This document shows, piece by piece, positions 1 to 64,000 of a stretch of 64,000 bases of DNA. Both the position numbers and the translations under genes were made by a program. The stretch is from Candidatus Azambacteria bacterium. Its GTDB lineage: Bacteria; Patescibacteriota; Minisyncoccia; GWC2-36-17; M10-OD1-4. How positions within the stretch are numbered: the first letter of the stretch is position 1; each line of letters begins with the position of its first letter. The stretch is taken from the NCBI GenBank assembly GCA_027048495.1, contig JALTWS010000011.1, positions 173 to 64,172 of the forward strand. The letters run 5' to 3'. The notes beneath the pieces are model-generated. The model worked only from the letters and a program-made list of their open reading frames with translations, was not told the origin of the DNA and made no database searches.

Positions 1-285
1 AAACAAGAAATTTCAATGTTAGACAGTCGGCTTGAAGAGTTAAAAAAACAAAACAGCGATCTGCTAAAAAGAAAAAAAATGCTGGAAGATGAAAATATAA
101 TAGAAAAAGAGGCAAGATTGAAACTTAATTTTAAAAAAGATGGAGAAAGAGTTATTGTAATAGTAAACGAACCTAAAAAAAATAGTGACACAAAGAACAA
201 TTCAAAAGAAAAAAAACTAACTAAAAGCAAGTTTTTTGACGCTCAAAATCCTAAAAAGTGGCTTGAGTTTATATTTTTAAAGTAA
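1..285 (+). CDS. Septum-formation initiator (FtsB/DivIC-like), C-terminal part; gene likely starts upstream of window
   Basis: Frame is open from nt 1; K/E-rich coiled coil followed by ...EARLKLNFKKDGERVIVIV..., the conserved C-terminal motif of the FtsB/DivIC family. Confidence 0.45.
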   Translation, partial: KQEISMLDSRLEELKKQNSDLLKRKKMLEDENIIEKEARLKLNFKKDGERVIVIVNEPKKNSDTKNNSKEKKLTKSKFFDAQNPKKWLEFIFLK

Positions 286-294
286 AATAATTTT

Positions 295-720
295 ATGAAG
301 ATAAAATTCAAAAAATTAAAAAACGAAGCAAAAATACCTAGTTTTGCTCATGAAGGTGATGCTGGTATGGATATTTTTTGTTCAGAAGACATAACAATTC
401 CCTCTGGAAATATATATGCTGTTCCAACTGGCATAAGCATGGAAATGCCAGAAGGCTATGTTGCTTTTGTTTGGGACAAAAGCGGGCTTGCGCTAAACAG
501 TGGAGTTAAAACAATGGGTGGAGTAATTGACTCTGGCTACAGGGGAGAAATAAAAGTTATAGTTGCAAATCTTTCTGATAAGGAGCTTAATATAAAAAGC
601 GGGCAAAAAATTGCCCAGATGATTATCCAAAAATATGAAAGCCCGGAAATTGAAGTGGCAGAAGAGCTTTCGGAAACAAAAAGAGGAGAGGGCGGATTTG
701 GCTCAACCGGATTGGTTTAA
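295..720 (+). CDS. dut: dUTP diphosphatase (dUTPase)
   Basis: Motifs GDAGMD, GVIDSGYRGEI, RGEGGFGSTG are the classic trimeric dUTPase motifs; 141 aa. Confidence 0.9.
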   Translation: MKIKFKKLKNEAKIPSFAHEGDAGMDIFCSEDITIPSGNIYAVPTGISMEMPEGYVAFVWDKSGLALNSGVKTMGGVIDSGYRGEIKVIVANLSDKELNIKSGQKIAQMIIQKYESPEIEVAEELSETKRGEGGFGSTGLV

Positions 721-762
721 TTTATTAAATATTTTAAAAATATTCTTGGTTTATTACAAAAA

Positions 763-1092
763 ATGAAAAGTTTTAAATACGCTTTTGAAGGTTTGTACAA
801 AGCATTAAAAAAAGAGAGAAATTTTAGGATAATGCTTGGTCTTTTTTTGCTTTCTTTGTTTTTTATATTTTATTTTGATTTAAGTAGCAAGGAAGCTATA
901 GTTGTTGTCTTATCAGGAGTTTTGATGCTTGCAGTTGAGCTTATAAACTCTGCTTTTGAAAAAACTCTTGATGTTGTAAAAAAACATCATGATGAGAATG
1001 TAAAGTATATAAAAGACTTAATGGCAGGAGCATCTTTGCTTGTTTCTTTTGTTTGGTTTTTTGTAATCATTTACATTGTATTTTTGCCATGA
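763..1092 (+). CDS. dgkA: Diacylglycerol/undecaprenol kinase (DgkA family)
   Basis: 109-aa three-TM protein with ELINSAFE...TLD motif typical of prokaryotic DgkA. Confidence 0.7.
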   Translation: MKSFKYAFEGLYKALKKERNFRIMLGLFLLSLFFIFYFDLSSKEAIVVVLSGVLMLAVELINSAFEKTLDVVKKHHDENVKYIKDLMAGASLLVSFVWFFVIIYIVFLP

Positions 1093-1760
1093 AAAGTTTT
1101 TTAGAAACTGCAAAAGATTTTTTTGATATTTTGTTTTTAAAGTCATTTTTGGCTTTTGTTTTTGTGCTTTTTGTTTTGTTGGTTATTTCATATTTTTTGC
1201 TTGGCTGGGATGCCTTTTTGACAATGGACAGAAGCATTCAAGATTCCGTTTTTTCTTTAAGGTCAGATACTATGACAAAATTTATGGTTTTTGCAACAAA
1301 TTTTGGGGATAAAATTATAATTTTTCCTTTAACTTTGCTTATTTTTTTATATCTTTTTTTCAGGAAAAAATATTACTTTATAATGGCTCTTTTTTCATCT
1401 TCTTTTGTGTCTGCTTTGGTTGTTTATCTTGTTAAATTATTATTTGCAAGAGAAAGGCCGTTGAATTTTTTAATAGAGGCAGATGGATTTTCTTTTCCTT
1501 CCGGGCATGCTATGGTAGCGGTTGCTTTTTATGGGGTTTTATCTTATTTTGCTTATGTTTTTGCAAAAAACAGATGGGAAAGGTGGATTTCTGTTTTTTT
1601 AGGAGCTTTTTTGGTTTTTTTAGTTTCTTTCTCAAGAGTTTATCTTGGTGTTCATTTTCCTTCTGATGTGTTTTTTGGTATTGTATTTGCCGGAATATGG
1701 CTGGGTTTTGTTGTATATCTTACCGAAATAAAAAGAACAAAAAAACAGTTGCCGAAGTAG
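1089..1760 (+). CDS. PAP2-family phosphatase (undecaprenyl-diphosphatase-like)
   Basis: PSGHA...SRVYLGVHFPSDV motifs (PAP2 KX6RP/PSGH/SRX5HX3D signature); ATG at 1089 overlaps the dgkA stop (ATGA); 3' end overlaps the tRNA-Thr start by 10 nt. Confidence 0.8.
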   Translation: MKSFLETAKDFFDILFLKSFLAFVFVLFVLLVISYFLLGWDAFLTMDRSIQDSVFSLRSDTMTKFMVFATNFGDKIIIFPLTLLIFLYLFFRKKYYFIMALFSSSFVSALVVYLVKLLFARERPLNFLIEADGFSFPSGHAMVAVAFYGVLSYFAYVFAKNRWERWISVFLGAFLVFLVSFSRVYLGVHFPSDVFFGIVFAGIWLGFVVYLTEIKRTKKQLPK

Positions 1761-1823
1761 CTCAGTTGGCAGAGCAATCCCCTCGTAAGGGATAGGTCGC
1801 GGGTTCAAATCCCGCCTTCGGCT
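1751..1823 (+). tRNA. tRNA-Thr (anticodon CGU)
   Basis: Folded by hand: 7-bp acceptor GCCGAAG/CTTCGGC, D-stem GCTC/GAGC, anticodon stem ATCCC/GGGAT with loop CTCGTAA, T-arm GCGGG-TTCAAAT-CCCGC; 73 nt, no encoded CCA. Confidence 0.9.
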
Positions 1824-2011
1824 CAAGTTCAGCCTAATATAAAATTAATACATGCACAAGTTCAGAAACATATTACACTCTCAGGATAGCAATAATAATG
1901 CATCAATTTAACATATTTAAGGATACAAAAGGCTTCTTGAGTACTTGGGTATTACCATATGATAGACGAAAAAACCAAACAAAAAGTAAAGATCCTAGCC
2001 TTTTGGGATAA

Positions 2012-2416
2012 ATACGGCACACAAGCCACAGAAGACGCATACAAGGTCAAAAGAAGAACTCTCTATTTAAAATACAAAGGATACAAACAGACAATGGCAG
2101 TGAGTTTGAAAAGTATTTCAGAGAATACATAGAAAAAAGAAAGATAACCCACTTTCATAACTATCCAAAACAACCAAAGATGAATTGCTACATAGAGAGA
2201 TTCAACAGAACCATCCAAGAAGAGTTTGCAGACTTTAATTTAAACACATTGGCTTATGACTTGGACAAATTCAACGACAAACTGATAAACTGGCTTTTAT
2301 GGTACAATACGAAAAGACTGCATCATTCTTTAGGACTTATATCACCCATGAAGTTTATTATTAACAGCTACAATCCTGAAAAGTGCAATATGTTATGGAC
2401 GAGTACAATACATTGA
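2012..2416 (+). pseudogene. Remnant of an IS481/IS3-type integrase catalytic core (rve domain), decayed
   Basis: Frame 2 reads ...IQTDNGSEFEKYF...ERFNRTIQEEF...YNTKRLHHSLGLISP..., the DDE-integrase C-terminal core; no N-terminal HTH and no intact upstream ORF; located immediately 3' of tRNA-Thr. Confidence 0.6.
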
Positions 2417-2447
2417 AATCTTAAAAATACTGTGATAACATAAAAAT

Positions 2448-2684
2448 ATGTTAACAGAATTTATTTTCAAAAAATTAAAGACAGCAAAGTATAAACTCTT
2501 AGAAGACGGAAGTTATTTTGGAGAAATTCCCGGACTTTATGGTGTCTGGGCAAATGCAGAAACTTTAGAAGATTGCAGAGAAGAACTTAAAGAGGTTCTT
2601 GAGGATTGGATTTTACTTAAAATAAAAGATGGCGATAATATTCCGGGTCTTAAGGTTGATATTGATAAGAAAATTTTGGTGTAA
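2448..2684 (+). CDS. hicB: HicB-like antitoxin (UPF0150 / HicB_lk_antitox)
   Basis: YFGEIPGLYGVWANAETLEDCREELKEVLEDWI matches the HicB-like antitoxin fold signature; 78 aa; stop TAA 2 nt before the hicA ATG. Confidence 0.7.
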   Translation: MLTEFIFKKLKTAKYKLLEDGSYFGEIPGLYGVWANAETLEDCREELKEVLEDWILLKIKDGDNIPGLKVDIDKKILV

Positions 2685-2685
2685 A

Positions 2686-2898
2686 ATGCCAAAAAACATA
2701 TCTTTAAGAAAATTAGTTCAAAAATTTAGGAAATTAGGTTTTGACGGTCCTTATTCAGGGGGTCGTCATATGTTTATGATAAAAGGAAGTTTAAAAGTGC
2801 GTATTCCAAATAAACACAAAGGCGATATATCAAAGCACCTTGTGTCTGAAATTTTAAGGCAGGCGAAAATATCTTCTGATGATTGGAATAATGTGTAG
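2686..2898 (+). CDS. hicA: HicA mRNA-interferase toxin (YcfA-like)
   Basis: LRKLVQKFRKLGFDGPYSGGRHMFMIKGSLKVRIPNKHKGDISKHLVSEILRQAKIS matches the HicA family; ATG at 2686 (MPKNISLRKL) chosen in the same frame as the longer ORF-track call. Confidence 0.75.
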   Translation: MPKNISLRKLVQKFRKLGFDGPYSGGRHMFMIKGSLKVRIPNKHKGDISKHLVSEILRQAKISSDDWNNV

Positions 2899-2910
2899 CA
2901 GATATATTAA

Positions 2911-4030
2911 ATGGAAGAATTAAAAGAAAAACTAAAAGGTCTAAAAGAAAGGCTCTCAGAAATGAGAGACCGTCTTTGACTACGCAAACAAAAAGCAAAA
3001 AATAAAAGAGCTTGAAAAGGCAACAATGCATCCCGGATTTTGGGATGATGCTTTGTCTGCACAAAAAATAACAACAGAGTTAAATGAGCTTAAAGAAGAG
3101 ATTGCCGTTTTAGATTTTTTTGAGGAAGAGATTTTAAAAATGGAGAGCGATATAAAAGATATAGAAGCTATAGAAAAAGAGAGCGAAAAAAAAGAGCTTG
3201 AACAGGATTTGAAAGATAGAATTTTTAGTTTTCAAAATAAGTTTACAAAAGAAGAGATAAAAATATTTTTTTCTGGAAAGTTTGATAAAAATTATGCTAT
3301 AATATCCATATACTCAGGAGCTGGAGGCCTTGATGCCCAGGACTGGGTTTCAATGCTTTTTAAAATGTACAAAAAGTATGCAGAAAAAAGAGGATGGAAG
3401 GTAAATGTTTTGCATCATCATCAGGGAGAAGAGTCTGGAACAGAAGGTCCTGTAACAAAAAACATAACTTTTGAAGTTTTGGGAAAGTATGCTTACGGAT
3501 ATTTAAAAAAAGAAGCAGGAGTTCATCGTTTGGTAAGAGTTTCTCCTTTTTCTGCGCAAAGCTTAAGGCATACTTCTTTTGCCTATGTTGAGGTTTTGCC
3601 GGAAATTGAAGACGTAAAGAGTATTGATATAAAGCCAGAGGATTTAGAAATAGAAACCTTCAGAGCTTCAGGTCCTGGGGGCCAAAATGTAAACAAAAGA
3701 GAAACCGCTGTAAGGATAAAACACAAGCCAACAAATATAATAGTTTCTTGCCAAAATGAAAGAAACCAATCTGCAAACAAAGAAAAAGCAATGAAGCTTT
3801 TAGCTTCAAAATTAATAGAACAGCTTCAGAAGCAAAAAAAAGAACAAATATCAGAACTTAAAGGGGAAAAAGTTCAAATAGAGTGGGGAAGCCAAATTCG
3901 TTCTTATGTTTTGCATCCATACAAGCTAGTCAAAGACCACAGAACAGAAGTTGAAACTTCACAAGTTCAAGATGTGCTAAGCGGTGATTTAGATATATTT
4001 ATTGAAGCAGAGATAAAAACTTTAAATTAA
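2911..4030 (+). CDS. prfB: Peptide chain release factor 2, with programmed +1 ribosomal frameshift at codon 23
   Basis: ATG 2911 gives [22 protein letters not shown], then in-frame TGA (2977-2979) in the context CTT TGA C. The +1 frame continues [24 protein letters not shown]... through GGQ ([12 protein letters not shown]) and the RF2-specific SPF motif to the stop at 4030. Confidence 0.9.
2971..2980 (+). other. prfB autoregulatory +1 frameshift site (CGT CTT TGA C)
   Basis: The canonical RF2 shifty motif CUU UGA C is seen directly in sequence. Confidence 0.85.
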
Positions 4031-4049
4031 AATATACACGCATAACAAG

Positions 4050-4730
4050 ATGATAATTTTTGATAAAGTTTCCAAAGTATACAAAAACGGAACACAAGCG
4101 CTTGATAATGTAAGCTTTGAAATAAAAAAAGGAGAGTTTGTTTCCATAGTTGGGCAATCAGGATACGGAAAATCCACAATATTGAAGCTTATGATAGGAG
4201 AAGAGAAGCCAACAGAAGGCAGGGTTTTTGTTTCAGGATATGACGTATCTGATTTAACTGAAAAAGAGCTCCACCAGTTAAGGAAAGAAATTGGCATGAT
4301 CTTTCAAGATTTTAGGCTTCTGCCCAAAAAAACGGTTTATGAAAATGTTGCTTTTACTTTGGAAGTATCTGGAGCAACTAACAAAGAAATAGAAGAAGAT
4401 GTCCCGCAGGTTTTAAATCTAGTTGGGCTTTTGCACAAAGCAGATAAATTTCCAAATTCTTTATCAGGGGGAGAAAAGCAAAGAGTAGCGATTGCAAGAG
4501 CTTTGGTTGACAGGCCGTCTATTTTGATAGCAGATGAGCCAACAGGAAGCTTAGACTCTTTAAATACTTGGGATGTTATAAGGCTTCTTTTGAAGATAAA
4601 CGAGCTTGGCGCAACTGTTATTTTAGCAACTCACAACAGAGAAGTTATAAATATGTTAAACAAAAGAGTTATTACTTTGGACAGGGGAAAAATAATAAGA
4701 GACGAGCAAAAAGGAAGATATATTTTATAA
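4050..4730 (+). CDS. ftsE: Cell-division ABC transporter ATP-binding protein FtsE
   Basis: Walker A GQSGYGKST, ABC signature LSGGEKQRVAIARAL, Walker B ILIADEPTGSLD; adjacent to ftsX. Confidence 0.9.
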   Translation: MIIFDKVSKVYKNGTQALDNVSFEIKKGEFVSIVGQSGYGKSTILKLMIGEEKPTEGRVFVSGYDVSDLTEKELHQLRKEIGMIFQDFRLLPKKTVYENVAFTLEVSGATNKEIEEDVPQVLNLVGLLHKADKFPNSLSGGEKQRVAIARALVDRPSILIADEPTGSLDSLNTWDVIRLLLKINELGATVILATHNREVINMLNKRVITLDRGKIIRDEQKGRYIL

Positions 4731-4734
4731 AAGT

Positions 4735-5652
4735 ATGCAGCATATATTAACATCATTAAAAAGGATAACAAAAACAGGAGTAAGCAATTTCATAAGAAAT
4801 GGCTGGTTAAGCACAGCAACTGTTTCAATTTTAACAATAACTTTGTTTGTTGTTTTATTTTTGCTTATGATGTCTGTTTTGACAGAATCTGTAATAATAA
4901 ATTTACAAAACAGAGTTGATGTTTCTGTTTATTTGAAAAAAGACACAAAAGAATCAGATATTTTAAAGATGCAAAATGATTTAATTGCTCTTTCTGAAGT
5001 GAAAAGCGTTGACTATGTTTCAGAAGATGATGCTTTAATGGAATTTAGAGAGAAACACAAAGATAATGAAATAATAATACAATCTTTAGATGTTCTTGAA
5101 GAAAATCCTTTGGAGGCAAGCTTAAATATTAAAGCCAAAGATCCAAGTCAGTTCAAAACAATAGTTGAATTTTTAGAAAGTGGCCAATACAAAGACATAA
5201 TAAGCAAAATAAATTATTATGAAAATCAAGAGATAATAGAAAAAATAGGAGTTTTAATTTCTTCAATAAGAAAAATAGGGTTTACTATATCTATTGCTTT
5301 GACTATTGTAGCGTTTTTGGTTGCTTTCAATACCATAAGAATAACTATATATACAATGAAAGATGAAATAGGAATAATGAAGTTGGTTGGAGCAACAAAC
5401 TGGTTTGTTAGAGGTCCTTTTGTTGTTGAGGGGTTTTTGTATGGTTTTGTTTCTTCTTTGGTTACTGTTATTTTAGCGTTTCCTGTTTTGTATTTTAGCT
5501 CTCCTTTTATAAAAAAGTATTTTTATGACATAGATATGTTTGCTTATTTTCAAGAAAATTTAGTAATTATTTGGATAATTCTTCTTGTTGTTGGGGTTGT
5601 TATTGGTGCTTTGGGAAGTATTATTGCTATGCAAAGGTATCTTAAAATTTAG
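4735..5652 (+). CDS. ftsX: Cell-division permease FtsX
   Basis: N-terminal TM, large periplasmic loop, three C-terminal TMs; MKLVGATNWFVRGPF motif; directly downstream of ftsE. Confidence 0.85.
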   Translation: MQHILTSLKRITKTGVSNFIRNGWLSTATVSILTITLFVVLFLLMMSVLTESVIINLQNRVDVSVYLKKDTKESDILKMQNDLIALSEVKSVDYVSEDDALMEFREKHKDNEIIIQSLDVLEENPLEASLNIKAKDPSQFKTIVEFLESGQYKDIISKINYYENQEIIEKIGVLISSIRKIGFTISIALTIVAFLVAFNTIRITIYTMKDEIGIMKLVGATNWFVRGPFVVEGFLYGFVSSLVTVILAFPVLYFSSPFIKKYFYDIDMFAYFQENLVIIWIILLVVGVVIGALGSIIAMQRYLKI

Positions 5653-5710
5653 CAAGTTAAATTTGCATATTTTTTTGTTTTTGGTAAATTTTCTTTGTAT
5701 TTTTATTTAT

Positions 5711-5782
5711 TGCCGGGTCGTCTAATGGTAGGACGCTTGGTTCTGGCCCAAGTAATTGGGGTTCGAATCCCTGCCCGGCAGC
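5711..5782 (+). tRNA. tRNA-Gln (anticodon CUG)
   Basis: Acceptor UGCCGGG/CCCGGCA with U1-A72 and discriminator G73 (bacterial tRNA-Gln identity), D-stem GTCT/GGAC, anticodon stem CTTGG/CCAAG with loop TTCTGGC, T-loop TTCGAAT. Confidence 0.85.
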
Positions 5783-5786
5783 ATTT

Positions 5787-6452
5787 ATGAAAATAACCAG
5801 ATATCTATCACAAGCAACTGGTATATCAAGAAGAAAGGCGGAAAAAGAGGTCAAAAGCGGCAAAGTTTCCATAAATGGAAAAGTCGCTGAGTTTTGGCAA
5901 GAAGTGAAAAAAACCGATATTGTAAAATACAACAAAAAGATAATAAAGCTTCCCAAAAATCCAACTATTGTTATTTTAAACAAACCAAAAGGGTATTTAA
6001 CTGCAAGGTATGATCCAAAGGGTAGAAAAACGGTTATGGATCTTCTGCCAAAAAAATTTAAGCTTCTAAGACCTGTTGGAAGGTTGGATAAAGACAGTGA
6101 AGGACTTTTGGTTTTAACCGATGCGGGACAAAAAATATTTGAACTTACTCATCCAAAATTTGAAAAAGAAAAAGAATATGTTTTGCAATTGAAAGATCCT
6201 GTTTCTGAAAATTTAGTAAGAAAATTTAAAAAAGGAATAAAGTTAAGAGAAGGCTTGGCAAAAGCGGATAAAATAAAAAAGCTTAAAAGAAATGAAATTT
6301 TGGTTGTTTTACACCAAGGATACAAAAGACAGCTTCGCAGGATGGCAAAAGAATGCGGCAATGAAGTGGTAAAGCTTGTTCGCACAAAAATGGGAAGCTT
6401 TAAGCTTGGAGATTTAAAATCCGGCAAATGGAAGGTTTTGGATTATAAGTAA
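5787..6452 (+). CDS. rRNA pseudouridine synthase, RsuA/RluB family (S4 domain plus catalytic domain)
   Basis: N-terminal S4 RNA-binding region; catalytic motif VGRLDKDSEGLLVLTD with conserved Asp; 221 aa. Confidence 0.85.
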   Translation: MKITRYLSQATGISRRKAEKEVKSGKVSINGKVAEFWQEVKKTDIVKYNKKIIKLPKNPTIVILNKPKGYLTARYDPKGRKTVMDLLPKKFKLLRPVGRLDKDSEGLLVLTDAGQKIFELTHPKFEKEKEYVLQLKDPVSENLVRKFKKGIKLREGLAKADKIKKLKRNEILVVLHQGYKRQLRRMAKECGNEVVKLVRTKMGSFKLGDLKSGKWKVLDYK

Positions 6453-6490
6453 AGTTTTTGATTATAAAAAGCAAAATTATATTTTAAACA

Positions 6491-6523
6491 CAAAAACTCC
6501 AGGCCCGGTTGGGCTGGAGTTTT
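6491..6523. terminator. Bidirectional intrinsic terminator (A-tract, 11-bp stem, T-tract)
   Basis: AAAAACTCCAG-gcccggttggg-CTGGAGTTTTT, perfect stem flanked by A5 and T5. Confidence 0.65.
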
Positions 6524-6555
6524 TCAAATGAAAAAGTATGGTATATAATTGAATT

Positions 6556-6975
6556 ATGAGGATTATTTTAAAAGAGAAAAACAAATATATTTTAAGATTT
6601 GATACGGAAGATGAAGTTTTAAGCTTGCTTTCTGGCTTTTGTGTAAAACATAAAATAAACGCAGGCTTTTTTTCTGCTTTTGGAGCATGCAAAGAAGTTG
6701 AGCTTGCGTATTACGACCTTGATAAAAAAGAGTATCAAAGTGTTAATACAAGCCAAAGAATGGAGATAGTAAGCCTTACTGGAAATGTTGCAAAAATGGA
6801 CGATGATATTATAATTCACTCTCATGGAGTTTTTGCAGATTCTGGTATGAAAACAAAAGGGGGTCATGTAAAAAAATTGGTAGTTTCTGCAACTTGTGAA
6901 ATGTTTTTTTATGCTTTTGAAGAAGGTATGAAAAGGGAATTTGATAAAAATACAGGACTTAATTTACTTTTATGA
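6556..6975 (+). CDS. PPC/DUF296 domain protein
   Basis: ...EIVSLTGNVAKMDDDIIIHSHGVFADSGMKTKGGHVKKLVVSATCEMF... matches the PPC (DUF296) fold signature; TGGTATATAAT lies 6 nt before the ATG (leaderless candidate). Confidence 0.55.
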   Translation: MRIILKEKNKYILRFDTEDEVLSLLSGFCVKHKINAGFFSAFGACKEVELAYYDLDKKEYQSVNTSQRMEIVSLTGNVAKMDDDIIIHSHGVFADSGMKTKGGHVKKLVVSATCEMFFYAFEEGMKREFDKNTGLNLLL

Positions 6976-7253
6976 AATTGATTTTATTTTTATTGTTTTT
7001 TGTAATACTTTTTGTATTTGTTTTGGCTAGCGTTGTTTTGATTTATCATTTTGTGCGCTTCAGGATGGAAAAAGAGCATCATCGTTTATTGGTGAGCGTT
7101 TTTGTTGTTGGGTCTTTGCTTTTTTTTATTTTGGAGTTTTGGCTGTTTTTTTCTATAGATACAGAAAAAATAGCAAAGTATTTTATCAAAGAAGCAGGGC
7201 AAAAAATAGAACAAAACCAAATAATAGATCCTTTTAATATAAATTTAAGATGA
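6972..7253 (+). CDS. Small membrane protein (2 TM), hypothetical
   Basis: ORF with two hydrophobic helices; ATGA overlap with the upstream gene; pairs with the downstream bPH-domain protein (YdbS/YdbT-like arrangement). Confidence 0.4.
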   Translation: MKLILFLLFFVILFVFVLASVVLIYHFVRFRMEKEHHRLLVSVFVVGSLLFFILEFWLFFSIDTEKIAKYFIKEAGQKIEQNQIIDPFNINLR

Positions 7254-7765
7254 TATCCATAAAAAAAGATGAAAAGTTAATATCTGTTTACAGAAGGCAT
7301 AAATTTATAATATTTTTAGAGCTTGCTCCTTTGGTGATTTTTTCAGTTTTAATTATGTTTGCGGCTTGGTTTTTGATTTATTTTGTTTTATCTGATGCTT
7401 TGTTTGTTCCTATTGTTTTGTTTTTTATGTTTGTTTTTTTGCATATTTTTTGGATAGCGGCTTTTATATACTTGGCAGATTATTATTTGGATATATGGAT
7501 TTTAACAGACAAAAGAGTGATAACAATAGAGCAAAAAAGTTTGTTTTCAAGGGTATTGTCTGAGTTTGAGCTGTCAAAAATACAAGAGATAAGCGTTGAT
7601 ATTCATGGAGTTTTGCCTACTATAATAGATTATGGAGATGTTACTGTAAGAACAGCAAGTGAAAATCAAAATTTTATTTTCAAGCAAGTTGGAAACCCAA
7701 ACAAAGTAAAAGACGATATAATGCTTCAAGCTGAAAAATATACAAAAAAAAGATTTTATGGATAA
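7250..7765 (+). CDS. Membrane protein with bacterial PH (bPH_2/DUF304) domain
   Basis: Two N-terminal TMs, then DYYLDIWILTDKRVITIEQKSLFSR...GDVTVRT, typical of the YdbT/bPH_2 domain. Confidence 0.5.
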   Translation: MISIKKDEKLISVYRRHKFIIFLELAPLVIFSVLIMFAAWFLIYFVLSDALFVPIVLFFMFVFLHIFWIAAFIYLADYYLDIWILTDKRVITIEQKSLFSRVLSEFELSKIQEISVDIHGVLPTIIDYGDVTVRTASENQNFIFKQVGNPNKVKDDIMLQAEKYTKKRFYG

Positions 7766-8798
7766 TTTTTGGCATAAACTAAAAAAGCCAATAATAGGTT
7801 TATCTCCAATGGATGGCGTTACAGACGCCGCTTTTCGTTTTATGGTGGCAAAATATGCAAAGCCTGATGTAATATTTACCGAGTTTGTTTCTGCAGAAGG
7901 CTTGTCTTTTGGCGCTGATACTTTGCTTTTGGATTTTTTATATTCTGAAATTGAAAGGCCTATAGTAGCTCAAATTTTTGGGTCCAGCCCAGAGGCGTTT
8001 TTTAAAGTTGCTCCGCTTCTATGCGAGCTTGGTTTTGACGGTATAGATATAAATATGGGATGTCCAGATAAAAATGTAGCAAAAAAAGGGGGTGGGGCGG
8101 CATTGATATTAAATCCAAAGCTTGCAAAAGAAATTATTTTAAAAACTAAAAAAGGGATAAAAGAGTGGACAGAAGGAAGAAGCTTAAAAAGTTTTGGTCT
8201 GCCAGACAACATTTTAAATTTACTTAGCGGTCCGACCGCTAAGTTCGGAAAGGATAGAAGAGAAGTACCGGTTTCTGTGAAAACAAGAATAGGTTATGAT
8301 AAAGTCGTTATAGTAGATTGGGTAAAACATTTACTTGATGCTAAGCCGGCAAACATTTCTATACATGGAAGGACGCTCAAGCAGATGTATACAGGTAGTG
8401 CAGATTGGGAAGCAATAGCAAAAGCAGCAGAGGTCATTAAAAAAACAGGCACTTTAGTTTTGGGCAACGGAGATGTAAAAAGCAAAAAAGAAGCAGAAAA
8501 AAAAGCAAAAGAATATGGAGTAGATGGAGTTTTGATAGGCAGAGCCGCGTTTGGAAATCCATGGGTATTTTCTGACAAAGAGCCGAAGGTTAAAGAAAAG
8601 CTAAAAATTGCGGTTGAACATGCAAAAAAATTTGAAGAAATATTCAAAAATAGGAAGTTTTACAATATAAGAAAGCACCTTGCTTGGTATTCGCATGGTT
8701 TTTCAAAAGCAAAAGAACTAAGAATAAAACTAATGAAAGCAGAAAATGCAAAAGAATGCGAACTTATCATAAACGAATTTTTATCTGAAAACCCATAG
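7758..8798 (+). CDS. dus: tRNA-dihydrouridine synthase
   Basis: SPMDGVTDAAFRF, IDINMGCPDKNVAKKGGGAALI, KTRIGYD motifs (FMN TIM-barrel Dus family); contains an in-frame palindromic repeat at 8223-8243. Confidence 0.85.
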   Translation: MDNFWHKLKKPIIGLSPMDGVTDAAFRFMVAKYAKPDVIFTEFVSAEGLSFGADTLLLDFLYSEIERPIVAQIFGSSPEAFFKVAPLLCELGFDGIDINMGCPDKNVAKKGGGAALILNPKLAKEIILKTKKGIKEWTEGRSLKSFGLPDNILNLLSGPTAKFGKDRREVPVSVKTRIGYDKVVIVDWVKHLLDAKPANISIHGRTLKQMYTGSADWEAIAKAAEVIKKTGTLVLGNGDVKSKKEAEKKAKEYGVDGVLIGRAAFGNPWVFSDKEPKVKEKLKIAVEHAKKFEEIFKNRKFYNIRKHLAWYSHGFSKAKELRIKLMKAENAKECELIINEFLSENP

Positions 8799-8916
8799 TT
8801 TTTGTGGATATTTATTTGACTATTTTTTTAAAAAAAGCTACCATAAAAATGGCTTTGGGAGTCTGTATCCCCGCTCCTCAGGGTCGCCTAACATGGAAGT
8901 TAATATCAGACATTCT

Positions 8917-8946
8917 CCCGGCTGTAATGGCCGGGATTTTTTTTAT
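8917..8946 (+). terminator. Intrinsic terminator (CCCGGC-tgtaatg-GCCGGG followed by T9)
   Basis: 6-bp GC stem, 7-nt loop, ATTTTTTTTT run; lies between dus and the cation antiporter gene. Confidence 0.6.
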
Positions 8947-8971
8947 TTAATAAATTTGTTATTATTGTTTT

Positions 8972-9925
8972 ATGTTGGATTATATTTTATTTGTTTTTGG
9001 TTTTTATATTCTTGCAAAAGGGGCTTCTTTGCTTGTTGATGGAGCCTCTTCTTTGGCAAAGCGTTTTGGAGTTTCAGAAGTAGTCATTGGGCTTACCATA
9101 GTGGCATTTGGAACTTCTGCTCCTGAGCTTGTTGTAAATGTTATATCAAGCATTAAAAAAAGCTCTGACTTGGTTTTGGGAAATATTGTTGGAAGCAATA
9201 TATCAAATATACTTTTAATTTTAGGGTTTACCGCTTTAATATATCCGATAAGAGTTATAAAAAAGGCTGTTTGGAGAGAGATGAAATTAAATATAATTGC
9301 TGTTTTGGCTGTTTTAATTTTGGCAAATGATGTTTTTTTTGGCGGACAACAAAATGTTATAGCAAGATCAGACGGAATAATTTTGTTGCTTTTTTTGGTT
9401 TTGTTTATGTATTTTATGTTCTCATCATACAAGATGGGAGCGGCAGAAAACATAGAAGATATACATGTTTATAAAACTCCAAAAGCGGTGGGAGCTTTTT
9501 TGCTTGGGCTTGTTGGGCTTATTGTTGGCGGAAAGTGGATAGTTAATGGAGCTTTGCTTATTGCAAATAATTTTGGATTTTCTGAGGGGTTTGTTGGTTT
9601 GACTTTGCTTGCTTTGGGAACATCACTTCCTGAGTTGGCAACTTCTTTTGCCGCCGCATACAAAAAAAATGTTGATATTGCAGTTGGCAATGTTATAGGA
9701 TCAAATATCTTTAATATATTTGCTGTTTTGGGAATAAGCTCTCTTGTTTATCCAGTGTCTTTGGACACAAAATTAAATGTTGACATATTATTTTTGATAT
9801 TTGTTACTTTTGTGTTGTCTTATTTTGTAGCGTTCAAAGAAGAACATAAAATAAAAAGAAGACACGGGTTTTTGTTTGTTTTGATGTATTTTACTTATTT
9901 AATATTTTTATTTATTAGAGGCTAA
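8972..9925 (+). CDS. Ca2+/cation antiporter (CaCA family, YrbG-like)
   Basis: Two alpha-repeat motifs GTSAPEL and GTSLPEL; 10 TM; 317 aa. Confidence 0.8.
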   Translation: MLDYILFVFGFYILAKGASLLVDGASSLAKRFGVSEVVIGLTIVAFGTSAPELVVNVISSIKKSSDLVLGNIVGSNISNILLILGFTALIYPIRVIKKAVWREMKLNIIAVLAVLILANDVFFGGQQNVIARSDGIILLLFLVLFMYFMFSSYKMGAAENIEDIHVYKTPKAVGAFLLGLVGLIVGGKWIVNGALLIANNFGFSEGFVGLTLLALGTSLPELATSFAAAYKKNVDIAVGNVIGSNIFNIFAVLGISSLVYPVSLDTKLNVDILFLIFVTFVLSYFVAFKEEHKIKRRHGFLFVLMYFTYLIFLFIRG

Positions 9926-9930
9926 TATTT

Positions 9931-10662
9931 ATGACAGAGAGGTTTTTTTTAAATCAAAAAATAAAAGATGAGCAAAAAGAAGTATTGGTTTTTGATGTTG
10001 GTTGCATTTTTCAAATAACAAAAGTTCTAAGAAAGAAAAAAGAAGACAGAATAGTTATTTTAGACAACACAGGGTTTGAATATGAATGCCAAATAAGGCA
10101 GGCAAACAAAAAGTTGCTTTTGCTTGATGTGCTTAAAAAATGTAAAAATGAAAATGAACCGGAAATTGAAGTTGTTTTGTATCAGAGTATAATCAAAAAA
10201 AATAAAATTGAATTTGTTTTTGAAAAATGCACTGAGGTTGGCGTTTCTGCTTTTTGTCCTATTTTGTCTGAACATTCAGTTAAGCTTTCTTTTAACAAAA
10301 AAAGAGCAGAAACAATTTTAAAAGAAGCGGCAGAGCAGTCTCAAAGAGGAAAAATTCCTGAGCTTTTTGATGTTTTAGCCTTTAAAAAGGCAATAAAAAA
10401 ATGCGAGCAAAATAGTGCTTTAAATTTAATTTTCCATAATTTTGGAGAAAATGAAAATTTACATAACTTTATATTAAAAAACAAAGAATTTCAAAAGGTA
10501 AAAAAGATAAATATATTTGTTGGTCCGGAAGGAGGTTTTTCTGAAAATGAAATAAATTTTGCAAAAGAAAATGGTTTTTTTGTTTTATCTTTGGGTAAAA
10601 GAACGCTAAAAGCAGAAACAGCCGCAGTTGTATCTTCTGCTTTTTTGCTTCTTGATAAATAA
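9931..10662 (+). CDS. rsmE: 16S rRNA (uracil1498-N3)-methyltransferase
   Basis: C-terminal SPOUT motif VGPEGGFSENEINFAKENGFFVLSLGKRTLKAETAAVVSSAFL; AGAGG Shine-Dalgarno sequence. Confidence 0.85.
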   Translation: MTERFFLNQKIKDEQKEVLVFDVGCIFQITKVLRKKKEDRIVILDNTGFEYECQIRQANKKLLLLDVLKKCKNENEPEIEVVLYQSIIKKNKIEFVFEKCTEVGVSAFCPILSEHSVKLSFNKKRAETILKEAAEQSQRGKIPELFDVLAFKKAIKKCEQNSALNLIFHNFGENENLHNFILKNKEFQKVKKINIFVGPEGGFSENEINFAKENGFFVLSLGKRTLKAETAAVVSSAFLLLDK

Positions 10663-10669
10663 AGTTATT

Positions 10670-11470
10670 ATGAAAAAAACAAACAAAAAATTAAAAATAG
10701 GGCTTGCGCTTGGAGGAGGAGGGGCAAGAGGGCTTTCTCACATTGGTATTTTAAAGGTGTTTGAGGAAAATGGAATAAAAATAGACTATATAGCAGGAAC
10801 AAGCATTGGAGCTATGATAGGCGCTTTTTATGCATATTCGGAAAATGCCAAAGAGATTGAAAATCTTGCCCTTCAAACAAACTGGAAAAAAGTCGTATCT
10901 TTGATAGATCCTTCAATTCATCAAGGTATTTTAAACGGGGATAAGGTAAAAAAATATATAAAAAACTTTATTGGAAAAAATACAAAATTTTCTGATTTAA
11001 AAATTCCATTTTCTGCGGTTGCTACCAACTTAAAAACTGGAAAGCCTGTTGTTTTAAAAAAAGGCAATGTAGCATCTGCTGTAAGGGCAAGTATATCTTT
11101 TCCGTTAATTTTTAGGCCTGTTAAATTAAAAGGAAAAATTCTTTCTGATGGAGGGCTTTGTATGCCAATACCTGTTGAGGTTGTCAAAAATATGGGAGCA
11201 GATTTTGTTATTGCTGTAAATTTAGACGGAGATTACAAAACTTTAAACAAAAGTAATCAATTTGGATTTACTCAAATAGCCGACAGCTCAATAAACATAT
11301 TAAAATACTATCTTGCCAACTCAAATGCAAAATATGCTGATTTTGTTTTTATTCCAAAAGTTGGGAGGTTTGGCTTGAGTCAATTTTTACGGGCAAAAGA
11401 GATAATAAAAGAAGGAGAAAAAACAGCAAAAAACCAGATAAAAAGTTTAAAAAAAGCGTTAAACACATGA
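10670..11470 (+). CDS. Patatin-like phospholipase
   Basis: GGGGARGLSHIGIL oxyanion motif, GTSIGA (GXSXG) nucleophile elbow, DGG catalytic Asp; start moved to ATG 10670 (MKKTNKK), just after the rsmE stop. Confidence 0.8.
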   Translation: MKKTNKKLKIGLALGGGGARGLSHIGILKVFEENGIKIDYIAGTSIGAMIGAFYAYSENAKEIENLALQTNWKKVVSLIDPSIHQGILNGDKVKKYIKNFIGKNTKFSDLKIPFSAVATNLKTGKPVVLKKGNVASAVRASISFPLIFRPVKLKGKILSDGGLCMPIPVEVVKNMGADFVIAVNLDGDYKTLNKSNQFGFTQIADSSINILKYYLANSNAKYADFVFIPKVGRFGLSQFLRAKEIIKEGEKTAKNQIKSLKKALNT

Positions 11471-11688
11471 AAGTTTTTGTAAAAGTTTATCCAAACTCAA
11501 AAGAAGAAAAAATAACAAAGCTACAAGATGGCGGATTTGAAATAAGAACAAAAGCACAGGCAAAAGACGGCAAAGCAAATAAAGCTGTTATTGCATCTTT
11601 GGCAGAGTATTTTAATATTTCAAAAAGTTTGGTAAATATAAAAGCAGGGCATAGTTCAAAAACAAAGATAGTTGAAATTAATGTGTAG
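11467..11688 (+). CDS. DUF167 (YggU/UPF0235) family protein
   Basis: VKVYPNSKEE...KAQAKDGKANKAVIASLAEYFNISKSLVNIKAGHSSKTKIV matches DUF167. Confidence 0.65.
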   Translation: MKVFVKVYPNSKEEKITKLQDGGFEIRTKAQAKDGKANKAVIASLAEYFNISKSLVNIKAGHSSKTKIVEINV

Positions 11689-11694
11689 TTTTTT

Positions 11695-13524
11695 ATGTGT
11701 GGGATAGTAGGATATATAGGAAAAAAAGACGCGCTTCCAATATTGCTTGATGGGCTAAGGAGGCTAGAGTACAGAGGATATGATTCTGCTGGGGTTTTGG
11801 TGCTTGGCAAAAGCGCTAATTTAGCAAAAGTTGCAGGAAGAGTTGATGATCTTGAGAAGGAAATTGCAAAAAAAGACTTTTCTGGAAATATAGGAATAGC
11901 CCATACAAGATGGGCAACTCACGGCAAACCAAACAAAGCAAATGCCCACCCTCATACAGGATGCAATAAAAATTTTTATATAGTTCACAACGGAATAATA
12001 GAAAATTACAAAGAACTAAAACAAGAACTTCAAAAAAATGGGCATAAGTTTTCTTCTCAAACAGATTCTGAAGTTTTTGCCCATTTAATAGAGGAAGAGT
12101 TTAAAAGATACCATAACTTTGAGGCGGCGTTCAAAAATGCAATAGCAAGGGTAAGGGGAGCATACGGAGTACTTGCTGTTTGTAAAGACGACAAAGAAAA
12201 AATTTTAATAGCCAGAAAATCAAGCCCGATTGTTATTGGGGTAGGGAAAGACGAGTACATAATCGCTTCTGATATTTCTGCAATTTTGGGAAGAACAAAC
12301 AATATTATTTACATATCAGATGATGAAATTGCAGTTTGTGAAAACAACGAGATAAGAATAAGCAATTTCAAAAACGAAGCAATAGGAAAAAAAGTTCATA
12401 AAGTTGATCTTTCTTACAAACAAGCAGAGAAAGGAAATTTTGATACTTTTATGAAAAAAGAGATATTTGAAGCGCCAGAAGTTATAAAAAACGCAATAAG
12501 AGGAAGAATAGTGCAAGAAGAAGGAACTGTTAAATTTGGAGGTTTAGATGATGCGCAGGAAAAGTTAAAGGAAACAAAAAGAATAATAATAGTTGCTTGT
12601 GGAACTTCTTATTATGCCGGGCTTTTGGCAAAATACTGGTTTGAAGAGCTTGCTTGTATGCATACCGATGTTGAACTTGCCTCAGAATTTAAAACCAGAA
12701 ATGTTGTTTTAGGGAAAAATGATCTGGTTGTTGCAATCTCTCAATCTGGAGAAACAGCAGATACTCTGGGGGCTGTTTTGGAAGCAAAAAGGAAAGGGGC
12801 TTTGACTTTGGGAATTGTAAATGTTGTTGGATCTTCCATAGCAAGAGAAACTGATATTGGCATATACAACAGAGCAGGTCCGGAAATAAGCGTAGCTTCA
12901 ACAAAAGCATTTATTTCTCAAGCTACAGTGCTTTTGCTTTTGGCAATATTTTTTGCAAGAAAAAATACAATGGGGCAAGACAAGGGCAGGGAAATAATAT
13001 CCGAAATAGAAAATCTTTATGCAAAAGTGGGGCAAGTTTTGGGACAGCAAAAGCAAATAGAAAATATTGCCAAAAAATATTCAAAATACAAAAGCTTTAT
13101 GTATCTTGGAAGAAAGTATAATTTTCCAATAGCTTCAGAAGGCGCTTTGAAGTTAAAAGAAATATCATACATTCACGCAGAAGGATATGCAGGAGGTGAG
13201 TTAAAGCATGGTCCTTTGGCTTTAATAGACAAAAATTTTCCAAGCTTTTGTGTTGCAACTAAAGGATCAGCTTATGATAAAATGCTTTCAAACATTGAAG
13301 AGATAAAGGCAAGAAACGGAAAAGTAATAGCAATAGCAACCCAAGGAGATAAAAAGATAGTAAAATTTGCAGATGATGTTGTATATATTCCAAAGTCTTC
13401 TGAAATCATCTCTCCGATACTTTCTGTCGTTGTTTTTCAGCTTTTTGCTTACTTTGTGGCAAAGTATTTGAAAAAAGATATAGACAAGCCAAGAAACTTA
13501 GCAAAAAGTGTTACCGTAGAATAA
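11695..13524 (+). CDS. glmS: Glutamine--fructose-6-phosphate aminotransferase (isomerizing)
   Basis: N-terminal MCGIVGYIG (Ntn Cys), two SIS domains, 609 aa. Confidence 0.95.
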   Translation: MCGIVGYIGKKDALPILLDGLRRLEYRGYDSAGVLVLGKSANLAKVAGRVDDLEKEIAKKDFSGNIGIAHTRWATHGKPNKANAHPHTGCNKNFYIVHNGIIENYKELKQELQKNGHKFSSQTDSEVFAHLIEEEFKRYHNFEAAFKNAIARVRGAYGVLAVCKDDKEKILIARKSSPIVIGVGKDEYIIASDISAILGRTNNIIYISDDEIAVCENNEIRISNFKNEAIGKKVHKVDLSYKQAEKGNFDTFMKKEIFEAPEVIKNAIRGRIVQEEGTVKFGGLDDAQEKLKETKRIIIVACGTSYYAGLLAKYWFEELACMHTDVELASEFKTRNVVLGKNDLVVAISQSGETADTLGAVLEAKRKGALTLGIVNVVGSSIARETDIGIYNRAGPEISVASTKAFISQATVLLLLAIFFARKNTMGQDKGREIISEIENLYAKVGQVLGQQKQIENIAKKYSKYKSFMYLGRKYNFPIASEGALKLKEISYIHAEGYAGGELKHGPLALIDKNFPSFCVATKGSAYDKMLSNIEEIKARNGKVIAIATQGDKKIVKFADDVVYIPKSSEIISPILSVVVFQLFAYFVAKYLKKDIDKPRNLAKSVTVE

Positions 13525-13528
13525 GCTT

Positions 13529-13568
13529 TTTATGCCAAAATTTAAAAGCTTTTAAATTTTGGCATAAA
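13529..13568. repeat. 40-nt perfect palindrome directly after the glmS stop
   Basis: TTTATGCCAAAATTTAAAAGC|GCTTTTAAATTTTGGCATAAA, centre AGCT, no mismatches. Confidence 0.8.
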
Positions 13569-13644
13569 GCATGGCGACTTTTCTTTGAAAAGTTTGGACT
13601 GGCTATGTTTTTGATGATATAATTAAATAATAAGTTTTATTTTT

Positions 13645-14316
13645 ATGGAAAATGAAGTTGTGCTGACAACAAAAGATGGAGTAAAGCTTTACGGAAGCTA
13701 TTTTCAAACAGGCAATCCAAAAGACCCAGCTGTTGTTTTGTTGCACATGATGCCAGCCGATAGAAAGTCTTGGTATGAATTTCAAAAAAAGCTAAAAGAT
13801 GCTGGATTTCAATCACTGGCTATAGATTTAAGAGGGCATGGCAAATCTTTACAAAAAAATGATCAAGAGATAGATTATAAAAGTTTTACAGACAAAGAAC
13901 AACAAGAAAAAATATTTGATGTTGAAGCTTCTGTTGATTTTTTTGAAAGCAAAGGTATTTTAAAGCAAGACATTTCTCTTGTTGGGGCGTCAATTGGAGC
14001 AAATCTAGCTTTGTGGTATCAGTCAGAAAACCCAGAAATTAAAGCTTCTGTTTTACTTTCCCCCGGGCTTGACTATAGGGGAGTAACAACAGAAGATAAA
14101 ATAAAAAAACTTTCAGACGATCAGTTTGTCTTATTTGCTTCTGGTGGAGATAAAGACAGCTATTCAAGAGAAACGGTAAAAAAACTTTTTGAAATTAAAG
14201 AAGCAAAAAAAGATCTGCAGATATTTGAAGATGCAGAACATGGGACAAACATTTTTAAATCTCATCCGGAGTTTGAGGAATACATAATAAATAAACTAAA
14301 AGAAATTTATAAATAA
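13645..14316 (+). CDS. Alpha/beta hydrolase (dienelactone-hydrolase/BAAT-like)
   Basis: LLHMMPADRKSW...LRGHGKS and nucleophile elbow GASIGAN, C-terminal His; 223 aa. Confidence 0.55.
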   Translation: MENEVVLTTKDGVKLYGSYFQTGNPKDPAVVLLHMMPADRKSWYEFQKKLKDAGFQSLAIDLRGHGKSLQKNDQEIDYKSFTDKEQQEKIFDVEASVDFFESKGILKQDISLVGASIGANLALWYQSENPEIKASVLLSPGLDYRGVTTEDKIKKLSDDQFVLFASGGDKDSYSRETVKKLFEIKEAKKDLQIFEDAEHGTNIFKSHPEFEEYIINKLKEIYK

Positions 14317-15152
14317 TGCTTTTTGGCGCGCATGTATCAATAGCAGGAGGAATAGAAAATTCTCCCAAAAGGGCAAGCGAACTTGGCTGTGAAGTATTTC
14401 AAATATTTTCAAGATCTCCCCAATCTTTTTCTGCTCCGGAAATTTCAGACAAAACCGCAGAGCTTTTTTTGGAAAATATGCAAAAATATAAGCAAAAAGA
14501 AGCTTATATACACACTCCTTATATAATAAATTTAGCGTCCACAAACAACAGGATAAGATACGGTTCAATAAAAGTAATACAAGAAGAGCTGAAAAGAGCA
14601 TCTAAGTTAAAAGTTAAATATGTAATGACACATCTTGGCTCTTACAAGGATGTTGATACCGAGCTTGAAGGGCCTCTGATGGTGGTAGATGCTTTAAAAA
14701 AGGTGCTTGATGGTGATTTTTCAGCTCAGCTTTTGCTTGAAATATCCGCCGGAGCAGGCAATATTGTGGGGTGTAGGTTTGAAGAGTTGGCTTACTTTTT
14801 AGAGGAGCTTTCAGGATACAGTGTTGGGGTATGCTTGGATACTGCGCATATGTTTGCTTCTGGATATGATATAAGAACAAAAGAAAGTTTCAAAAAGGTA
14901 TTTGACGAGTTTGATAAAATTGTAGGTATTAAACATTTAAAGCTTTTTCATTTAAACGATTCAAAAGTTGAACTGGGAGCAAAAAAAGACAGACATGAGC
15001 ACATAGGAGACGGATACATAGGCAAAGAAGCGTTTTTGAGTTTGGTGCAAGATGAGAGATTAAAAAACATAAATGGAATACTTGAAACTCAGCATGATAA
15101 AGTGAAAAAAGACATAAGCATAATGAAAGGTTTCAGGGATTTACAAAAATAA
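14316..15152 (+). CDS. nfo: Endonuclease IV (AP endonuclease family 2)
   Basis: MLFGAHVSIAGG, DTAHMFASGYDI, HLNDSK...DRHEHIGDGYIG metal-binding motifs. Confidence 0.9.
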   Translation: MLFGAHVSIAGGIENSPKRASELGCEVFQIFSRSPQSFSAPEISDKTAELFLENMQKYKQKEAYIHTPYIINLASTNNRIRYGSIKVIQEELKRASKLKVKYVMTHLGSYKDVDTELEGPLMVVDALKKVLDGDFSAQLLLEISAGAGNIVGCRFEELAYFLEELSGYSVGVCLDTAHMFASGYDIRTKESFKKVFDEFDKIVGIKHLKLFHLNDSKVELGAKKDRHEHIGDGYIGKEAFLSLVQDERLKNINGILETQHDKVKKDISIMKGFRDLQK

Positions 15153-15215
15153 ATATTGACTTTTTGTTGTTTTAAATGTTAAATAAAAGGGTTGATCTTT
15201 TCAATGGAGGACAAA

Positions 15216-15383
15216 ATGAGTTCAAAAAAATGTGTGAAGTGCGGGAAGCCACTAAGCTCCTATAACAAAACAAACCAATGCTTTCACCACAAAAGGGAAA
15301 AAAGGGAAGAGAAGGATATAAAAGACAAAAGGAATTGGTATATGACATCCATCAGAATGAAGGATGGCAAAGATATATTTTAA
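15216..15383 (+). CDS. Small basic Zn-ribbon protein, hypothetical
   Basis: CVKCGKP...NQCFHH; GGAGG Shine-Dalgarno 5 nt before ATG 15216 (chosen over ATG 15192). Confidence 0.35.
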   Translation: MSSKKCVKCGKPLSSYNKTNQCFHHKREKREEKDIKDKRNWYMTSIRMKDGKDIF

Positions 15384-15391
15384 GTCATTGA

Positions 15392-16645
<1,254 letters not shown>

Positions 16646-16653
16646 AACTCTAC

Positions 16654-16685
16654 TTAACTAATTTGACGAGCGTCAAATTAGTTAA
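16654..16685. repeat. 32-nt near-perfect palindrome after the tgt stop
   Basis: TTAACTAATTTGACGagCGTCAAATTAGTTAA; the left arm (TACTTAACT...) resembles the 38-bp palindrome family. Confidence 0.7.
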
Positions 16686-16808
16686 AAAACCATCTCAAGC
16701 TTTTGACTGTTTTTTCTTTTTGGTTGAATAACTTTTTTATGCTAGTATTGACTTTTATTTTTTTTATGTGTTATTTATATTTTGTGTTCTTTTGAGGGGG
16801 AAAATATA

Positions 16809-17057
16809 ATGCTCAAAGAAGATTTTGTATTTGGTTTTTTTGTTGGGGCTATTTTTGTTTTTTTGTCAGGTATTATCATCGCTGATGATGATATCGCCGC
16901 AGACAAACTGAGAAAAGCAGCGGAAACCTGCGGTGGCTGGGAAAAAATATCATACATTGATACAGATGCAGAAGATAGTTTTGTCTGTATCGATGGAAGA
17001 GAATATGCATTTGAGTTTAGCTTTGTTTTACCTATTGCTGGCAAGGATAATAAATAA
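16809..17057 (+). CDS. Small membrane-anchored protein, hypothetical
   Basis: GAGGGGG Shine-Dalgarno 8 nt upstream of ATG 16809; one TM then an acidic domain with two Cys. Confidence 0.35.
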   Translation: MLKEDFVFGFFVGAIFVFLSGIIIADDDIAADKLRKAAETCGGWEKISYIDTDAEDSFVCIDGREYAFEFSFVLPIAGKDNK

Positions 17058-17137
17058 TTAATCTTCGCATTTACCGCCAAAAGCAAAAAGCTTGAGGCGG
17101 TTTTTTCTTTTTCTCCAAATTATGATAATCTTAATTT

Positions 17138-18385
17138 ATGCAGTACAAAATATTTACTCCAACAGAATATATTGAAATTTTAAATGAGGGGCTTTCTGGT
17201 TTTTCGGCTGTTTTGGAAGGAGAGATATCAGAATACAAAGTCAGCCAAGGAAAATGGATATTTTTTAAGGTAAAAGACGAAAACTCTGTTTTGGATTGTT
17301 TTTCTACTGTTTTTCAGCTAAAAACTCCGCTGGAGGACGGAATGCAGGTTCGGCTTTATGGAACTCCCAAAATACATGCAAAATCTGGCAGATTTTCTTT
17401 AAATGTCGCTTGGGTTGAAGCATCAGGTGAGGGAGCATTAAAAAGGGCATTTGAGCTTTTAAAAGCTGAGCTTCAAAAGGAAGGGCTTTTTTCTGAAGAA
17501 AGAAAAAGGAAAATACCAGATTTCCCCAAAAAAATAGGAATAATAGCATCAAAAGAATCCGCCGCTTATAAAGATTTTGTAAAAGTTCTTTCAGAGAGGT
17601 TTGGCGGAATGGAACTTTACCTTTATGATGTTTCTGTTCAAGGGGAAAATTCTGTTTTTGAGATACAAGAAGCATTTGAATATTTTAACCAAAACCAAAA
17701 AAGGCTTGGTCTTGACCTTATAGTTCTTACAAGAGGTGGAGGATCTTTGGAGGATTTAAAGTCTTTTAATTCTCGTGAGGTTGCTTATGCTATTTTTGGA
17801 TCTTGTGTTCCCGTGGTTTGCGGTGTGGGGCATGAGCAAGACACAACAATAGCCGATATGGTGGCAGACCTGCGAGCATCAACTCCTTCAAACGCTGCTG
17901 AGCTTATTTCTCCGCAAAAAGAAGATGTTTTGCATCAGATAAAAAGCTATACTTACAAGATAGAGTCTTTGTTGGATTTTTTGTTGTCTGAGAAAAAAAA
18001 GAGTGTAAATGATTTTGTATTTTTGCTGGAAGGGTTTTTATCAGGTAAAGTGAGCGAGTTTAAAAATATATATTTTAAATTTTTATCAGAATTTAAATTG
18101 TTTGAAGCAGGTATAAAGCGTTACAAAGAAAACATAGAAAGTCTAAAAATCCAAAATTTGAAAATTATAAAAGAAAAGATTATAATACAAAAGTCTGAAA
18201 TTGATGCATATCTTAGGCTTCTTTTAAGTTTAAGCCCAAAAGAGGTTTTAAAAAGAGGTTACAGCATAGTAAAGTTAAAAGGTAAGGTTGTATCCAGTCA
18301 TTTGGCATTAAAAAAAGGAGATAAGGTTGATGTAACTTTAGCAAAAGGGGGCTTTAGTTCAGAAGTTTTAAATATTAAAAAATAA
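17138..18385 (+). CDS. xseA: Exodeoxyribonuclease VII large subunit
   Basis: N-terminal OB fold, IGIIASKESAAYKDF, LTRGGGSLEDL, VGHEQDTTIADMVADLRASTPSNAAE. Confidence 0.85.
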   Translation: MQYKIFTPTEYIEILNEGLSGFSAVLEGEISEYKVSQGKWIFFKVKDENSVLDCFSTVFQLKTPLEDGMQVRLYGTPKIHAKSGRFSLNVAWVEASGEGALKRAFELLKAELQKEGLFSEERKRKIPDFPKKIGIIASKESAAYKDFVKVLSERFGGMELYLYDVSVQGENSVFEIQEAFEYFNQNQKRLGLDLIVLTRGGGSLEDLKSFNSREVAYAIFGSCVPVVCGVGHEQDTTIADMVADLRASTPSNAAELISPQKEDVLHQIKSYTYKIESLLDFLLSEKKKSVNDFVFLLEGFLSGKVSEFKNIYFKFLSEFKLFEAGIKRYKENIESLKIQNLKIIKEKIIIQKSEIDAYLRLLLSLSPKEVLKRGYSIVKLKGKVVSSHLALKKGDKVDVTLAKGGFSSEVLNIKK

Positions 18386-18386
18386 T

Positions 18387-18596
18387 ATGGCAAAAAAAAC
18401 CGAAAAAAAAGATTTTGATTTTGCAAAATCATACAAAGAGCTTCAAAAAATAGCAGAAGAGTTTGAATCTGGGGGGCTTTCTTTGGACGAAGGGCTTAAA
18501 AAGTTTGAAGAAGGGCTTAAAATTGCAAAGCAGTGCAAGGAGTATATAGAAAAAATAGAAAACAAGATAGTACAAATAAAGAAAAAATACAAATAA
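18387..18596 (+). CDS. xseB: Exodeoxyribonuclease VII small subunit
   Basis: 69-aa helical protein FDFAKSYKELQKIAEEFESGGLSLDEGLKKFEEGLKIAKQC, directly downstream of xseA. Confidence 0.75.
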   Translation: MAKKTEKKDFDFAKSYKELQKIAEEFESGGLSLDEGLKKFEEGLKIAKQCKEYIEKIENKIVQIKKKYK

Positions 18597-18641
18597 TATT
18601 TTTTGCGGTAAAGCAAAATTAGTTAAATAAAATAAAATAAA

Positions 18642-19310
18642 ATGAAAGATTATTTAGTGTTGGACTTGGAAACACAAAATGAGTTTTCCGATGTGGGAGG
18701 TAGAGCCTATCCGCATCTTTTGAAAGTATCAGTGGCGGGAGTTTATTCTTACAAAAATGATAAGTTTTTCATGATAGAAGAGAAGGACATACATATTTTA
18801 GAAGAAATGATAAAAGATTCAGCTTTGGTCATTGGGTTTAATACAAAATATTTTGATTATTTGGTTCTTCAGCCTTACTTAAAAGAAGTTGATTTAAGCA
18901 AAGTTCCTTCTTGCGACATAATGGAAGATATTGCAAATGTTTTGGGACACAGGCTTTCTTTGGACGCTATAGCTGAGGCAACTTTGGGTATAAAAAAGAG
19001 CGGTTATGGTCTTGATGCTATAAGATATTTCAGAGAAGGAAAAATGAAAGAGTTAAAAGAGTACTGCAAAGACGATGTTAAAATAACAAAAGAAATATTT
19101 GACTATGGAAGAAAACACAAGGAGCTCTATTATTTTCAAAAACAAACAAAAGAAAAACTAAAAGTTCCAGTTTATTGGGATGAGTACAACATTGATTTTA
19201 AAAACAGAGAAGAAAAATATTCAAACAGCCCAGAAGAAAAAACAGGCCAAAAATTAAGCGAACTTTCTTCTTTTGGTGGACAAGAGGAAAGTAATTATTC
19301 TTTGTTTTAA
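18642..19310 (+). CDS. DEDD-type 3'-5' exonuclease-like (RNase H-fold) protein
   Basis: LVLDLET (exo I), ...FNTKYFD..., YCKDDVKITKEIFDY (exo III YX3D). Confidence 0.5.
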   Translation: MKDYLVLDLETQNEFSDVGGRAYPHLLKVSVAGVYSYKNDKFFMIEEKDIHILEEMIKDSALVIGFNTKYFDYLVLQPYLKEVDLSKVPSCDIMEDIANVLGHRLSLDAIAEATLGIKKSGYGLDAIRYFREGKMKELKEYCKDDVKITKEIFDYGRKHKELYYFQKQTKEKLKVPVYWDEYNIDFKNREEKYSNSPEEKTGQKLSELSSFGGQEESNYSLF

Positions 19311-19314
19311 GCTT

Positions 19315-20448
19315 ATGGCTTTGAAAAAAAGCGAAAAAGAAACTTTAAGGACTTGGGTGGAAATAGACAGAAACGCTATAAAAAATAATGTAAATGTTTT
19401 TTTAAGCAAAATTCCAAAAGAGTGCAAATTAATGGCAGTTGTCAAGTCCAATGCCTACGGGCATGGGCTTGTTTTGTTTTCAAAAGAGGCTGTAGCATCT
19501 GGTGTAGATTGGCTTGGAGTTGATTCTGTTGTTGAAGGTCTTAAATTAAAAAAAGAAGGAATAAAAGCTCCCATATTGGTTTTTGGCCATACTCTTAAAA
19601 GCAGGCTTTATGAGGCAGAAAAAAACAGCATAAGCATTACAGTGTCAAATTTTTCATCTTTTGAAAGTGTTATAAAAAATGAAAAAATAAAAAATATAAA
19701 AATTCATATAAAAGTGGACACAGGAATGGGAAGGCAAGGGTTTTGTGAGGGTGACATAAAAAAAGTTGTAAATTTAGTGAAAAACAGGAAAAATTTTACC
19801 GTTGAAGGGTTATATACCCATTTTGCGGCGGCAAAAAATCCGTCATTTTTTGATTATACAAACAGGCAAGTTGATGTTTTTAAAAAATGGATATCAGCTT
19901 TTGATTTTTTACCCAAAAAGCCAATAATCCATGCTTCTGCAACTTCTGGTGTTATGATATCAGATAAGCTGTTTTTTGATATGGTGAGAGTTGGCATAGG
20001 AATGTATGGTCTCTGGCCATCAAAGCAAGTTAAAGAATATGCAAAAGACAGTTTTAAAATAAAGCCTGTATTGAAATGGAAAAGCATAATATCAGAAGTA
20101 AAAAAACTGCCAAAAGGAAGTAAAATAGGATACGATCTTACAGAGACATTAAAAAAAGATAGTTTGATTGCTGTTGTGCCTGTTGGATATTGGCACGGAT
20201 ATCCAAGATCTTTATCAAGTATTGGAAAAGTTTTGATAGAAAAAAAAGAGGCAAAAGTTCTAGGAAGGGTATCTATGGATATGATAGTTTTAGACGTAAC
20301 TCAAATAAAAGAAGCAAAACCGCAAAAGGAGGTAGTTTTGTTAGGGGAGGAGCCTCAAACAGCAGAAAGTGTGGCAGATCTTGCAGATACAATAAACTAT
20401 GAAATTGTAACCAGAATAAACCCGCTAATAAAAAGAATACTCATATAA
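19315..20448 (+). CDS. alr: Alanine racemase
   Basis: PLP lysine motif AVVKSNAYGHG, C-terminal YGLWPS...GRVSMDM; start set to ATG 19315, after the upstream stop. Confidence 0.9.
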   Translation: MALKKSEKETLRTWVEIDRNAIKNNVNVFLSKIPKECKLMAVVKSNAYGHGLVLFSKEAVASGVDWLGVDSVVEGLKLKKEGIKAPILVFGHTLKSRLYEAEKNSISITVSNFSSFESVIKNEKIKNIKIHIKVDTGMGRQGFCEGDIKKVVNLVKNRKNFTVEGLYTHFAAAKNPSFFDYTNRQVDVFKKWISAFDFLPKKPIIHASATSGVMISDKLFFDMVRVGIGMYGLWPSKQVKEYAKDSFKIKPVLKWKSIISEVKKLPKGSKIGYDLTETLKKDSLIAVVPVGYWHGYPRSLSSIGKVLIEKKEAKVLGRVSMDMIVLDVTQIKEAKPQKEVVLLGEEPQTAESVADLADTINYEIVTRINPLIKRILI

Positions 20449-20473
20449 TAATAAAAAACCGAATACCGTGCAA

Positions 20474-20500
20474 TTAGCACTCTTGACTTTAGAGTGCTAA
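20474..20500 (+). promoter_or_regulatory. CIRCE element (HrcA operator), perfect consensus
   Basis: TTAGCACTC-ttgacttta-GAGTGCTAA, 42 nt upstream of the clpB ATG. Confidence 0.85.
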
Positions 20501-20541
20501 TTTGTTATTTTAAGGTTATAAAGATAATTATTTTAAAAACT

Positions 20542-23169
20542 ATGCAATTTAATAACTTTACAACCAAAGCTCAAGAAGCTTTAATGAAAGCTCAAGAAAT
20601 TGCGCTTTCAAATTACAACCCTCAAATAGATGTTTTGCATTTACTTTATGCTTTGGCAAGCCAAGATGAGTCTGCCGTTTTGAGCGTGCTTAAAAAATTA
20701 GATGTTGATATAAAAGCGCTTTTAAGATCTGTTATGATAAGGATAAATTCTTTGCCAAAGCACAGTCAATACAGTATGTCTTTGGGGAGGATAAACGTTA
20801 CAGAAAGTTTGGCAAAAGTGCTTGATAAATCGGTTCAGACAGCAAAAGCTTTGCATGATGAATTTATATCTTGTGAGCACTTGTTTTTGGCTATCTTTGA
20901 GGTTGAGTCTGAAGCAAGAGATGTTCTGGAAAGCTTTGCTATAAACAAAGATGAAATACTAAAAGAACTTGCAAAAGTAAGAGGAGCTCATAATATAACC
21001 GATCCTGATCCGGAAGCAAAATATCAAGCATTGGAAAAATACACAGTCAATTTAACTAAATTAGCAAAAGAAAACAAGCTTGACCCTGTAATAGGAAGAG
21101 ACAATGAGATAAGAAGGGTAATACAGGTGCTTTCAAGAAGGACAAAAAACAATCCTGTTTTAATAGGGGAGCCAGGAACAGGAAAAACTGCTATAGTTGA
21201 AGGGCTTGCTCAAAGAATAGCAAAAGGCGATGTTCCGGAATCCTTAAAAGACAGTGAGCTGGTATCTTTGGATCTTGGAGCTTTGATTGCCGGAACAAAA
21301 TACAGGGGAGAATTTGAAGACAGGCTAAAAGCTGTTTTAAAAGAGATAAAAAACTACGGAGGGAAAATAATCTTGTTTATAGATGAGTTGCATACTATAG
21401 TTGGCGCAGGAGCAGTTGAGGGGTCTATGGATGCATCAAATATGCTAAAACCAGCTCTTGCAAGAGGCGAGTTGCATACCATTGGAGCAACCACTTTAAA
21501 AGAATACCAAAAGTATATAGAAAAAGACCAAGCGCTTGAAAGAAGGTTTCAGCCTGTTTTGGTACAGGAGCCAAGCGTGGAAGATACCATTTCAATCTTG
21601 CGCGGAATAAAAGAAAAATACGAAGTTCATCACGGAGTGCGTATTACAGATTCTGCTATTGTAGCGGCAGCAAAGCTATCTGCAAGATATATAACAGACA
21701 GGTATCTTCCGGACAAAGCAATAGACTTAATGGATGAGGCGGCCGCAGAGTTAAGAATGGAAATAGATTCAATGCCGCAAGAGCTTGACTCTTTAAAAAG
21801 GCAGATAATGAAGCTTGAGATTGAAAAAACTGCTTTGCAAAAAGAAAACGACGAGGATTCAAAAGAAAGATTAAAGCACATAAAAAGAAGTCTTGCAGAA
21901 CTTAAAGAGAAGTCATCTAATTTGCAAATACAATGGGAAACGGAAAAGGAAATAATATCAAAGATAAGGAAATTGAAAAAGGAAATTGACAGGCTAAGAC
22001 AGGAAGCGGAAATGGAAGAAAAAAGAGGAAATTTACAAGCAGTAGCGGAAATAAGATATGGAAAACTTCCGGAAATTGAAAAGGAAATTTCCATTCAAGA
22101 GGAAAAGCTTCAAAAAGTGCAGGGAAACAGAAGAATATTAAAAGAGGAAATTTCAGAGGAAGACATTGCAAAAATAGTTGCAAAATGGACAGGCATTCCT
22201 GTATCAAAAATGCTTCAAGAGGAAACAAAAAGGCTTCTTAAAATGGAAGAGGAGCTTAAAAAAAGAGTTGTTGGCCAAGACAAGGCAATTGAAGCGATAG
22301 CAAACGCTATAAGAAGGTCAAGAGCTGGAATTTCTGATAAAAACAAGCCAATAGGATCTTTTATGTTTTTGGGTCCTACCGGAGTTGGAAAAACTGAACT
22401 TGCAAAAGCAATTGCCGAGTTTATGTTCCAGTCAGAGTCTGCCATAGTAAGGATTGACATGTCAGAGTATATGGAAAAGCATTCCGTTTCCAAAATGATA
22501 GGGTCTCCTCCTGGATATGTTGGGTATGAAGAAGGAGGACAACTAACAGAGCAAATAAGAAGAAAACCTTACAGTGTAGTTTTGTTTGATGAAATAGAAA
22601 AAGCTCATCCGGAAGTCTTCAATATGCTTTTGCAGATTTTGGATGAAGGCATGTTAACAGATTCAAAAGGAAGAAAGGTTAACTTCAAAAATACTATTAT
22701 AATAATGACTTCAAATGTAGGATCAGAATCACTTCTTAAAATAAGCGATCTTGGATTTGCAAATGGAGAAGAAAAAAGCAACAAACAAAAACATGAAGAA
22801 ATAATAAGAAAAGTCCAAGACTCTCTTAAAGAGACTTTCAAGCCAGAGTTTTTAAACAGAATAGATGAAATAATAATATTCAATCCTTTAAGCAAAGAAG
22901 TCTTGGAGCAAATCATAGATATCCAATTAGAAAAGCTATCGGAAAACTTAAAAGAAAAGAAAATAAAGATAAAAGTAACAAAAAAAGCAAAAAGCTTCCT
23001 AATAGAAAAATGTACAGACTTGCATTATGGGGCAAGACCGCTCAAAAGGCTTATCCAAAAGCATATACTTGATGCTTTATCAAAAAAGATAATAGAAGGA
23101 ACTTTATCGGATGGTAAGAGTGTGACTATTGACGCAAAAGATGGTAATATTGAACTTAAGATAAAGTAA
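20542..23169 (+). CDS. clpB: Chaperone ClpB (two AAA+ modules with M-domain coiled coil)
   Basis: Two Clp N repeats, NBD1 GEPGTGKT with FIDELHT, long coiled coil, NBD2 GPTGVGKTE with LFDEIEKAH, sensor-2 GARPLKR. Confidence 0.95.
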
Positions 23170-23179
23170 TCTAACTAAA

Positions 23180-23887
23180 ATGTTAAAAAGTTTTTTTGTA
23201 GCGGCTATTGTTTTTGCTTCGTTAGAATATTTCGTTTTAAAAGATTATTTTTCTTGGATTTTGTTTTTATCTTTTCTTTTGGTTTTATTGTTTTTTAGTT
23301 GGTTTTTTACCAAAAAAGCAAATTTAACTTTTATAACTTTATTAGTCCCTTTTTCTGCTTATTTGCTTTTACAAATAATAAGCAATCCTACGCTCAAACA
23401 TATAACAACTGCCATAGCTTCGGCAGTTGTTTATATTTTGTTTTCTAAAAGAGTAAATAAATCTTTTTTGATTATTCTGTCTTTTTTTGAATTTTTTGTT
23501 ATATCATCATTTTTGTTTGCTGTGGAATTTTTAGAAAAAATAGATAAGTTGTCGGCGAGCTTTTTTTCTTTTTTGCTTGTTTTTTTTATGTTTTATTCTT
23601 CCATAGCAGGGGTATTAAGATTAAGGTTTGAGGATAAATTCAGGCTTTTTGTTTTTTCTTTTTTGACCGGGTTGATCTTGGCAGAATTTTTCTGGATCAT
23701 CATTAAATTTCCATTTAATTTTGTAACAGCTGGTTTTATGTTGTTTTTGGTTTATTATTTAATTTGGGATGTAACAATAAGATATTTTGCCGGATCTTTA
23801 ACTAAAAAAGCGGCTTATTTTTCAATATTGTTTTTCCTATTGATTTTGGCTTTTATTTTTACTATAGTTAAGCTTATTTTAATTTAA
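23180..23887 (+). CDS. Polytopic membrane protein, hypothetical
   Basis: 235 aa, about 7 hydrophobic helices, no recognisable motif. Confidence 0.4.
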   Translation: MLKSFFVAAIVFASLEYFVLKDYFSWILFLSFLLVLLFFSWFFTKKANLTFITLLVPFSAYLLLQIISNPTLKHITTAIASAVVYILFSKRVNKSFLIILSFFEFFVISSFLFAVEFLEKIDKLSASFFSFLLVFFMFYSSIAGVLRLRFEDKFRLFVFSFLTGLILAEFFWIIIKFPFNFVTAGFMLFLVYYLIWDVTIRYFAGSLTKKAAYFSILFFLLILAFIFTIVKLILI

Positions 23888-23909
23888 TAATTAAAAAACA
23901 TCATAAATT

Positions 23910-24626
23910 ATGAAAAAGTACAAAGCGGTGGATTTTCTTGTAATATTTTTTGTAGGTGGGTTATCAGGTGTTTTTTTTACTTTTTTTGTTGTGCCAAAGC
24001 TTGCGGAGTTTGGAGTCAAAACAGCGCAAAAAGCTGTTAACCAAACTATAATAGTAAACAAAACCGAAAAATTATTTGTTCAAGAAGAGGAAATTTTAGA
24101 TAATATAATAGAGGAAGCAAAAAAATATACCGTATATGTTAAATCAAAAAGCGGAAATTTATTTTTATCTTCCGGAAGTGGAGTTATAATTGGATCTAAC
24201 GGGCTTATAGTAACAAGAAAGGAAGCAATTAATGCGGAAGCGGAAATAGTTGTGGAAAGAAACGGAAATGAATTGGAAGCGGAAGTTATAAAGGAAGGAA
24301 ATGGAAACGGGCTTGTCCTTTTAAAAGTTAACGACAAAGAAAGCAACTTTCCCGTAATTTCTTTTTCTTCTCCAAAAGTCGGCAAAAAAGTTTTTATGTT
24401 AGGAAGAAAAAGAGGAACTGCAGAAGATAAGTTTTTTATAAACAAAGGCATTATAAAAATAATAGATGATGGAATATTAGAAACCAATATTGTTGAAAAC
24501 GCTGGATTAATTTCAGGAACTCCTTTGATTGATTACTCTGGCAATTTAGTTGGCATCAATTTTATAGGTTTGGACGGCTTTGTATTTTCAGTTTCTTCAG
24601 ACATTATAAAGGAATTTGCGTTTTAA
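23910..24626 (+). CDS. Membrane-anchored trypsin-like (S1/HtrA-like) serine peptidase domain protein
   Basis: N-terminal TM; GSGVIIGSNGLIVT and GLISGTPLIDYSGNLVGINF resemble the S1C GNSGGPL region. Confidence 0.45.
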   Translation: MKKYKAVDFLVIFFVGGLSGVFFTFFVVPKLAEFGVKTAQKAVNQTIIVNKTEKLFVQEEEILDNIIEEAKKYTVYVKSKSGNLFLSSGSGVIIGSNGLIVTRKEAINAEAEIVVERNGNELEAEVIKEGNGNGLVLLKVNDKESNFPVISFSSPKVGKKVFMLGRKRGTAEDKFFINKGIIKIIDDGILETNIVENAGLISGTPLIDYSGNLVGINFIGLDGFVFSVSSDIIKEFAF

Positions 24627-24638
24627 CTTATTCTTTCC

Positions 24639-24766
24639 GGAAATTTCCACCCCATTTCCATATAATTTCCTAAAAAATTTGAATAGGAAATTATATGGAA
24701 ATGGGGTGTTGCTTTTTTTGGGAAAATAGCATATACTTCTGGCAAATATAAGATTAGGAAATTTCC
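24639..24766. repeat. GGAAAT/ATTTCC hexamer array A (11-bp phased) with a 25-bp perfect inverted repeat
   Basis: ATTTCC at 24643, 24654 and 24665; GGAAAT at 24686 and 24697. The inverted repeat is CACCCCATTTCCATATAATTTCCTA (24648-24672) against TAGGAAATTATATGGAAATGGGGTG (24684-24708). GGAAATTTCC palindromes at 24639 and 24757. Confidence 0.85.
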
Positions 24767-24770
24767 ATAT

Positions 24771-25520
24771 ATGTATAACCTTGATTTTGAAGACAACAAA
24801 AAATGGGGAAGTGTACTTGAGGTAACTGTTGCTGTTTGGAAGGTTTCTGATGCCTCTATGAGCGATAACTTCTTAAAAGAGGAACTTAAAAAAACAGCAA
24901 AGAATATTTTAATTTTTTATACATATTATTTTTCTTCTTCAAACTTTGAAGATAAAAAATTAGAAAACAAGCTTATCTATTATCTGGATAAAATGATAGC
25001 TTTGCTTTCTTTGTCCCAGAGGCTTTCCAAGTTAAAGGAGATAAACTTTGTAATTTTAAAAAATGAATACAAAAAAATAAAATTTGAACTGTTGGCAAAA
25101 ATAGACCAAAGAAATATTCAAAACAAAAATAACAGTAAAAAAAGTACATTAGATGAAAGTCAGGGGTTGGAAACCTCTCAAGATTTAGAAGAAAATAAAG
25201 TTACTGAGAAAAAAAAAGAAGAAGAGGAGTTTAAAAAACAACAACAAGAAGAAAGTGAGCAGAAAGAACAAAACTCAGCAATAAAAAAAACCAAAACAAT
25301 AAAAAACAAAACTTATGATTTAAGTCCAAGACAGCAGGATATAATTGATCTTTTAAAAAGAAACCCCGATGCTAAAATAAGGCCAAAAGATATAGCAATG
25401 AGTTTTCCAAAAGTAACTCCAAGAACCATAAGGACAGACCTTAAAATTTTGTGTGATAAAAATATCTTAAAAAGATCAAGCAGGAAAGGACAATCTGTTT
25501 TTTACTACTTAGTTAAGTAA
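24771..25520 (+). CDS. Transcriptional regulator with C-terminal DeoR/HrcA-like winged HTH
   Basis: C-terminus LSPRQQDIIDLLKRNPDAKIRPKDIAMSFPKVTPRTIRTDLKILCDKNILKR resembles the DeoR-type HTH (TIRRDL); acidic K/E-rich linker; N-terminal helical domain of unknown family. Confidence 0.5.
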   Translation: MYNLDFEDNKKWGSVLEVTVAVWKVSDASMSDNFLKEELKKTAKNILIFYTYYFSSSNFEDKKLENKLIYYLDKMIALLSLSQRLSKLKEINFVILKNEYKKIKFELLAKIDQRNIQNKNNSKKSTLDESQGLETSQDLEENKVTEKKKEEEEFKKQQQEESEQKEQNSAIKKTKTIKNKTYDLSPRQQDIIDLLKRNPDAKIRPKDIAMSFPKVTPRTIRTDLKILCDKNILKRSSRKGQSVFYYLVK

Positions 25521-25528
25521 ATTTAAAC

Positions 25529-25676
25529 GGAAATTATATGGAAATGAATAGGAAATGAATAGGAAATAATTAGGAAATGAATAGGAAATTAAATTTCCTA
25601 TTCATTTCCTAATTATTTCCGCATAATTTCCATATAATTTCCTATTCATTTCCTAATTATTTCCTATTTAATTTCT
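25529..25676. repeat. GGAAAT/ATTTCC hexamer array B: 6 direct plus 7-8 inverted copies at exact 11-bp spacing
   Basis: GGAAAT starts at 25529, 25540, 25551, 25562, 25573 and 25584; ATTTCC starts at 25593, 25604, 25615, 25626, 25637, 25648, 25659 and (25671, degenerate); symmetry centre about 25591. Confidence 0.9.
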
Positions 25677-26411
25677 CAAGTTGGGGTTCAAATTTAGATA
25701 AAAGTGATGTGCTTTTTACATTTGCTTTTGAAAAAAATTTATATTTTGTTTTTTGAGAAAATTTTTGGTAGTGTTCTTTTTTAAAATTTAAGTTTTGCAA
25801 TTTTAATTTTTTGTTTTTTGAAAATTTTGAGTTTTTTATATTTTTGTTTGTTTTTGTTTTTTGAAAAATAAAAATTAACTTTTGTGTATAACTTTGCAAA
25901 CAAAATTTAGCAAAAAATTATTAAAGAACTTTTATTTTAAAATGCAAATTTGCTTGCAAAGTTATCCACAAAAAAAATTTTAAAAAACAGCAAAGTTTTT
26001 TAGAAAGAAAACAACTTTTAAAAAATCGTTTATTTTTAAGCTTTTTTCTTTTGTATTTGAATATGTTTTTTTGTGGGGTTTGTAATTTATAATGTGTTTG
26101 CGTTTGTTGATAGAAGTTTTTATATTTGCTATAATTTATGTAGCTTTGGGTAAAATGCTTGTAAATGCTTTGGGCTATTGATATACTTTTAAAAAGATGA
26201 TAAAATAGACTTGCAAGCTTGAGGTTCTTTTTGTGTATTTAATTTTTTCTCGGCAATAAATTTTTGAATCGCTGTTTCGCATAGCGGATAGTGGTTCAAA
26301 AATTTGTTGCTGGGTTCTGGTTAAGCGGTTTGAAAAAAGGAAAGAACTTTGAAAATTTAATAGCAACAACAGTAGGTTTTGGAAGAGTCTTGGTTTGAAA
26401 GCAGTCAGTGT

Positions 26412-26556
26412 TAGGAAATATTAGGAAGTTGTTAGGAAATGATTAGGAAATTTCCTGATGCAAACTTCATTAGGAAATTTTCCAAGGAAGGGATTAAAAG
26501 CTTTTGCTTGTTAATTTCCGTTTCCATTTCTTAGAAAAGTAAGTTCGTTTCCTAAA
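26412..26556. repeat. TAGGAAAT array C upstream of the giant surface-protein gene
   Basis: TAGGAA at 26412, 26422, 26433 and 26444 (10-11-bp spacing) and at 26471; inverted (A/G)TTTCC at 26514, 26520 and 26547. Confidence 0.8.
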
Positions 26557-26800
26557 ATAGGTTTTCTAACATTATCACTGAAAAAAGCTTGGAGTTAGCT
26601 GATCTCTTGTTCTGAAAAAATTTGTCAATTTGGTTAATTAGTTTGTTTGATACATAGAGTTAGGTCGATCCCTTTTTTGGGGAACTCGATTCTAATTGTA
26701 TTGAGAGGATAAATCATTAATTAGTATTTACTTTGTAAAGCAACATAATTAAGTAAACTTATCTGCCTTTGGCAGACAAGTTTGCGAAAAAATAATTAAT

Positions 26801-29800
26801 ATGAACGCATTATCAAGTAAAGCTACTGAGAAATTTAAGCAATTTCTTGCGATAGCTTTAGCTTTGGTTACAACTGTTGTTTTGTCTGGTATTGCAACAG
26901 TAATATCAGCAAACGCAGCTGGTGACGATATACTACAAGAAGGTAGCCTTATAAAGGCTCCTGATAGGCCAGAGGTTTATATTATAAATACTAAAGCTCA
27001 TGGCCAATACGCTGGATGGAAGAGGCACATATTCAATCCTGATGTGTTTAATATGTACGGTCATTTGAGTTGGGATGCTATAAAAATAGTGCCACAGTCA
27101 GTTATTGACATGTATGAAACTTCTAACCTTTACAGAGCAGATGGAGATCCAAGAGTGTATTACTTAAAAGAAGAAGGATCAACAGCTGTTAAATATCACA
27201 TTCAAGATGAAGCAGCATTTAACGCTTATGGTTTCAGCTGGGATCAAGTCTTCATAGTTAACGAAAGAGAAAGAGATTATTATCCAACAGGTTATGTAAT
27301 AACAGCTACTTCAGGTCTTCCAGGACAACAAAACAATAACAACAACGGAGGACAACAAGGGGGAACAACTCCTGTTGGAAGCGGACTTACAGTAAGTGTG
27401 GCTTCTGACAATCCGGTTGCGGATACAATTCTTTCAGATGACACATCAAACCAATATCCGCAAGCTTTGATTCCTTTCTTGAAGGTAAATTTTGCTGCTG
27501 GAAATGATGGAGATGTAAAAGTTACATCAGTAAGCTTCAAAAGAACAGGTATAGCATCAGACTCTGATCTTGGAAATCTATACCTTTATGATGGAGAAAT
27601 GAGGGTTGCTGAATACACATCATTTAGCGACAGAGTTGTAACATTTACAAATCCATCAGGATTGTTTACTGTTCCAAAAGGAACAACAAAGACAATCACC
27701 TTAAAAGGTGACCTAGCAAGAGGGTCAACTCCTGTTTCTGCATCAAAGACAATAGGATTTGATCTTGTTTCAGCTTCTGATGTAACAACAGACGGCGCTG
27801 CTGTTTCAGGATCATTCCCAATTATGGGAAATAAGATGGCAACAGCTCAGGTGTCTGATCTTGGATACCTTTACATTGACGCTTATGAAACAACAAATCC
27901 TTCATCTTTGAAGGGTGATGCAACAAACCAAGAGTTGTGGAGATTCAGCCTTATTTCTGGAAATCAAGATATGGAAGTAAGAAAGATTAAGCTTACAATG
28001 GTTGGAACAATCTCACCAACAGATATTCAAAATTTAAAGCTTGAGGTTGGAGGTGTTCAGGTTGGATCAGCTCAAGCTATTGCTTCTGACAACACAGTTA
28101 TATTTGACCTTTCATCAAATCCTATAAGGATTAACTCAGGTCAAACAAAGATTGTTTCTTTGAAGGGTGATATGAATGGAGGAGCAGGAAGGAATTTTTA
28201 CTTCTCAATTCAAAGATCATCTGATGTTGTGGTTTATGATAGAGGATATGGAGTATTTGTCACAATGGCAAAGGATACTCAAACAGGAGCATTTGGTATC
28301 GTAAAACCAACATCAGCAACTTCAGTTGATGCCGGAACATTGACGCTTAGTGTTGCAACAGACTCACCAACAGGAAATATTCCTGCTTCTGCAACAGGAG
28401 TTACATTGGCTAAGTTTGGATTTTATGCATCAGGAGAGTCTGTAAAAGTTGACAACCTTTCAGTAAAATGTAATTCAAGCAATACAGGACTTTACATTGA
28501 TAACGTAAAGCTTCTTCTTGAAGGTTCACAGGTTGGATCAACTGCAACAACACTTCAATGTAACAATTCAGCTACTGTAAGCTTCACATTTGGAAATACA
28601 TTCCAAGTTCCTGCAGGAACAACAAAATACTTAACAATTGTTGCTGATACTACAGATTCTACTGTATCAGACGGTAATACAATAGCTGTAAGTTTAGTTG
28701 CTGGATCAGGAAATGCTCAAGGATTATCAACATTAAACTCAATAAGCACAACTGATCAAACAGCAAGAACTGTAACAGTTAAATCAGGAGCAGCTACTGT
28801 TGCTAAAAACACAGCATTTGGAGATAAAACATCTTCAAATCCAACAGGAACAGTTAATGCTTCTGGAGTTAAGATTGGATCATTTGTTATAACTGCAGGA
28901 GCTGGAGAGGCTATTGATGTAACACAGATAACTCTTGCTGATGATGCAACAACACAATTGGGAGACAACTTCCAAAACTTGATGCTAAAAGACAGCAACG
29001 GAAATCAGATTGGTTCAACAATAGCAACTCTTAATACAACAGCAGGAACATATACATTTACACCTGCATCTCCTATCAGGATAAATGCAGGACAACAGTT
29101 TGTTGTAGATGTATTTGCTGATATTAAGAGTTCTGCTGCTGATACAGGAACCTCTTTGTCACCGGTTGCAAAAGTCAACAGCGTAACAGCAACAGGAGTA
29201 AGCACATCATCTGATGCAAGTTACACAACAGCAGTAAACTTGCAAACAGCTTACATAGCTTCAAGTGGTAACTTGACAGTTACAACAGGAGCAGATACTC
29301 CTATAGCTCAACAGCTAGTTATGGGATCAACAGATGTCGCTTTGGCAACATTTAAGCTAGAAGCTAATGCCGCAGAGGACATCATAATCTCTGACATAAC
29401 AGTTTCTGATCAAGTTTCTTCAGGAGCAACAGGAACACTTAAGAACTTGAAGCTTTATGTAGATGGTGTTCAAGTTGGCCAAACTGTCCAGTTGTCTGGA
29501 ACAGATTCAACATCAACTTATGCAAACGCTAATTTCTCAGGATTAAATCTTGTAATCCCAAGAAATAGCTCAAAGACATTGACAGTTAGGGCCGATGTAA
29601 CATCATACGATGATGGAGCTTCAGCAGGATCAACTCATAAGATCGCTCTTCTTGTAAACAAAGGAGGCGGAAGTGAGTCAATAACTGCAAAAGGAGCATC
29701 ATCTGGAGCATCTATAACAGGAGCATCTCTTGATTATGGAACATCTCCAGATGCAGATCAGACAGCAAACACAATGACAGTATACGCTACAAAAGTATCT

Positions 29801-30268
29801 GTTGCGTTTGCTTCTGACTCTCCTTCAGGAGCAGCTGGTCCTGCAGCAGGAGCTGTTGTTATGAAAGTTGTAGTTTCTAACTCATCAAATGTTGGAAACT
29901 ACTCAGCAACGGTTAAACTTATGAACTTTGCAATGAATTCTGTCAACTTTGGAACAACAAATACTAAAGCCTTGACAGTTTACAAAGATTCAATAGCAAG
30001 TGGTAATCAAGTTGCTACAACAAACTATCCAACAGGAGTGCAAGTTAGTGATTCTGCAATAACAGATGCTAACTTCACTGATGTTGAGATAGCAGCTGGA
30101 TCTTCAAAGACATTCATCGTTACTTTGGACACCTCAGAAGCTGGAGCAACTGATTCACTTTCTGTAGGTATGTCTCAAGGTGACCTTGAGTGGAGAGACA
30201 GCAAGGTAACAACCAACATTACCACAGTTGACAGCTTACCGTTGCTAAGCAAGACATTGACTTACTAA
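26801..30268 (+). CDS. Large secreted Thr/Ser/Gly/Val-rich repetitive surface protein (S-layer protein or adhesin candidate)
   Basis: Sec signal peptide (...VISANA|AGDD), about 230-aa N-terminal domain, then about 8 tandem roughly 100-aa beta-rich repeats with the recurring pattern L-K-L-x-V-G-G-V-Q-V-G...I-R-I-N-x-G-Q; codon and GC usage differ from neighbours (highly-expressed-gene-like); terminator immediately downstream. Confidence 0.7.
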   Translation: MNALSSKATEKFKQFLAIALALVTTVVLSGIATVISANAAGDDILQEGSLIKAPDRPEVYIINTKAHGQYAGWKRHIFNPDVFNMYGHLSWDAIKIVPQSVIDMYETSNLYRADGDPRVYYLKEEGSTAVKYHIQDEAAFNAYGFSWDQVFIVNERERDYYPTGYVITATSGLPGQQNNNNNGGQQGGTTPVGSGLTVSVASDNPVADTILSDDTSNQYPQALIPFLKVNFAAGNDGDVKVTSVSFKRTGIASDSDLGNLYLYDGEMRVAEYTSFSDRVVTFTNPSGLFTVPKGTTKTITLKGDLARGSTPVSASKTIGFDLVSASDVTTDGAAVSGSFPIMGNKMATAQVSDLGYLYIDAYETTNPSSLKGDATNQELWRFSLISGNQDMEVRKIKLTMVGTISPTDIQNLKLEVGGVQVGSAQAIASDNTVIFDLSSNPIRINSGQTKIVSLKGDMNGGAGRNFYFSIQRSSDVVVYDRGYGVFVTMAKDTQTGAFGIVKPTSATSVDAGTLTLSVATDSPTGNIPASATGVTLAKFGFYASGESVKVDNLSVKCNSSNTGLYIDNVKLLLEGSQVGSTATTLQCNNSATVSFTFGNTFQVPAGTTKYLTIVADTTDSTVSDGNTIAVSLVAGSGNAQGLSTLNSISTTDQTARTVTVKSGAATVAKNTAFGDKTSSNPTGTVNASGVKIGSFVITAGAGEAIDVTQITLADDATTQLGDNFQNLMLKDSNGNQIGSTIATLNTTAGTYTFTPASPIRINAGQQFVVDVFADIKSSAADTGTSLSPVAKVNSVTATGVSTSSDASYTTAVNLQTAYIASSGNLTVTTGADTPIAQQLVMGSTDVALATFKLEANAAEDIIISDITVSDQVSSGATGTLKNLKLYVDGVQVGQTVQLSGTDSTSTYANANFSGLNLVIPRNSSKTLTVRADVTSYDDGASAGSTHKIALLVNKGGGSESITAKGASSGASITGASLDYGTSPDADQTANTMTVYATKVSVAFASDSPSGAAGPAAGAVVMKVVVSNSSNVGNYSATVKLMNFAMNSVNFGTTNTKALTVYKDSIASGNQVATTNYPTGVQVSDSAITDANFTDVEIAAGSSKTFIVTLDTSEAGATDSLSVGMSQGDLEWRDSKVTTNITTVDSLPLLSKTLTY

Positions 30269-30314
30269 GTCAATCTTGCAAAAAAGGCAAAAGCCAAAAG
30301 CTTAGCCTTGCAAA

Positions 30315-30350
30315 ACACCCCCGTTTTTACGGGGGTGTTTTGTTGTATTT
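30315..30350 (+). terminator. Strong intrinsic terminator
   Basis: ACACCCCCG-ttttta-CGGGGGTGT (9-bp perfect stem) followed by TTTGTTGTATTTTT. Confidence 0.8.
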
Positions 30351-30385
30351 TTGGGAGTTTTGTTTTAAAATGGCTAGTAAGTTTT

Positions 30386-32623
30386 ATGGAAAAGTTTGTA
30401 AAAAATTTAATACTTTTGTTTTTTGTTTTTCCGATTTTTTTTGTTAGCTGGACGATGTATCCTTGGAATTTTGGGAAGACGGTTTATTTTTTAATTTTTG
30501 TTGATTTGGTTTTTGCTTTGGCTTTGTTTTTTATTTTGTTTTTTAGAGGGAAACTGAAGAAATTTTTGCTTTTGGATTATGCGGTTTTTGGCTTTTTGCT
30601 TGTTATGCTTTTTTCTTCTTTTTTTGGAGTTGATTTTGAAAAAAGCTTTTTTGGCGACCAGCAAAGAGCGCAAGGAACATTTGTGTTTTTGCATTTTGGG
30701 CTGTTTTATCTGCTTTTAAGGCAATTTTTTAACTCAAAAAAGGATTGGCTTTTGGCATCTTTGATTTCTGTTTTTTCTGCTTTTGTTTCTTTGGTTGTTG
30801 GATTTTTGGGCTATTTTAAGATTGCTTTTGAAAGCTTATCTTTTGGTGGCAGGATATCCGGACTTGAAGGGAATCCTATATTTTTTGCCGGGTATTTGCT
30901 TTTGCCTGCATTTTTGTCTTTTTTGGCGGTTTTATTTTTTGATGAGAAGCTAAAACACCAGTTTAAGCTGTTGTTTGGATTAAGAAATTGGCTTTATTTT
31001 TTGGGATTTTTGTTGTTTTTTGGAATATTTTTCTCTCAAGCAAGAGGAGTTGCGCTTGGGATTATCTTGTCGCTTTTGTTTTTTTGGCTGATTTTTTCTT
31101 TTTCTGAAATATTCAAAAAAAGTATAAAAAGAATTGTTTTTTTGGTCGGTGTCGTTTTTTTTGCTTTTTTGGCATTTTTGTATGTTTTTAACCAAAAATC
31201 AAGCTTTTTTGCAGACAACTACCCGGAAGTTTCAAGGTTTTTGGATATAACAACAGAAAATAAAACGGCAAAAACCAGACTTATAGCTTGGGACATAGCA
31301 AAAGAAGGGTTTTTAAAAAGGCCAATTTTTGGTTTTGGTCCGGAAAATTATCAGGCAGTTTTTAATAAATATTATAATCCAGATCTCTTGAAGTATTCTT
31401 TTTCAGAAACTGTCTGGGACAAGCCTCATAATTATTTTTTGGAAATACTTGCAGAAGAAGGTATTTTTGGAATTATTTTTTACATTTTTATTATATTTGT
31501 TGCTTTTTATTATGTGTATTATTTTTATAAGCAAGCAGAAAACAAAAGAGAAAAAGTTTTTGCAATTGTATTTTTTGGAGCCTTGCTGGCGTTTTTGACA
31601 AAAAACGCATTTGCTTTTGAAACATTCTCTTCTTTGCTTATGTGGTTTTTTATGCTTGCTTTTTGCGCGTTTTTATATGAGTTTGCCAAAAACAAAGAAG
31701 AGTTTTATGAGCTTAAAAACAAAGCTATTTTGAATTTTTCATTTTTTGTTGCTTTGGTGTTTGTTGGGTTTTCTTTATTTTTTTCAGCAAATATGCTCAA
31801 GAGTTCCTACTATATGAGTTCTGCAAGAGATGCCCTTGGCATAAACTCTGTTTACAAATGGCAAGAGAGCGCAAAAAAAGCAATTTCTGCTTTTCCTTTT
31901 GAGGTTGAAAATGCTGTGTTTTTGACAAAAGACCTTTCTGATTTTGACAATAAAAATTTGCTTACCGCAGATGTTTTAAAAAATATATATCCTGATATTG
32001 AAAGTGTGCTTTTGAAAAGATATAATAAAAGCCAAGATTTTTTAAGCGCTTTTTGGTTGGGACAGCTTTACGCTCTTTTGGGAGAGTATGTTGACAGCAA
32101 ATATTACCAAGATTCAATAAAGTATTTTAACGCCGCTTGGAAAGTGAACAAAGACAGGCAAGCTGTTCCTTTGCTTTTGGGGAAAGTTTACTCTTCTTTG
32201 GGAGAAAACAAAAAAGCTATTGAAATTTTAGAAGAGCTTGCCAGAAAAAACGATTCTTTGCCAGAGCCGCATTGGTTTTTAGGGCTTGCTTATTTGGAAG
32301 ATGGGCAGGAGGAGAAAGGCATTTTGGAGCTTGAAAAAGGAAAAGAGTTTGGACTTAATTTGAAAAATAATATATTATTTTTATTAGACCTTTACCTTAA
32401 AAGGGAAGAGTACGAAAAAACAATACCTTTGTACGAAAGACTTATTAAAATTGACCCAAAAAACCCAACTTATTATCATGATCTTGGATTGATGTATTTT
32501 GCTGTTGGTGACAAAGATAAGTCTTTTGAGTATTTTCAAACAGCAATCCAAATGGATCCTTCCTTAAAAGATAGGGTAAAGAAGTTTTTTAAACTAAATG
32601 GTATAACAATTAACTTTGATTAA
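30386..32623 (+). CDS. Wzy_C-family (O-antigen ligase / PglL-like O-oligosaccharyltransferase) membrane protein with C-terminal TPR domain, paralog 1
   Basis: Polytopic membrane domain with periplasmic-loop motif RLIAWDIAKEGFLKRPIFGFGPENY...WDKPHNYFLEILAEEGIFG (Wzy_C signature with conserved His); C-terminal about 250 aa TPR repeats; ATG 30386 chosen because the longer ORF overlaps the upstream terminator. Confidence 0.7.
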   Translation: MEKFVKNLILLFFVFPIFFVSWTMYPWNFGKTVYFLIFVDLVFALALFFILFFRGKLKKFLLLDYAVFGFLLVMLFSSFFGVDFEKSFFGDQQRAQGTFVFLHFGLFYLLLRQFFNSKKDWLLASLISVFSAFVSLVVGFLGYFKIAFESLSFGGRISGLEGNPIFFAGYLLLPAFLSFLAVLFFDEKLKHQFKLLFGLRNWLYFLGFLLFFGIFFSQARGVALGIILSLLFFWLIFSFSEIFKKSIKRIVFLVGVVFFAFLAFLYVFNQKSSFFADNYPEVSRFLDITTENKTAKTRLIAWDIAKEGFLKRPIFGFGPENYQAVFNKYYNPDLLKYSFSETVWDKPHNYFLEILAEEGIFGIIFYIFIIFVAFYYVYYFYKQAENKREKVFAIVFFGALLAFLTKNAFAFETFSSLLMWFFMLAFCAFLYEFAKNKEEFYELKNKAILNFSFFVALVFVGFSLFFSANMLKSSYYMSSARDALGINSVYKWQESAKKAISAFPFEVENAVFLTKDLSDFDNKNLLTADVLKNIYPDIESVLLKRYNKSQDFLSAFWLGQLYALLGEYVDSKYYQDSIKYFNAAWKVNKDRQAVPLLLGKVYSSLGENKKAIEILEELARKNDSLPEPHWFLGLAYLEDGQEEKGILELEKGKEFGLNLKNNILFLLDLYLKREEYEKTIPLYERLIKIDPKNPTYYHDLGLMYFAVGDKDKSFEYFQTAIQMDPSLKDRVKKFFKLNGITINFD

Positions 32624-32627
32624 AAAT

Positions 32628-33200
32628 ATGAAAAAGGCAATATTAATATTTTTTGTGGCAGTTGTTGCTGTTTTGGCATTTTATTTTTTTGAAAATGCCA
32701 AGGGCAAACCGTTTTTGTCAATATCTGAGATTGAAGAGCTTGCAAAAAAAGACAGCAATATGGAGTTTTATGCAAAAGAACTTAAAAGGGCGGTAGAAGA
32801 GTTCAAAGAAGACGATCCGAAATCGTATTCTGCTTTGGGACTTGCTTGGAAAGGTGTGGCAGACCAGACAAACAATGAAAAATACTACAAAAATGCGCTT
32901 TTGGTTTATCAGGAGGCAATTGATTTAACTAACAGAAAAAATACATTGTTTATTTTAAATGCTGGAAACATGGCATCTTATTTGGGAGATTACGAGCTTG
33001 CAGAAAAGTATTATGAGGAAGCAACCTATGTTGCTCCCGGGGACCAGGACGGATATATAAAGCTTTATGAGCTTTACAGATACAAACTTGGAAATCCAAA
33101 AGATAAGATAATAGCCGTGCTTGATAGAGGAATAGACAGAATGGTAAATCCAGCATATCTTAAACAGCTAAAAGACGCTTATTTAAGCGAAGAAAAATAG
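32628..33200 (+). CDS. Membrane-anchored TPR-repeat protein
   Basis: N-terminal TM (ILIFFVAVVAVLAFYFF) then TPR-like helices (YYKNALLVYQEAIDL..., LGDYELAEKYYEEATYVAPGD). Confidence 0.5.
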   Translation: MKKAILIFFVAVVAVLAFYFFENAKGKPFLSISEIEELAKKDSNMEFYAKELKRAVEEFKEDDPKSYSALGLAWKGVADQTNNEKYYKNALLVYQEAIDLTNRKNTLFILNAGNMASYLGDYELAEKYYEEATYVAPGDQDGYIKLYELYRYKLGNPKDKIIAVLDRGIDRMVNPAYLKQLKDAYLSEEK

Positions 33201-33201
33201 C

Positions 33202-35469
33202 GTGATTGCATTAGATTTATTAAAAATAGCAAAATATTTTCTGTTTGCGTCTGCTTTTGTCCCTGTTTTGGTTTGGGATAAGTTTTTGTATCCTTTTGTC
33301 ACTTTAAGGGCAAGCGCATTTTTATTTTTTGTTGAATTGGCTTTGCTTGCTTTTTTGGTTTGGGTGTTTTTTTATCAAAAAGGAAGTTTTACGTTCAAAA
33401 AAAGCTGGCTTTTTTTGTCTTTTTTTGCATTTTTTGTTATTAGCTTTGTATCTGCTGTTTTTGGTGAGTCATTTTTTGTAAGCTTTTTTGGAACGATAGA
33501 AAGGTGGTGGGGAGTTTTTACTCTTTTGCATTATTTGGTGTTTTTCTTTTTGGCAAGAGCATTGTTTGAAAAAGATGACTGGATGACATTTTTTAGGCTT
33601 TTTGTTTTTGTGTCTTTTTTTGTTTCTTTGATTGGGCTTTTGCAAAAAGCAGGGTTGGGGCTTTTTGCTTTTTCTGGGGGCAGGATTATAGGAACTTTAG
33701 GGAATGCCGCTTACTTTTCCGTATATCTTTTACTTAACTTTGCTTTGTCTTTGTATCTTTTTTTCTCAGAAAGGCATAAAAAATATAGCTTTTTTTATGT
33801 TGCAGTAGCGTTTTTAAATTTTGTTGCATTTTTGTTTACAGGAACAAGAGGAACTTTTTTAGGATTTATTTTTGGAGTATTTTTAGTTTCTTTTTTGTAT
33901 ATTTTTTTGGGTAAAAGCAAAAAAGTAAAAGCATCTTTTCTTTTTGTTTCTTTTTTGATTACAATTTCTGTTTTGGTTGCATTTTTGGCAAAAGACACTA
34001 ATTTTGTAAAAAATACTCCGTTTTTGAGCAGGATTTCCACAATATCTTTGGAAGGAGGAAGTATAAGCACAAGATTTATAAGTTGGCAAGCGGCTTTGGA
34101 GGGTTTTTTTGATAATCCTTTTTTGGGAGTTGGTCCGGAAAATTATAATATAGTATTTAATAAATATTTTAAGTCAGACTATTATCTTTATGCGGCGTCT
34201 GAGCCTTATTTTGACAGGGCGCACAACAACTTTTTGGACATACTTGCAACTTCAGGTATTTTTGGGCTTTTGTCTTATCTTTTTATGGTTTTTTTAATAT
34301 TTTATATTTTGGCAAGGCTTTACAGTCAAAAAAGGATTCAAGAAAAAGAGCTTTTGTTTTTTGTGTTTGTATTTTCTGCTTACTTTGTCCATTTATTTTT
34401 TGTTTTTGATGATATAACTTCATTTTTATATTTTGTGTCGTTTTTAGCATTTTTGGATTTTTTATTTTCAGAAAGAAAAATATTTTCCGAACAAGAAAAT
34501 AAAAGTTTTGATGCTTTTAAAAAAACAGTAGTTTTTGCTGGTATTGTTTTGGTTATTTTTTCTAGTTGGCAGTATAACCTAAAAGTTGCTTATGCTTCAA
34601 AAATAGCAAATGATGCTTTTTTGGAAGATCAAAAAGGAAATTTAAAAGAGGCAGTAGATTTATACTTAAAGTCTCTTTCGCTTAATTCAAAGCCCCAAAA
34701 AGATATAGTGTATTCTTTTGTTGATTTTTTATATAGCAAATTTCCGTTGTATGAAAAGGATATAAAAATTTCAAAAGATGATGATTTGGCGTATCAGAAA
34801 GGGCTTTTGGAAGCCAAAAAATACATAAAAAAGCAAATAGAGTTAAACCAAAAAGATGCTCTGCTTTTTGTGAAGCTGGCAAATATAAACAGCGCTTTGT
34901 ATGTTGTTAAAAAAGATATAAGTTTTACAAAAAAAGCAGAGGAAGCATTAAAGACTGCTATATCTTTAAGCGAGGATAGGCCTCAGTATTACCATTTTTT
35001 GGTTGATTTGTATATTTTGTCAGGGCAAAATCAAAAAGCGCTTAAAACAGCAGAATTTGCATTAAAAATGAATGAAAAATACAATGCCAGCTATTTTTAT
35101 GTTGCAAAAGCGTATATTGCCCAAAAAGAGTATGAAAAAGCAAAAGAATACTTGGACTTGTCTATGGAGAAAAAATATCTACCTTCTTTGGGAGAGGTGG
35201 TGTTTTTTGCTTCTGAGATGGAAAAGTCGGGAAAATACCAATATGCCGCAGATATTTATAAAAAATACTTGCAAAGAAATAAAAAGGATGCTTTGCCTGC
35301 AGTTAGGCTTGTTATTTTAAGCTTAAAAATGAGCAACGAAAAAGATGCTATAATGTATGCTAAGATGTCAGCTGATATTAACCCAAGCTTAAAAAAAGAT
35401 GTTGACTATATAATATCAGAAATTAAAAAAGGCAATAAGGAAAATATTCTTAAAATACTAACACAATGA
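33202..35469 (+). CDS. Wzy_C-family O-antigen ligase/O-OTase-like membrane protein with C-terminal TPR, paralog 2 (GTG start)
   Basis: RFISWQAALEGFFDNPFLGVGPENY...FDRAHNNFLDILATSGIFGLLSY; C-terminal TPR repeats. Confidence 0.7.
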   Translation: MIALDLLKIAKYFLFASAFVPVLVWDKFLYPFVTLRASAFLFFVELALLAFLVWVFFYQKGSFTFKKSWLFLSFFAFFVISFVSAVFGESFFVSFFGTIERWWGVFTLLHYLVFFFLARALFEKDDWMTFFRLFVFVSFFVSLIGLLQKAGLGLFAFSGGRIIGTLGNAAYFSVYLLLNFALSLYLFFSERHKKYSFFYVAVAFLNFVAFLFTGTRGTFLGFIFGVFLVSFLYIFLGKSKKVKASFLFVSFLITISVLVAFLAKDTNFVKNTPFLSRISTISLEGGSISTRFISWQAALEGFFDNPFLGVGPENYNIVFNKYFKSDYYLYAASEPYFDRAHNNFLDILATSGIFGLLSYLFMVFLIFYILARLYSQKRIQEKELLFFVFVFSAYFVHLFFVFDDITSFLYFVSFLAFLDFLFSERKIFSEQENKSFDAFKKTVVFAGIVLVIFSSWQYNLKVAYASKIANDAFLEDQKGNLKEAVDLYLKSLSLNSKPQKDIVYSFVDFLYSKFPLYEKDIKISKDDDLAYQKGLLEAKKYIKKQIELNQKDALLFVKLANINSALYVVKKDISFTKKAEEALKTAISLSEDRPQYYHFLVDLYILSGQNQKALKTAEFALKMNEKYNASYFYVAKAYIAQKEYEKAKEYLDLSMEKKYLPSLGEVVFFASEMEKSGKYQYAADIYKKYLQRNKKDALPAVRLVILSLKMSNEKDAIMYAKMSADINPSLKKDVDYIISEIKKGNKENILKILTQ

Positions 35470-37571
35470 GTGAATATACTTTAAAAAACATAATAAAATT
35501 TGTGCTTGCTGTGTCTTTTTTTGCTCCGCTTATTGTTGCAAAAGGCTTTTTCTTTCCTTTTATAGTTCCAAAGACTATATTTTTCCAATCTTTGGTTCAG
35601 GTTGCGCTTTTGCTTTACATATTTTTGGTTATTTCAAACAAAAAATATTTGCCAAAGCTGGACCTTTTGTCAAAAAGCGTTTTGGTTTTTTATTTTATTT
35701 ATGTTATGTCGGCTATATTTGGAGAAAATATATTTAGGAGCTTTTTTGGCAACTTTGAGAGAATGCTTGGCGTTGTGAATTTAACTCATTTTGTTGCTTT
35801 ATTTTTTATATTAAAAGGCATTTTAAAAGATAAGCAGGAATGGATTTTTATGTTTCGCTGTTTTGTTTTTGCCGGTTTTTTGGTTGCTTTGTATGGAATT
35901 GCCCAAAAGTTTGGTTTCTCATTTTTGTTTGAATCCAAAGATCCAAGAATATCATCAACCATAGGCAATGCCGCTTTTTTTGCGGCGTATATGCTTTTTG
36001 TCTTTTTTATTTCTATTATTTTAATTCAAAAAGATAAAGTACAGGCAAGGCCTTTTTATTATACTGTTTTGCTTTTGAGCATGTTGTCAATTTATCTTAG
36101 CGAAACAAGGGGCGCTATTTTGGCGCTGGTTTTTTCTTTGTTGTTTTTGTTGGCGCTTTTTGTTTTAAAAAAGAAAGATGAGCTTGCAAGTATAACTTTA
36201 CAAAACAAAAATAAAATACTTGCTTGGATTTTTGGCGTGCTAGTTTTGTTTTTTGCTGTTTTTTTGATAAATCAGGATGCTTTTTATGGGCCGATAAAAA
36301 GAATAATGTCTATATCTTTTTCTGATGCTACTGTAAAAACAAGGATAGTATCTGCAAAAATAAGCGCAGAGGGAATAAAAGAGCATCTAATTTTAGGATG
36401 GGGACCGGAAAACTACAATCTTCTTTTTGATAAGTATTATGACCTTAGAATGTACCCTCAGGAAAGCTGGTTTGATCATGCGCATAATATAATATTTGAC
36501 ACACTGTCCAACTCAGGAATTTTAGGGCTTTTGTCTTATGTTTTTGTTTTTGTTGCTCTTTTTTATCTGCTTTTTGCTTATACAAAGTCAAACAAAGATG
36601 ACTACAAAACAGCGTATGTCATAGTGGCAATGATGATAGCTTATTTTTTCCAAAACCTTTTTGTTTTTGATGCTTTGGCAACTTATTTGCCTTTCTTTTT
36701 GGTGTTGTCTTTTGCTTCTTTTTTAACTTCACAAAAAGAAGAAGATAAAATAGAGAACAAAAAATTGCAGGTTCCTATCCAAGCTTTTGTGTTGCTTTTT
36801 TTAGCGTTTTGGTTTTTGTTTTACAATACAAATGTAAGGCCTGCGCTTGCTTCAAAATATCTTATTGAAGGTTCTTTGTATTTTGAATATGGAAGATATG
36901 ATTTGGCATTTGAATATTTTGAAAAATCCTATGAAAAATCTTTACAAGGAAAGCCGGAGATAGCAACAATGATGGCAGAGAAGGCCAACCAGATATACAA
37001 AAAAGAAAACATATCAAAGGAAGTTAAAGATTTTTTTGTCCAAAAAGCGATTCAAAAAGCAGAAGATGCGCTAAAGCGGGAGCCAAAAAACACTAGATAT
37101 TATATGACCTATGCTAGTCTATCTAACGCAAAAAGAGATGACAGGGAGTTTTTAAAAAAGCTGGATAAAATGATGGAAGAAAATTTACCAAAAAGTCCCA
37201 AAAAGCCTATTTATTATTTTCAGTGGTATCAAATAAATGTATTTTTAGGAGATTTTAAAAAAGCAGAGCAAATTATTAAAAAATCGTTAAGCCAGAAGGT
37301 TACTTACAATGGGACTTTGATATTAGCGAATTTTTACAAGGGTCAAAAAAGAAACGAAGATGCAAAAAATACTTATATGAACTTTGTTCAAAAAAGACAA
37401 GACGCAACAGTCCAGCAACTTGTCAGGATAGCTGTTGAGCTGGCAAGAATTGGGTATGACAAAGAAGCAATTGATGTTGCAAATACAATTTCAAAAAGAT
37501 ACGGATATTCGGATAATATAAGTAGTTTTGTGCAGGATATAAAAAATGGAAGATTTAACCAAAAACAATAA
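35466..37571 (+). CDS. Wzy_C-family O-antigen ligase/O-OTase-like membrane protein with C-terminal TPR, paralog 3
   Basis: RIVSAKISAEGIKEHLILGWGPENY...FDHAHNIIFDTLSNSGILGLLSY; ATGA overlap with paralog 2; C-terminal TPR. Confidence 0.7.
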   Translation: MSEYTLKNIIKFVLAVSFFAPLIVAKGFFFPFIVPKTIFFQSLVQVALLLYIFLVISNKKYLPKLDLLSKSVLVFYFIYVMSAIFGENIFRSFFGNFERMLGVVNLTHFVALFFILKGILKDKQEWIFMFRCFVFAGFLVALYGIAQKFGFSFLFESKDPRISSTIGNAAFFAAYMLFVFFISIILIQKDKVQARPFYYTVLLLSMLSIYLSETRGAILALVFSLLFLLALFVLKKKDELASITLQNKNKILAWIFGVLVLFFAVFLINQDAFYGPIKRIMSISFSDATVKTRIVSAKISAEGIKEHLILGWGPENYNLLFDKYYDLRMYPQESWFDHAHNIIFDTLSNSGILGLLSYVFVFVALFYLLFAYTKSNKDDYKTAYVIVAMMIAYFFQNLFVFDALATYLPFFLVLSFASFLTSQKEEDKIENKKLQVPIQAFVLLFLAFWFLFYNTNVRPALASKYLIEGSLYFEYGRYDLAFEYFEKSYEKSLQGKPEIATMMAEKANQIYKKENISKEVKDFFVQKAIQKAEDALKREPKNTRYYMTYASLSNAKRDDREFLKKLDKMMEENLPKSPKKPIYYFQWYQINVFLGDFKKAEQIIKKSLSQKVTYNGTLILANFYKGQKRNEDAKNTYMNFVQKRQDATVQQLVRIAVELARIGYDKEAIDVANTISKRYGYSDNISSFVQDIKNGRFNQKQ

Positions 37572-38103
37572 ATACAAAGAAAAATCTTTTGGTATTGTAC
37601 CTTTTTTTCAGGATAAAAAAGAGCTGTTTTTTCTTGTTGTTAAAAACAAAAACGGAGGGCATTGGGCTTTTCCAAAAGGACATAAAAATCAAAAAGAGCT
37701 GGATATTGATGCGGCAAAAAGGGAGTTTGAAGAAGAAACGGGCATTTTAAACTATGAAATTTTTTTTGAAGATACCAACTTCAAAGAAGAATATGAATTT
37801 GAAAAAGACGGCAAAAAGATAAAAAAAGAAGTAATCTATTTTCCGGCAAAAGTGTATGACAAAAAACTAAATTTGCAAAAAGAAGAAATATCAGATGCAA
37901 AATGGTTAAAATATGAACAGGCGCAAAAACAACTCACTTTCAAAGAGGCAAAAAATGTTCTTAAACAGGCAAATTATGAAATATTAAAAAGATTAAATTT
38001 TAAGATACCAATTTCGTTTGTGCTTAAGGTAATTGCTTTTGTGTTTGTGCCGTTTTTTTCTGTTGTTTTGTTTTTGCTTTGGTTTTTTCAAGACAAGGAG
38101 TGA
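37546..38103 (+). CDS. NUDIX hydrolase with C-terminal TM anchor
   Basis: Nudix box GHKNQKELDIDAAKREFEEETGI (GX5EX7REUXEEXGU). Confidence 0.8.
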   Translation: MEDLTKNNKYKEKSFGIVPFFQDKKELFFLVVKNKNGGHWAFPKGHKNQKELDIDAAKREFEEETGILNYEIFFEDTNFKEEYEFEKDGKKIKKEVIYFPAKVYDKKLNLQKEEISDAKWLKYEQAQKQLTFKEAKNVLKQANYEILKRLNFKIPISFVLKVIAFVFVPFFSVVLFLLWFFQDKE

Positions 38104-38108
38104 AAGCT

Positions 38109-38143
38109 ATCCCTAGGGTTAATCCTAGGGATAACCCTAGGAT
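38109..38143. repeat. CCTAGG-core 12-bp tandem repeats (3 units)
   Basis: ATCCCTAGGGTTAATCCTAGGGATAACCCTAGGAT; same family as 46066-46130. Confidence 0.8.
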
Positions 38144-38230
38144 TTTTTATAGGCTTGCGCGCGAAATTTAATACTTGGCTTTTTTTTAGTTTTGTGCTTC
38201 AATTAGGTTATAAAAAGTAATTTCAAAAGT

Positions 38231-38878
38231 ATGAACAGAACAGCAATATTTGCGGCAATAGCTGTCTTTGCTGCGTTGGCTTTTGGGTTTTCAGGCAAAG
38301 ATAGCCAAACAAGCCAAATTTCCCAAGAAAATAATGAAAAAAACAGTTCTGCCAATCAGGAAATTGCTGATATTGACTTAAGCGGGTGGGATACATTTTC
38401 TTCAGATGAATATGAGTTTAAATACCCAAAGGAGGCATTGTTTGATAATGTAGCGGTTCTTGGAGTTGAAAATTCAAGGGTTAAATTTTTTGGAGAAAAG
38501 CAAGTAAAAAAACAAAAAGCAAATATGAGCGCTTTTGACCATTTTGCTGTTGAGGACGGATATGCTTTTTGGATAGCAAAAGTTAAATCAAAAGAAGTAG
38601 ACGCAAAAAGCTATGCGGAAAGTGAGCTTAAAAAACATAAAATAGAATGCAAAAAAGAAAAATCAAGCCAAATAAGCGATATAAAAAATGTAAAAATTAA
38701 CGGAAAGGATGCTTATTCTTTTTCTGTGAAAAACTGTTTTGGCAATTACGACTTGTCTTATCTTGAAAATAACGGAAGCTTGTATAAAATAAGCCAGTTT
38801 TATGTTGGAGATGAAAATGATAAGGAAAAATATTTCAAAACAACAAACGCAATACTTTTGACTTTAAAATTTAAATAA
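38231..38878 (+). CDS. Secreted/lipoprotein-like hypothetical protein
   Basis: Signal peptide MNRTAIFAAIAVFAALAFGFSG; 215 aa, no recognisable motif. Confidence 0.4.
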   Translation: MNRTAIFAAIAVFAALAFGFSGKDSQTSQISQENNEKNSSANQEIADIDLSGWDTFSSDEYEFKYPKEALFDNVAVLGVENSRVKFFGEKQVKKQKANMSAFDHFAVEDGYAFWIAKVKSKEVDAKSYAESELKKHKIECKKEKSSQISDIKNVKINGKDAYSFSVKNCFGNYDLSYLENNGSLYKISQFYVGDENDKEKYFKTTNAILLTLKFK

Positions 38879-38958
38879 AACCAAAACAAAAGCAGGGTTG
38901 ACTGCGGCAGTTTTTTTGTTGTAAACTTATAACCAATTTTTAAAAATTCAGTATTAGC

Positions 38959-40404
38959 ATGAAAAGAATCTACAAAATTTTTGTAAAGCCATTTGAATAT
39001 TTTTGGAACGGACTTGGAGCTGTTTTTTCTTTTTTGTTTAATCCAAAAGGAGAAAGGCAGAAAGCAGGCTATATTTTGATGCTTGTTTTTATTTTGTCTT
39101 TTTTTGCATTTTTTGTTGATTTTCCTTCATATTGGGACAAATCTGTTGGTTATATAAACGAAAAATTTCAAACAAACATACCAAACTTCAGAAATATTCC
39201 TTTTAGTTTAGGGCTTGACCTTCAAGGAGGAAGTTATTTGGTTTATGTTGCTGATATGACAAACATTCCAAAGCAAGAACAAAAGGAGGCAATAGACAGT
39301 ATGCGTGATGTTATAGAAAGAAGAGTAAATCTTTTTGGAGTTGCAGAGCCGGTTGTCAGAACATCTTTGGTTGGTGGAGAGTACAGGCTTATCGTTGAGC
39401 TTGCCGGAATAAAAAATGTTTCTGAGGCGATAAAAATGATAGGAGAAACCCCTTATTTGGAATTTAAAGAAGAAAGGGCGCAAAAAGAAACAGAAGAAAT
39501 ACTAAATGCGCAAAAAGAAGGCAAAAGGCTTGATGAGGATCCATACTTTAAGCCAACCAAGTTAAACGGAAAATATCTTGAAAATTCAGAAGTCACATTT
39601 GATCCAAACACATTTACTCCGGTAGTAAACCTATATTTTAATAGTGAAGGAGCAAAAATATTTGAAGAGCTTACAAAAAATAATGTAGGCAAAAGAATAG
39701 CAATATACCTTGATGGAGCTCCTATATCTGCTCCGGTTGTAAATGAGCCTATCATTGGAGGTAATGCTGTTATAAGCGGCGATTTCTCTGTTGATGAAGC
39801 AAAAGAGCTTGCCGGTAGGCTAAAGTCTGGCGCGCTTCCTGTTCCTATTGAGCTTATATCTCAACGGACAATTGATGCTTCTTTGGGTAAAGAAGATCTT
39901 CAAAAAAGCTTAAAAGCAGGAATTTGGGCGTTTGTTTTGATAGCCGTATTTATGATTGTTTGGTACAGAATTCCTGGTATATTGGCAGTTATATCGCTTT
40001 TGGTTTATTCTGTTTTGCTTCTTGCAATATTTAAACTTTTGCCGGTAACATTAACTCTTGCTGGAATTGCCGGATTTATATTGTCTTTGGGTATGGCAGT
40101 AGACGCAAACATACTTATATTTGCAAGAATGAAAGAAGAGTTCAAAACCGGCAAGCCTTTTGCTTTGGTTGTGCAGGATTCTTTTAAAAGGGCATGGCCA
40201 TCAATAAGGGATTCCAATTTATCTACGCTTATAACTTGCGTTATACTTTATATGTTCACTACCAGCTTAATTAAAGGATTTGCTTTAACTTTGTTTTTAG
40301 GGGTTTTGGTTTCTATGTTTTCTGCTGTATTTGTAACAAGGCTTTTACTTAAATTATTTTCAGGATTAAAATTAGAAAAAGGAAAATTTTTATGGTACAT
40401 GTAA
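38959..40404 (+). CDS. secD: Protein-export membrane protein SecD
   Basis: LGLDLQGGSYLVY motif, periplasmic P1 domain, 6 C-terminal TMs. Confidence 0.9.
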   Translation: MKRIYKIFVKPFEYFWNGLGAVFSFLFNPKGERQKAGYILMLVFILSFFAFFVDFPSYWDKSVGYINEKFQTNIPNFRNIPFSLGLDLQGGSYLVYVADMTNIPKQEQKEAIDSMRDVIERRVNLFGVAEPVVRTSLVGGEYRLIVELAGIKNVSEAIKMIGETPYLEFKEERAQKETEEILNAQKEGKRLDEDPYFKPTKLNGKYLENSEVTFDPNTFTPVVNLYFNSEGAKIFEELTKNNVGKRIAIYLDGAPISAPVVNEPIIGGNAVISGDFSVDEAKELAGRLKSGALPVPIELISQRTIDASLGKEDLQKSLKAGIWAFVLIAVFMIVWYRIPGILAVISLLVYSVLLLAIFKLLPVTLTLAGIAGFILSLGMAVDANILIFARMKEEFKTGKPFALVVQDSFKRAWPSIRDSNLSTLITCVILYMFTTSLIKGFALTLFLGVLVSMFSAVFVTRLLLKLFSGLKLEKGKFLWYM

Positions 40405-41309
40405 CAAAACACAGAAAGATATTTTATTGGATATCAGGCATTTTGGTTGGGCTTTCTGCTTTTGCTTTTTTCTCTTTTGGGCTTAATTTGGGGATTGATT
40501 TTACTGGCGGATCTTTGCTTTATGGGGAGTTTTCAAAAAAGCCTTTGGATAGAGAAGCTATAATTGATGTTTTGTCAGGCTATGGACTTTCTGATGTTGT
40601 TGTTCAAACATCTCCTGATGGTTCTGTCATCATAAAAATGAAAGAGATAGATGAAAAAACTCACCAAGATATATTAAAGTCGCTAAATGAAAAATCTGCT
40701 GAGCTTGAAGAGGGAAATGAATTTATCCAAAAAAGCTATGAATCAATTGGTCCTTCAATAAGTTCGGAATTAAGTTCAAAAGCAAAAAATGCAATTTTGT
40801 TTGTTTTGGTGGCTATAGTTTTGTTTGTTGCTTTTGCTTTCAGGAAGGTTTCTTATCCTTTGTCTTCTTTTAAATATGGGATTGCAACTCTTGCCGCTTT
40901 ATTTCATGATGTTGCAATACCAGTTGGCGTCTTTGCTTTTTTGGGGCAATACTATGGAGTAGAAGTTACAAGCGCATTTATTGCCGCTGTGCTTACTGTT
41001 TTGGGGTATTCAGTAAATGACACGATAGTTGTATTTGACAGAGTAAGAGAGAACCTTACAAGGCATATAGGAAAAGATTTTGAAGATACTGTAAATATAT
41101 CTGTTAATCAGACTTTTGTAAGATCTTTAAATACATCTTTGACTGTTGTTTTGGTTTTGCTTGCAATTTATTTTTTTGGCGGAGAATCTATAAAATATTT
41201 TGCCCTTGCCCTTATGATTGGAGTTATTTCAGGAACTTATTCTTCAATATTTATAGGAAGCAACCTTTTGGTTACTTTGGAAAAAATGCAAAACAAAAAC
41301 AAATCTTGA
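40392..41309 (+). CDS. secF: Protein-export membrane protein SecF
   Basis: GIDFTGGSLL motif, overlaps secD by 13 nt, 305 aa. Confidence 0.9.
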   Translation: MVHVTKHRKIFYWISGILVGLSAFAFFSFGLNLGIDFTGGSLLYGEFSKKPLDREAIIDVLSGYGLSDVVVQTSPDGSVIIKMKEIDEKTHQDILKSLNEKSAELEEGNEFIQKSYESIGPSISSELSSKAKNAILFVLVAIVLFVAFAFRKVSYPLSSFKYGIATLAALFHDVAIPVGVFAFLGQYYGVEVTSAFIAAVLTVLGYSVNDTIVVFDRVRENLTRHIGKDFEDTVNISVNQTFVRSLNTSLTVVLVLLAIYFFGGESIKYFALALMIGVISGTYSSIFIGSNLLVTLEKMQNKNKS

Positions 41310-41363
41310 CGTTGTAACAAGTTTGTGCTACTTTATAGATTACCCTAAAATATTTTTGGCATA

Positions 41364-42407
41364 ATGTTGGATATTATAAAAACAACTAACAATTTAATAA
41401 GCAAGCTTTCAAAAAAACAGCAGGACGTTTTGAAAAAAAGGTTTGGTCTTTCTGATGGAAGAAAAAGGACTTTAGAAGAGATAGGAAGAGAATACGGAAT
41501 AACAAGAGAGAGAGTAAGGCAAATAGAAAACGATGCAAAAAAAGCGCTTTTGAAGCAAGAGGAATTTTCTTTTTTGAGCCCTTTGTATGATGAAATTGAG
41601 ATGTTTATTGAACAAAAAGGAGGTTTTATTGTTGAGCATCATATTTTGGGATCTGATTTGTCTAGATTTTTTGGAAAAAACACAAAAGAAAAAAAAGCAG
41701 AAACTTATATGTATTTTTTGTTGTCAGTAAATCCTAAGTTTATAAAGCATCCAGAAACTCCAGATTTTCATAGCGTTTGGACAACCAAAAAATCAACTGT
41801 CCAGCTTGTAAAAAAATCTCTTGAAGCTTTAATAAAGAAAATGGAAAGCAAAAAAAACACGGTTTCCAAAGATGAGCTTATAAGCTTGCTTTCTGAATAT
41901 GTCTCTCACATAAAAGATCCAAATGCGCTTGAGTCTTACATTTGCGCATCAAAAAGCATAGGGTCAAATGTTTATGGGGATTATGGCCTTAAACATTGGC
42001 CTGAAATATCTACCAAAGGGGTAAGAGACAAAGCCTATTTGGTTTTAAAAAAGCATGGAAAGCCAATGCATTTTAGGTTTGTTGTTGATAAAATAAATGA
42101 AAAATTTAGCCAAAACGGAAAAAAAGCCCATCCACAAACGGTTCATAATGAACTTATAAAAGACAAAAAGTTTGTTTTGGTAGGAAGAGGAACTTATGCT
42201 TTGGCAGAGTGGGGGTACAAACCAGGAACCGTATCTGATGTCATAAAAAGGGTTCTTCAGGAGAGCGGAGAGCCAATGCATAAAGAAGAAATTATAAAGG
42301 CAGTTATGAAAGAAAGAGATGTTAAGGAAAATACTGTGTTGTTAAATTTGCAAAATAACCAAAATTTTGAGAAAATAGAAGATGGAAGATATATTTACAA
42401 AGCATAA
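41364..42407 (+). CDS. DNA-binding protein with sigma-70 region-4-like HTH plus two HARE-HTH-like domains
   Basis: N-terminus LSKKQQDVLKKRFGLSDGRKRTLEEIGREYGITRERVRQIENDAKKAL is sigma region-4-like; C-terminal ...GKPMHFRFVVDKI...VLVGRGTYALAEWGY and GEPMHKEEIIKAV...EDGRYIY are HARE-HTH-like. Confidence 0.45.
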   Translation: MLDIIKTTNNLISKLSKKQQDVLKKRFGLSDGRKRTLEEIGREYGITRERVRQIENDAKKALLKQEEFSFLSPLYDEIEMFIEQKGGFIVEHHILGSDLSRFFGKNTKEKKAETYMYFLLSVNPKFIKHPETPDFHSVWTTKKSTVQLVKKSLEALIKKMESKKNTVSKDELISLLSEYVSHIKDPNALESYICASKSIGSNVYGDYGLKHWPEISTKGVRDKAYLVLKKHGKPMHFRFVVDKINEKFSQNGKKAHPQTVHNELIKDKKFVLVGRGTYALAEWGYKPGTVSDVIKRVLQESGEPMHKEEIIKAVMKERDVKENTVLLNLQNNQNFEKIEDGRYIYKA

Positions 42408-42410
42408 TCT

Positions 42411-43661
42411 ATGGAGGTAAGTTTTTCAGATTTTTTAAACATTTTGACAAGCTGGGGATGGGTGGTTGCGCCTATCCTTCTTTTTTTGTTGTGGAAAGAG
42501 CTTTGGATGAATTATATAAAACTAAAATATGACTTGAGCTTAAATTGGGTTGTTTTGGAGATAAAGTTTCCTCAAGTTGTGGATCAATCTCCAAAATCAA
42601 TGGAACAAGTTTTTGCTGGGCTTTACTCAATAAAAAGCGGAGCGAATTTAATAGAAAAATACATACAAGGAAAGCATCAACCGGAAATATCTTTGGAGAT
42701 TGTAAGCATACAAGGAGCAATTCATTTTTTCGTTAGAACCCCTGATCAGTACGCTTCTTTGATAAGATCACAAATTCATGCACAGTATCATGATGCAGAT
42801 ATACAAGAAGTTGATGATTATACTTTTAATTTGCCAGTACAAATTCCAAATGAGGAGTATGACCTTTGGGGAACAGAACTCATTTTTACAAAAGAAGATG
42901 CCTATCCAATAAGGACATATAAGCATTTTAAAGAAGAAATCACAGCAGATGTTCAAGGAAGATATTTTGTTGATCCTATGGCATCTTTGATAGAGGTTTT
43001 ATCCGATATAGGAGAGGGGGAACAGATATGGATACATTATATGATAAGGCCAGCAAGCGATTATTGGCAAAAAAAAGGTAAAGATTTAATAGCAAGGATA
43101 ATGGGAACAAAAAAGAAAAAAACCACAAGCAATGTCCCTGAAGAGGTGTTTGAGTTTTTTCAGGATTTGATTGGAGTTTTTTTTGGAAAAGTTCCAGAGA
43201 ACAGAAAAAAAGTTTCAGAAGAAAAAAAAGAAGAAAAAAAACTTACTCCAGGAGAGCTTGAAGTTATAAAAATAATAGAAGACGGGCTTGACAAGCAAGG
43301 ATTTCATACAAACATAAGAATACTTTACATTGCTAAAAGAGATAAGTTCTCAAGAGCAATTATACCTGCTATTTTGGGAACTTTTAATCAGTTTTCTTCC
43401 TCTAACTTAAACGGATTTAGGCCAAATCCTAAGGTAACTCCGGGAGTTAACTACTTTTTTGTTAAGACAAGAGACTATTTAAGAAAAAGAAATTTATACA
43501 GAAAAGCAAGAAGGAAGCTGTTTGTAGGAGAGGGAATTATTTTAAATACAGAAGAGCTTGCAACTGTATATCATATTCCAAATGTTGTTGTTGAAACCCC
43601 TTCTTTACCAAAAGTGGAAGCAAAGAAAGTCCAACCTCCTTCTGAGCTTCCTACTTTATAA
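42411..43661 (+). CDS. Membrane-anchored hypothetical protein, partner of the downstream ATPase
   Basis: One N-terminal TM (WGWVVAPILLFLLW), 416 aa, K-rich linker; 4-nt gap from the upstream gene and 5-nt gap to the downstream ATPase (operon). Confidence 0.4.
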   Translation: MEVSFSDFLNILTSWGWVVAPILLFLLWKELWMNYIKLKYDLSLNWVVLEIKFPQVVDQSPKSMEQVFAGLYSIKSGANLIEKYIQGKHQPEISLEIVSIQGAIHFFVRTPDQYASLIRSQIHAQYHDADIQEVDDYTFNLPVQIPNEEYDLWGTELIFTKEDAYPIRTYKHFKEEITADVQGRYFVDPMASLIEVLSDIGEGEQIWIHYMIRPASDYWQKKGKDLIARIMGTKKKKTTSNVPEEVFEFFQDLIGVFFGKVPENRKKVSEEKKEEKKLTPGELEVIKIIEDGLDKQGFHTNIRILYIAKRDKFSRAIIPAILGTFNQFSSSNLNGFRPNPKVTPGVNYFFVKTRDYLRKRNLYRKARRKLFVGEGIILNTEELATVYHIPNVVVETPSLPKVEAKKVQPPSELPTL

Positions 43662-43666
43662 AAGTT

Positions 43667-45364
43667 ATGCAAGATATAATACCATTTGCAAAAACAAACT
43701 TTAGAAACAAAGATCAAATATTTGGAATAAAAACCGACGATAGAAGGCGGCATATGTATGTTATTGGAAAAACAGGAACAGGAAAGTCAACTCTTTTAAG
43801 AAATATGATGATATCAGATATAAGGACAGGCAATGGAGTGGCTGTTATTGATCCTCACGGAGAGTTTGCTGAATCTATACTTGATTATGTTCCAGAGCAT
43901 AGGATAGGCGATGTTGTTTATTTTAATCCGGCTGATATAGAAAATCCAATAGCTTTCAATATTGCAGAAAGCGTTGATCCTTCTCAAAGGCACTTGGTAG
44001 CTTCTGGGCTTATTGGTATATTTAAAAAACTTTGGGCAGACTCTTGGGGTCCTCGTCTTGAGTATGTTTTAAGAAATACTATTCTTGCGCTTTTAGAAGA
44101 TCCGGAAAGCACTCTTTTGGGTATTATGAGGATGCTTTCTGACAAAGAATATAGGAAAAGTGTTGTTGAAAAAGTTACTGATCCGGTTATTAAGGCGTTT
44201 TGGGAAGAAGAGTATGCAAAATATACCCAAAAATTTGAAGTTGAAGCAATAGCTCCAATTCAAAATAAGGTAGGACAATTTTTAACCAATCCTTTGATAA
44301 GAAATATAGTGGGTCAAAGAAAATCTGCTATAGATATAAGAAAAATAATGGATGAGAAAAAGATACTTGTGGTTAACTTATCAAAAGGAAGAATAGGAGA
44401 GGATACAGCAAAGCTTTTGGGAGCAATGATGATAACAAAAATTCAACTTGCCGCAATGTCAAGGATAGATACAGAAGAGGAAGAAAGGCAGGATTTTTTT
44501 GTTTACATAGATGAGTTTCAAAATTTTGCAACCGAATCTTTTGCCGACATTCTTTCAGAAGCAAGAAAATACAGGCTTAATTTGATACTTGCCCATCAAT
44601 ATATAAATCAGCTTGAAGACACTGGTGTAAAAGAAGCAGTTATGGGAAATGTTGGCACTTTAATCCTTTTTAGAATTGGAGCGGAGGATGCTGAATTTTT
44701 TGAAAAGGAATTTGCCCCTGATGTTGATGTTTACAGTCTTGTGAATCTGCCAAATCATAAAATATATCTTAAACTGATGATAAATGGAGTTGCTTCCAAA
44801 GCGTTTTCTGCAGATACACTTCCTCCAATTGCGCCAGAAAATATTAGCTTCAGGGAAAAAATAATAGAGCATTCCAAAAAAATGTACAGCTCAAAAAAAG
44901 ATGAGGTTGAAAAAGAGATATCTGAGTGGTCCAAGCCAGTGTCAGAAAAAGAAAAGGAAAAAAAGAATATAAAGATGTATAACGCAGAATGTTCAAGATG
45001 CAAAAAAGCAACTCAAGTGCCTTTTGAGCCGGATCCAGAAAGGGAGGTTTTTTGCAAGGAATGTTATGCAGATTTTCAAAGGGAACAGGCAAAAGCAAAA
45101 AACGAAGCAAAAAAGCAAAGCCAAAAAAAGATGCCAAAACTTCCAACTCCTGAAAGAAAAAACAAAATCCAAGAAGGACAAATAAAGATATTAAATGAAG
45201 AAGAAATAAAAAAAGAAGGGATTTCTTTGTCAGAAGCTTTAAGTATGGAGCCGATTATGTTTTCATCAAAAAAAGATCAAAAAGACAAAAAAAACAAAGA
45301 AGATAAAAATAAAGAAGAAAAATCTTCTGGAGTGCTAAAGCCGGGAGACACGCTAAAGTTTTAA
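43667..45364 (+). CDS. FtsK/HerA/VirD4-superfamily P-loop ATPase (T4SS coupling-protein-like / DUF87-like) with C-terminal Zn ribbon and K/E-rich tail
   Basis: Walker A GKTGTGKST at residue about 33, VIDPHGEF, Walker B FFVYIDEFQNFA, LILAHQYINQL (TraG/TraD-type motif), CSRCKK...CKECY zinc ribbon. Confidence 0.65.
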   Translation: MQDIIPFAKTNFRNKDQIFGIKTDDRRRHMYVIGKTGTGKSTLLRNMMISDIRTGNGVAVIDPHGEFAESILDYVPEHRIGDVVYFNPADIENPIAFNIAESVDPSQRHLVASGLIGIFKKLWADSWGPRLEYVLRNTILALLEDPESTLLGIMRMLSDKEYRKSVVEKVTDPVIKAFWEEEYAKYTQKFEVEAIAPIQNKVGQFLTNPLIRNIVGQRKSAIDIRKIMDEKKILVVNLSKGRIGEDTAKLLGAMMITKIQLAAMSRIDTEEEERQDFFVYIDEFQNFATESFADILSEARKYRLNLILAHQYINQLEDTGVKEAVMGNVGTLILFRIGAEDAEFFEKEFAPDVDVYSLVNLPNHKIYLKLMINGVASKAFSADTLPPIAPENISFREKIIEHSKKMYSSKKDEVEKEISEWSKPVSEKEKEKKNIKMYNAECSRCKKATQVPFEPDPEREVFCKECYADFQREQAKAKNEAKKQSQKKMPKLPTPERKNKIQEGQIKILNEEEIKKEGISLSEALSMEPIMFSSKKDQKDKKNKEDKNKEEKSSGVLKPGDTLKF

Positions 45365-45378
45365 TTAAAAAATAAAAA

Positions 45379-45411
45379 CCGCCCCCAAAAACATGCAGAG
45401 GGCGTTTTTTT
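45379..45411. terminator. Bidirectional terminator between the convergent ATPase and efp genes
   Basis: CGCCC-15-nt loop-GGGCG with T7 on the + strand and a T-rich tract on the - strand. Confidence 0.5.
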
Positions 45412-45982
45412 ATTTTGCTTTTTGTTTTCTTTCTATATATTCTCCGCTTTGAGTGTTTATTGTTATTATGTCGTCTTGGTTGATAAACAAAGGAACGCTT
45501 ATTGTGGCCCCGCTTTCTAGTTTTACCTGTTTTGTTCCGCCTTGTGCAGTGTCTCCTTTAATTGAAGGGGGAGCTTCAACTACTTTTAAGTCTATTTTTA
45601 TTGGAAGAGTTATTCCTATAACATTTCCGTTAAATTCATTTGCTTCAACTATTTGGTTTTCTTTTAAAAAAATTTTCTTTTTTCCTATCTGGTTCTCAGT
45701 TAGTTTAAATCTGTTTTTGGGGTTGTCTTGATCGCAAAACCAATACTCGCCTCTTTGTGTGTAAATAAATTTTACATTTTTTCTTGAAATTTCCGCCTCT
45801 TCTATTTTATCTCCTTGGTGAAAAGTATGGCTGAGCGTATTTTGGGTTATTAGGTTTCTCATCTTAACTTGAGCAACTGGCTTTCTTTGCTGCATTCTTA
45901 AAAACTCATACTCCAAAACTTCATAAGGCTCGCCTTTGTAAACCAAATATGTCCCGGGCTTAAGTTCGTTGTAGTTTAACAT
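45410..45982 (-). CDS. efp: Elongation factor P
   Basis: MLNYNELKPGTYLVYKGEPYEVLEYEF...KGDTAQGGTKQVKLESGATISVPLFI...TQSGEYIERK. Confidence 0.9.
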   Translation of the reverse strand: MLNYNELKPGTYLVYKGEPYEVLEYEFLRMQQRKPVAQVKMRNLITQNTLSHTFHQGDKIEEAEISRKNVKFIYTQRGEYWFCDQDNPKNRFKLTENQIGKKKIFLKENQIVEANEFNGNVIGITLPIKIDLKVVEAPPSIKGDTAQGGTKQVKLESGATISVPLFINQDDIITINTQSGEYIERKQKAK

Positions 45983-46065
45983 AATTTTTAAAGTTAATTT
46001 ATTTTATTTTTATATCAGAATGTTCAAAAAAAGTAAACTGATAATAGGGGAGCAACCCCAAAAAA

Positions 46066-46130
46066 CCCCTAAGGACAACCCTAGGAATAATCCTAGGAAT
46101 AATCCTAGGGATAATCCTAGGGATAATCAT
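46066..46130. repeat. CCTAGG(G/A)ATAAT 12-bp tandem repeats (5 units)
   Basis: CCTAAGGACAAC CCTAGGAATAAT CCTAGGAATAAT CCTAGGGATAAT CCTAGGGATAAT. Confidence 0.85.
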
Positions 46131-46159
46131 AAGAAAAAACATATCAACCACCAATAAAG

Positions 46160-46197
46160 TTACTTAACTTTCTCACGATCGTGAGAAAGTTAAGTAA
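46160..46197. repeat. 38-bp perfect palindrome, copy 1 (TTACTTAACTTTCTCACGATCGTGAGAAAGTTAAGTAA)
   Basis: Identical copies at 54218-54255 and 60187-60224. Confidence 0.9.
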
Positions 46198-46311
46198 ATG
46201 CTTATTAAATGAATGAATGTTTGATTATTTTATTTTTTATTTGACTTATATTGTTTAGTTAAATGAAAGTAAGGTTTTTAAATTTTTATTAGTTTTTTAA
46301 AAATTATAAAT

Positions 46312-46361
46312 TCAAAATAGTTAAAATAAAACACGATCGTGTTTTATTTTAACTATTTTGA
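46312..46361. repeat. 50-bp perfect palindrome sharing the CACGATCGTG core
   Basis: TCAAAATAGTTAAAATAAAACACGA|TCGTGTTTTATTTTAACTATTTTGA. Confidence 0.85.
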
Positions 46362-46492
46362 TATTGGTGTTTTTTTAAAGTAAAACTTTAAAGTGTGCTT
46401 GTTTTTATGTATGTTATTTGTATATATTATGAAAGTTTTGTTGCGCTAAAATCTTGTTTTTGGGGTTTTGTAGTGGTAAAATCAGATTTAAT

Positions 46493-47065
46493 ATGACTTT
46501 AAGCGACATAGAAAGACAAATAAAAGCGTGTCAAGAATGTCCTCTTGCAAAAACAAGAACAAATGCTGTTCCGGGAGAGGGTAATTTTTCTGCTGATATT
46601 GTTTTTTTGGGAGAAGGTCCCGGAAAAGACGAGGATTTACAAGGTCGTCCTTTTGTCGGGGCGGCCGGAAAATTTTTAACCCAAATGATAAAAAGCATAG
46701 GGTTAAAAAGAGAAGATGTTTTTATAACAAACATTGTAAAATGTCGACCTCCAAATAATCGGGATCCGGAAGATGATGAGGTTTCTGTCTGTACTGAGCT
46801 TTATTTGTGGCGCCAACTTGAGCTAGTAAATCCTATTTTGATAGCAACGCTAGGTAGGCACTCTATGCACCGGTTTTTGCCAAAAAATTTTAAAATATCC
46901 CAAATTCATGGCATACCAAAAAAAGTAACAAACAAAAAAACCGGCAAGACTTTCAACATCTTGCCTTTGTATCATCCAGCTGCCGCTTTGTATAACGGCG
47001 CCTTAAGAGAAACTTTGGAAAATGATTTTAAAAAAATACCAAAAATAATAGAGAAGTTAAGATAA
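46493..47065 (+). CDS. udg: Uracil-DNA glycosylase, family 4
   Basis: CQECPL...GEGPGKDEDLQGRPFVGAAGKFL (family-4 UDG Fe-S Cys motif and GEGPG); start set to ATG 46493 (MTLSDIERQIK). Confidence 0.85.
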   Translation: MTLSDIERQIKACQECPLAKTRTNAVPGEGNFSADIVFLGEGPGKDEDLQGRPFVGAAGKFLTQMIKSIGLKREDVFITNIVKCRPPNNRDPEDDEVSVCTELYLWRQLELVNPILIATLGRHSMHRFLPKNFKISQIHGIPKKVTNKKTGKTFNILPLYHPAAALYNGALRETLENDFKKIPKIIEKLR

Positions 47066-47076
47066 AATTTAAGTAT

Positions 47077-48687
47077 ATGAAAAATACCGGAATTAATTTT
47101 AAAGAATATCTCGGAAGCGAGCCAGCTTGGTCTTTGTCTTTCAGGCAAAGTGGCGAGCTGAGAGCTAAACCCCGACGAGCAGCTGGAGCGAGGAGAGGGT
47201 GGTTCTTTAAAATTAATTCCGGTATTTTTTTAATTCTTTTGTTCTTTCCTTTTTTTGCCAGCGCTCAAGTTGTTGTAAACGAAATTGCTTGGATGGGGAC
47301 TGAAAATTCCGCAAACGATGAATGGATAGAGTTAAAAAACACAAGTTCAAGTACGGTTGATCTTTCCGGCTGGATTTTGCAAGCGCAGGATGGCAGTCCG
47401 AAAATTGAGCTATCCGGAAGTGTAGAATCTTTTGGATATTTTTTGCTTGAGAGGCAAGATGATAGTTCTGTACCTGGTATTGCAGCGGACTTGATATATA
47501 CCGGTGCGCTTTCTAACTCTGGCGAAGTTTTAATCTTAAAAGATGCCAACGGCGTTGAAGTTGACAGAGTGGACGGTTCAAACAGCTGGGAGTCTGTAGG
47601 AGGAGATAATACAACAAAAAAAACTGCCCAAAAAACAGAAAACGGATGGGCAACAGCAACATCAACTCCAAAAGCCCAAAATAATTTTGATAAAACCAAA
47701 AGAACGGAACCACAAAAAGAACAAAAACAAGATGTAAAAAATGGAAATGCTTTAAACAACAAGCAAAAAGAAAATTTTTCAGGCAATATTTTAATAAAAG
47801 CAAATGCCGGAGAAAATATAGTTGCTCAAGTTGGACAGAACATATTTTTTGATGCCTCTTTGTCTGAGGGTAATATTTCTGAGTTTGTTTGGAATATGGG
47901 AGACGGTAATACAAAATCTGGCAAAAGCTTTTTGTATTCTTATTCTTTTCCGGGAAGGTATCTGGTTACTCTTTTTGCAAAAGGAGATGGGATTCAGTCA
48001 AAAGATCAGATAGATGTTGTTGTTTATCCTGTTGGCATTTATATTTCTGAGTTTTTCTATCAGGAAGAAAAATCTTGGGTTGAGCTTTACAATAGCTCTG
48101 ATAGCTTTGTTGATTTGTCTTTTTATAAAATAGCAAACGAAAAAAATGTATTTGAGATTCCAGAGGGGACGTTTATCGCTCCTTTGTCTTATTTAGTTTT
48201 TTCCGAAGAAGCGCTTGGCTTTTCTATTTTGAAAAGTGGAACTCTTATGCTTTTGTACCCAAATGGACAGCCAAAAGATAAAGTAGAATATGAATTTGAA
48301 AAAATAGGGTTCTCAGCTTCAAGAAAAAACCAAGATGAGTTTGTTTTGACAAAAAACAAAACTCCAGGATTTGCTAATGTTTCTGTTGGTTCTTTTTTTG
48401 AAAGTGAAGATCCAAACAAAAAAGAAGTGTTAAAAGACAAAGCTGTGCCAAGAAGCCTAGTAAAAGAAGACGAAGCTCATTTTGTAAAAGTTGGCGGACA
48501 AAAGAGCTTTTTGGTTATGCCAGCCTCTGCTAAACTTTTGCCGGAAGTTGCAGATCAAAAACCGATGAAAGTAAATATCCAAGCAAATTTAACATCTTTT
48601 TTTGATGCTTCTTGGTTTTTTTATGTTGTTTTTGCTTTTTTGATTGTGTTTTTTGGAGCATTTTTTCTTGGAAGAAAATTTAAGTAG
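47077..48687 (+). CDS. Secreted lamin-tail-domain (LTD) x2 plus PKD-domain protein with C-terminal TM; first 51 codons (through 47229) fall inside the 150-bp MITE-like element, so the true N-terminus is uncertain
   Basis: VVNEIAWMGTENSANDEWIELKNTS...DLSGW (LTD), PKD-like GQNIFFDASLS...WNMGDGN, second LTD-like YISEFFYQEEKSWVELYNSS, C-terminal hydrophobic anchor. Confidence 0.6.
   Translation: MKNTGINFKEYLGSEPAWSLSFRQSGELRAKPRRAAGARRGWFFKINSGIFLILLFFPFFASAQVVVNEIAWMGTENSANDEWIELKNTSSSTVDLSGWILQAQDGSPKIELSGSVESFGYFLLERQDDSSVPGIAADLIYTGALSNSGEVLILKDANGVEVDRVDGSNSWESVGGDNTTKKTAQKTENGWATATSTPKAQNNFDKTKRTEPQKEQKQDVKNGNALNNKQKENFSGNILIKANAGENIVAQVGQNIFFDASLSEGNISEFVWNMGDGNTKSGKSFLYSYSFPGRYLVTLFAKGDGIQSKDQIDVVVYPVGIYISEFFYQEEKSWVELYNSSDSFVDLSFYKIANEKNVFEIPEGTFIAPLSYLVFSEEALGFSILKSGTLMLLYPNGQPKDKVEYEFEKIGFSASRKNQDEFVLTKNKTPGFANVSVGSFFESEDPNKKEVLKDKAVPRSLVKEDEAHFVKVGGQKSFLVMPASAKLLPEVADQKPMKVNIQANLTSFFDASWFFYVVFAFLIVFFGAFFLGRKFK
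47080..47229. mobile_element. MITE-like element: 27-bp perfect terminal inverted repeats flanking a 96-nt GC-rich core
   Basis: 47080-47106 AAAAATACCGGAATTAATTTTAAAGAA is the exact reverse complement of 47203-47229; the core is about 55% GC in a roughly 32% GC genome. Confidence 0.6.
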
Positions 48688-48693
48688 TTTTTT

Positions 48694-49998
48694 ATGGTTG
48701 ATTTTAAAAAATATAAAAAAATACATATAGTTGGCATAAAAGGAGTAGGGACGGCTGCTCTTTCTGAACTTTTGGCAAGAAATGGATATCAAGTTTTTGG
48801 CTCTGATGTTTCAGAAGATTTTGCTACAACAAAAGATACTCTTTTGCGCCTTAAAATTAATATTTCAAATTTTTCTGATACAGATTTAAAAGGCATTGAT
48901 GCTGTTGTAAGGTCGGTTGCTTACAATGAAAAAAATAATGAAGTTGTAAAAAATGCCAAAAAATTAAATTTGCCTGTTTTTACATATCCTGAGGTTGTGT
49001 CTTATTTTTTTAACAGCTCTTTTGGAGTTGCTGTTGCCGGAAGTCATGGAAAAACCACAACAACAGCAATGTTGGCAAATGCTTTGAAAAAATCACAAAA
49101 AAATGTGAGCGCAATAGTTGGTTCAAAAGTAAACCAATGGAAAAGCGGAGCGCTTGCCGGAGATTTAAAAAAAGATGATGCCTTGTTTGTTTTGGAAGCA
49201 GATGAATACAAAAGGGCATTTTTACGTTACCAGCCCAAAGGAGCGATAATAACCAGCGTGGACTATGACCATCCGGATTGTTACAAAACAAAAAAAGAAT
49301 ACCAAGATGCTTTTTTGGAATTTGCAAGAAAAATTCCAAAAGACGGCTTTTTGATTTTAAATGGAAATTACAGATTTTTAAAAAAAGCAGCTCAAAAGGT
49401 AAAATGCAAAGTTGTTTTTTATGATAAGAACAACTTAATTAATTTTAAATTAAAATTGCCGGGACTTTATAGTCAAGAGAATGCAAACGCAGCTTATCTT
49501 GCATGCTTGGAGCTTGGAATATCTGAAAAAAATGCAAAAAAATACATAGAAGATTTTTCTGGGACTGCAAGGAGATTTGAAATTCTTTTTAAAAAAGATG
49601 GGCTTGTGGTGATAGATGATTATGCTCATCATCCTTCTGAAATAAAAGCGACAATTTTGGGAGCAAAAGGTATGTTTTGCGACAAAAAAGTTGTTGCTAT
49701 TTTTCAGCCACATACTTATTCAAGAACAAAAAAGTTTAAAAAGGAGTTTGCAGATGCTTTGTCTTTGGCAGATGAAGTTGTTTTAACAGATGTTTATTCT
49801 TCTGCAAGGGAAAAAAAAGATCAAAATTTTAATTTAGATAATGTTTTTGAGAATATAAAAAGCAAAAAAATTTTTTTAAAAGAAAAAAAAGATATACCAA
49901 AATATTGCCAAAAATACAAAAAAGAAAATGTTGTTTTGCTTTTTATGGGGGCGGGGGATATAAATTTAACTGCTTATCAGTTTTTAAAAGATATGTAG
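48694..49998 (+). CDS. murC: UDP-N-acetylmuramate--L-alanine ligase
   Basis: IHIVGIKGVGTAALSELL...GSD, AVAGSHGKTTTTAML, Mur ligase middle and C domains. Confidence 0.9.
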   Translation: MVDFKKYKKIHIVGIKGVGTAALSELLARNGYQVFGSDVSEDFATTKDTLLRLKINISNFSDTDLKGIDAVVRSVAYNEKNNEVVKNAKKLNLPVFTYPEVVSYFFNSSFGVAVAGSHGKTTTTAMLANALKKSQKNVSAIVGSKVNQWKSGALAGDLKKDDALFVLEADEYKRAFLRYQPKGAIITSVDYDHPDCYKTKKEYQDAFLEFARKIPKDGFLILNGNYRFLKKAAQKVKCKVVFYDKNNLINFKLKLPGLYSQENANAAYLACLELGISEKNAKKYIEDFSGTARRFEILFKKDGLVVIDDYAHHPSEIKATILGAKGMFCDKKVVAIFQPHTYSRTKKFKKEFADALSLADEVVLTDVYSSAREKKDQNFNLDNVFENIKSKKIFLKEKKDIPKYCQKYKKENVVLLFMGAGDINLTAYQFLKDM

Positions 49999-50045
49999 TT
50001 GTGGATATTTATTTGTTTTTGTCTTTTTATTTGTTAAAATAAAAT

Positions 50046-50107
50046 AGCCAATCGGACTGCACCCATTTAACACATTTTTGTGAATTTGGGATGTCCTCCG
50101 ATTGGCT
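50046..50107 (+). other. Long stem-loop (11-bp perfect stem, 40-nt loop) followed by a T-tract
   Basis: AGCCAATCGGA...TCCGATTGGCT then TTTTGGTTTTTG; preceded by the 17-mer TTGTGGATATTTATTTG that also follows dus. Confidence 0.55.
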
Positions 50108-50134
50108 TTTTGGTTTTTGTGGTATAATGTTTTT

Positions 50135-51823
50135 ATGGGAAGATTTTTTGTTTCAGTAGCAATATTTTTATTTTTTGCATTTCCATACAATGCAGATGCA
50201 GAAGCTTTGGGAAATGTTAAGATATTTTACACAGACCCTTCTTTTTCTGAAGATGGCAAAACTCAAGCAGTCGCAACGCTAAGATATATTTCAGAAAGGG
50301 CGTATTTTTATGTAGATAACAGTTATTTTGACGCTTTGAGGGGGCAAGAAGGGTTTTTCTTTATGAATTTTATAAAAGAGCTTGCCAGAGAATATGACAA
50401 TAACATATATCCTAAGTTAACTGAAAAGTTTGGAAGCATAAGAGAACCGGGGATAGACAATGATCCTAAAATTTATGTTTTACTTTTGCCTCTTAAAGAA
50501 AATGTTGGGGGATACATAAATACTGCAGACGGGTATCCTAAAGAAAGAATTGAAGACGGCAGAACAAACCAAAAAGAAATTGTTTATTTAAATATAAACT
50601 CCAAGCGGGAAAATTTAAAAGCTTTTTTAGCGCATGAGCTTCAGCATCTTATTACTTTTAATCAAAAAGATATAAAAAGAAAAGTTTCTGATGATGTGTG
50701 GTTAAACGAACTAAGAAGCGAGTATGCGCTTGATGTTTTAGGATATAACCTGCCTTATCAGGGGAGTTTTTTGCAGGAAAGAGTCAGAAGATTTTTAAAA
50801 AATCCATGGGATTCTCTGGTTGAGTGGAAAAATGAATCTTATGATTATGCTTCTGTCAGCTTGCTTGGGCAGTATATTGCAGGTTATTTTTCTGATGATA
50901 TTTTTAAAAAAATGCTTCAAAGCGAAAATATAGGAATAAAAAGTATAAATGACGCTTTATCAGGCTATAACTTTTCTGGAACATTTAAAGACTTATTTTT
51001 AAATTGGCAAATTGCAAATTACTTAAATGATGCTTCCTTTTACGGAAAAGAGTATGGGTATCAAAATGAAAACTTAAATTTTAAAATTAATCCAAAAATT
51101 TTTCATAAAATAGAAAAAAAAGAACAGGAATTTTCTTATCTTGTTAAAGATTGGCAGATATCTTTTGTTGACTATGAATTTAACTCTCCTTTTTTGGGTA
51201 TAGAAGTTTTACCAGAAAAAAAAGATAATAAATTTTCTATTGCTTATGTTTTAAATAAATTTGATGGAACAAAAACAATATCAAAATTTAACTTGGAGGG
51301 AGACTCAAAAAACATAGCAATAGATAATTCAAAAAATAATGTAAAAAGCGTGACTTTGTTTATCCTTTCAAGAAAAAAGACAGGAGGATTTTCCGATAAT
51401 GAACCAAAAAGAAAAATTTTAGTTAAAGTCAAACCATCTCAAACAAAAGATATATTTTTTGCATCTGATTCTGTTTTGGTAAATTTTCCTGACGGTTCTT
51501 TGATAAGACCAGCATGGGATTTTAAAGTTTATGTTGTTAAAGGAAAATATATAAGGCATATACCAAATCCAAAAATTTTAAGTTTCTATAAAGGCGATGT
51601 TAAGATTGTTACAAGAGAAGAGTTTGATAACCTAAAAGAAAGCAAGTTGATAAAAAAGGAAGGCGACTTTAAAGTGTATGAAGTGGACAAGTCAGGAACA
51701 CTGCATTGGCTTGATATGACAGCAGAGGAGTTCAGAAACAGCGGAAGATCTTTTGACGCCGTGTTTGAGGTAACAGAAGAAGAGTTTTTGTTTTATAATA
51801 TAGGAAATAAAATAACAAAATAA
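50135..51823 (+). CDS. Secreted HEXXH zinc-metallopeptidase-like protein
   Basis: Signal peptide MGRFFVSVAIFLFFAFPYNADA; LAHELQHLITFN (HEXXH) with downstream NELRSEYA Glu. Extended -10 TGGTATAAT ends 6 nt before the ATG (leaderless candidate); alternative ATG at 50102. Confidence 0.5.
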   Translation: MGRFFVSVAIFLFFAFPYNADAEALGNVKIFYTDPSFSEDGKTQAVATLRYISERAYFYVDNSYFDALRGQEGFFFMNFIKELAREYDNNIYPKLTEKFGSIREPGIDNDPKIYVLLLPLKENVGGYINTADGYPKERIEDGRTNQKEIVYLNINSKRENLKAFLAHELQHLITFNQKDIKRKVSDDVWLNELRSEYALDVLGYNLPYQGSFLQERVRRFLKNPWDSLVEWKNESYDYASVSLLGQYIAGYFSDDIFKKMLQSENIGIKSINDALSGYNFSGTFKDLFLNWQIANYLNDASFYGKEYGYQNENLNFKINPKIFHKIEKKEQEFSYLVKDWQISFVDYEFNSPFLGIEVLPEKKDNKFSIAYVLNKFDGTKTISKFNLEGDSKNIAIDNSKNNVKSVTLFILSRKKTGGFSDNEPKRKILVKVKPSQTKDIFFASDSVLVNFPDGSLIRPAWDFKVYVVKGKYIRHIPNPKILSFYKGDVKIVTREEFDNLKESKLIKKEGDFKVYEVDKSGTLHWLDMTAEEFRNSGRSFDAVFEVTEEEFLFYNIGNKITK

Positions 51824-51824
51824 A

Positions 51825-52781
51825 ATGAGCAAAAATTTAAAATCAAAAATAAAATATGATGTATCTTTGGCAAACTACAATACTTTTAAAATTGGAGGAA
51901 AAGCAAAAGCATTTGTTCAGGTAGATACAAAAGAAGAATTAAAAGACGCAATTTTATTTGCCAAGCAAAACAATATGCCTTATTACATATTGGGAGGGGG
52001 AACTAATATTTTAGTTTCTGATGATGGTTTTTCTGGTATTGTTATAAAAAACAATATTTCAGATATAAAAATAAATGAAAAAGAATGTTATATGATAGCA
52101 GGATCTGGGATTTCTGTTGGCGCTTTGCTTAATCAGGCAAAAAAGCTTGGATTTTCTGGGCTTGAATGGGCTTGCGGGCTTCCGGGAACTTTGGGAGGAG
52201 CAATTTTTGGAAATGCGGGATCATGCGGTGGTTGTATTGCTGATCTGGTTGAGTTTGTTGATGTTTTGGATCCGGAAACTCTTAAGTTCAAATACATTTT
52301 AAAAGATCAATGCGAGTTCAAATACAGAGATAGCGCCTTTAAAAGAAACGGGCTTTTGATAACCTCAGCAATGCTTTCTTTTAAAAAAGATGATCCTGTA
52401 AATATAATGAATAAGATGGCAGAAAACTTTGCTTTCAGAAGAGGGCATCAGCCGCTTTCTGAAAAAACAGAAGGATGTATTTTTAAAAACATTGACCTTA
52501 AAGAAAAAAAAGATTTTCCAAAAATTTGGAATGACATTTTTGAGTTTTCTGTTTTTGTAAAAAAGAAAATGGTTCCAGCAGGTTTTTTAATAGACAGAGC
52601 GGGGCTTAAAGGATTGTCTTGCGGAGGCGCAAAGGTTTCTCAAAGGCATGCAAATTTTATTTTGACAGAAAAAGGAGCAACTGCAAAAGATGTTTTTGAT
52701 TTAATTTTAAAAATCAAATCTAAAGTTAAAGAAAAATTTTCAGTTGAACTTGAAGAAGAAATTCAATTTTTAGGTTTTTAA
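51825..52781 (+). CDS. murB: UDP-N-acetylenolpyruvoylglucosamine reductase
   Basis: FAD-binding YNTFKIGGKAKAF...ILGGGTNILV, C-terminal MurB domain. Confidence 0.9.
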   Translation: MSKNLKSKIKYDVSLANYNTFKIGGKAKAFVQVDTKEELKDAILFAKQNNMPYYILGGGTNILVSDDGFSGIVIKNNISDIKINEKECYMIAGSGISVGALLNQAKKLGFSGLEWACGLPGTLGGAIFGNAGSCGGCIADLVEFVDVLDPETLKFKYILKDQCEFKYRDSAFKRNGLLITSAMLSFKKDDPVNIMNKMAENFAFRRGHQPLSEKTEGCIFKNIDLKEKKDFPKIWNDIFEFSVFVKKKMVPAGFLIDRAGLKGLSCGGAKVSQRHANFILTEKGATAKDVFDLILKIKSKVKEKFSVELEEEIQFLGF

Positions 52782-52965
52782 TTTTATTTTTTAAAAATAA
52801 AATTAAAAAATAAGTTGTCCACAGTTATTTTTATTTTAATTTGTTGTATAATAAAAATGTAACTTAAAAATTTAATTTTTTATTTTTAAAAAAACAAAGG
52901 TCGGTTAAGTAATATTAAAATTTAATTTTTATTTTTTAAAAAATAAAAATTAAATTAATATTAAT

Positions 52966-53127
52966 ATGCCAGCAAAAAAGAAAAAGACTACAAAAAAAAG
53001 AGCTGTTGCTAAAAAGAAAACAACAGCAAAGAAAAAGACTACAAAAAAAAGAGCAGCAACAAAGAAAAAGACTACAAAAAAAAGAGCTGCTGCTAAAAAG
53101 AAAAAGACAACAAGAAGGAAAAGATAG
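52966..53127 (+). CDS. Small lysine-rich basic protein (histone H1-like / KKxTTKKRAA repeats); not in the ORF track
   Basis: MPAKKKKTTKKRAVAKKKTTAKKKTTKKRAATKKKTTKKRAAAKKKKTTRRKR (53 aa) with four KKKTTKKRAA-type repeats, followed 12 nt later by an intrinsic terminator. Confidence 0.5.
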   Translation: MPAKKKKTTKKRAVAKKKTTAKKKTTKKRAATKKKTTKKRAAAKKKKTTRRKR

Positions 53128-53138
53128 TTTTTTGCAAA

Positions 53139-53175
53139 AACCTCTCCTTAAAAAAGGGGAGGTTTTTGTTTTGGT
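53139..53175 (+). terminator. Intrinsic terminator after the small basic-protein gene
   Basis: AACCTCTCC-ttaaaaaa-GGGGAGGTT (9 bp, one G-U) followed by TTTTGTTTTGG. Confidence 0.7.
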
Positions 53176-53210
53176 TGTGTTTTTTTGTTTTTTGAAGTAT
53201 AAATAATCGT

Positions 53211-54170
53211 ATGTTAACAGACGAAGTAACAATAAAAGTGAGCGGAGGAAAAGGAGGGGACGGTAAAGTTCACTTTGATAATACAAAATCAAAAGAGGGT
53301 GTAGACGGAGGATCTGGCGGAAATGGCGGGTCGGTTTTTTTGGTTGGAGTATCAGATTTAGGAGCCTTGGGACAGTTTAGATTTAAAAAAGAATTTAAAG
53401 CAGAAGATGGTAAAAATGGCCAAGTGAAAAAAAAGCATGGAAGGAATGGAAAGGATATATTTTTAAAAGTTCCTATAGGAACGGTTGTTTTAAACAAAAC
53501 AACAAACAAAAAGCAGGAAGTGTTGGAAGTTGGACAGAAGATATTGGTAGCAAAAGGAGGAGTTGGTGGAAGAGGTAATTTTGAGTTCAAGTCAAGCACA
53601 AACACCGCTCCAAAATATGCGGAGAAAGGGAAAGAAGGTGAAAGTTTTGAAATATTTTTAGAGCTTCAGCTAATAGCGCAAGTTGGTTTTGTTGGCTTGC
53701 CAAACGCTGGCAAATCAAGCATGTTAAATGAACTGACAGAAGCAAGCGTAAAGGTTGCAAACTATAGGTTTACAACTTTGGAGCCAAATCTTGGAGTTTT
53801 AGACGGGCTTATTTTGGCAGATATACCCGGTCTTATTGAAGGCGCATCAGAAGGCAAGGGGCTTGGCATAAAATTTTTAAAGCATATAAAAAGAACGAAG
53901 GTTATAATTCACTTTATATCTTCAGAGTCAGAGAATCTAAAAAAAGACTATCAAACGGTAAAACAAGAGCTTAAAAGGTATGACAAGTCGCTGGCAGAAA
54001 AAGAAAAATTTATATTTTTAACCAAACATGATCTTTTTGATAAAAAAGAAATTGAGAAAAAAATAAACATTTTAAAAGAGGTTTCAAAAAATGATGTTTT
54101 GGCGGTGTCAATATATGACCCTGACAGCATAGAGAAAGCAAGAAAAATAATATTAAAATTTAGTGTTTAA
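53211..54170 (+). CDS. obg: GTPase Obg
   Basis: Gly-rich Obg fold (GGKGGDGKVHF..GGSGGNGGSV), G-domain GLPNAGKSS, DIPGLIEGASEGKGLG. Confidence 0.9.
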   Translation: MLTDEVTIKVSGGKGGDGKVHFDNTKSKEGVDGGSGGNGGSVFLVGVSDLGALGQFRFKKEFKAEDGKNGQVKKKHGRNGKDIFLKVPIGTVVLNKTTNKKQEVLEVGQKILVAKGGVGGRGNFEFKSSTNTAPKYAEKGKEGESFEIFLELQLIAQVGFVGLPNAGKSSMLNELTEASVKVANYRFTTLEPNLGVLDGLILADIPGLIEGASEGKGLGIKFLKHIKRTKVIIHFISSESENLKKDYQTVKQELKRYDKSLAEKEKFIFLTKHDLFDKKEIEKKINILKEVSKNDVLAVSIYDPDSIEKARKIILKFSV

Positions 54171-54217
54171 AATTTGGTTTAATTATAAATTATGTATTCT
54201 TACTTTCTTTACAAAAG

Positions 54218-54255
54218 TTACTTAACTTTCTCACGATCGTGAGAAAGTTAAGTAA
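54218..54255. repeat. 38-bp perfect palindrome, copy 2
   Basis: Identical to 46160-46197. Confidence 0.9.
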
Positions 54256-54281
54256 AGTTTATTTGAGTAATTTGCTTAATG

Positions 54282-54318
54282 CTTAGCGGTCGGACTTAGC
54301 GGTCCGACCGCTAAGTCC
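54282..54318. repeat. Palindromic element CTTAGCGGTC-gga-CTTAGCGGTC-c-GACCGCTAAG (two alternative hairpins)
   Basis: X' (GACCGCTAAG) can pair with either upstream X copy; the X-c-X' unit recurs inside the dus CDS at 8223-8243. Confidence 0.8.
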
Positions 54319-54502
54319 ACTAAGTTCAAATTTTTAGGATTATCAACAAAAGAATTATAAAAATATGCTTTTTTGTTAGTTGTTGGAAGTTAGAAATTTT
54401 TTATTTAAAGTTTGTATTTTCTGCTTTTTTTAAATAACTAAATTGACATATAAATGATTTTTGATATCTTATTATAATAGTTTTCTGACAAAGGAGGACA
54501 CA

Positions 54503-55369
54503 ATGCGCAATATATGCGATCCATATGTTAGATCACTTGTTCTTTTGAACCAAAAAAAGTCGTTGGATATTTTTAAAATTCCAGAAGATGAAGATCATCT
54601 GCTTTTGGTTTTTACCGATAGATTTGTTGGAAATAATTTTGTTTGCGAGGATCCTATCTCTGAAAAAGGTTATACTTCTGCTTCTTTGTCATTTTTTTGG
54701 TCCTGTCAAATAAAAGATGTTCCTTATTGCATGGTTGCAAAAGGAAGAAAAATTTACAGATATCTTCCTTCTGGAGAATATCCGGAAGACCTGCATTTTA
54801 GGTCATTTATTGTAAAAAAATTAAGGGTTATTCCTGTAACTTTTAGGTTTCGTTCTGTTTTTGACGAAGAGCTTGAATCTCTTTGGCAAAAAAAAGTAAA
54901 TCCATACGGAGTGCGCCTTGGGCGTAAAAAAAGATTTCAAAAATTCAACAATCTTGTGTTTACTCCAATGCTTTTTGGCAGTCCTGCATCTCAAAGTGAA
55001 GTAAAGAGAACTTATCCAGACATTGTTAGAAAAGCAAAAAACATTTGCCAAAGTGCAAAAAAAATAGCAAATTCAAAGGGAATTGATATTTTTGATATGT
55101 CTTTGTCTTTTGGGACGGACAAAAATGGAAATTTATTTGTGGCAAATGACTTTTTGTCTTTGGATTCCTGCAGGTTTGCTATTTTAACAAAAAACAAAAA
55201 TAACCCTGTTTTTCTTGGAGATGATGTTTTCAGAGCAAAGCTTTTTGAAGATCAAGGCAAAGTATTGCTAAATCAAAAAGAAGTTGAATACAACGATTAT
55301 GATAAATTATTTTTGTTCTTTACAAAAATGTTGGTTTGTTCTTATCAAGAAAAATATTTTTCAAGGTAA
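54503..55369 (+). CDS. SAICAR-synthetase (PurC)-like protein, divergent
   Basis: LLLVFTDRFVGNNFVCEDPISEKGYTSASLSFFW resembles PurC ...TDRISAFD...KG..L...S.FWF; C-terminal GIDIFDMSLSFGTDKNGNLFVANDFLSLDSCRF resembles ...DTKFEFG...DE..TPDSSRFW; strong Shine-Dalgarno AAGGAGG 5 nt before ATG 54503. Confidence 0.5.
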   Translation: MRNICDPYVRSLVLLNQKKSLDIFKIPEDEDHLLLVFTDRFVGNNFVCEDPISEKGYTSASLSFFWSCQIKDVPYCMVAKGRKIYRYLPSGEYPEDLHFRSFIVKKLRVIPVTFRFRSVFDEELESLWQKKVNPYGVRLGRKKRFQKFNNLVFTPMLFGSPASQSEVKRTYPDIVRKAKNICQSAKKIANSKGIDIFDMSLSFGTDKNGNLFVANDFLSLDSCRFAILTKNKNNPVFLGDDVFRAKLFEDQGKVLLNQKEVEYNDYDKLFLFFTKMLVCSYQEKYFSR

Positions 55370-55377
55370 AAGCAAAA

Positions 55378-55406
55378 AGCCGCAGGCAAAAGCCTGCGGC
55401 TTTTTC
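55378..55406 (+). terminator. Strong intrinsic terminator
   Basis: AGCCGCAGGC-aaaa-GCCTGCGGCT followed by TTTTT. Confidence 0.85.
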
Positions 55407-55435
55407 ATTTTTCTTGTTTGTAGTATAATTTTTTT

Positions 55436-55735
55436 ATGAATGATAAAAAAGATTTTTTTTGTAATGTTTGTGGCAGAAAGCTTGTTTTAAAAAAGGAGCT
55501 TTTGTGGTGTGCCCACTGCAGTATTTTTATAGGCAATCCAAAAACATTTAAAAATTTTACTAAAAAAAATATAAAAGAACAACTAGACGATTCTTATGGA
55601 AGGCTTTTGACAGAAAAAAGTCCTTTGTCTTATTTTTGGTATTCTTTTTTTATATTTTTGGCAACTGTAGTTATTTTGATTATCTTTGGCTTTTTGCTTG
55701 GATTTTTTGCGGCAGAAAGTATGTTTAATTTTTAA
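55436..55735 (+). CDS. Zn-ribbon plus TM small protein, hypothetical
   Basis: CNVCGRK...CAHC motifs, C-terminal TM; TAGTATAAT lies 8 nt before the ATG (leaderless candidate). Confidence 0.4.
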   Translation: MNDKKDFFCNVCGRKLVLKKELLWCAHCSIFIGNPKTFKNFTKKNIKEQLDDSYGRLLTEKSPLSYFWYSFFIFLATVVILIIFGFLLGFFAAESMFNF

Positions 55736-55739
55736 ATTT

Positions 55740-56549
55740 ATGACATATTTGCCAAAAAACGGAAAAAATCATTTATCTTTTAAGAGGAAAATAGATAGGC
55801 TGTTTTACGGAAAAAGTTATGAAAGTATATTGTTTAACAATATACTTTTATTTATTTCTGCTTCGTTAATAGTTCTTGTTGTTTTTTCTTCTTTTTACCC
55901 TGAAAACAAAATTATAATAGCAATAGAGTTTTTTTTGGGAGTATTATTTTCTATTGAATATATTTTAAGATTTTGGGTTTCAAGAAACAAAATAAAGTAT
56001 GTTTTTTCTGTGCTTGGTTTGGTTGATGTTGTTGTTATATTATCTTTGTTTGCTCCCGCGTTTGTAACAAATTTAGGGTTTTTGAAAGTTTTAAGGTCGC
56101 TTCAGATTTTAAGGGTTTACAAAGCAAGCGGAAGCATAAAAAAATACAAAAAAAACGCTTTTATTATAAAAAATAAAGAGGTAATAATAGGAACTTTAAA
56201 TTTAATAGTGTTTTTGCTTTTGATGTCATCTTTGGTTTATACTTTTCAGTCTGATATAAATGACGGAATAAATAATTATCTTGATGCTATGTACTTTACA
56301 GTTACAACCCTTACAACAACCGGATTTGGAGATATTACTCCAGAAGGCTGGATAGGAAAGTTGCTTGCTATAGTTATTATGACATTTGGGCTTACTTTCT
56401 TTTTGAAGCTTGTAAAAAGCATATTTAAACGGCCAAAAAATTACTATCCTTGTCCAGATTGCGGCCTTGAAAAGCATGACATTGATGCTATTCACTGCAA
56501 GCACTGCGGGCATATTATAAAAAATAAAATGCTGGAAAATTTAGAATAA
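55740..56549 (+). CDS. Voltage-gated-like K+ channel subunit with C-terminal Zn ribbon
   Basis: S4-like LKVLRSLQILRVYK, pore helix and selectivity filter TTLTTTGFGD, C-terminal CPDCG...CKHCG. Confidence 0.6.
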   Translation: MTYLPKNGKNHLSFKRKIDRLFYGKSYESILFNNILLFISASLIVLVVFSSFYPENKIIIAIEFFLGVLFSIEYILRFWVSRNKIKYVFSVLGLVDVVVILSLFAPAFVTNLGFLKVLRSLQILRVYKASGSIKKYKKNAFIIKNKEVIIGTLNLIVFLLLMSSLVYTFQSDINDGINNYLDAMYFTVTTLTTTGFGDITPEGWIGKLLAIVIMTFGLTFFLKLVKSIFKRPKNYYPCPDCGLEKHDIDAIHCKHCGHIIKNKMLENLE

Positions 56550-56652
56550 TTTTTTCAAGATACAAAAGCGTATATTTATGCACAACTTTGTTTTTTTACT
56601 GTGATTTTTTTGGTATAATTTAAAAAGAGGGGAAGTAAAATACATAAAAAAC

Positions 56653-57768
56653 ATGCAAACTGAAAGTGCTTTGGGCAAAGAAGGCTTTTGTGATGATGAG
56701 TTTGATGTTGGTATTTCAGATGATTTTGAGCTTAAAGAAAAAATAGCCAGAAAAATAGCCAAAAAAGGAGACTATAGCCTAATTTTAGAAGAACTTAAAA
56801 AAAGAAATCTGCTTGCTGGGCAGGCAGAAAGGGTTTTTTCTTATGTTTCTGATATTGATTTTTTAACTGAAAAAGATCTGGAAATGCTTACTGTAATGGA
56901 GCTTTTTGACAAAATAACATTTGAGCATTGTGTTGAAACCTATAGGCTTGCAAAAGAGAAAATAGAAAAACCTTTAGAAGATGGTGTTGTTTTGACAGAT
57001 ATTATGCAAAAGCATGGAGTGAAAAAAGAAGCTTTTTTAAGAGCATGTCTTTTGCATGATGTTGGAAAAGTAAATATACCGGAATTTATATTAAACAACG
57101 AGCTTGCAGAAAACCAGTGGACAGAGGAGCTTTGCAGTATTATTTTTGACGAAAATGACAAAAGGTTAAAGCAGGTTATTTTATCAAACACCAACATTCC
57201 AAAAAGCGCTTTTGAGGGTAAGAAATCTTTTTTGGAAGCTTTTTTAAAAAGCAGGGAAAGAGCAATTGATTTTGTTCCTGTGGGGGCTGTTTTGTCAAGC
57301 AGAGAAAGAGAAGAGTTAAAAGAAAAAGGATTTTCTGAAAACATGACTCTCAAGCAAATTGTTTGTTACCATGAAGTTTTTTCAGAACAAATATTAAAAG
57401 AATATGGGTTTGGCATTGAGGCAGAGCTTGCGGGCAGGCATCATAATTATAGACAAAAAAATGCTTTAAAATTAGAAGCTTCAATTTCAAACTCATCGGT
57501 TAATATTAATTTTAATTTGTCAGACATAATAAGGCTTGTTGATGTCCAGCAGGCGCTTGAGCAAAAAAGGCCTTACAAAAACAGCTATCCAAAGCCAAAA
57601 GTTCTTGCAGAACTTATCTGGCAGGCAGAAAAAGGATTTACAAACAAATACATAACATATCTTTGGGTAAAAGATGAGCTTACAAGCATTAAAGAAAAAG
57701 ACAAAACATACGATGGTTATAAAAAAGATATGAGACAGATTGAGGATTTTATAAAAATGTATTCATAA
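56653..57768 (+). CDS. HD-domain phosphohydrolase-like protein
   Basis: H...HD motif (EHCVETYRLA ... LLHDVGK) and downstream Asp; 371 aa. Confidence 0.5.
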   Translation: MQTESALGKEGFCDDEFDVGISDDFELKEKIARKIAKKGDYSLILEELKKRNLLAGQAERVFSYVSDIDFLTEKDLEMLTVMELFDKITFEHCVETYRLAKEKIEKPLEDGVVLTDIMQKHGVKKEAFLRACLLHDVGKVNIPEFILNNELAENQWTEELCSIIFDENDKRLKQVILSNTNIPKSAFEGKKSFLEAFLKSRERAIDFVPVGAVLSSREREELKEKGFSENMTLKQIVCYHEVFSEQILKEYGFGIEAELAGRHHNYRQKNALKLEASISNSSVNINFNLSDIIRLVDVQQALEQKRPYKNSYPKPKVLAELIWQAEKGFTNKYITYLWVKDELTSIKEKDKTYDGYKKDMRQIEDFIKMYS

Positions 57769-58790
57769 TGTCCATAATTTCAAAAACTAAAATTAATGAC
57801 AAAGAGATATTAAAAAATTTTTCTCTTGACAAAAAAGAGAAAAATTTTGTTTTAAGGCAAAGAAAAGAAATAAAAGATATATTATCCTCAAAAGACAGGA
57901 GGCTTATTGTCATTGTCGGTCCTTGTTCTGCTTGGCCTTATGATGCTACTGTTGAGTATGCTTTGAAAATAAAAAAAATAGAAGAAAGTACAAATGATAA
58001 ATTAAAAATAGTCCTTAGAGTTTATACACAAAAGCCAAGAACTCAAAAAGGTTGGACAGGAGTTATAAATCAGCCTGATCCTTTTTCTGAGCCAAATATA
58101 AAAAAAGGCGCTTTGTACGCAAGAGGGCTAATGAAAAAGATAACTTCTTTTGAACTTCCTATTGCAGATGAGGTTTTATTTACTCATAAGCTAAAATGGA
58201 TAGAAGAGTATTTGTCTTGGGTTGCTATTGGAGCAAGGAGTTCAGAAGACCAAGAGCACAGAGTGCTTGCATCTTCTTTGGATATTCCAGTTGGCATGAA
58301 AAATCCAACCTCTGGTTTTTTAGACATAGGAGTAAACAGCGTTGTTTCTGCTCAATCTAGCCACTGCTTTTATCTTGACGGGTATCAGGTAAAAACAAGC
58401 GGAAATAAATTTGCCCACTTAGTTTTAAGAGGAGGAAAAACAGGGCCTAATTTTCAAATTAAGTTTATAAATGAAGCAGAGAAATTGTTTTTAAAAAACA
58501 AAGTTAAAAATCCGTCAATTATAATAGATGCAAGCCATGACAATTCAAAAAAGGATCCAAAAAAGCAGATAGATGTTGTTAAAAAAACGCTTCTTAATAT
58601 CAAAAAAGAGAAGTCAGCCAAAAAGCTAATAAAAGGATTTTTAATAGAAAGTTTTTTAAAAGAAGGTAGACAGGACATTAAAAAGCTAAACAAAAATACT
58701 GTAAACAGAAACGGACTTTCTATAACCGATCCCTGTCTTGGATTTGAAAAAACCAAAAAATTAATTGAGTTTATTTACAAATCTTTATAA
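57768..58790 (+). CDS. aroG: 3-deoxy-7-phosphoheptulonate (DAHP) synthase, class I (AroG/F/H type)
   Basis: VGPCS...EYA, KPRTQKGWTGVINQP, IGARSSEDQEHRVLASSLDIPVGMKNPTSG, HCFYLD...LRGG align with E. coli AroG over the full length. Confidence 0.85.
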   Translation: MSIISKTKINDKEILKNFSLDKKEKNFVLRQRKEIKDILSSKDRRLIVIVGPCSAWPYDATVEYALKIKKIEESTNDKLKIVLRVYTQKPRTQKGWTGVINQPDPFSEPNIKKGALYARGLMKKITSFELPIADEVLFTHKLKWIEEYLSWVAIGARSSEDQEHRVLASSLDIPVGMKNPTSGFLDIGVNSVVSAQSSHCFYLDGYQVKTSGNKFAHLVLRGGKTGPNFQIKFINEAEKLFLKNKVKNPSIIIDASHDNSKKDPKKQIDVVKKTLLNIKKEKSAKKLIKGFLIESFLKEGRQDIKKLNKNTVNRNGLSITDPCLGFEKTKKLIEFIYKSL

Positions 58791-58802
58791 TTTTTCGCAC
58801 AA

Positions 58803-59081
58803 ATGAAAAAGAAAATTTATATATTTTTATTTTCCATTTTAGGTGCTTTGGTTGGGTTTTTGGCAAAAGGCTTGGTTGAACTTAAAGCTATAGAGCTTTT
58901 GCTTTTTAACTTTGAAAAATATAGCTTTGGCATGAGTTTTGAAAATATAGTTATTTTGCACAATGCTTTTTCTTTTTTAGCTTTGTTTTTAGGTGCTTTG
59001 GTTGGATTCTTTCAAGGGAAATACTGGTGGAGGATTTTGTATGAGAAAAAAACAAAAGATAGGCAAAATATTACTTATTGA
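58803..59081 (+). CDS. Small membrane protein, hypothetical
   Basis: Two hydrophobic helices, 92 aa. Confidence 0.3.
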   Translation: MKKKIYIFLFSILGALVGFLAKGLVELKAIELLLFNFEKYSFGMSFENIVILHNAFSFLALFLGALVGFFQGKYWWRILYEKKTKDRQNITY

Positions 59082-59749
59082 CTGTTTTTTTCTATTGCTT
59101 GATCAAAAAGCTCCGGTTTTTCTGGATGGTGCGAATCCATTGTTTTGATAAATTCTTCTTTGCTTAGTTGAAGCCTTGGGTTGTTTTCTTTTTCATGTTT
59201 TATGGTGGAATATTCTCTATTTTTGTAGTCATGAGCAGGGTATACTTTAGTATCATCTGGAAGTATCATTAATTTTCCCCAAAGAGTATTGTGCAGGTCA
59301 ATGCTGTCTCCAAGTTGGAAATCTGTTCTGCCGGTTCCTTCTATTAGGAGCGCGTCTCCTGTAAATACTGCTCCGTTAACATACAAAGATATGCTTTCGT
59401 TTGTGTGTCCTGGAGTATGCATTATTTTAATTTTTGTGTTTCCAAGCTCAATAAAATAGTCATCATCAACTTCAATATCTTTTCTTTTTGACGGAGAGTT
59501 CTTGTGCATTACTATTTTTGCTTTTGTTTTTTCTTTCAATTCCTTTGAAGACGATATATGATCGGCGTGGGTGTGAGTTTCAAAAATATACTTTACTTTT
59601 AAGTTGTTGTCATTTATGTATTTTAAGTATTCATCTGTTGGCACTTCTTCTGATGGGTCTATTATTATAGCTTCTTTTGATTGTTCATCAAAAAGTATAT
59701 ATGAAAGACACCCTCTTTTTGATCTGAATTGTTTTATTGTATATGTCAT
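59075..59749 (-). CDS. MBL-fold metallo-hydrolase (glyoxalase II-like)
   Basis: HTHADH motif (ETHTHADHISS), HTPGHT, downstream His/Asp ligands. Confidence 0.8.
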   Translation of the reverse strand: MTYTIKQFRSKRGCLSYILFDEQSKEAIIIDPSEEVPTDEYLKYINDNNLKVKYIFETHTHADHISSSKELKEKTKAKIVMHKNSPSKRKDIEVDDDYFIELGNTKIKIMHTPGHTNESISLYVNGAVFTGDALLIEGTGRTDFQLGDSIDLHNTLWGKLMILPDDTKVYPAHDYKNREYSTIKHEKENNPRLQLSKEEFIKTMDSHHPEKPELFDQAIEKNSQ

Positions 59750-59818
59750 TTTTTTTAAAGTTAATTTTCCTCTATCTTATTGTATACTTTATTCTGTTTT
59801 TTTACAAACTCATTATTT

Positions 59819-59852
59819 GCTTGCCCAACTTGTGATTGCGGATTGGGCAAGC
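59819..59852. other. 10-bp perfect hairpin in a divergent intergenic region
   Basis: GCTTGCCCAA-cttgtgattgcgga-TTGGGCAAGC. Confidence 0.5.
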
Positions 59853-59927
59853 GAAATGGTATAGTGAATAATTGAATACATTTTTTAAAAAATGTCATAA
59901 TACTTAAATAACAGTAAAATTTAACAA

Positions 59928-60173
59928 ATGCTTAAGTATATATTTTTTATAGTCATACTGGCTTTTGTGTTTGTATTTTTTTATTTTAATTTCCAAAAAA
60001 AGCCGGAAATAATTGACTTTTTTGCTTGTAGTGATTATTGTCCAAAGCCAAAAGAGGATTATATAATAAAAATATACAAAGGAGTGTCTTCAAAAAAGGA
60101 ATGTGAAAAACTAAACGGCGAGTTTTATGAATTTTACGGATGGAAAAAATACCAGGTTTGCAAAGCAAAATAA
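59928..60173 (+). CDS. Small secreted Cys-containing protein, hypothetical
   Basis: N-terminal hydrophobic signal/anchor; 5 Cys; 81 aa. Confidence 0.35.
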   Translation: MLKYIFFIVILAFVFVFFYFNFQKKPEIIDFFACSDYCPKPKEDYIIKIYKGVSSKKECEKLNGEFYEFYGWKKYQVCKAK

Positions 60174-60186
60174 CCATTTATCTCCT

Positions 60187-60224
60187 TTACTTAACTTTCT
60201 CACGATCGTGAGAAAGTTAAGTAA
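60187..60224. repeat. 38-bp perfect palindrome, copy 3
   Basis: Identical to 46160-46197 and 54218-54255. Confidence 0.9.
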
Positions 60225-60290
60225 AGGGGGTGTTTTTGTGTTTGGGGCGGTGGGTTGACTTTTTTTTGTTGTTTTGTATACTTTAAGCTA

Positions 60291-60416
60291 AACAAACAAC
60301 AAACCGTAGACAAGAGGCATAAAAATAAGACCTCTTTAGGTTGGCAACAAGCTTTTGTTGTTTTTTGTCTACGGCCTTAAAGGTCGTTTTATTTTTTAAA
60401 AACAAAGTATAATTTT
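60291..60416 (+). promoter_or_regulatory. rplJ leader (candidate L10(L12)4 autoregulatory leader) with upstream sigma70-like promoter
   Basis: TTGACT-17-TATACT at 60255-60282. The leader contains the 10-bp inverted repeat CCGTAGACAA (60304) and TTGTCTACGG (60366) enclosing about 50 nt, then GGCCTTAAAGGTC. Confidence 0.45.
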
Positions 60417-60950
60417 ATGGCGTTAACAAGAAAACAAAAAGAAGAAATAGTAGTATCCGTAAAAGAGAAGCTAAAAAGCCAAAAAGCGGCTGTTTTTACA
60501 GATTTTACAGGCCTTTCGGTTTCTAAAATGCAGGAGCTCAAAAAAAAATTAAAAGACAACAATGCTGAGTACAAAGTTGTCAAAAAAAACCTCCTTGCAA
60601 AAGCAACAGAAGATCTTAAAATAGAAGGTCTTAATCCAAAAGCTTTTGAAGGTTCTGTTGGAATTGCTTTTTCTTATGATGATGAGGTTGTTCCAGCAAA
60701 GATTGTAAGTGAATTTGCAAAGCAAGACGGAATAGGGGAGTTTAAAATTATCGGGGGAATTTTGGAAAACAAGGCTGTTTCTGTTGATGAAGTTGTGGCT
60801 TTGGCAAAGCTACCTTCAAAAGAACAGCTTTTGGCAAATTTACTTGCTCAAATGAATGCTCCTGTTTCTGGATTTGTAAATGTTCTTGCTGGAAATTTGA
60901 GGAATTTAGTTTATGTTTTAAATTCTATAAAAGAAGCAAAAGCAAAATAA
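60417..60950 (+). CDS. rplJ: 50S ribosomal protein L10
   Basis: MALTRKQKEEIV...AVFTDFTGLSV..., 177 aa, upstream of rplL. Confidence 0.9.
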   Translation: MALTRKQKEEIVVSVKEKLKSQKAAVFTDFTGLSVSKMQELKKKLKDNNAEYKVVKKNLLAKATEDLKIEGLNPKAFEGSVGIAFSYDDEVVPAKIVSEFAKQDGIGEFKIIGGILENKAVSVDEVVALAKLPSKEQLLANLLAQMNAPVSGFVNVLAGNLRNLVYVLNSIKEAKAK

Positions 60951-60972
60951 AAGTTAACTTTAATAAACAAAA

Positions 60973-61012
60973 TTACGTAATTACGTCCGTACTTACGTCC
61001 GTACTTACGTAA
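60973..61012. repeat. ACGTAATTACGT palindrome plus 2 x CCGTACTTACGT direct repeat in the rplJ-rplL spacer
   Basis: Seen directly: acgtaattacgt ccgtacttacgt ccgtacttacgt. Confidence 0.7.
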
Positions 61013-61028
61013 GATAAAATTAAAAAAT

Positions 61029-61448
61029 ATGTCAGAAGAAGTAGAAAAAAAAGATATTGAAGTTCCTGCTAAGTTTAAGGATATAGTAGAAGCAATAGAA
61101 AAACTTAGCGTCATTGAGCTTTCAGAGCTTGTTAAGGTTTTAGAAGATAAATTCGGCGTTTCTGCATCTGCTCCAATGGCAGTTGCCGCTGTTCCAGCAG
61201 CGGGAGGCGGAGCTGGAGATGAAGGAGGGGCTGAAAAGACAGAATTTACGGTTGAGTTAAAAGACGCCGGAGACCAAAAGATACAGGTTATCAAGGCAGT
61301 TCGCGAGATAACAGGGCTTGGTCTTAAAGAAGCAAAAGACTTAGTTGATGGAGCTCCAAAGGCTATAAAAGAAGGAGTTAAAAAAGAAGAGGCAGAAGAG
61401 ATGAAAAAGAAGCTTGAAGAAGCAGGTGCTGTAGTTGAGTTAAAATAG
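61029..61448 (+). CDS. rplL: 50S ribosomal protein L7/L12
   Basis: N-terminal dimerisation helix, Ala/Gly hinge, C-terminal [43 protein letters not shown]. Confidence 0.95.
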
Positions 61449-61461
61449 CAAACTTCAAATG

Positions 61462-61497
61462 ACGCGTCCTGTGCTCTTTTTGCAGGGCGCGTTATTT
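61462..61497 (+). terminator. Hairpin terminator after rplL
   Basis: ACGCGTCCTG-11-nt loop-CAGGGCGCGT (10 bp, one G-U) followed by TTATTT. Confidence 0.55.
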
Positions 61498-61504
61498 AAA
61501 ATAT

Positions 61505-62251
61505 ATGGACAAGATATATGTAGAGCTGTCTGCTGAAAAAATTACAGAATTTTTAGGCATACCGATAACTGATGCGTTGTTGGCAAGCTGGATTGTTGTT
61601 TTTTTGGTTGTTTTGGGAGCTTTGTTTTCAAGAAAAAAGATAAAATTAATTCCGGGAAAGATTCAGGTATTATTTGAGTTTCTTATTTTGTATGTAAAAG
61701 ATTACATGACAGAAACTTTAGAAAGTGAGAGATTGGCAAAAAAATTTCTTCCTTTTGTACTTACAATATTTTTGTTTATATTTTTTGCCAATATGTTTGG
61801 TTTTTTGCCGGGAATAGGCAGTATTGGTATTTACGAAACTATTGGGGAAGAAAAAGAATTTATATCTTTGCTAAGGCCAGTTAATACTGATCTTAATGTA
61901 ACAGTTGCGCTTGCTATAATATCTTTTGTTGTTATAGAGGTTACTGGAGTTGCAACTTTAGGTTTCTTGAAATATTTTTCAAAATTTGTTAATTTTAAGT
62001 CTCCGCTTGCTTTTTTGATAGGAATAATAGAACTTTTTTCTGAGATTGCAAGGTTGATTGCTTTTTCTTTCCGTCTTTTTGGAAATATGTTTGCCGGTAA
62101 GGTTTTGGTGCTTGTTGTTATGTTTTTTGTTCCTTATTTGCTTCCTGTCCCGATATTGCTTTTTGAGGTGTTTGTTGGTTTTATCCAAGCGGCGATATTT
62201 GCCTTGCTTACCTTGTTTTTTATCAAAATAGCGATAACAGAACCGCATTAA
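61505..62251 (+). CDS. atpB: F-type ATP synthase subunit a
   Basis: 5-TM protein with conserved Arg in FSFRLFGNMFAGK and C-terminal Q/E helix. Confidence 0.85.
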   Translation: MDKIYVELSAEKITEFLGIPITDALLASWIVVFLVVLGALFSRKKIKLIPGKIQVLFEFLILYVKDYMTETLESERLAKKFLPFVLTIFLFIFFANMFGFLPGIGSIGIYETIGEEKEFISLLRPVNTDLNVTVALAIISFVVIEVTGVATLGFLKYFSKFVNFKSPLAFLIGIIELFSEIARLIAFSFRLFGNMFAGKVLVLVVMFFVPYLLPVPILLFEVFVGFIQAAIFALLTLFFIKIAITEPH

Positions 62252-62270
62252 ATAATAATTAATTTTTTAA

Positions 62271-62504
<234 letters not shown>

Positions 62505-62519
62505 AAACTAGGATAAAAA

Positions 62520-62963
62520 ATGGAAGAGGTTTTAAAAGTATTTGGGATAAAGTGGGAGTTGATTTTAATCCAAATTGTTAACTTTGGAATAGTTTTGTGG
62601 GTTTTGTATAAATTTGTGTACAAGCCTATATTTAGAATTGTTGAAAAAAGGGAAGAAAAGATAAAAAAAGGAATAAAAGAGGCAGAGCTTGCAGAACAAA
62701 AACTAAAAGAAGCAGAAGAGAAAAAAGCAAGGATACTATCTGATGCTTCAAAGACGGCAGAAAGCATAATTGAAACTTCAAAAACAAGAGCAGAAGAATT
62801 GAAGCAAACTGTCCAAAAAGAGGCCGAAGAGAAAAAAGAAAAGCTAATAAAAGAAGCTAAATTGCAAGCAGAACATGAAAAGGCAAAAATAATAAAAGAA
62901 AGCCAAAAAGAAATAGCAAAGCTTGCAATTTTGTCTGCTGAGAAAATATTAAAAGAGAAATAA
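62520..62963 (+). CDS. atpF: F-type ATP synthase subunit b
   Basis: N-terminal TM then a long charged coiled coil; positioned between atpE and atpH. Confidence 0.8.
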   Translation: MEEVLKVFGIKWELILIQIVNFGIVLWVLYKFVYKPIFRIVEKREEKIKKGIKEAELAEQKLKEAEEKKARILSDASKTAESIIETSKTRAEELKQTVQKEAEEKKEKLIKEAKLQAEHEKAKIIKESQKEIAKLAILSAEKILKEK

Positions 62964-62965
62964 AT

Positions 62966-63358
62966 ATGCAGGTTGCAAAAATATACGCCAAAGCGCTTTA
63001 TGACTTGACCAAAAAAGCAAGAGGCGAAAAACAGGAGAAAATATTTAATAATTTTGTAAATTTATTAAAGTCAAAAGGGCATTATTCTTTGATGCCTTTG
63101 ATATTTAAACATTTGAAATTGCTTGTTGAAAAAGACAAATTAGATAACATAGATTTAATAGTTGCAAAAGAAAATGACTTTGAAAAATATTTTAAAAAAG
63201 CGGATAATTTCAAAAAGCATTTTTATCCAAAAAAAGAAATAAAAAAAGTTATAGACAGTTCTATTGTTGGAGGCTTTATTATAAAAACAAAAGAGCTTAT
63301 GGTTGATAAAAGTTATAAGAGAAGTTTAATAAATTTATACAATAACATAATAAAATGA
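62966..63358 (+). CDS. atpH: F-type ATP synthase subunit delta (OSCP), short form
   Basis: IYAKALYDL N-terminus and C-terminal VIDSSIVGGFIIKTKELMVDKSYKRSL; ATGA overlap with atpA. Confidence 0.65.
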   Translation: MQVAKIYAKALYDLTKKARGEKQEKIFNNFVNLLKSKGHYSLMPLIFKHLKLLVEKDKLDNIDLIVAKENDFEKYFKKADNFKKHFYPKKEIKKVIDSSIVGGFIIKTKELMVDKSYKRSLINLYNNIIK

Positions 63359-64000
63359 ACAATTATATTATAGAAAAAATAAAAAAAGAAATAGAAAATT
63401 TCTCTCCCAAAACAGAGGCGGAAAAAACTGGTGTTGTTGTTAAGGTTGCAGATGGAATTTGTGAAGTAGAAGGGTTGTCTGATGTTATGATGTCAGAGAT
63501 GGTGCTTTTTGATAACAAGCAGGGAAGAGAAGTAAAAGAAATAATAGAAGATCCAAGTACCATAGTTGGTCTTGCTCTTAATCTTGAGGAAGATGTTGTA
63601 AAGGTTGTGATTTTGGGTGATACAAGCAAAATAAAAGAAGGCATGACAGCAAAAAGCACAGGAAAGGTCTTGTCTGTTCCAGTTTCAAGTATGTATATTG
63701 GCAGAGTGCTAGATGCTCTTGCAAATCCAATAGATGGATTGGGAAGCATTGAGGCAAAACAGACAAGAGAAATAGAAAAAAAGGCTTATGGCGTGATGGA
63801 CAGATCTCCTGTGAACACTCCGTTGCATACCGGAATAAAAGCTATTGATTCTATGATACCTATAGGAAGAGGGCAAAGAGAGCTTATAATTGGAGACAGA
63901 TATACTGGAAAAACTACAATAGCAATAGACACAATACTGAACCAAAAAAACGAACCAGAAGATAAAAGACCAATATGTATATATGTTGCAATAGGGCAAA
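63355..64000 (+). CDS. atpA: F-type ATP synthase subunit alpha, N-terminal 215 codons (continues beyond window)
   Basis: Frame open from ATG 63355 to the window end; ...GRVLDALANPIDG...PVNTPLHTGIKAIDSMIPIGRGQRELIIGDRYTGKTTIAIDTI (Walker A GDRYTGKT). Confidence 0.9.
   Translation, partial: MNNYIIEKIKKEIENFSPKTEAEKTGVVVKVADGICEVEGLSDVMMSEMVLFDNKQGREVKEIIEDPSTIVGLALNLEEDVVKVVILGDTSKIKEGMTAKSTGKVLSVPVSSMYIGRVLDALANPIDGLGSIEAKQTREIEKKAYGVMDRSPVNTPLHTGIKAIDSMIPIGRGQRELIIGDRYTGKTTIAIDTILNQKNEPEDKRPICIYVAIGQ

What the first reader, a model, noticed from the sequence alone, without database searches (positions are those of the whole stretch)
24639..25676. Convergent arrays of GGAAAT hexamers at exact 11-bp helical phasing bracket a DeoR-like wHTH regulator gene
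Downstream of the regulator gene (24771-25520) lie six GGAAAT copies spaced exactly 11 bp apart (25529...25584). Seven or eight ATTTCC copies at the same exact spacing follow (25593...25671), forming a roughly 150-bp imperfect super-palindrome centred at 25591. Upstream of the same gene a second array (24639-24766) has ATTTCC x3 at 11-bp spacing, GGAAAT x2 at 11-bp spacing, a 25-bp perfect inverted repeat, and GGAAATTTCC palindromes, one abutting the start codon. Eleven-bp phasing places every hexamer on one face of the helix, as in plasmid parC centromeres and iteron-type filament-forming operators. The enclosed protein has a C-terminal winged HTH (TIRTDLKIL) and is the obvious candidate binder. 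This looks like a self-contained, previously undescribed regulator-operator (or partition/origin-like) module.
Basis: seen in the sequence. Interest (0 to 1): 0.8.

Follow-up and report, generated by a model that had tools for sequence, protein, structure and literature searches.

The report
Phased GGAAAT operator arrays, CPR regulator
A small DNA-binding regulator gene in an uncultivated ultra-small (Patescibacteria) bacterium is flanked by rows of the short motif GGAAAT spaced one DNA turn apart, and comparison with relatives suggests these rows are the protein's own docking sites, used to control itself and a large cell-surface protein operon next door.

Summary

The context is chromosomal Patescibacteria. 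GC skew is constant, and there is no Par or Rep gene and no plasmid or phage homologue. A partition or origin element is therefore not supported.

The 249-aa protein is a four-helix bundle, a disordered linker and a C-terminal DeoR-type winged helix.

- All 12 orthologous loci (30-49% identity, 28-52% GC) keep (A/T)AGGAAAT boxes at 10-12 or 19-22 bp spacing, in the same three places where the contig reaches them: around the regulator's promoter, right after its stop codon, and in the leader of a ~1,100-aa Ig-like surface-protein gene.
- Loci with that surface gene but no regulator have no arrays.
- A distant family member in an unrelated context still has a 3+3 convergent array after its stop.
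- Members with a different recognition helix have different boxes.

Best reading (0.6): an uncharacterised autoregulated repeat-binding regulator and its operators. Binding is not shown. A conserved association with exact DnaA boxes is unexplained.

The parts
24639..24708 (.). Box cluster A, upstream part: GGAAATTTCC palindrome, 3 inverted and 2 direct GGAAAT boxes at 11-bp spacing. These form a 25-bp perfect inverted repeat.
   Evidence: I13
24648..24719 (+). Intrinsic terminator of the upstream Trypsin_2 gene (23910-24626). The 25-bp stem is built from the boxes and is followed by TTGCTTTTTTT.
   Evidence: -47.1 kcal/mol, z -8.3. Relatives have a hairpin plus T-run at the same place.
24709..24737 (+). 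Promoter of the regulator gene: TTGCTT, 17 nt, TATACT. The spacer holds a box-like GGGAAAAT (24720-24727).
   Evidence: TTG.TTTTT and TATACT are invariant columns in an alignment of 8 loci. Relatives carry an inverted box, TTTTCC(T/C)TAT, in the spacer. The window copy alone does not pass the generic promoter scan.
24755..24766 (.). TAGGAAATTTCC palindromic box between the inferred transcription start and the ATG.
   Evidence: Relatives have AATAAGGAAAT downstream of the -10.
24771..25520 (+). Regulator gene, 249 aa. Four-helix bundle (residues 6-127), disordered linker (126-180), C-terminal DeoR-type winged helix (186-247).
25529..25589 (+). Box cluster B, direct arm: six GGAAAT boxes at exact 11-bp spacing, starting 9 nt after the stop codon.
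25593..25676 (-). Box cluster B, inverted arm: seven exact boxes at 11-bp spacing plus one degenerate copy. With the direct arm it forms a ~150-bp imperfect palindrome.
   Evidence: I1-I6; -69 kcal/mol as RNA
25743..25867 (+). Three copies of the AT-rich repeat TTTTTGTTTTTTGAAAA. Function unknown. GC-rich relatives have GTTTCAYG repeats at this position.
   Evidence: (D5)
25883..25970 (.). Convergent DnaA-box pair: TTATACACA on the - strand at 25883-25891 and exact TTATCCACA at 25962-25970, the only exact copy in the window. They sit at the ends of an AT-rich inverted repeat.
   Evidence: I14. An exact box is present in all 11 other orthologous loci.
26107..26206 (+). Two tandem sigma-70-type promoters: P1 TTGATA-17-TGCTATAAT (26107-26135) and P2 TTGATA-17-TAAAAT (26178-26206).
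   Evidence: 11/12 and 10/12 matches. An extended -10 is conserved in relatives.
26344..26358 (+). Conserved GAACTTTGAAAAT element in the leader. It resembles the Gram-positive rRNA boxA (NusB/NusE site); this comparison is from memory and was not tested.
26412..26553 (.). Box cluster C, in the transcribed leader. Four direct boxes at 10-11 bp, a GGAAATTTCC palindrome, and further boxes on both strands.
   Evidence: Conserved in position in relatives.
26662..26693 (+). Conserved leader RNA hairpin 1 (AGGTCGATCCC...GGGGAACTCGATTCT). It has G-U pairs and an inner stem of variable length.
26753..26785 (+). Conserved leader RNA hairpin 2, just upstream of the start codon. Ten of its 15 pairs show compensatory changes.
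26801..30268 (+). Candidate target gene: 1,155-aa secreted protein with a signal peptide and a chain of Ig-like beta-sandwich domains.
   Evidence: It lies downstream of the regulator in all 10 orthologous loci whose contig reaches that far.
30308..37571 (+). Rest of the putative envelope operon: three Wzy_C/TPR proteins and a TPR protein.
   Evidence: The same gene order is found in other Patescibacteria.

Best explanation
The arrays are operator sites for the protein encoded between them.

**The protein.** It belongs to an uncharacterised, apparently Patescibacteria-restricted family. It has an N-terminal four-helix bundle (a likely oligomerisation hub), a ~55-75-aa disordered charged linker and a C-terminal DeoR-type winged helix.

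**Inferred binding mode.** Each winged helix reads one (A/T)AGGAAAT box. Boxes spaced one or two helical turns apart let several tethered domains line up on one face of the DNA, head to tail, and the arrays end in a head-to-head (palindromic) box.

**The three clusters.**
- Cluster A flanks and enters the regulator's own promoter. I infer autoregulation.
- Cluster B, 13 boxes right after the stop codon, is a high-valency anchor that travels with the regulator gene. As RNA it also forms a 3'-end hairpin.
- Cluster C lies +200 to +400 in the leader of a conserved surface-protein/Wzy_C operon.

**Inferred action.** An oligomer bridging B and C, about 880 bp apart, would loop out promoters P1 and P2 and the DnaA boxes. 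Alternatively, binding at C would block elongation. Either way, expression of the envelope operon would be modulated.

**Shown here:** motif statistics, conservation of the boxes, co-occurrence of boxes and regulator, and the protein fold.

**Inferred, not shown:** binding itself, oligomeric state, sign of regulation, and looping.
For: 1. **Non-random and local.** There are 15 phased pairs against 0.04 expected, all within 1.9 kb. 16 of 18 TAGGAAAT octamers lie in these clusters.
2. **Conserved with the gene.** Twelve orthologous loci (the window, L003, L004, L006, L008, L011-L015, L100, L159) share 30-49% protein identity and range from AT-rich to about 52% GC. Every locus that extends past the stop codon has AATAAGGAAAT-type boxes directly after it, and those that reach further also have them around the promoter and in the leader of the large gene. 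Spacings are 10-12 or 19-22 bp.
3. **Enriched.** Box density is 2.8-10.8 per kb in these gaps against 0.35-3.1 per kb elsewhere (binomial p = 2e-49).
4. **Absent without the regulator.** Three loci carry the same surface gene but an ECF sigma/anti-sigma pair in place of the regulator, and none has an array.
5. **Travels with the regulator.** The distant family member P0034 (L161) sits in an unrelated context, yet has 3 direct + 3 inverted GGAA(A/T) boxes at 10-11 bp right after its stop codon.
6. **Box sequence tracks the recognition helix.** TIR(N/T)DLK goes with GGAAAT. TIRRDLD (P0052) goes with ATAGGACAA/TTGTCCTAT boxes. TLRYDLQ (P0097) goes with TAGCGAC-type repeats.
7. **A box lies in the promoter.** A box or box-like sequence sits inside the conserved promoter spacer of the regulator gene.
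9. **Known precedent for the spacing.** SARP/OmpR-type winged-helix proteins use direct repeats spaced 11 or 22 bp (PMC10936776). Recombination directionality factors use repeats one helical turn apart (bioRxiv 10.1101/784983, abstract shown).
Against: - No binding data exist. All of the evidence is association.
- In L161 the 3' array lies between two convergent stop codons, where there is no promoter to regulate. Cluster B therefore may not be a classical operator.
- Clusters A and B fold into very stable hairpins, and cluster A clearly doubles as a terminator. Part of the symmetry may be selected at the RNA level.
- L091 shows the same boxes at a locus with no regulator gene on the 4.7-kb contig, so another binder cannot be excluded.
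- Spacing is not always 11 bp. One relative has boxes 8 bp apart in its cluster C.
- The recognition-helix/box correlation rests on only four classes.
- The link to the large gene is positional only.
Confidence: 0.6

Rival explanations
1. The boxes are bound by a different factor, for example a global or replication-linked DNA-binding protein that works together with DnaA. The adjacent winged-helix gene would then be one of its targets, not the binder.
For: - Exact DnaA boxes have a background frequency of 0.012 per kb, yet they accompany the arrays in three independent contexts. One is present in every orthologous gap, 3-4 boxes are intermixed with AATAAGGAAAT repeats in L091, and one lies 20 bp from a GGAAAT box upstream of the L161 regulator.
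- L091 has boxes but no regulator gene on its contig.
Against: - Arrays track the presence of the regulator gene: 12 of 12 loci with it, 0 of 3 surface-gene loci without it.
- Arrays follow the regulator into an unrelated context (L161).
- Box sequence changes when the recognition helix changes.
- L091 is only 4.7 kb, so the regulator could lie elsewhere in that genome.
Confidence: 0.13
2. The arrays act mainly as RNA. The long hairpins would serve as terminators, mRNA-stabilising ends or attenuators. Alternatively, the repeated GGA motifs in the transcripts would be read by an RNA-binding protein, as in CsrA or TRAP systems.
For: - Cluster A is a textbook stem plus U-tract.
- Cluster B folds at -69 kcal/mol.
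- Cluster C lies in a transcribed leader that has other covarying hairpins.
- The L161 array sits between convergent genes, as a bidirectional terminator would.
Against: - In most relatives cluster B is 3-7 direct repeats with only one inverted copy, so most boxes cannot pair.
- Boxes occur in both orientations and as GGAAATTTCC palindromes, which is what double-stranded DNA recognition predicts.
- Boxes lie within the non-transcribed promoter spacer.
- One- or two-turn spacing has no meaning for RNA.
- No Rfam family matches above its threshold.
Confidence: 0.12
3. The element is centromere-like or origin-like, as the first reader offered as an alternative. The array next to the binder gene would work as parS, sopC, parC or tubC does, or as iterons beside DnaA boxes and an AT-rich region.
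For: - The 11-bp repeats resemble parC iterons.
- An array immediately 3' of the gene for its binder recalls sopC and P1 parS (from memory).
- DnaA boxes and AT-rich repeats lie 200-440 bp away.
Against: - GC skew is +0.12 to +0.31 in all but one 2-kb bin (that bin is +0.02) and never changes sign, and genes on both sides are co-oriented.
- Housekeeping synteny is conserved across species.
- No partition NTPase or Rep gene is present.
- There are no plasmid or phage homologues.
- Viral-contig hits to the pattern are unrelated perfect satellites.
Confidence: 0.04
4. The arrays are intrinsically curved DNA. Phased A-tracts of the AAAT/AAATT type every 11 bp would form a structural element or a site for a nucleoid-associated protein, with no dedicated sequence-specific reader.
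For: - Each box contains an A3T/A3T2 tract, and the boxes are phased close to the helical repeat.
- The region is the most AT-rich 2-kb bin of the window at GC 0.276.
Against: - The GG dinucleotide and the whole hexamer are conserved.
- Boxes keep the same sequence in relatives with about 46-52% GC, where the flanks are GC-rich.
- Other family members have boxes without A-tracts, such as ATAGGACAA and TAGCGAC.
Confidence: 0.05

Closest known systems
OmpR/PhoB/SARP-type activators on tandem direct repeats (pho boxes, afs box)
   Same: Winged-helix domains read short direct repeats separated by 11 or 22 bp, that is one or two helical turns, so they bind head to tail on one face (PMC10936776). 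The window's alternating spacers give a 22-bp super-unit.
   Different: - The winged helix here is DeoR-type, not Trans_reg_C.
- There is no receiver or BTAD domain.
- The arrays are much longer, at 13 boxes.
- The arrays are convergent/palindromic, and the main one lies 3' of the regulator gene, not at -35.
Plasmid centromeres with phased iterons: R1 parC/ParR (11-bp iterons) and pBtoxis tubC/TubR (12-bp repeats, winged-helix binder). Comparison from memory.
   Same: Many short repeats at about one-turn spacing lie next to the gene of a small DNA-binding protein. That protein is thought to coat the repeats cooperatively.
   Different: - No partner NTPase.
- Chromosomal, syntenic context.
- No plasmid homologues.
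- ParR is a ribbon-helix-helix protein.
E. coli DeoR and other looping repressors (from memory)
   Same: The HTH is DeoR-type. Three separated operator clusters lie a few hundred bp apart around the promoters, compatible with loop formation by an oligomer.
   Different: - The HTH is C-terminal.
- There is no DeoRC sugar-phosphate domain.
- The operators are multi-box phased arrays, not single 16-bp palindromes.
Recombination directionality factors (lambda Xis, phage 186 Apl)
   Same: Small winged-helix proteins bind direct repeats one helix turn apart and form short nucleoprotein filaments. Apl also acts as a transcription regulator (10.1101/784983, abstract shown).
   Different: - No integrase or att context.
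- The protein is larger, with a separate helical-bundle domain and a long linker.
MraZ on its own operon promoter (from memory)
   Same: An oligomeric regulator reads a series of short direct repeats at about 10-bp spacing, next to its own gene, and controls a cell-envelope operon.
   Different: - Unrelated fold (SpoVT/AbrB-like).
- Three repeats only.
- No 3' array.

Membership tests
DeoR family of transcription regulators | HTH_DeoR (PF08220) domain | tested here: inconclusive
   The window protein scores 18.2 bits against a cut-off of 21. Six of ten family relatives scanned pass at 21.3-32.2 bits. The TIRxDL signature is present.
DeoR family of transcription regulators | HTH at the N-terminus followed by a C-terminal DeoRC effector-binding domain | tested here: not met
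   The HTH is at residues 186-247 of 249. The N-terminal part is a four-helix bundle. There is no DeoRC hit.
Plasmid partition centromere (parC/ParR, tubC/TubR, sopC/SopB) | Array of short repeats at regular spacing beside the gene for the binder | tested here: met
   13 boxes at 11 bp start 9 nt after the stop codon.
Plasmid partition centromere (parC/ParR, tubC/TubR, sopC/SopB) | Partner NTPase gene (ParA, ParM or TubZ) in the same cassette | tested here: not met
   The neighbours are ClpB, DUF5656, Trypsin_2, the surface protein and Wzy_C/TPR proteins.
Plasmid partition centromere (parC/ParR, tubC/TubR, sopC/SopB) | Carried on a plasmid or prophage | tested here: not met
   Housekeeping genes span the window. 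Synteny is conserved in other species. There are no plasmid or phage homologues.
Iteron-type or chromosomal replication origin | DnaA boxes and an AT-rich repeat region beside the repeats | tested here: met
   TTATCCACA lies at 25962 and TTATACACA at 25883. AT-rich 17-mers (x3) lie at 25743-25867.
Iteron-type or chromosomal replication origin | Switch of GC skew and gene orientation (oriC), or a Rep initiator gene (plasmid) | tested here: not met
   GC skew stays positive throughout, and all flanking genes are on the + strand. No Rep-family hit.
OmpR/PhoB/SARP tandem-repeat regulators | Direct repeats separated by 11 or 22 bp | tested here: met
   Exact 11 bp in the window. Spacings are 10-12 and 19-22 bp in relatives. 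Criterion taken from PMC10936776.
OmpR/PhoB/SARP tandem-repeat regulators | Trans_reg_C-type winged helix | tested here: not met
   No Trans_reg_C hit. The best hits are HTH_11 and HTH_DeoR.
Intrinsic (rho-independent) terminator | Stable stem-loop followed directly by a U-tract at the end of a gene | tested here: met
   This applies to cluster A only: a 25-bp stem at -47 kcal/mol followed by UUGCUUUUUUU, 22 nt after the Trypsin_2 stop. Cluster B has the stem but no clear U-tract.
S23-ribosomal-protein / Avd-like four-helix-bundle proteins (PF05635, TIGR02436) | Sequence-profile membership | tested here: not met
   No Pfam or NCBIfam hit for residues 1-125.
S23-ribosomal-protein / Avd-like four-helix-bundle proteins (PF05635, TIGR02436) | Four-helix-bundle fold, forming a homopentamer | tested here: inconclusive
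Known RNA families (Rfam 15) | Match at the gathering score | tested here: not met
   Only two tRNAs are found in the window. In 25500-26850 there are only sub-threshold generic hairpin (miRNA-precursor) matches.

The most novel reading that the evidence does not exclude
The family may be a Patescibacteria-specific multivalent 'tethered winged-helix' hub protein. Its 3' convergent array would be a nucleation or bridging site, not a promoter operator. Together with the consistently adjacent DnaA boxes, it would couple DnaA or replication status to expression of the main cell-surface operon. That would make it a chromosomal, centromere-like regulatory nucleoprotein complex of a kind not described so far.
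Probability: 0.1. Interest if true: 0.75.

Novelty: new variant of a known kind. Interest (0 to 1): 0.5.

Why it matters
To my knowledge, few if any transcription factor-operator pairs have been characterised in Patescibacteria (CPR), and my two literature searches found none. These bacteria are uncultivated, have reduced genomes, and depend on their cell surface for an epibiotic life.

This locus offers a concrete, cheaply testable pair: a 249-aa protein and a defined 11-bp-phased box. The pair sits next to a very conserved operon for a secreted multi-Ig-domain protein and Wzy_C-type proteins.

The protein architecture is not covered by Pfam or NCBIfam. It combines a helical-bundle hub, a long disordered tether and a C-terminal DeoR-type winged helix. 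At least 361 cluster representatives share it at E <= 1e-10. A convergent array directly 3' of the regulator's own stop codon appears to be a family hallmark.

If binding is confirmed, three things follow:
- a recognition code for the family, since box sequence changes with the recognition helix;
- a handle on envelope regulation in CPR;
- a new example of how multivalency and helical phasing are used in small genomes.

There is also a practical point. The 150-bp palindrome breaks metagenome assemblies at this locus.

Tried and rejected
- **oriC or plasmid origin.** Rejected on the constant positive GC skew, co-oriented genes and absence of a Rep gene.
- **Partition cassette.** There is no NTPase gene, the context is chromosomal, and tblastn finds no plasmid or phage hit.
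- **Transposon or MITE ends.** Each cluster is itself palindromic, not a left/right pair. There is no transposase, and synteny is conserved at 30-49% protein identity.
- **CRISPR-like array.** The period is 11 bp, with no spacers.
- **Known RNA family.** None is found.
- **AT-rich low-complexity artefact.** Rejected because the same boxes are kept in relatives with 46-52% GC.
- **Paralogues of the regulator beside the other short-repeat arrays in the window.** None found with a profile search against all window ORFs.
- **Metagenome and viral scans for three phased RGGAAAT.** These gave 139 loci, of which 136 are unrelated, mostly perfect 11-bp satellites, so the DNA pattern alone is not diagnostic.
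- **Identifying the surface protein.** Pfam, NCBIfam and PDB sequence searches gave nothing useful. Only the predicted structure showed a chain of Ig-like domains.
- **Cluster look-ups for names of family members.** No names were returned.
Full report
**1. The observation**

- After the stop codon of ORF 24771-25520 there are six exact GGAAAT copies, starting at 25529, 25540, 25551, 25562, 25573 and 25584.
- Seven exact ATTTCC copies follow, at 25593 to 25659. Every step is 11 bp.
- The two arms form a ~150-bp imperfect palindrome centred at 25591 (I1-I6).
- Upstream of the gene lie three ATTTCC (24643, 24654, 24665), two GGAAAT (24686, 24697), a 25-nt perfect inverted repeat (24648-24672 / 24684-24708) and two GGAAATTTCC palindromes (24639-24648, 24757-24766).
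- GGAAAT-N5-GGAAAT occurs 15 times in the window against 0.04 expected from shuffles.
- 16 of the 18 TAGGAAAT octamers in 64 kb lie in this region.

Three things need adding or correcting.
- There is a third cluster at 26412-26553.
- The 25-bp inverted repeat is followed by a T-run and folds at -47 kcal/mol. It is also the terminator of the upstream Trypsin_2 gene.
- The eighth inverted copy is degenerate.

**2. Context**

The window is an ordinary chromosomal stretch of an AT-rich (about 32% GC) Patescibacteria genome.
- It carries two tRNAs, alanine racemase, ClpB, SecD, EF-P, L10 and L7/L12.
- Nearly all genes are on the + strand, and GC skew is positive in every 2-kb bin with no inflection.
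- The regulator has no homologue in the plasmid or phage collections.

This excludes oriC, a plasmid origin and a partition cassette.

**3. The protein**

- Pfam gives only sub-threshold HTH_11 and HTH_DeoR hits at residues 187-235.
- AlphaFold2 on a 20-sequence alignment gives three parts:
  - a confident four-helix bundle (residues 6-127);
  - a disordered segment (126-180, pLDDT below 50);
  - a compact winged helix (helices 186-197, 205-211 and 217-229, plus two strands).
- TIRTDLKIL lies in the third helix.
- A profile search of 1.84 billion cluster representatives finds 361 proteins at E <= 1e-10. Many of the 150 listed match the profile nearly end to end, so they share the two-domain layout.
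- Six of ten scanned members pass the HTH_DeoR threshold. None has a Pfam domain in the N-terminal half.
- The protein therefore carries a DeoR-type HTH in a non-DeoR architecture.

**4. Comparative evidence**

*Synteny.* Close homologues (30-49% identity) occur only in Patescibacteria MAGs: Parcubacteria, Azambacteria and one labelled Saccharibacteria. The gene order is conserved: (DUF5656, Trypsin_2), regulator, a 0.8-1.5-kb non-coding gap, a ~1,100-aa protein, then Wzy_C/TPR genes.

*Colinear elements in the gap.* The gap holds the following elements in the same order, where the contig reaches them, in nine fully sampled loci:
- phased boxes directly after the stop codon;
- an exact TTATCCACA;
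- one or two extended -10 promoters;
- a GAAC(A/T)TTGAAAA element (exact match in six of the nine);
- a second box cluster;
- two conserved RNA hairpins.

*Box consensus and spacing.* The consensus is AATAAGGAAAT in relatives and TAGGAAAT in the window. Spacing between successive boxes is 10-12 or 19-22 bp. One relative has an 8-bp run in its cluster C. The boxes persist in relatives with 46-52% GC (L014, L015, L100), so they are not an AT-richness artefact.

*Enrichment.* Box density is 2.8-10.8 per kb in these gaps against 0.35-3.1 per kb elsewhere (p = 2e-49).

*The regulator promoter.* It is conserved, with TTG.TTTTT and TATACT as invariant columns. A box or box-like sequence lies in its spacer, and boxes lie on both sides.

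**5. Which gene do the arrays go with?**

Homologues of the large protein are widespread in Patescibacteria (367 at E <= 1e-10).
- In three loci from other clades this gene is preceded by an ECF sigma/anti-sigma pair in place of the regulator. None of the three has an array.
- The distant family member P0034 (L161) lies between unrelated genes, convergent with a PAP2 gene. It still has 3 direct + 3 inverted GGAA(A/T) boxes at 10-11 bp immediately after its stop.
- P0052 (L160) sits upstream of an ECF sigma, an anti-sigma and the surface gene. It has ATAGGACAA/TTGTCCTAT boxes after its stop.
- P0097 (L158) sits in the same slot with TAGCGAC-type repeats.

Aligning these proteins shows that the recognition helix varies with the box. 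TIR(N/T)DLK goes with GGAAAT, TIRRDLD with GGACAA, and TLRYDLQ with a different box. The arrays therefore follow the regulator, and their sequence follows its recognition helix. This is the strongest available argument, short of experiment, that the protein reads the boxes.

**6. The candidate target**

The 1,155-aa protein has a signal peptide. Its confident model (pLDDT 85) is a chain of Ig-like beta sandwiches, and the best PDB match is the Ig-like domains of the adhesin PrgB.
- Three Wzy_C/TPR genes and one TPR-only gene follow it.
- The window has two strong tandem promoters, at 26107-26135 and 26178-26206.
- The leader is about 600 nt. Its hairpin next to the start codon has compensatory changes in 10 of 15 pairs.

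**7. Mechanism**

My best reading is an autoregulated, oligomeric, multi-box-binding regulator.
- Cluster A overlaps its own promoter.
- Cluster B is a high-valency site tied to the gene.
- Cluster C lies in the leader of the envelope operon.

Clusters B and C flank promoters P1 and P2 and the DnaA boxes. They are about 880 bp apart in the window and 560-830 bp apart in relatives, as measured. This geometry suits looping by a hub with long flexible tethers.

The one- or two-turn spacing matches what is known for SARP/OmpR-type winged helices (PMC10936776) and for recombination directionality factors. Binding, stoichiometry, the sign of regulation and looping are all inferred.

**8. Rivals and open points**

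- **RNA-level function.** It is real for cluster A, which is a terminator, and possible for cluster B. It cannot explain the direct-repeat arrays of relatives, the boxes in both orientations, or the box inside the promoter spacer.
- **A different binder.** This cannot be excluded. L091, from the same sample as one orthologue, has the same boxes intermixed with 3-4 DnaA boxes at another locus.
- **The DnaA boxes.** Exact DnaA boxes are rare (0.012 per kb in 818 kb of unrelated loci, and one in the whole window). Yet one accompanies the arrays in all 12 orthologous loci, in L091 and in L161. I have no tested explanation for this.
- **The array in L161.** It lies between convergent genes, which shows that the 3' array is not simply an operator for a downstream promoter.

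**9. Verdict**

The finding is real, non-random and conserved. The regulator-operator reading is supported by association. The partition/origin reading is not supported.

It is a new variant of a known kind, namely phased-repeat operators read by a winged-helix protein. What is new is an uncharacterised protein architecture and an unusual array placement, in a lineage with almost no known regulators.

Noticed in passing
window 46080-46128 and 38111-38141: Two arrays of a different motif, (A/C)CCTAGG(A/G)ATAAT, at 12-bp period (four and about 2.6 copies). One lies in the divergent gap between EF-P (-) and a UDG-family gene (+). The other lies just after a NUDIX gene. This looks like a second phased-repeat system in the same genome. 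No paralogue of the 249-aa regulator is nearby.
   Followed up: partly
window 60971-61010: TTACGT / CGTACTTACGTC repeats (about 3 copies, period 12) between the L10 and L7/L12 genes.
   Followed up: no
window 25883-25970; L091 2150-2260; L161 1030-1070: Exact or near-exact DnaA boxes accompany GGAAAT-type arrays in three independent contexts, although exact boxes are rare (0.012 per kb background, and one in the 64-kb window). In the window they form a convergent pair at the ends of an AT-rich inverted repeat.
   Followed up: partly
window 26753-26785 and 26662-26693: Two conserved RNA hairpins lie in the ~600-nt leader of the surface-protein gene. The one next to the start codon has compensatory changes in 10 of 15 pairs across 10 loci. 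There is no Rfam match.
   Followed up: partly
window 26344-26358: A conserved GAAC(A/T)TTGAAAA element in the leader resembles the Gram-positive rRNA-operon boxA antitermination site (recalled from memory, not tested).
   Followed up: no
L091 1900-2300: A metagenome contig from the same sample as one orthologue has four or five AATAAGGAAAT boxes at 11 bp. They are interleaved with DnaA boxes in the divergent gap between a YraN-like gene and a small RHH-NUDIX operon. This is a possible second regulon member.
   Followed up: partly
L052 294-660: A remnant ORF ends in a related winged helix (LNDRQ...RTARNDL). It is followed directly by AGAGGAAATTT x3 plus an inverted ATTTCC, the same 'array after the stop codon' layout on a different protein.
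   Followed up: no
L158 3900-4010; L160 4185-4300: Distant members of the regulator family have their own repeats. L158 has TAGCGA(C/T) x3 plus inverted CTAGTGGCTA. L160 has ATAGGACAA/TTGTCCTAT x6. In L160 the regulator precedes an ECF sigma/anti-sigma pair and the surface gene.
   Followed up: partly
L001 (contig end) and L002 (contig end): Two independent metagenome assemblies of this same organism stop 6-71 nt after the regulator's stop codon, that is, inside the palindromic array. The array breaks short-read assemblies.
   Followed up: no
L155-L157 (1450-3650): In other Patescibacteria clades the conserved surface-protein/Wzy_C operon is preceded by an ECF sigma factor and a putative anti-sigma (weak DUF5667) in place of the winged-helix regulator.
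   Followed up: partly
window 46163-46198 and 46318-46362: Two long perfect hairpins around CGATCG centres (the first reads aagttacttaactttctcacgatcgtgagaaagttaagtaa) lie in the EF-P/UDG intergenic region.
   Followed up: no
window 43667-45364: A 565-aa TrwB/VirD4-like coupling-protein ATPase with a treble-clef zinc finger lies in an otherwise housekeeping stretch.
   Followed up: no

What the first reader, a model, noticed from the sequence alone, without database searches (positions are those of the whole stretch)
26801..37571. Candidate surface-protein O-glycosylation locus: S-layer-like 1155-aa Thr/Ser-rich protein followed by three tandem Wzy_C (PglL/WaaL-family) plus TPR paralogs and a TPR protein
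The secreted protein consists of about 8 beta-rich about 100-aa repeats very rich in Thr/Ser/Ala/Gly, which are typical O-glycosylation targets. The next four genes are three paralogous polytopic proteins carrying the Wzy_C catalytic loop (..GFGPENY...(P/A)HN(Y/N/I)FL(E/D)...G(I/L)(F/L)G) fused to periplasmic TPR domains, plus a small membrane-anchored TPR protein. Wzy_C-family enzymes include PglL/PilO and the S-layer O-oligosaccharyltransferases WsaB/WsfB, and TPR domains are classic protein-substrate-recognition modules. The arrangement suggests an S-layer or adhesin glycosylation system with three transferases of differing specificity, rather than LPS O-antigen ligases. Transcription is insulated from the structural gene by a strong terminator (30315-30350).
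Basis: inference. Interest (0 to 1): 0.7.

Follow-up and report, generated by a model that had tools for sequence, protein, structure and literature searches.

The report
Candidate Patescibacteria surface-protein glycosylation gene cluster
A large secreted surface protein of an ultra-small (Patescibacteria/CPR) bacterium is followed, here and in most relatives, by WaaL-fold membrane enzymes fused to TPR domains; the best reading is a dedicated system that glycosylates that protein, but this is inferred and not shown.

Summary
26801-30268 encodes a secreted, acidic, 1155-aa protein (SP) with 23% Ser+Thr. A strong terminator follows, then three Wzy_C (PF04932) + TPR proteins and one small membrane-anchored TPR protein.

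Corrections:
- SP has six ~160-aa repeats, not eight of ~100 aa.
- The gene order is W1, T, W2, W3.
- W1 most likely starts at ATG 30386, not TTG 30308.

New evidence:
- **Family:** SP belongs to a Patescibacteria-wide family (>370 homologues) with no Pfam annotation.
- **Linkage:** In 48 of 61 informative SP loci a Wzy_C gene lies downstream, against 1 of 66 upstream. Conversely, 29 of 34 W1-type genes have SP directly upstream.
- **Glycan genes:** GT4 glycosyltransferases and sugar epimerases are enriched downstream in relatives. None is present in this window.
- **Precedent:** The layout mirrors Firmicute S-layer glycosylation clusters (sgsE-wsaA-wsaB; WsfB).

Verdict: a probable new member of a known kind, namely dedicated O-oligosaccharyltransferases for an S-layer-like protein (confidence ~0.55). 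The acceptor is unproven. A cell-wall glycopolymer role is the main rival.

The parts
26801..30268 (+). SP: secreted surface protein, 1155 aa. It has a signal peptide or N-terminal helix (aa ~1-40, with ...SANA/AG), an N-terminal alpha/beta module (aa 41-176), a disordered Gln/Asn/Gly linker (176-190), and six homologous beta-sandwich repeats (192-1155).
   Evidence: ORF. There is no Pfam or NCBIfam family. More than 370 homologues at 37-70% identity exist in Patescibacteria. The AF2 model has pLDDT 90.1 and is all-beta after residue 190. Foldseek returns only generic Ig-like arrays. Six repeats are defined. The mature protein is 116 kDa, pI 4.6. Codon usage looks like that of a highly expressed gene.
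26921..27328 (+). N-terminal module of SP (aa 41-176): two ~60-aa alpha/beta repeats, a putative cell-wall anchor.
   Evidence: In 24 of 96 full-length orthologues this position is taken by PG_binding_1 (PF01471, aa ~70-127). The module itself has no Pfam or PDB match. The anchor role is an inference from this domain replacement.
27374..30265 (+). Six homologous ~155-175-aa beta-sandwich repeats of SP. Ser+Thr is 25%. Each repeat opens with G.LTV...(D/T/S)(S/T/N)P.
   Evidence: Profile-to-sequence cross-matches are mostly E 1e-7 to 1e-23, weaker for repeat 6.
30310..30353 (+). Intrinsic terminator or attenuator between SP and W1.
   Evidence: 15-bp stem, 8 G-C pairs, tetraloop and T-run. An equivalent hairpin follows the SP stop codon in 92 of 99 related loci, against 31 of 158 control segments.
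30386..32623 (+). W1: WaaL-fold (Wzy_C) membrane enzyme, 745 aa. It has 12 TM helices, a 13th helix (aa 446-485) and a TPR solenoid (aa ~489-737). This paralog type is the one directly downstream of SP in 29 of 34 W1-seeded loci.
32616..33200 (+). T: small type-II membrane-anchored TPR protein (194 aa), analogous by gene position to WsaA. Its start overlaps the end of W1 by 8 nt.
   Evidence: TPR hits fall below the Pfam cut-offs (E ~1e-4). There is an N-terminal TM helix. T-like genes lie downstream of SP in 36 of 61 loci and upstream in 1. T-like ORFs are the commonest ones in SP-to-Wzy_C gaps.
33202..35469 (+). W2: second WaaL-fold + TPR paralog (755 aa). It starts 2 nt after the T stop codon.
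   Evidence: PF04932 at 76.1 bits and TPR_19. phmmer hits WaaL 7tpg with the R, R and H residues aligned. It is 29% identical to W1 and W3.
35466..37571 (+). W3: third WaaL-fold + TPR paralog (701 aa). It overlaps W2 by 4 nt.
   Evidence: PF04932 at 76.8 bits. There is a weak TIGR03097 hit ('putative O-glycosylation ligase, exosortase-associated'), below cut-off. The catalytic residues are conserved.

Best explanation
This is a dedicated surface-protein O-glycosylation module of a Patescibacteria (CPR) bacterium.

SP is exported by Sec. It is held at the wall by its N-terminal module and displays six Ig-like beta-sandwich repeats. It is probably the abundant S-layer-like coat protein.

W1, W2 and W3 are WaaL/PglL-fold enzymes. 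Their outward-facing loop carries the Arg/Arg/His catalytic triad. They would transfer a glycan pre-assembled on undecaprenyl pyrophosphate onto Ser/Thr (or Tyr) hydroxyls of SP on the outer face of the membrane.

A 13th transmembrane helix places each enzyme's TPR solenoid next to the catalytic loop, where it would capture SP as the acceptor. The small anchored TPR protein T would be an accessory factor, as proposed for WsaA.

The three ancient paralogs would differ in donor glycan or in acceptor site.

A strong terminator after SP keeps the structural gene at high expression and the enzymes at low expression.

**Shown here:** domain content, fold, residue conservation and conserved gene linkage.

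**Inferred:** the topology, the identity of the acceptor, the donor, S-layer formation and the division of labour among the paralogs.
For: **Gene linkage**
1. Of 61 SP loci with at least 3 kb downstream, 48 carry a Wzy_C gene downstream (45 within 3 kb, 24 with two or more). Only 1 of 66 carries one upstream. That is 82 genes in 555 kb downstream against 1 in 628 kb upstream. With the T-like gene included, 55 of 61 loci are positive.
2. In the reverse direction, 29 of 34 W1-type genes found in metagenomes have SP immediately upstream.
3. The linkage holds whatever the anchor module: 15 of 20 for PG_binding_1-type SP and 30 of 36 for the window's type. It therefore follows the repeat region and not the wall-binding part.

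**Glycan genes in relatives**
4. GT4 genes occur 42 times downstream (27 loci) against 8 upstream. Epimerases/dehydratases occur 20 times downstream against 0 upstream. One locus, L003, reads SP, WzyC-TPR, TPR, WzyC-TPR, GT2, GT2, GT4, then three epimerases.

**Enzyme features**
5. PF04932 scores well above cut-off.
7. R220, R298 and H348 are invariant in 47 sequences, including W2 and W3. They match E. coli WaaL R215/R288/H338 and N. meningitidis PglL R224/R298/H349 (PMC3643930).
8. The W1 model has twelve core helices plus one more before the TPR domain. This places the TPR domain outside if the core has WaaL topology.

**Precedent**
9. In G. stearothermophilus, sgsE is followed by the TPR protein WsaA and the Wzy_C enzyme WsaB. 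In P. alvei, WsfB is a Wzy_C-TPR fusion (PMC2943079).
10. Dedicated O-OTases are typically encoded next to their targets (PMC3643930; PMC12645811).

**SP properties**
11. SP is secreted, 116 kDa, pI 4.6, 23% Ser+Thr and almost free of Cys.
12. Its codon bias suggests high expression, whereas W1-W3 look weakly expressed.
13. A conserved terminator follows SP in 92 of 99 loci.
Against: - There is no direct evidence that SP is glycosylated or that it is the acceptor.
- The 64-kb window contains no glycosyltransferase, Wzx/ABC exporter or priming phosphoglycosyl transferase.
- PF04932 also covers ligases and polymerases that act on glycan acceptors.
- PglL_A and Wzy_C_2, the markers of the PglL/PglS O-OTase classes, are not detected.
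- Thirteen of 61 loci have no Wzy_C gene within the available downstream sequence (3-10 kb), and seven of these keep only the small TPR gene. The TPR partner may therefore be more fundamental than the enzyme.
- Foldseek gives only generic Ig-array matches for SP, and lattice formation was not tested.
Confidence: 0.55

Rival explanations
1. The Wzy_C-TPR proteins are ligases or polymerases of a cell-wall or membrane-linked glycopolymer (a secondary cell-wall polymer, lipoglycan or capsule-like layer). They sit beside the SP gene because that polymer supports, anchors or coats the surface layer. On this reading the acceptor is a glycan or lipid, not SP.
For: - PF04932 includes O-antigen ligases and polymerases.
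- W3 has a weak EpsG (Wzy-like polymerase) hit at E 0.006.
- The best structural match is annotated 'polysaccharide polymerase/ligase'.
- GT4 and epimerase genes follow the cluster in relatives, as in any polysaccharide locus.
- From general knowledge, S-layer genes in Firmicutes also sit next to wall-polymer genes.
- TPR domains also scaffold polysaccharide export (reference 99 in PMC2943079).
Against: - The linkage persists when the SP anchor module is swapped for PG_binding_1, with 15 of 20 such loci positive. That module would bind peptidoglycan directly.
- W1-type genes are almost always immediately after SP.
- All three paralogs keep the ligase/O-OTase Arg/Arg/His triad.
- No Wzx, Wzz or LCP-type partner was identified next to them in the window.
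- From general knowledge, wall-polymer attachment in monoderms normally uses LCP enzymes and not Wzy_C.
Confidence: 0.25
2. The enzymes are general protein O-oligosaccharyltransferases, or are dedicated to other targets such as type IV pilins. SP is only one of many substrates, or a neighbour for expression reasons.
For: - PglL-type enzymes glycosylate many proteins (PMC3643930).
- Patescibacteria express abundant pilins (PMC10936435).
- Three paralogs could serve different protein classes.
- W2/W3-type copies are less strictly positioned than W1.
Against: - General PglL enzymes are usually not target-linked and carry PglL_A/Wzy_C_2 (PMC12645811). Both markers are absent here.
- There is strong reciprocal synteny with SP.
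- No pilin gene lies in the cluster in this window.
Confidence: 0.12
3. The TPR-bearing membrane proteins act non-enzymatically, as chaperones or assembly platforms for export, folding or lattice insertion of SP. The Wzy_C domain would be a membrane scaffold only.
For: - The small TPR protein alone follows SP in seven loci that lack a nearby Wzy_C gene.
- TPR domains are protein-protein interaction modules.
- The TPR solenoid is the part of the fold predicted to face SP.
Against: - The catalytic Arg/Arg/His residues and flanking Gly/Asp/Asn are invariant in 47 sequences down to ~17% identity to W1. This argues for retained catalysis.
- Glycan-synthesis genes are enriched downstream in relatives.
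Confidence: 0.05

Closest known systems
S-layer glycosylation (slg) clusters of Firmicutes: Geobacillus stearothermophilus sgsE-wsaA-wsaB and Paenibacillus alvei spaA/WsfB
   Same: - The surface-layer structural gene is followed directly by a Wzy_C-domain predicted O-oligosaccharyltransferase.
- A TPR element is present, either as a separate small protein (WsaA, 168 aa; here T, 194 aa) or fused to the enzyme's C-terminus (WsfB; here W1-W3) (PMC2943079).
- Glycosyltransferase and nucleotide-sugar genes lie further downstream in relatives of this locus.
   Different: - The phylum is different (Patescibacteria).
- There are three ancient paralogs (~29% identity) instead of one enzyme.
- Fused and free-standing TPR elements occur together.
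- The SP family is unrelated by sequence to SgsE/SpaA and has no SLH domain.
- This window has no glycan assembly genes.
- Sequence similarity to WsaB/WsfB could not be tested.
WaaL O-antigen ligase (Cupriavidus metallidurans, PDB 7TPG/7TPJ)
   Same: - The Arg/Arg/His catalytic residues align.
   Different: - Identity is only 14-15%.
- There is an extra 13th TM helix and a ~250-aa external TPR solenoid.
- The genomic context is a surface protein, not an LPS core or O-antigen cluster.
- The one formally described isolate of the host phylum is reported as Gram-positive (PMC12281837), so a lipid A-core acceptor is unlikely.
Target-linked O-OTases of Gram-negatives (TfpO/PilO, TfpM, PglS) and general PglL
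   Same: - They share the Wzy_C core and catalytic triad.
- Dedicated enzymes are encoded next to their protein substrate in the same orientation (PMC3643930, PMC12645811).
   Different: - The targets there are type IV pilins or ComP, not a 116-kDa multi-repeat surface protein.
- PglL_A (PF15864) and Wzy_C_2 (PF11846), typical of PglL/PglS, are not detected here.
- Those enzymes lack the long TPR solenoid seen here.
Predicted S-layer proteins of Patescibacteria (bioRxiv 10.1101/2024.05.28.596244)
   Same: That survey predicts hexagonal S-layer lattices for Patescibacteria proteins of 1131-1274 aa (Nealson-, Doudna-, Kaiser-, Kazan- and Parcubacteria). These share the size class, the phylum and a multi-domain Ig-like build with this SP family.
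   Different: - Identity with this family could not be verified. The accessions did not match the members I could look up, and the AFDB library was unavailable.
- The supplement has no hits for O-antigen, operon or gene neighbourhood, and only a reference-list hit for 'glycosyl'. The main text was not searched for these terms.

Membership tests
Wzy_C / WaaL-fold superfamily (PF04932) | Pfam PF04932 score above the gathering threshold | tested here: met
   78.7, 76.1 and 76.8 bits against a 31.7 cut-off for W1, W2 and W3.
Wzy_C / WaaL-fold superfamily (PF04932) | 12-TM WaaL-like fold with a large extracytoplasmic loop between TM9 and TM10 | tested here: met
   [not shown]
Wzy_C / WaaL-fold superfamily (PF04932) | Conserved Arg, Arg, His catalytic residues (E. 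coli WaaL R215/R288/H338) | tested here: met
   R220, R298 and H348 are invariant in 47 sequences including W2 and W3. They align to the 7tpg residues. Reference residues are from PMC3643930.
WaaL O-antigen ligase in the strict sense | Acceptor is lipid A-core of an LPS-bearing outer membrane | tested here: inconclusive
   No LPS genes were found in the 64-kb window. The one formally described isolate of the phylum is reported as Gram-positive (PMC12281837), and CPR cells are described as monoderm (PMC8871954). The rest of this genome was not available.
WaaL O-antigen ligase in the strict sense | Gene located in an LPS core or O-antigen cluster | tested here: not met
   The neighbours are SP, a TPR protein, NUDIX and SecDF. 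The conserved partner across about 100 loci is SP.
PglL/PglS-class O-oligosaccharyltransferases | PglL_A (PF15864) and Wzy_C_2 (PF11846) domains flanking Wzy_C | tested here: not met
   Neither family is reported for W1-W3 at E <= 0.01. The criteria are from PMC3643930 and PMC12645811.
PglL/PglS-class O-oligosaccharyltransferases | Demonstrated transfer of Und-PP-glycan to protein Ser/Thr | not testable with these tools
   Needs biochemistry or glycoproteomics.
S-layer O-OTase module (WsaA/WsaB, WsfB type) | Wzy_C enzyme encoded directly downstream of the surface-layer structural gene | tested here: met
   W1 starts 118 nt after the SP stop codon. This position is conserved: 45 of 61 loci have a Wzy_C gene within 3 kb, and 29 of 34 in the reverse test.
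S-layer O-OTase module (WsaA/WsaB, WsfB type) | TPR element fused to the enzyme (WsfB) or encoded as an adjacent small protein (WsaA) | tested here: met
   All three enzymes have a C-terminal TPR domain. T (194 aa) is TPR-like, with Pfam hits below the cut-offs. The precedent is in PMC2943079.
S-layer O-OTase module (WsaA/WsaB, WsfB type) | Cluster also holds glycosyltransferases, nucleotide-sugar genes and an exporter | tested here: not met
   None is present in this 64-kb window. In relatives the feature is partly present: GT4 in 27 loci and epimerases in 17 loci downstream. No exporter was identified.
S-layer O-OTase module (WsaA/WsaB, WsfB type) | Sequence relatedness to WsaB/WsfB | not tested
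   The reference sequences were not obtainable with the tools.
S-layer protein | Secreted, abundant, weakly acidic, Cys-poor protein of 40-200 kDa with a wall-anchoring module | tested here: inconclusive
   There is a signal-like N-terminus. The mature protein is 116 kDa, pI 4.6, 0.2% Cys. Codon bias suggests high expression. The anchor role is inferred only from PG_binding_1 replacing the module in orthologues.
S-layer protein | Self-assembly into a two-dimensional lattice | not testable with these tools
   No multimer prediction or imaging was available. A preprint predicts lattices for Patescibacteria proteins of similar size, but identity with this family is unverified.

The most novel reading that the evidence does not exclude
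Across Patescibacteria, a conserved coat protein is patterned by up to three ancient WaaL-fold-TPR transferases, with W1 strictly tied to the coat gene. Each would read the Ig-like repeats through its external TPR solenoid and add a different glycan or hit a different site. The resulting glycan code on the S-layer would then be a major determinant of host recognition, phage susceptibility and envelope integrity in these episymbionts. This would be a phylum-wide, genetically compact S-layer maturation machine that has not been described.
Probability: 0.2. Interest if true: 0.7.

Novelty: new member of a known kind. Interest (0 to 1): 0.5.

Why it matters
Patescibacteria (CPR) are a large and mostly uncultured part of bacterial diversity. 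They live attached to other cells. Their envelope is known mainly from microscopy, with little molecular detail.

This locus names concrete candidates for the main coat protein and for the enzymes that would decorate it. These candidates recur across Azam-, Falkow-, Magasanik-, Komeili-, Doudna-, Kaiser-, Staskawicz- and Yonathbacteria. That gives direct targets for three kinds of work:
- glycoproteomics in the few available co-cultures;
- cryo-ET interpretation;
- studies of host attachment and phage receptors.

The result also extends the 'S-layer gene plus Wzy_C-TPR transferase' design from Firmicutes to a distant phylum. No paper in the searchable library pairs CPR with O-antigen ligase or oligosaccharyltransferase genes.

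Tried and rejected
1. **Profile of the full Wzy_C-TPR alignment against PDB sequences.** The result was swamped by TPR proteins and said nothing new about the membrane domain.
2. **Foldseek of the SP model against the PDB.** It returned only generic Ig-like arrays (PrgB, alpha-2-macroglobulin, integrins). No specific S-layer homologue was found.
3. **AFDB50 fold search.** This was meant to link SP to the UniProt accessions of predicted Patescibacteria S-layer proteins. The library was unavailable.
4. **Exact-sequence look-ups.** They returned other accessions (A0A1F5PJP7, A0A1G2SCB0, HFC11069.1 'peptidoglycan-binding protein'), so that link stays unverified.
5. **N-terminal module of SP against Pfam and PDB.** There was no significant match. 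Only non-significant NdhS/Tlr0636 hits appeared.
6. **Metagenome scan with the broad alignment A2.** It was repeated with W1-type orthologues only.
7. **SecD/SecF and NUDIX downstream as parts of the system.** They are not conserved next to SP in relatives. NUDIX recurs only in the closest locus, L008. Both were rejected as parts.
8. **The TAGGAAAT array upstream of SP as a conserved operator.** The exact motif is not enriched in related loci. It is kept only as a passing observation.
9. **Classical WaaL function.** This was rejected as unlikely on context and on the reported envelope type of the phylum.
10. **Recent tandem duplication of the three enzymes.** This was rejected because they are ~29% identical to each other, and W1-type copies form a distinct group that keeps the first position after SP in related loci.

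Full report
**What is in the sequence**

The window is low in G+C (~32%) and almost all of its genes are on the + strand. Gene content and best hits place it in Patescibacteria/CPR. A DUF5656 protein is present, and homologues are named Patescibacteria, Parcubacteria and Azambacteria.

The finding's coordinates hold the following features:

| Feature | Coordinates | Size |
|---|---|---|
| SP | 26801-30268 | 1155 aa |
| Terminator (15-bp stem + T-run) | 30310-30353 | |
| W1 | 30386-32623 | 745 aa |
| T | 32616-33200 | 194 aa |
| W2 | 33202-35469 | 755 aa |
| W3 | 35466-37571 | 701 aa |

The longest W1 ORF begins at TTG 30308, just upstream of the terminator stem, and would span the terminator. 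ATG 30386 is therefore the likely start.

W1/T and W2/W3 overlap by 8 and 4 nt, and T/W2 are 1 nt apart. The four genes therefore look like one translationally coupled unit.

Each of W1-W3 scores 76-79 bits on Pfam Wzy_C (cut-off 31.7). Each also has C-terminal TPR matches. T has an N-terminal membrane helix and weak TPR hits.

**The surface protein**

SP has no Pfam or NCBIfam family. Even so, it has more than 370 homologues at 37-70% identity and 1130-1370 aa. All come from Patescibacteria, and almost all are labelled hypothetical. A few are named 'peptidoglycan-binding protein'.

The AlphaFold model built on 114 sequences is confident (pLDDT 90.1). It shows:
- an N-terminal helix (signal peptide with ...SANA/AG);
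- an alpha/beta module (aa 45-175);
- a disordered Gln/Asn/Gly linker;
- an all-beta chain.

Profile cross-matching resolves that chain into six homologous repeats of ~155-175 aa, with E-values mostly 1e-7 to 1e-23 and weaker for repeat 6. Foldseek finds only generic Ig-like arrays.

The mature protein is 116 kDa, pI 4.6, 23% Ser+Thr (25% in the repeats) and 0.2% Cys.

Its codon usage is the most biased in the window. Four-fold codon boxes are almost exclusively A/U-ending, yet the NNC share in two-fold pyrimidine boxes is 0.39, second only to EF-P. W1-W3 score 0.12-0.18. This suggests high expression of SP and low expression of the enzymes.

In 24 of 96 full-length orthologues, PG_binding_1 occupies the place of the window's N-terminal module. 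This is the basis for calling that module a wall anchor. The call is an inference, because the module itself matches nothing known.

**The enzymes**

The W1 model built on 47 sequences is very confident (pLDDT 93.4, pTM 0.90). Its membrane part matches the O-antigen ligase WaaL:
- Foldseek TMt 0.62;

R94, N163, R220, R298, G316, G318, D345 and H348 are invariant across the 47 sequences, including W2 and W3. R220, R298 and H348 correspond to the essential triad of E. coli WaaL (R215/R288/H338) and N. meningitidis PglL (R224/R298/H349) (PMC3643930). They also align to the WaaL structure sequence.

The model shows twelve core helices, a ~75-residue loop carrying the His, and then one extra long helix (446-485) leading into about nine TPR-like helical pairs. 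If the core has WaaL topology, with the C-terminus inside the cell (general knowledge of the WaaL structure), the 13th helix puts the TPR solenoid on the outer face beside the catalytic loop. This topology is inferred, not measured.

W1, W2 and W3 share only ~29% identity. W1-type genes form a distinct group that always takes the first position after SP and is followed by T. W2/W3-type genes are more widespread.

**Is the neighbourhood meaningful?**

Five distant homologues on long contigs show these gene orders:
- SP, WzyC-TPR, TPR, WzyC, WzyC-TPR;
- SP, WzyC-TPR, TPR, WzyC-TPR, GT2, GT2, GT4, three epimerases;
- SP, TPR, PurL, WzyC-TPR;
- SP, TPR;
- SP (PG_binding_1 type), WzyC-TPR.

A scan of GTDB species genomes gave 80 more SP loci from many candidate classes. 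These were scored with local HMMs:

| Measure | Downstream of SP | Upstream of SP |
|---|---|---|
| Loci with a Wzy_C gene | 48 of 61 | 1 of 66 |
| Loci with a Wzy_C gene within 3 kb | 45 of 61 | |
| Loci with two or more Wzy_C genes | 24 of 61 | |
| Wzy_C genes per sequence scanned | 82 in 555 kb | 1 in 628 kb |
| T-like small TPR gene | 36 of 61 loci | 1 hit in all loci |
| Loci with either a Wzy_C or a T-like gene | 55 of 61 | |

When SP and the first Wzy_C gene are 0.6-3 kb apart, the gene in between is usually T-like (14 cases) or an inserted IS200/RAYT-like transposase (5 cases).

In the reverse direction, a metagenome scan seeded with W1-type enzymes gave 44 loci. Of the 34 with at least 600 nt upstream, 29 have SP directly upstream. 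Three of the five misses simply lack enough upstream sequence.

The linkage does not depend on the anchor type: 15 of 20 for PG_binding_1-type SP and 30 of 36 for the window's type.

Glycan-synthesis genes are enriched on the same side. GT4 genes number 42 downstream (27 loci) against 8 upstream. Epimerases/dehydratases number 20 downstream against 0 upstream.

A G+C-rich terminator hairpin follows the SP stop codon in 92 of 99 loci, against 31 of 158 control segments.

**What this window lacks**

No glycosyltransferase, flippase/exporter or priming transferase is encoded anywhere in the 64 kb. The cluster is followed by a NUDIX gene, an unknown gene and secDF. None of these is conserved next to SP except NUDIX in the closest relative. 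The donor pathway must lie elsewhere in this genome, if it exists at all.

**Interpretation**

The closest described system is the S-layer glycosylation cluster of Firmicutes. In G. stearothermophilus, the S-layer gene sgsE is followed by wsaA (a 168-aa TPR protein) and wsaB (a Wzy_C predicted O-oligosaccharyltransferase). In P. alvei, WsfB is a Wzy_C enzyme with a C-terminal TPR (PMC2943079).

Dedicated O-OTases of Gram-negatives are likewise encoded next to their substrates (PMC3643930; PMC12645811). The present locus has both TPR arrangements at once, and three enzymes.

A lipid A-core acceptor is unlikely. The one formally described isolate of the phylum is reported as Gram-positive (PMC12281837), and CPR cells have been described as monoderm (PMC8871954).

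I therefore commit to dedicated O-glycosylation of SP by W1-W3, with the external TPR domains and T acting in acceptor capture (confidence ~0.55).

The main rival (~0.25) is that the enzymes ligate or polymerise a wall or membrane glycopolymer associated with the coat. Two observations weigh against it without excluding it: the linkage is independent of the anchor module, and W1 sits strictly next to SP.

Two further rivals are less likely:
- a general O-OTase role, or one aimed at pilins (~0.12);
- a purely chaperone role (~0.05).

**Membership**

The proteins are members of the Wzy_C/WaaL-fold superfamily by HMM score, fold and catalytic residues. All three features were tested and met.

They fail the PglL/PglS markers PglL_A and Wzy_C_2. 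They also fail the genomic-context criterion for WaaL.

They meet the positional and TPR criteria of the WsaA/WsaB/WsfB module. The 'full slg cluster' criterion is not met in this window. Sequence relatedness to WsaB/WsfB could not be tested.

SP meets the compositional expectations of an S-layer protein, but lattice formation is untested. A preprint predicts hexagonal lattices for Patescibacteria proteins of 1131-1274 aa (10.1101/2024.05.28.596244). I could not verify that these belong to the same family. The preprint's supplement has no hits for O-antigen, operon or gene neighbourhood.

**Novelty and score**

In the searchable library, no listed paper pairs CPR/Parcubacteria with O-antigen ligase, Wzy_C or oligosaccharyltransferase. 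The design principle is known. The phylum, the SP family, the triple ancient paralogy and the breadth of the conservation are new.

I rate it a new member of a known kind, with interest 0.5. It is not a surprise to a glycobiologist. It does give envelope biology of ultra-small bacteria concrete and testable gene candidates.

Noticed in passing
window 24665-26478 (dense at 25521-25676 and 26412-26478): An array of (T)AGGAAAT motifs is phased at exactly 11 nt. About six copies lie on the + strand, followed by about seven on the - strand, forming a 74-nt imperfect palindrome just after the stop codon of ORF 24771-25520. A second cluster of four copies lies ~330 nt upstream of the SP start, and three more lie around the start of ORF 24771. 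Fifteen of the 18 exact copies in the 64-kb window fall here, against ~5 expected in the whole window. The exact motif is not enriched in related loci. It may be an operator array for the adjacent HTH protein.
   Followed up: partly
window 24771-25520 (+); homologues in about 40 related loci, 1-3 kb upstream of SP: This 249-aa protein has membrane segments (~106-182) and a weak HTH match (HTH_11/DeoR, E 0.002). Iterative-search (jackhmmer) hits lie upstream of SP in about 40 loci; several are ~100-aa ORFs, two of them called HTH_17. They are either this longer form on the same strand or a ~100-aa HTH_17 protein on the opposite strand. Several relatives also have an ECF sigma factor plus a DUF5667 protein directly before SP. 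The coat gene appears to have dedicated regulators.
   Followed up: partly
window 26107-26135 and 26136-26800: The best promoter-like site (TTGATA, 17 nt, TATAAT with an extended TG) lies ~670 nt upstream of the SP start codon. This implies a long leader, as is common for S-layer genes. No RNA family matched there.
   Followed up: no
window 23910-24626 (+): A trypsin-like (HtrA-type) protease gene lies upstream of SP. Homologues sit upstream of SP in 18 related loci, some with PDZ domains. It may act in envelope-protein quality control linked to the coat protein.
   Followed up: partly
window 37546-38103 (+): A NUDIX hydrolase gene overlaps the 3' end of W3 by 26 nt, and its product has a C-terminal hydrophobic tail. 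It is conserved at this position only in the closest relative, L008. A role in nucleotide-sugar or polyprenyl-diphosphate turnover is conceivable but unsupported.
   Followed up: partly
window 31841-32620, 34610-35466, 36873-37568 (TPR domains of W1, W2, W3): The three TPR solenoids differ sharply in charge: pI 5.5 for W1, against 9.1 for W2 and 9.5 for W3. This is consistent with different binding partners or sites on the acidic SP.
   Followed up: no
window 47077-48687 (+); L005 21880-23558; L006 18138-22040: A second secreted protein has Lamin-tail (LTD) and PKD domains. Giant LTD/Laminin_G_3 proteins also lie within 10 kb of SP in two relatives. Surface-protein genes may cluster in these genomes.
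   Followed up: no
window 41364-45364 (+): Three genes lie in a row: a Sigma70_r4 + HARE-HTH protein, an unknown 416-aa protein, and a TraG/VirD4-like coupling ATPase with a treble-clef zinc finger. This may be a remnant or part of a DNA-transfer or uptake system.
   Followed up: no
L091 1981-2574, L092 932-1525, L096 4442-4999, L036 13441-14037: An IS200/RAYT-like transposase ORF (~190 aa, with an HVHGILII motif) is inserted after SP, directly before W1 in three of the four listed loci (L091, L092, L096). It splits the otherwise tight pair.
   Followed up: no
L016, L017, L019, L020, L023-L027 and others (record titles): Many GTDB records that carry this Patescibacteria-type SP/Wzy_C-TPR cluster are titled 'uncultured Gammaproteobacteria bacterium' or 'Candidatus Saccharibacteria'. 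These look like mislabelled MAG titles and not true occurrences outside the phylum.
   Followed up: no

What the first reader, a model, noticed from the sequence alone, without database searches (positions are those of the whole stretch)
47080..47229. MITE-like 150-bp element with 27-bp perfect terminal inverted repeats and GC-rich core embedded in the 5' end of the LTD-protein gene
47080-47106 is the exact reverse complement of 47203-47229. The enclosed 96 nt is about 55% GC, against about 32% for surrounding sequence. The annotated ORF's start codon (47077) and its first about 50 codons (MKNTGINFKEYLGSEPAWSLSFRQSGELRAKPRRAAGARRGW...) lie inside the element. The predicted signal-peptide hydrophobic core (GIFLILLFFPFFASA|Q) begins in the right repeat. 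Either a small mobile element has been exapted to supply the start codon and signal n-region, or the true translation start is non-canonical and the open frame through the GC-rich core is fortuitous (GC-rich DNA rarely contains stops). Alternatively the core is a small structured RNA with a long closing stem.
Basis: seen in the sequence. Interest (0 to 1): 0.6.

Follow-up and report, generated by a model that had tools for sequence, protein, structure and literature searches.

The report
Orphan hairpin insertion in a signal peptide
A 150-bp piece of foreign-looking DNA with perfect inverted ends sits, in frame, just after the start codon of a secreted surface-protein gene in one uncultured CPR bacterium. 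It lengthens only the signal peptide, which is predicted to be cut off, so it looks like a tolerated one-off insertion and not a new gene part or RNA.

Summary
Positions 47080-47106 and 47203-47229 are perfect 27-nt inverted repeats around a 96-nt core. The core is 58% GC in a 33% GC genome and is the most GC-rich stretch of the window outside tRNAs and the rplL hinge.

Comparison with syntenic orthologous loci (UDG-LTD-MurC) gives two results:
- The ATG at 47077 is the native start. It lies 11 nt after the UDG stop, as in the orthologues.
- Every orthologue lacks the about 43 extra codons.

The element is therefore a lineage-specific, in-frame insertion into the n-region of the signal peptide. 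Its core has the worst codon usage of 15,724 gene windows, so it is alien DNA. The core does not fold better than shuffled sequence, and nothing in Rfam matches it.

I found one copy only:
- None elsewhere in about 72 kb of the same genome.
- None in 185,579 GTDB species genomes, in JGI metagenomes, or in the viral, plasmid, phage and E. coli collections.
- No transposase or invertase among the 48 window proteins scanned.
- Five contigs from several samples carry it 100% identical and in the same orientation.

Best reading: a solo MITE-like or RPE-like palindromic insertion, possibly at a TA. The rival is a repair event that captured filler DNA and inverted a copy of the adjoining codons. Either way it is read through and removed with the signal peptide. 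Interest is modest.

The parts
46493..47065 (+). Upstream uracil-DNA glycosylase gene. It is the syntenic anchor that fixes where the LTD gene should start.
   Evidence: Pfam UDG, E=1.9e-34. The same UDG-LTD-MurC order is found in orthologous loci L003, L004, L006 and L007.
47077..47079 (+). Native ATG start codon of the LTD/PKD protein gene. It lies outside the perfect repeat.
   Evidence: It is 11 nt after the UDG stop. Orthologues start 13 nt (L003) or 8 nt (L004) after the stop, or overlap it (L006).
47080..47106 (+). Left arm of the perfect 27-nt inverted repeat. It is 22% GC, like the host, and encodes KNTGINFKE.
47085..47086 (.). TA dinucleotide that could be the left copy of a 2-bp target-site duplication. 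The partner is at 47223-47224. In this reading the element is 47087-47222 (136 bp) with 20-bp TIRs, and the empty site is the palindrome AAAAATATTTTT.
   Evidence: Read directly from the sequence. This is inference only, because no empty site is available.
47107..47202 (+). GC-rich alien core: 96 nt, 58% GC, 32 codons reading YLGSEPAWSLSFRQSGELRAKPRRAAGARRGW.
   Evidence: GC content. Its codon-usage score (-0.62) is the lowest of 15,724 32-codon windows from 47 window genes plus the rest of the LTD gene. It has no fold signal of its own. It has no match in Rfam or in the plasmid, phage and E. coli collections. Exact 21-22-mers from it found nothing in the GTDB, JGI or viral contigs.
47203..47229 (+). 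Right arm of the inverted repeat, encoding FFKINSGIF. In the protein alignment, FK(IN) falls where the orthologues have their M-K/R start, and the h-region begins here.
47223..47224 (.). TA dinucleotide, the possible right copy of the 2-bp target-site duplication.
   Evidence: Read directly from the sequence; inference.
47230..47265 (+). Rest of the native signal peptide (LILLFFPFFASA). The predicted signal-peptidase site is ASA|Q, between 47265 and 47266.
   Evidence: AxA|Q(V/I) is conserved in 11 of the 12 aligned orthologues; one has A-x-A|K. Cleavage itself is inferred, not shown.
47077..48687 (+). Host gene: a 536-aa secreted or anchored protein with lamin-tail and PKD domains. It is intact and reads through the insertion.
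   Evidence: An identical protein is found in other assemblies.

Best explanation
The element is a single-copy, lineage-specific insertion of compositionally foreign DNA bounded by perfect inverted repeats. It landed in frame immediately after the native start codon of the LTD-protein gene.

The most economical mechanism is a cut-and-paste type insertion of a small non-autonomous foldback element:
- The element would be 47087-47222, 136 bp, with 20-bp TIRs (CCGGAATTAATTTTAAAGAA).
- It would have entered the central TA of a pre-existing palindromic site AAAAA-TA-TTTTT and duplicated the TA.
- That single event explains all 27 nt of perfect symmetry.
- The reconstructed empty site is ATG AAA AAT ATT TTT TTA..., reading MKNIFLILLFFPFFASA|Q.

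Because the inserted length is a multiple of three and the read-through frame has no stop, the gene survived. The extra 41-46 residues carry a net charge of about +4 to +5 and simply lengthen the n-region of a Sec-type signal peptide. They would be discarded at the conserved ASA|Q cleavage site, so the mature protein is unchanged.

The mRNA now carries a 27-bp stem starting at +4 of the ORF. This probably lowers or modulates translation and could be an RNase III target, but I see no evidence that this is an evolved function.

What is shown and what is inferred:
- Shown: it is an insertion, the start codon is native, the core is alien in composition, it is a single copy in all data reachable, and it is real and fixed in the sampled population.
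- Inferred: transposition at TA, removal by signal peptidase, and any effect on expression.

The confidence given (0.5) is for the whole statement including the transposition mechanism. For the shown part alone I would say about 0.85.
For: - The perfect 27-nt inverted repeat is far beyond chance.
- All 14 closest orthologues (45-56% identity) start about 43 residues later, directly with M-K/R plus the h-region.
- Synteny places ATG 47077 at the orthologous start.
- The core is 58% GC against 33% for the genome, and has the worst codon usage of 15,724 gene windows.
- Length, TIR length and the predicted stable hairpin (-68.5 kcal/mol, z=-7.2) fit the structural definition of prokaryotic MITEs: <500 bp, TIRs of about 4-30 bp, stem-loop transcripts (PMC10969869). 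They also fit in-frame palindromic elements such as the about 150-bp RPEs (PMC10969869).
- A TA flanks a 20-bp TIR on both sides, and the outer A5/T5 would be a palindromic target.
- The element is 100% identical, and in the same orientation, in 5 contigs from 4 assemblies of at least 3 samples: Logan SRR10312489, Logan SRR10312503, ENA ERZ23495365 and NCBI GCA_015491195.1. It is therefore not an assembly artefact.
- The 5' region -30..+170 has an MFE of -71.6 kcal/mol, against -35.8 +/- 9.5 for 48 genes. It is the most structured of all.
Against: - No second copy exists anywhere I could look. The 64-kb window has none, and neither does a further 8.2 kb of the same genome.
- The 20-mer TIR and a 22-mer from the core gave 0 hits in 185,579 GTDB species genomes.
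- In the metagenome collection the same 22-mer from the core gave 0 hits, and the TIR 18-mer gave 82 loci (plus 3 viral loci), each with one match. Only one of these (L077) has a 4-mismatch partner candidate, and no locus resembles the core.
- Logan (de Bruijn-graph) contigs run straight through the element. From my own knowledge of that pipeline, this suggests its k-mers are unique in those samples.
- There is no transposase, integrase or invertase among 48 window proteins.
- The arms are host-like (22-25% GC) while the core is 58% GC. A foreign element would be expected to have a uniform composition, and MITEs are typically AT-rich.
- The TA-model empty site gives a 17-residue signal peptide, shorter than any orthologue (20-35 residues).
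- The only possible TSD is a 2-bp palindrome, which is weak evidence.
Confidence: 0.5

Rival explanations
1. This was a one-off repair or replication accident, not transposition. A break or template switch just after the start codon captured about 96-108 nt of foreign filler DNA. It also copied the adjoining 21-27 nt of the gene's own signal-peptide codons in inverted orientation, a fold-back or template-switch inverted duplication. One arm is then native coding sequence. The ancestral peptide would be MKINSGIFLILLFFPFFASA (right arm native) or MKNTGINFKELILLFFPFFASA (left arm native).
For: - The arms have host-like composition (22% GC) and change sharply to a 58% GC core.
- In the protein alignment the orthologues' M-K/R falls exactly on F44-K45 of the right arm. 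The reconstructed 20-residue (or 22-residue) signal peptide lies within the orthologue length range of 20-35, whereas the TA model gives 17.
- The element is strictly single copy, with no transposase and no family anywhere.
- The arms are perfectly identical, as expected if one was copied from the other.
Against: - It needs two coupled rare events, capture of filler DNA plus an inverted duplication, where transposition at TA needs one.
- The source of the filler was not found in any collection.
- An additional 6-bp inverted repeat (AAAGAA/TTCTTT) would have to belong to the filler by chance.
Confidence: 0.3
2. The element is a recoding intragenic inverton. The 27-bp repeats would be recombination sites, and flipping the 96-nt core would switch the N-terminal extension between two peptides without breaking the ORF, giving phase variation of a surface protein.
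For: - Inverted repeats flank a short segment inside a surface-protein gene, as described for intragenic invertons (bioRxiv 10.1101/2023.03.11.532203).
- Both orientations are open in frame.
Against: - All 5 contigs, from at least 3 samples, show one orientation.
- No inverted-allele protein exists in the 5.8-billion-cluster collection. The P0001 cluster has 1 member, and the next hit is only 56% identical.
- There is no invertase among 48 window proteins.
- Three of the six frames of the core are open, so the double-open frame is unremarkable.
- The variable part would lie in a cleaved signal peptide, where recoding achieves little.
- The core is alien DNA absent from orthologues.
Confidence: 0.04
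3. The element is a functional structured RNA. It would be either a small ncRNA gene with a long closing stem or a cis-regulatory leader that sequesters the start region, with translation starting non-canonically downstream.
For: - GC-rich islands in AT-rich genomes are often structured RNAs.
- The whole element folds at -68.5 kcal/mol, z=-7.2.
- There is an SD-like GAGGAGAGGG near the 3' end of the core.
Against: - No Rfam family matches at gathering threshold. At E<=10 only generic long-hairpin miRNA models appear, and ARAGORN finds nothing.
- The core alone gives z=-0.5 on the plus strand and +1.2 on the minus strand.
- No homologue exists, so there is no conservation or covariation to examine.
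- The genome does not use SD motifs.
- No ATG, GTG or TTG downstream would keep a signal peptide.
- Orthologues have neither a leader nor a gap at this position.
Confidence: 0.05
4. The element is an assembly or library artefact, such as a chimeric join or an MDA-type inverted chimera.
For: Inverted junctions flanking foreign sequence are the classic form of amplification chimeras (own knowledge). The core matches nothing else.
Against: Identical sequence was recovered by different assemblers from at least two SRA runs and several ENA and NCBI assemblies, always embedded in 2-72 kb of otherwise identical context. The frame is preserved.
Confidence: 0.02

Closest known systems
Rickettsia palindromic elements (RPEs)
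   Same: About 150-bp palindromic elements that sit in frame inside protein-coding genes and are translated as a peptide insert without destroying the protein (PMC10969869). Here a 123-150-bp palindromic segment is read through in frame in an intact gene.
   Different: RPEs form families with tens of copies per genome and a conserved peptide. This element is a single orphan copy with no relative found. It lies in the cleavable signal peptide and not in the mature protein. Its core is GC-rich and alien in composition.
Prokaryotic MITEs with long TIRs, e.g. the Neisseria Correia element and Coxiella QMITE2
   Same: The architecture matches: about 100-200 bp, TIRs of 23-29 bp around a 113-145-bp core in QMITE2, no ORF of its own, and a very stable transcript hairpin that in Correia is cut by RNase III. 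A TA target duplication is possible, as I recall for Correia (own knowledge, not checked here).
   Different: MITEs are multicopy, usually AT-rich, have a related autonomous IS and sit mostly in intergenic DNA. None of these holds here. This element is one copy with a 58% GC core, no transposase or second TIR in 72 kb, and an intragenic position.
Intragenic (recoding) invertons
   Same: Inverted repeats bracket a short segment wholly inside a gene for a surface protein, and inversion would keep the frame open.
   Different: There is no evidence of the second orientation and no invertase nearby. The segment is foreign DNA absent from orthologues.
GC clusters and 'byp' elements of AT-rich yeast mitochondrial genomes (own knowledge, not checked here)
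   Same: Short GC-rich palindromic insertions in very AT-rich genomes, sometimes inside coding sequences.
   Different: Those are organellar, 30-60 bp and multicopy, and some are bypassed by the ribosome. Here the frame is simply read through, and no family exists.

Membership tests
Prokaryotic MITE (definition in PMC10969869) | Total length under 500 bp and no transposase ORF | tested here: met
   The element is 136-150 bp. The only ORF through it is the host gene.
Prokaryotic MITE | Terminal inverted repeats of about 4-30 bp | tested here: met
   The arms match at 27 of 27 nt.
Prokaryotic MITE | Flanking direct repeats (target-site duplication) | tested here: inconclusive
   There is no direct repeat outside the 27-nt arms. 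Only the palindromic TA (47085-86 and 47223-24), or AT, inside the arms can be read as a 2-bp TSD. No empty site is available to check this.
Prokaryotic MITE | Multiple copies per genome, or a family across genomes | tested here: not met
   There is one copy in about 72 kb of the genome. The GTDB representatives gave 0 hits. The metagenome and viral loci hit by the TIR 18-mer each hold a single match, only one (L077) has a weak partner candidate, and none resembles the core. The rest of this genome could not be searched.
Prokaryotic MITE | A related autonomous IS with matching TIRs able to mobilise it in trans | tested here: not met
   There is no transposase among the 48 window proteins and no other TIR copy. 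A genome-wide test was not possible.
Prokaryotic MITE | AT-rich composition | tested here: not met
   The core is 58% GC in a 33% GC genome. Only the arms are AT-rich.
Prokaryotic MITE | Transcript forms a stable stem-loop | tested here: met
   The predicted fold is -68.5 kcal/mol, z=-7.2. This is a prediction only.
RPE-like in-frame palindromic elements | Palindromic element of about 100-150 bp inserted in frame in an intact protein gene | tested here: met
RPE-like in-frame palindromic elements | The same element or peptide recurs in many unrelated genes | tested here: inconclusive
   phmmer of the 51-aa peptide against 1.84 billion representative proteins gave only 4 weak hits to repetitive proteins. 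The best, P0121, is a spurious ORF on a 59-nt tandem repeat with no DNA similarity to the core. However, representatives at 50% identity can hide insert-bearing members, and the two word-index searches failed their positive control.
Intragenic inverton | Both orientations coexist in the population | tested here: inconclusive
   All 5 contigs have one orientation, and no inverted allele is present among the protein clusters.
Intragenic inverton | A site-specific invertase is encoded in the genome | tested here: not met
   There is none among the 48 proteins of the 64-kb window. The rest of the genome was not seen.
Known structured RNA family (Rfam 15) | Match to a covariance model at gathering score | tested here: not met
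   The only hits were tRNAs elsewhere in the window and sub-threshold miRNA-hairpin hits driven by the arms.
Novel structured RNA | Fold more stable than shuffles, with covariation among homologues | tested here: not met
   The core gives z=-0.5 and +1.2. There are no homologues, so covariation is not testable.
Tat (twin-arginine) signal peptide | S/T-R-R-x-F-L-K motif recognised by the TAT_signal models | tested here: not met
   ARRGWFFK lies just before the h-region, but neither Pfam nor NCBIfam gives a hit even at E<=10.

The most novel reading that the evidence does not exclude
The element could be the first sighted member of an RPE-like family of GC-rich palindromic selfish elements in CPR/Patescibacteria. 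Such elements would colonise protein-coding genes at positions where a peptide insert is harmless, here a cleavable signal peptide. The remaining copies would lie in the unsampled rest of this genome or in relatives. A bolder version is that its 27-bp stem at +4 acts as an expression switch for a surface protein in an SD-less genome.
Probability: 0.12. Interest if true: 0.55.

Novelty: new variant of a known kind. Interest (0 to 1): 0.28.

Why it matters
If this is only a one-off insertion, its value is mainly as an annotation note and a small natural experiment.
- The long N-terminus of this LTD protein is not a conserved domain.
- A Sec signal peptide seems to tolerate a 43-residue, arginine-rich, foreign extension of its n-region.

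If further copies turn up, it would be the first MITE-like or RPE-like element described in the reduced genomes of CPR bacteria. My two literature searches found no report of MITEs in CPR/Patescibacteria. It would also be a marker of DNA flow from GC-richer neighbours or hosts.

Tried and rejected
1. Rfam scans, at gathering threshold over the whole window and at E<=10 over the region, found nothing relevant. ARAGORN also found nothing.
2. Exact scans gave no copies:
   - The TIR 20-mer and a 22-mer from the core gave 0 hits in the GTDB genomes.
   - The 22-mer from the core gave 0 hits in the JGI metagenomes.
   - Three k-mers from the core gave 0 hits in the viral contigs.
   - The TIR 18-mer hit 82 metagenome loci and 3 viral loci, each with a single match. 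Only one (L077) has a 4-mismatch partner candidate, and no locus resembles the core. I judge these chance hits or unrelated genes.
3. blastn against the plasmid, phage and E. coli collections gave nothing meaningful, so vector or contaminant origin is unlikely.
4. I searched with multi-frame concatenated peptides of the element in the 5.8-billion-cluster protein index. Both searches returned nothing, but they also failed to return P0001 itself, although phmmer scores it at E=1e-22 locally. These two searches are therefore uninformative.
5. phmmer against 1.84 billion representatives gave a lead, P0121 (E=4e-7). It turned out to be a spurious ORF over a 59-nt tandem repeat in a 59% GC contig, with no DNA-level similarity to the core. 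I rejected it.
6. The second GC peak in the window (61123-61285) and a 15-nt TIR match (61641-61655) are the rplL Ala/Gly hinge and an atpB codon run. They are unrelated.
7. A downstream non-canonical start with an SD is rejected, because the genome lacks SD usage.
8. A Tat signal is rejected, because no HMM hit was found.
9. Excision of the full 150 or 168 nt would leave leaders of 13 or 9 residues, too short for a signal peptide. The outer boundaries are therefore unlikely to be the true insertion limits (compared).
Full report
**The observation**

Positions 47080-47106 and 47203-47229 are perfect reverse complements, 27 of 27 nt. The 27-mer occurs nowhere else in the 64-kb window even with 3 mismatches, and never in 100 shuffles. 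The 96 nt in between are 58.3% GC, against 32.7% for the window. In a 90-nt sliding scan this is the highest GC peak of the window, at 0.60 and tied with the Ala/Gly hinge of rplL. The only other notable peaks are two tRNA genes. ORF 47077-48687 (536 aa, lamin-tail and PKD domains) reads straight through.

**Is it real DNA?**

Exactly the same protein and DNA, including the element in the same orientation, are present in contigs assembled independently:
- Logan assemblies of SRR10312489 and SRR10312503.
- ENA ERZ23495365.
- NCBI GCA_015491195.1.

All are 100% identical to the window over 2.1-6.5 kb. An assembly chimera is therefore very unlikely. The population sampled is essentially clonal at this locus.

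**Comparative context**

The window is housekeeping chromosome of a Patescibacteria (CPR) bacterium. It encodes RF, FtsEX, TGT, ClpB, SecDF, EF-P, MurC, MurB, Obg, L10, L7/L12 and ATP synthase, and no transposase, integrase or invertase among 48 proteins scanned.

The closest homologues of the LTD protein are only 45-56% identical. They are 482-524 aa long, mostly some 20-50 residues shorter than the 536-aa window protein, and BLAST covers only 89-92% of the query.

Their N-termini are ordinary 20-35-residue signal peptides: M-K/R, a hydrophobic run with a conserved Pro, then AxA|Q-V-x-I-N-E-I-A-W-M-G. In the alignment the window protein has 43 extra residues in front. The orthologues' Met-Lys/Arg falls on F44-K45, inside the right arm.

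The gene order TraG-like ATPase, EF-P, UDG, LTD, MurC, 570-aa protein is conserved. In the loci where UDG precedes it, the LTD start codon lies 13 nt (L003) or 8 nt (L004) after the UDG stop, or overlaps it (L006). ATG 47077 lies 11 nt after the UDG stop. Hence the start codon is native, and the element is an in-frame insertion directly behind it. It is neither an ancient coding N-terminus nor a 5' leader.

**Nature of the inserted DNA**

- In the reading frame used, the core has the lowest codon-usage score (-0.62) of 15,724 32-codon windows taken from 47 window genes plus the rest of the LTD gene (mean +0.67, sd 0.24). Its GC3 is 0.47 against 0.26. It is compositionally alien and not ameliorated.
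- The arms are 22% GC, like the host.
- The core alone is not more stable than dinucleotide shuffles (z=-0.5 on the plus strand, +1.2 on the minus strand). The striking z=-7.2 of the whole element comes entirely from the 27-bp stem.
- Rfam has nothing beyond sub-threshold generic hairpin models, and ARAGORN finds nothing. I therefore see no support for a structured RNA gene.

**Copy number and relatives**

No second copy, or even a partial one, exists in the window or in 8.2 kb more of the same genome. The wider searches were:
- The TIR 20-mer and a 22-mer from the core gave 0 hits in 185,579 GTDB species genomes. This also shows that this organism is not in that collection.
- The 22-mer from the core gave 0 hits in the JGI metagenomes.
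- Three k-mers from the core gave 0 hits in IMG/VR.
- The TIR 18-mer hit 82 metagenome loci and 3 viral loci, each with a single match. Only one (L077) has a 4-mismatch partner candidate within 400 nt, and no locus resembles the core.
- The plasmid, phage and E. coli collections gave nothing.
- At protein level, phmmer of the 51-residue N-terminus against 1.84 billion representatives gave four weak hits to repetitive proteins. The best was a spurious ORF over a 59-nt tandem repeat with no DNA similarity.
- Two word-index searches were uninformative because they failed to retrieve the query's own protein.
- No insert-less or inverted allele of the protein exists among 5.8 billion clusters. The P0001 cluster has one member, and the next hit is 56% identical.

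In addition, Logan contigs pass through the element but break at true repeats nearby, the palindromes at 46.16-46.38 kb. From my knowledge of de Bruijn assembly, this suggests the element is unique in those samples.

**Where exactly was it inserted?**

Three reconstructions are all in frame.

| Model | Inserted DNA | Reconstructed signal peptide | Length |
|---|---|---|---|
| (i) TA model | Element 47087-47222 with 20-bp TIRs, inserted into the TA of AAAAA-TA-TTTTT with TA duplication | MKNIFLILLFFPFFASA\|Q | 17 residues |
| (ii) Right arm native | 129 nt | MKINSGIFLILLFFPFFASA\|Q | 20 residues |
| (iii) Left arm native | 123 nt | MKNTGINFKELILLFFPFFASA\|Q | 22 residues |

- Model (i) needs one well-known kind of event and explains all 27 symmetric bases. 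Its signal peptide is shorter than in any orthologue.
- Models (ii) and (iii) fit the orthologue lengths (20-35) and the host-like composition of the arms. They require capture of filler DNA plus an inverted duplication of the target.
- Removing the full 150 or 168 nt would leave leaders too short for a signal peptide.
- No empty site is available, so this remains open.

**Consequences**

The extension (residues 2-46 or so) carries a net charge of about +7, counted from the sequence, and precedes an intact h-region and AxA|Q site. By the usual rules for Sec signal peptides (own knowledge) it should still target the protein and be removed, leaving the mature protein unchanged. This would explain why the insertion is tolerated.

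The genome hardly uses Shine-Dalgarno motifs (5 of 48 genes), and its start regions are unstructured (mean MFE -4.6 kcal/mol for -20..+40). The LTD gene's -30..+170 region folds at -71.6 kcal/mol, against -35.8 +/- 9.5, and is the most structured of 48 genes. A depressive or modulatory effect on initiation, or RNase III cleavage as shown for Correia elements (PMC10969869), is therefore plausible but untested.

The junction creates a twin-arginine-like ARRGWFFK. The Tat-signal models do not recognise it.

**Comparison with known systems**

- In anatomy the element resembles long-TIR MITEs such as QMITE2 and Correia. In behaviour it resembles Rickettsia palindromic elements, which are about 150 bp, in frame and translated.
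- It fails the family-defining tests that could be run: copy number, a partner IS and AT-richness. I do not file it as a MITE, only as MITE-like.
- The inverton reading is formally open, because both orientations keep the frame. It has no positive support.

**Verdict**

This is a real, lineage-specific, single-copy insertion of alien DNA with perfect inverted termini into the signal-peptide n-region of an LTD surface protein. It is most likely a solo MITE-like or RPE-like element, or alternatively a repair-generated inverted duplication with filler DNA. It is most likely a tolerated passenger. It is ordinary in kind, slightly unusual in detail, and of modest interest unless more copies are found.

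Noticed in passing
window 46158-46199, 54213-54260, 60184-60227; related palindrome at 46313-46360: There are three identical copies of a perfect palindrome of about 42 nt (AAAGTTACTTAACTTTCTCACGA|TCGTGAGAAAGTTAAGTAA) in intergenic DNA. A related 48-nt palindrome centred on CACGATCGTG scores as terminator-like. Contigs from other assemblies of this organism begin or end at these sites. They look like a REP-like or bidirectional-terminator repeat family and are unrelated in sequence to the finding.
   Followed up: partly
window 25529-25676 and 24648-24708: There is a head-to-head array of about a dozen 11-nt units (AGGAAATGAAT / AGGAAATAATT), symmetric about position 25596 and downstream of ORF 24771-25520. 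The pattern gave 7 matches in the window against 2.1 expected. The same GGAAAT motif occurs in a 25-nt perfect inverted repeat at 24648-24708. The array looks like iterons or an operator.
   Followed up: partly
window 46080-46127: Four tandem copies of a 12-nt unit (CCTAGGRATAAT) lie in the EF-P/UDG intergenic region. They generate a spurious 'NPRNNPRD' ORF.
   Followed up: no
window 60970-61010: Short tandem ACGTCCGTACTT-type repeats lie immediately upstream of rplL.
   Followed up: no
whole window (48 genes): Only 5 of 48 genes have an SD-like motif upstream. Start regions are A/U-rich and nearly unstructured (mean MFE -4.6 kcal/mol for -20..+40). This suggests SD-independent initiation in this CPR lineage.
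   Followed up: partly
window 47185-47211 (residues 37-45 of the LTD protein): The junction of the core and the right arm encodes a twin-arginine-like ARRGWFFK directly before the hydrophobic region. Neither the Pfam nor the NCBIfam Tat-signal models hit it.
   Followed up: yes
window 52776-52956: A cluster of overlapping AT-only palindromes, up to 25 nt perfect, lies downstream of murB. The Logan contig L001 ends here, at 52849.
   Followed up: no
tool behaviour, not the window: The word-index protein search did not retrieve the 536-aa protein P0001 when queried with its own 50-residue N-terminus, although local phmmer gives E=1e-22. Negative results from short peptide queries in that tool should not be trusted.
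   Followed up: yes
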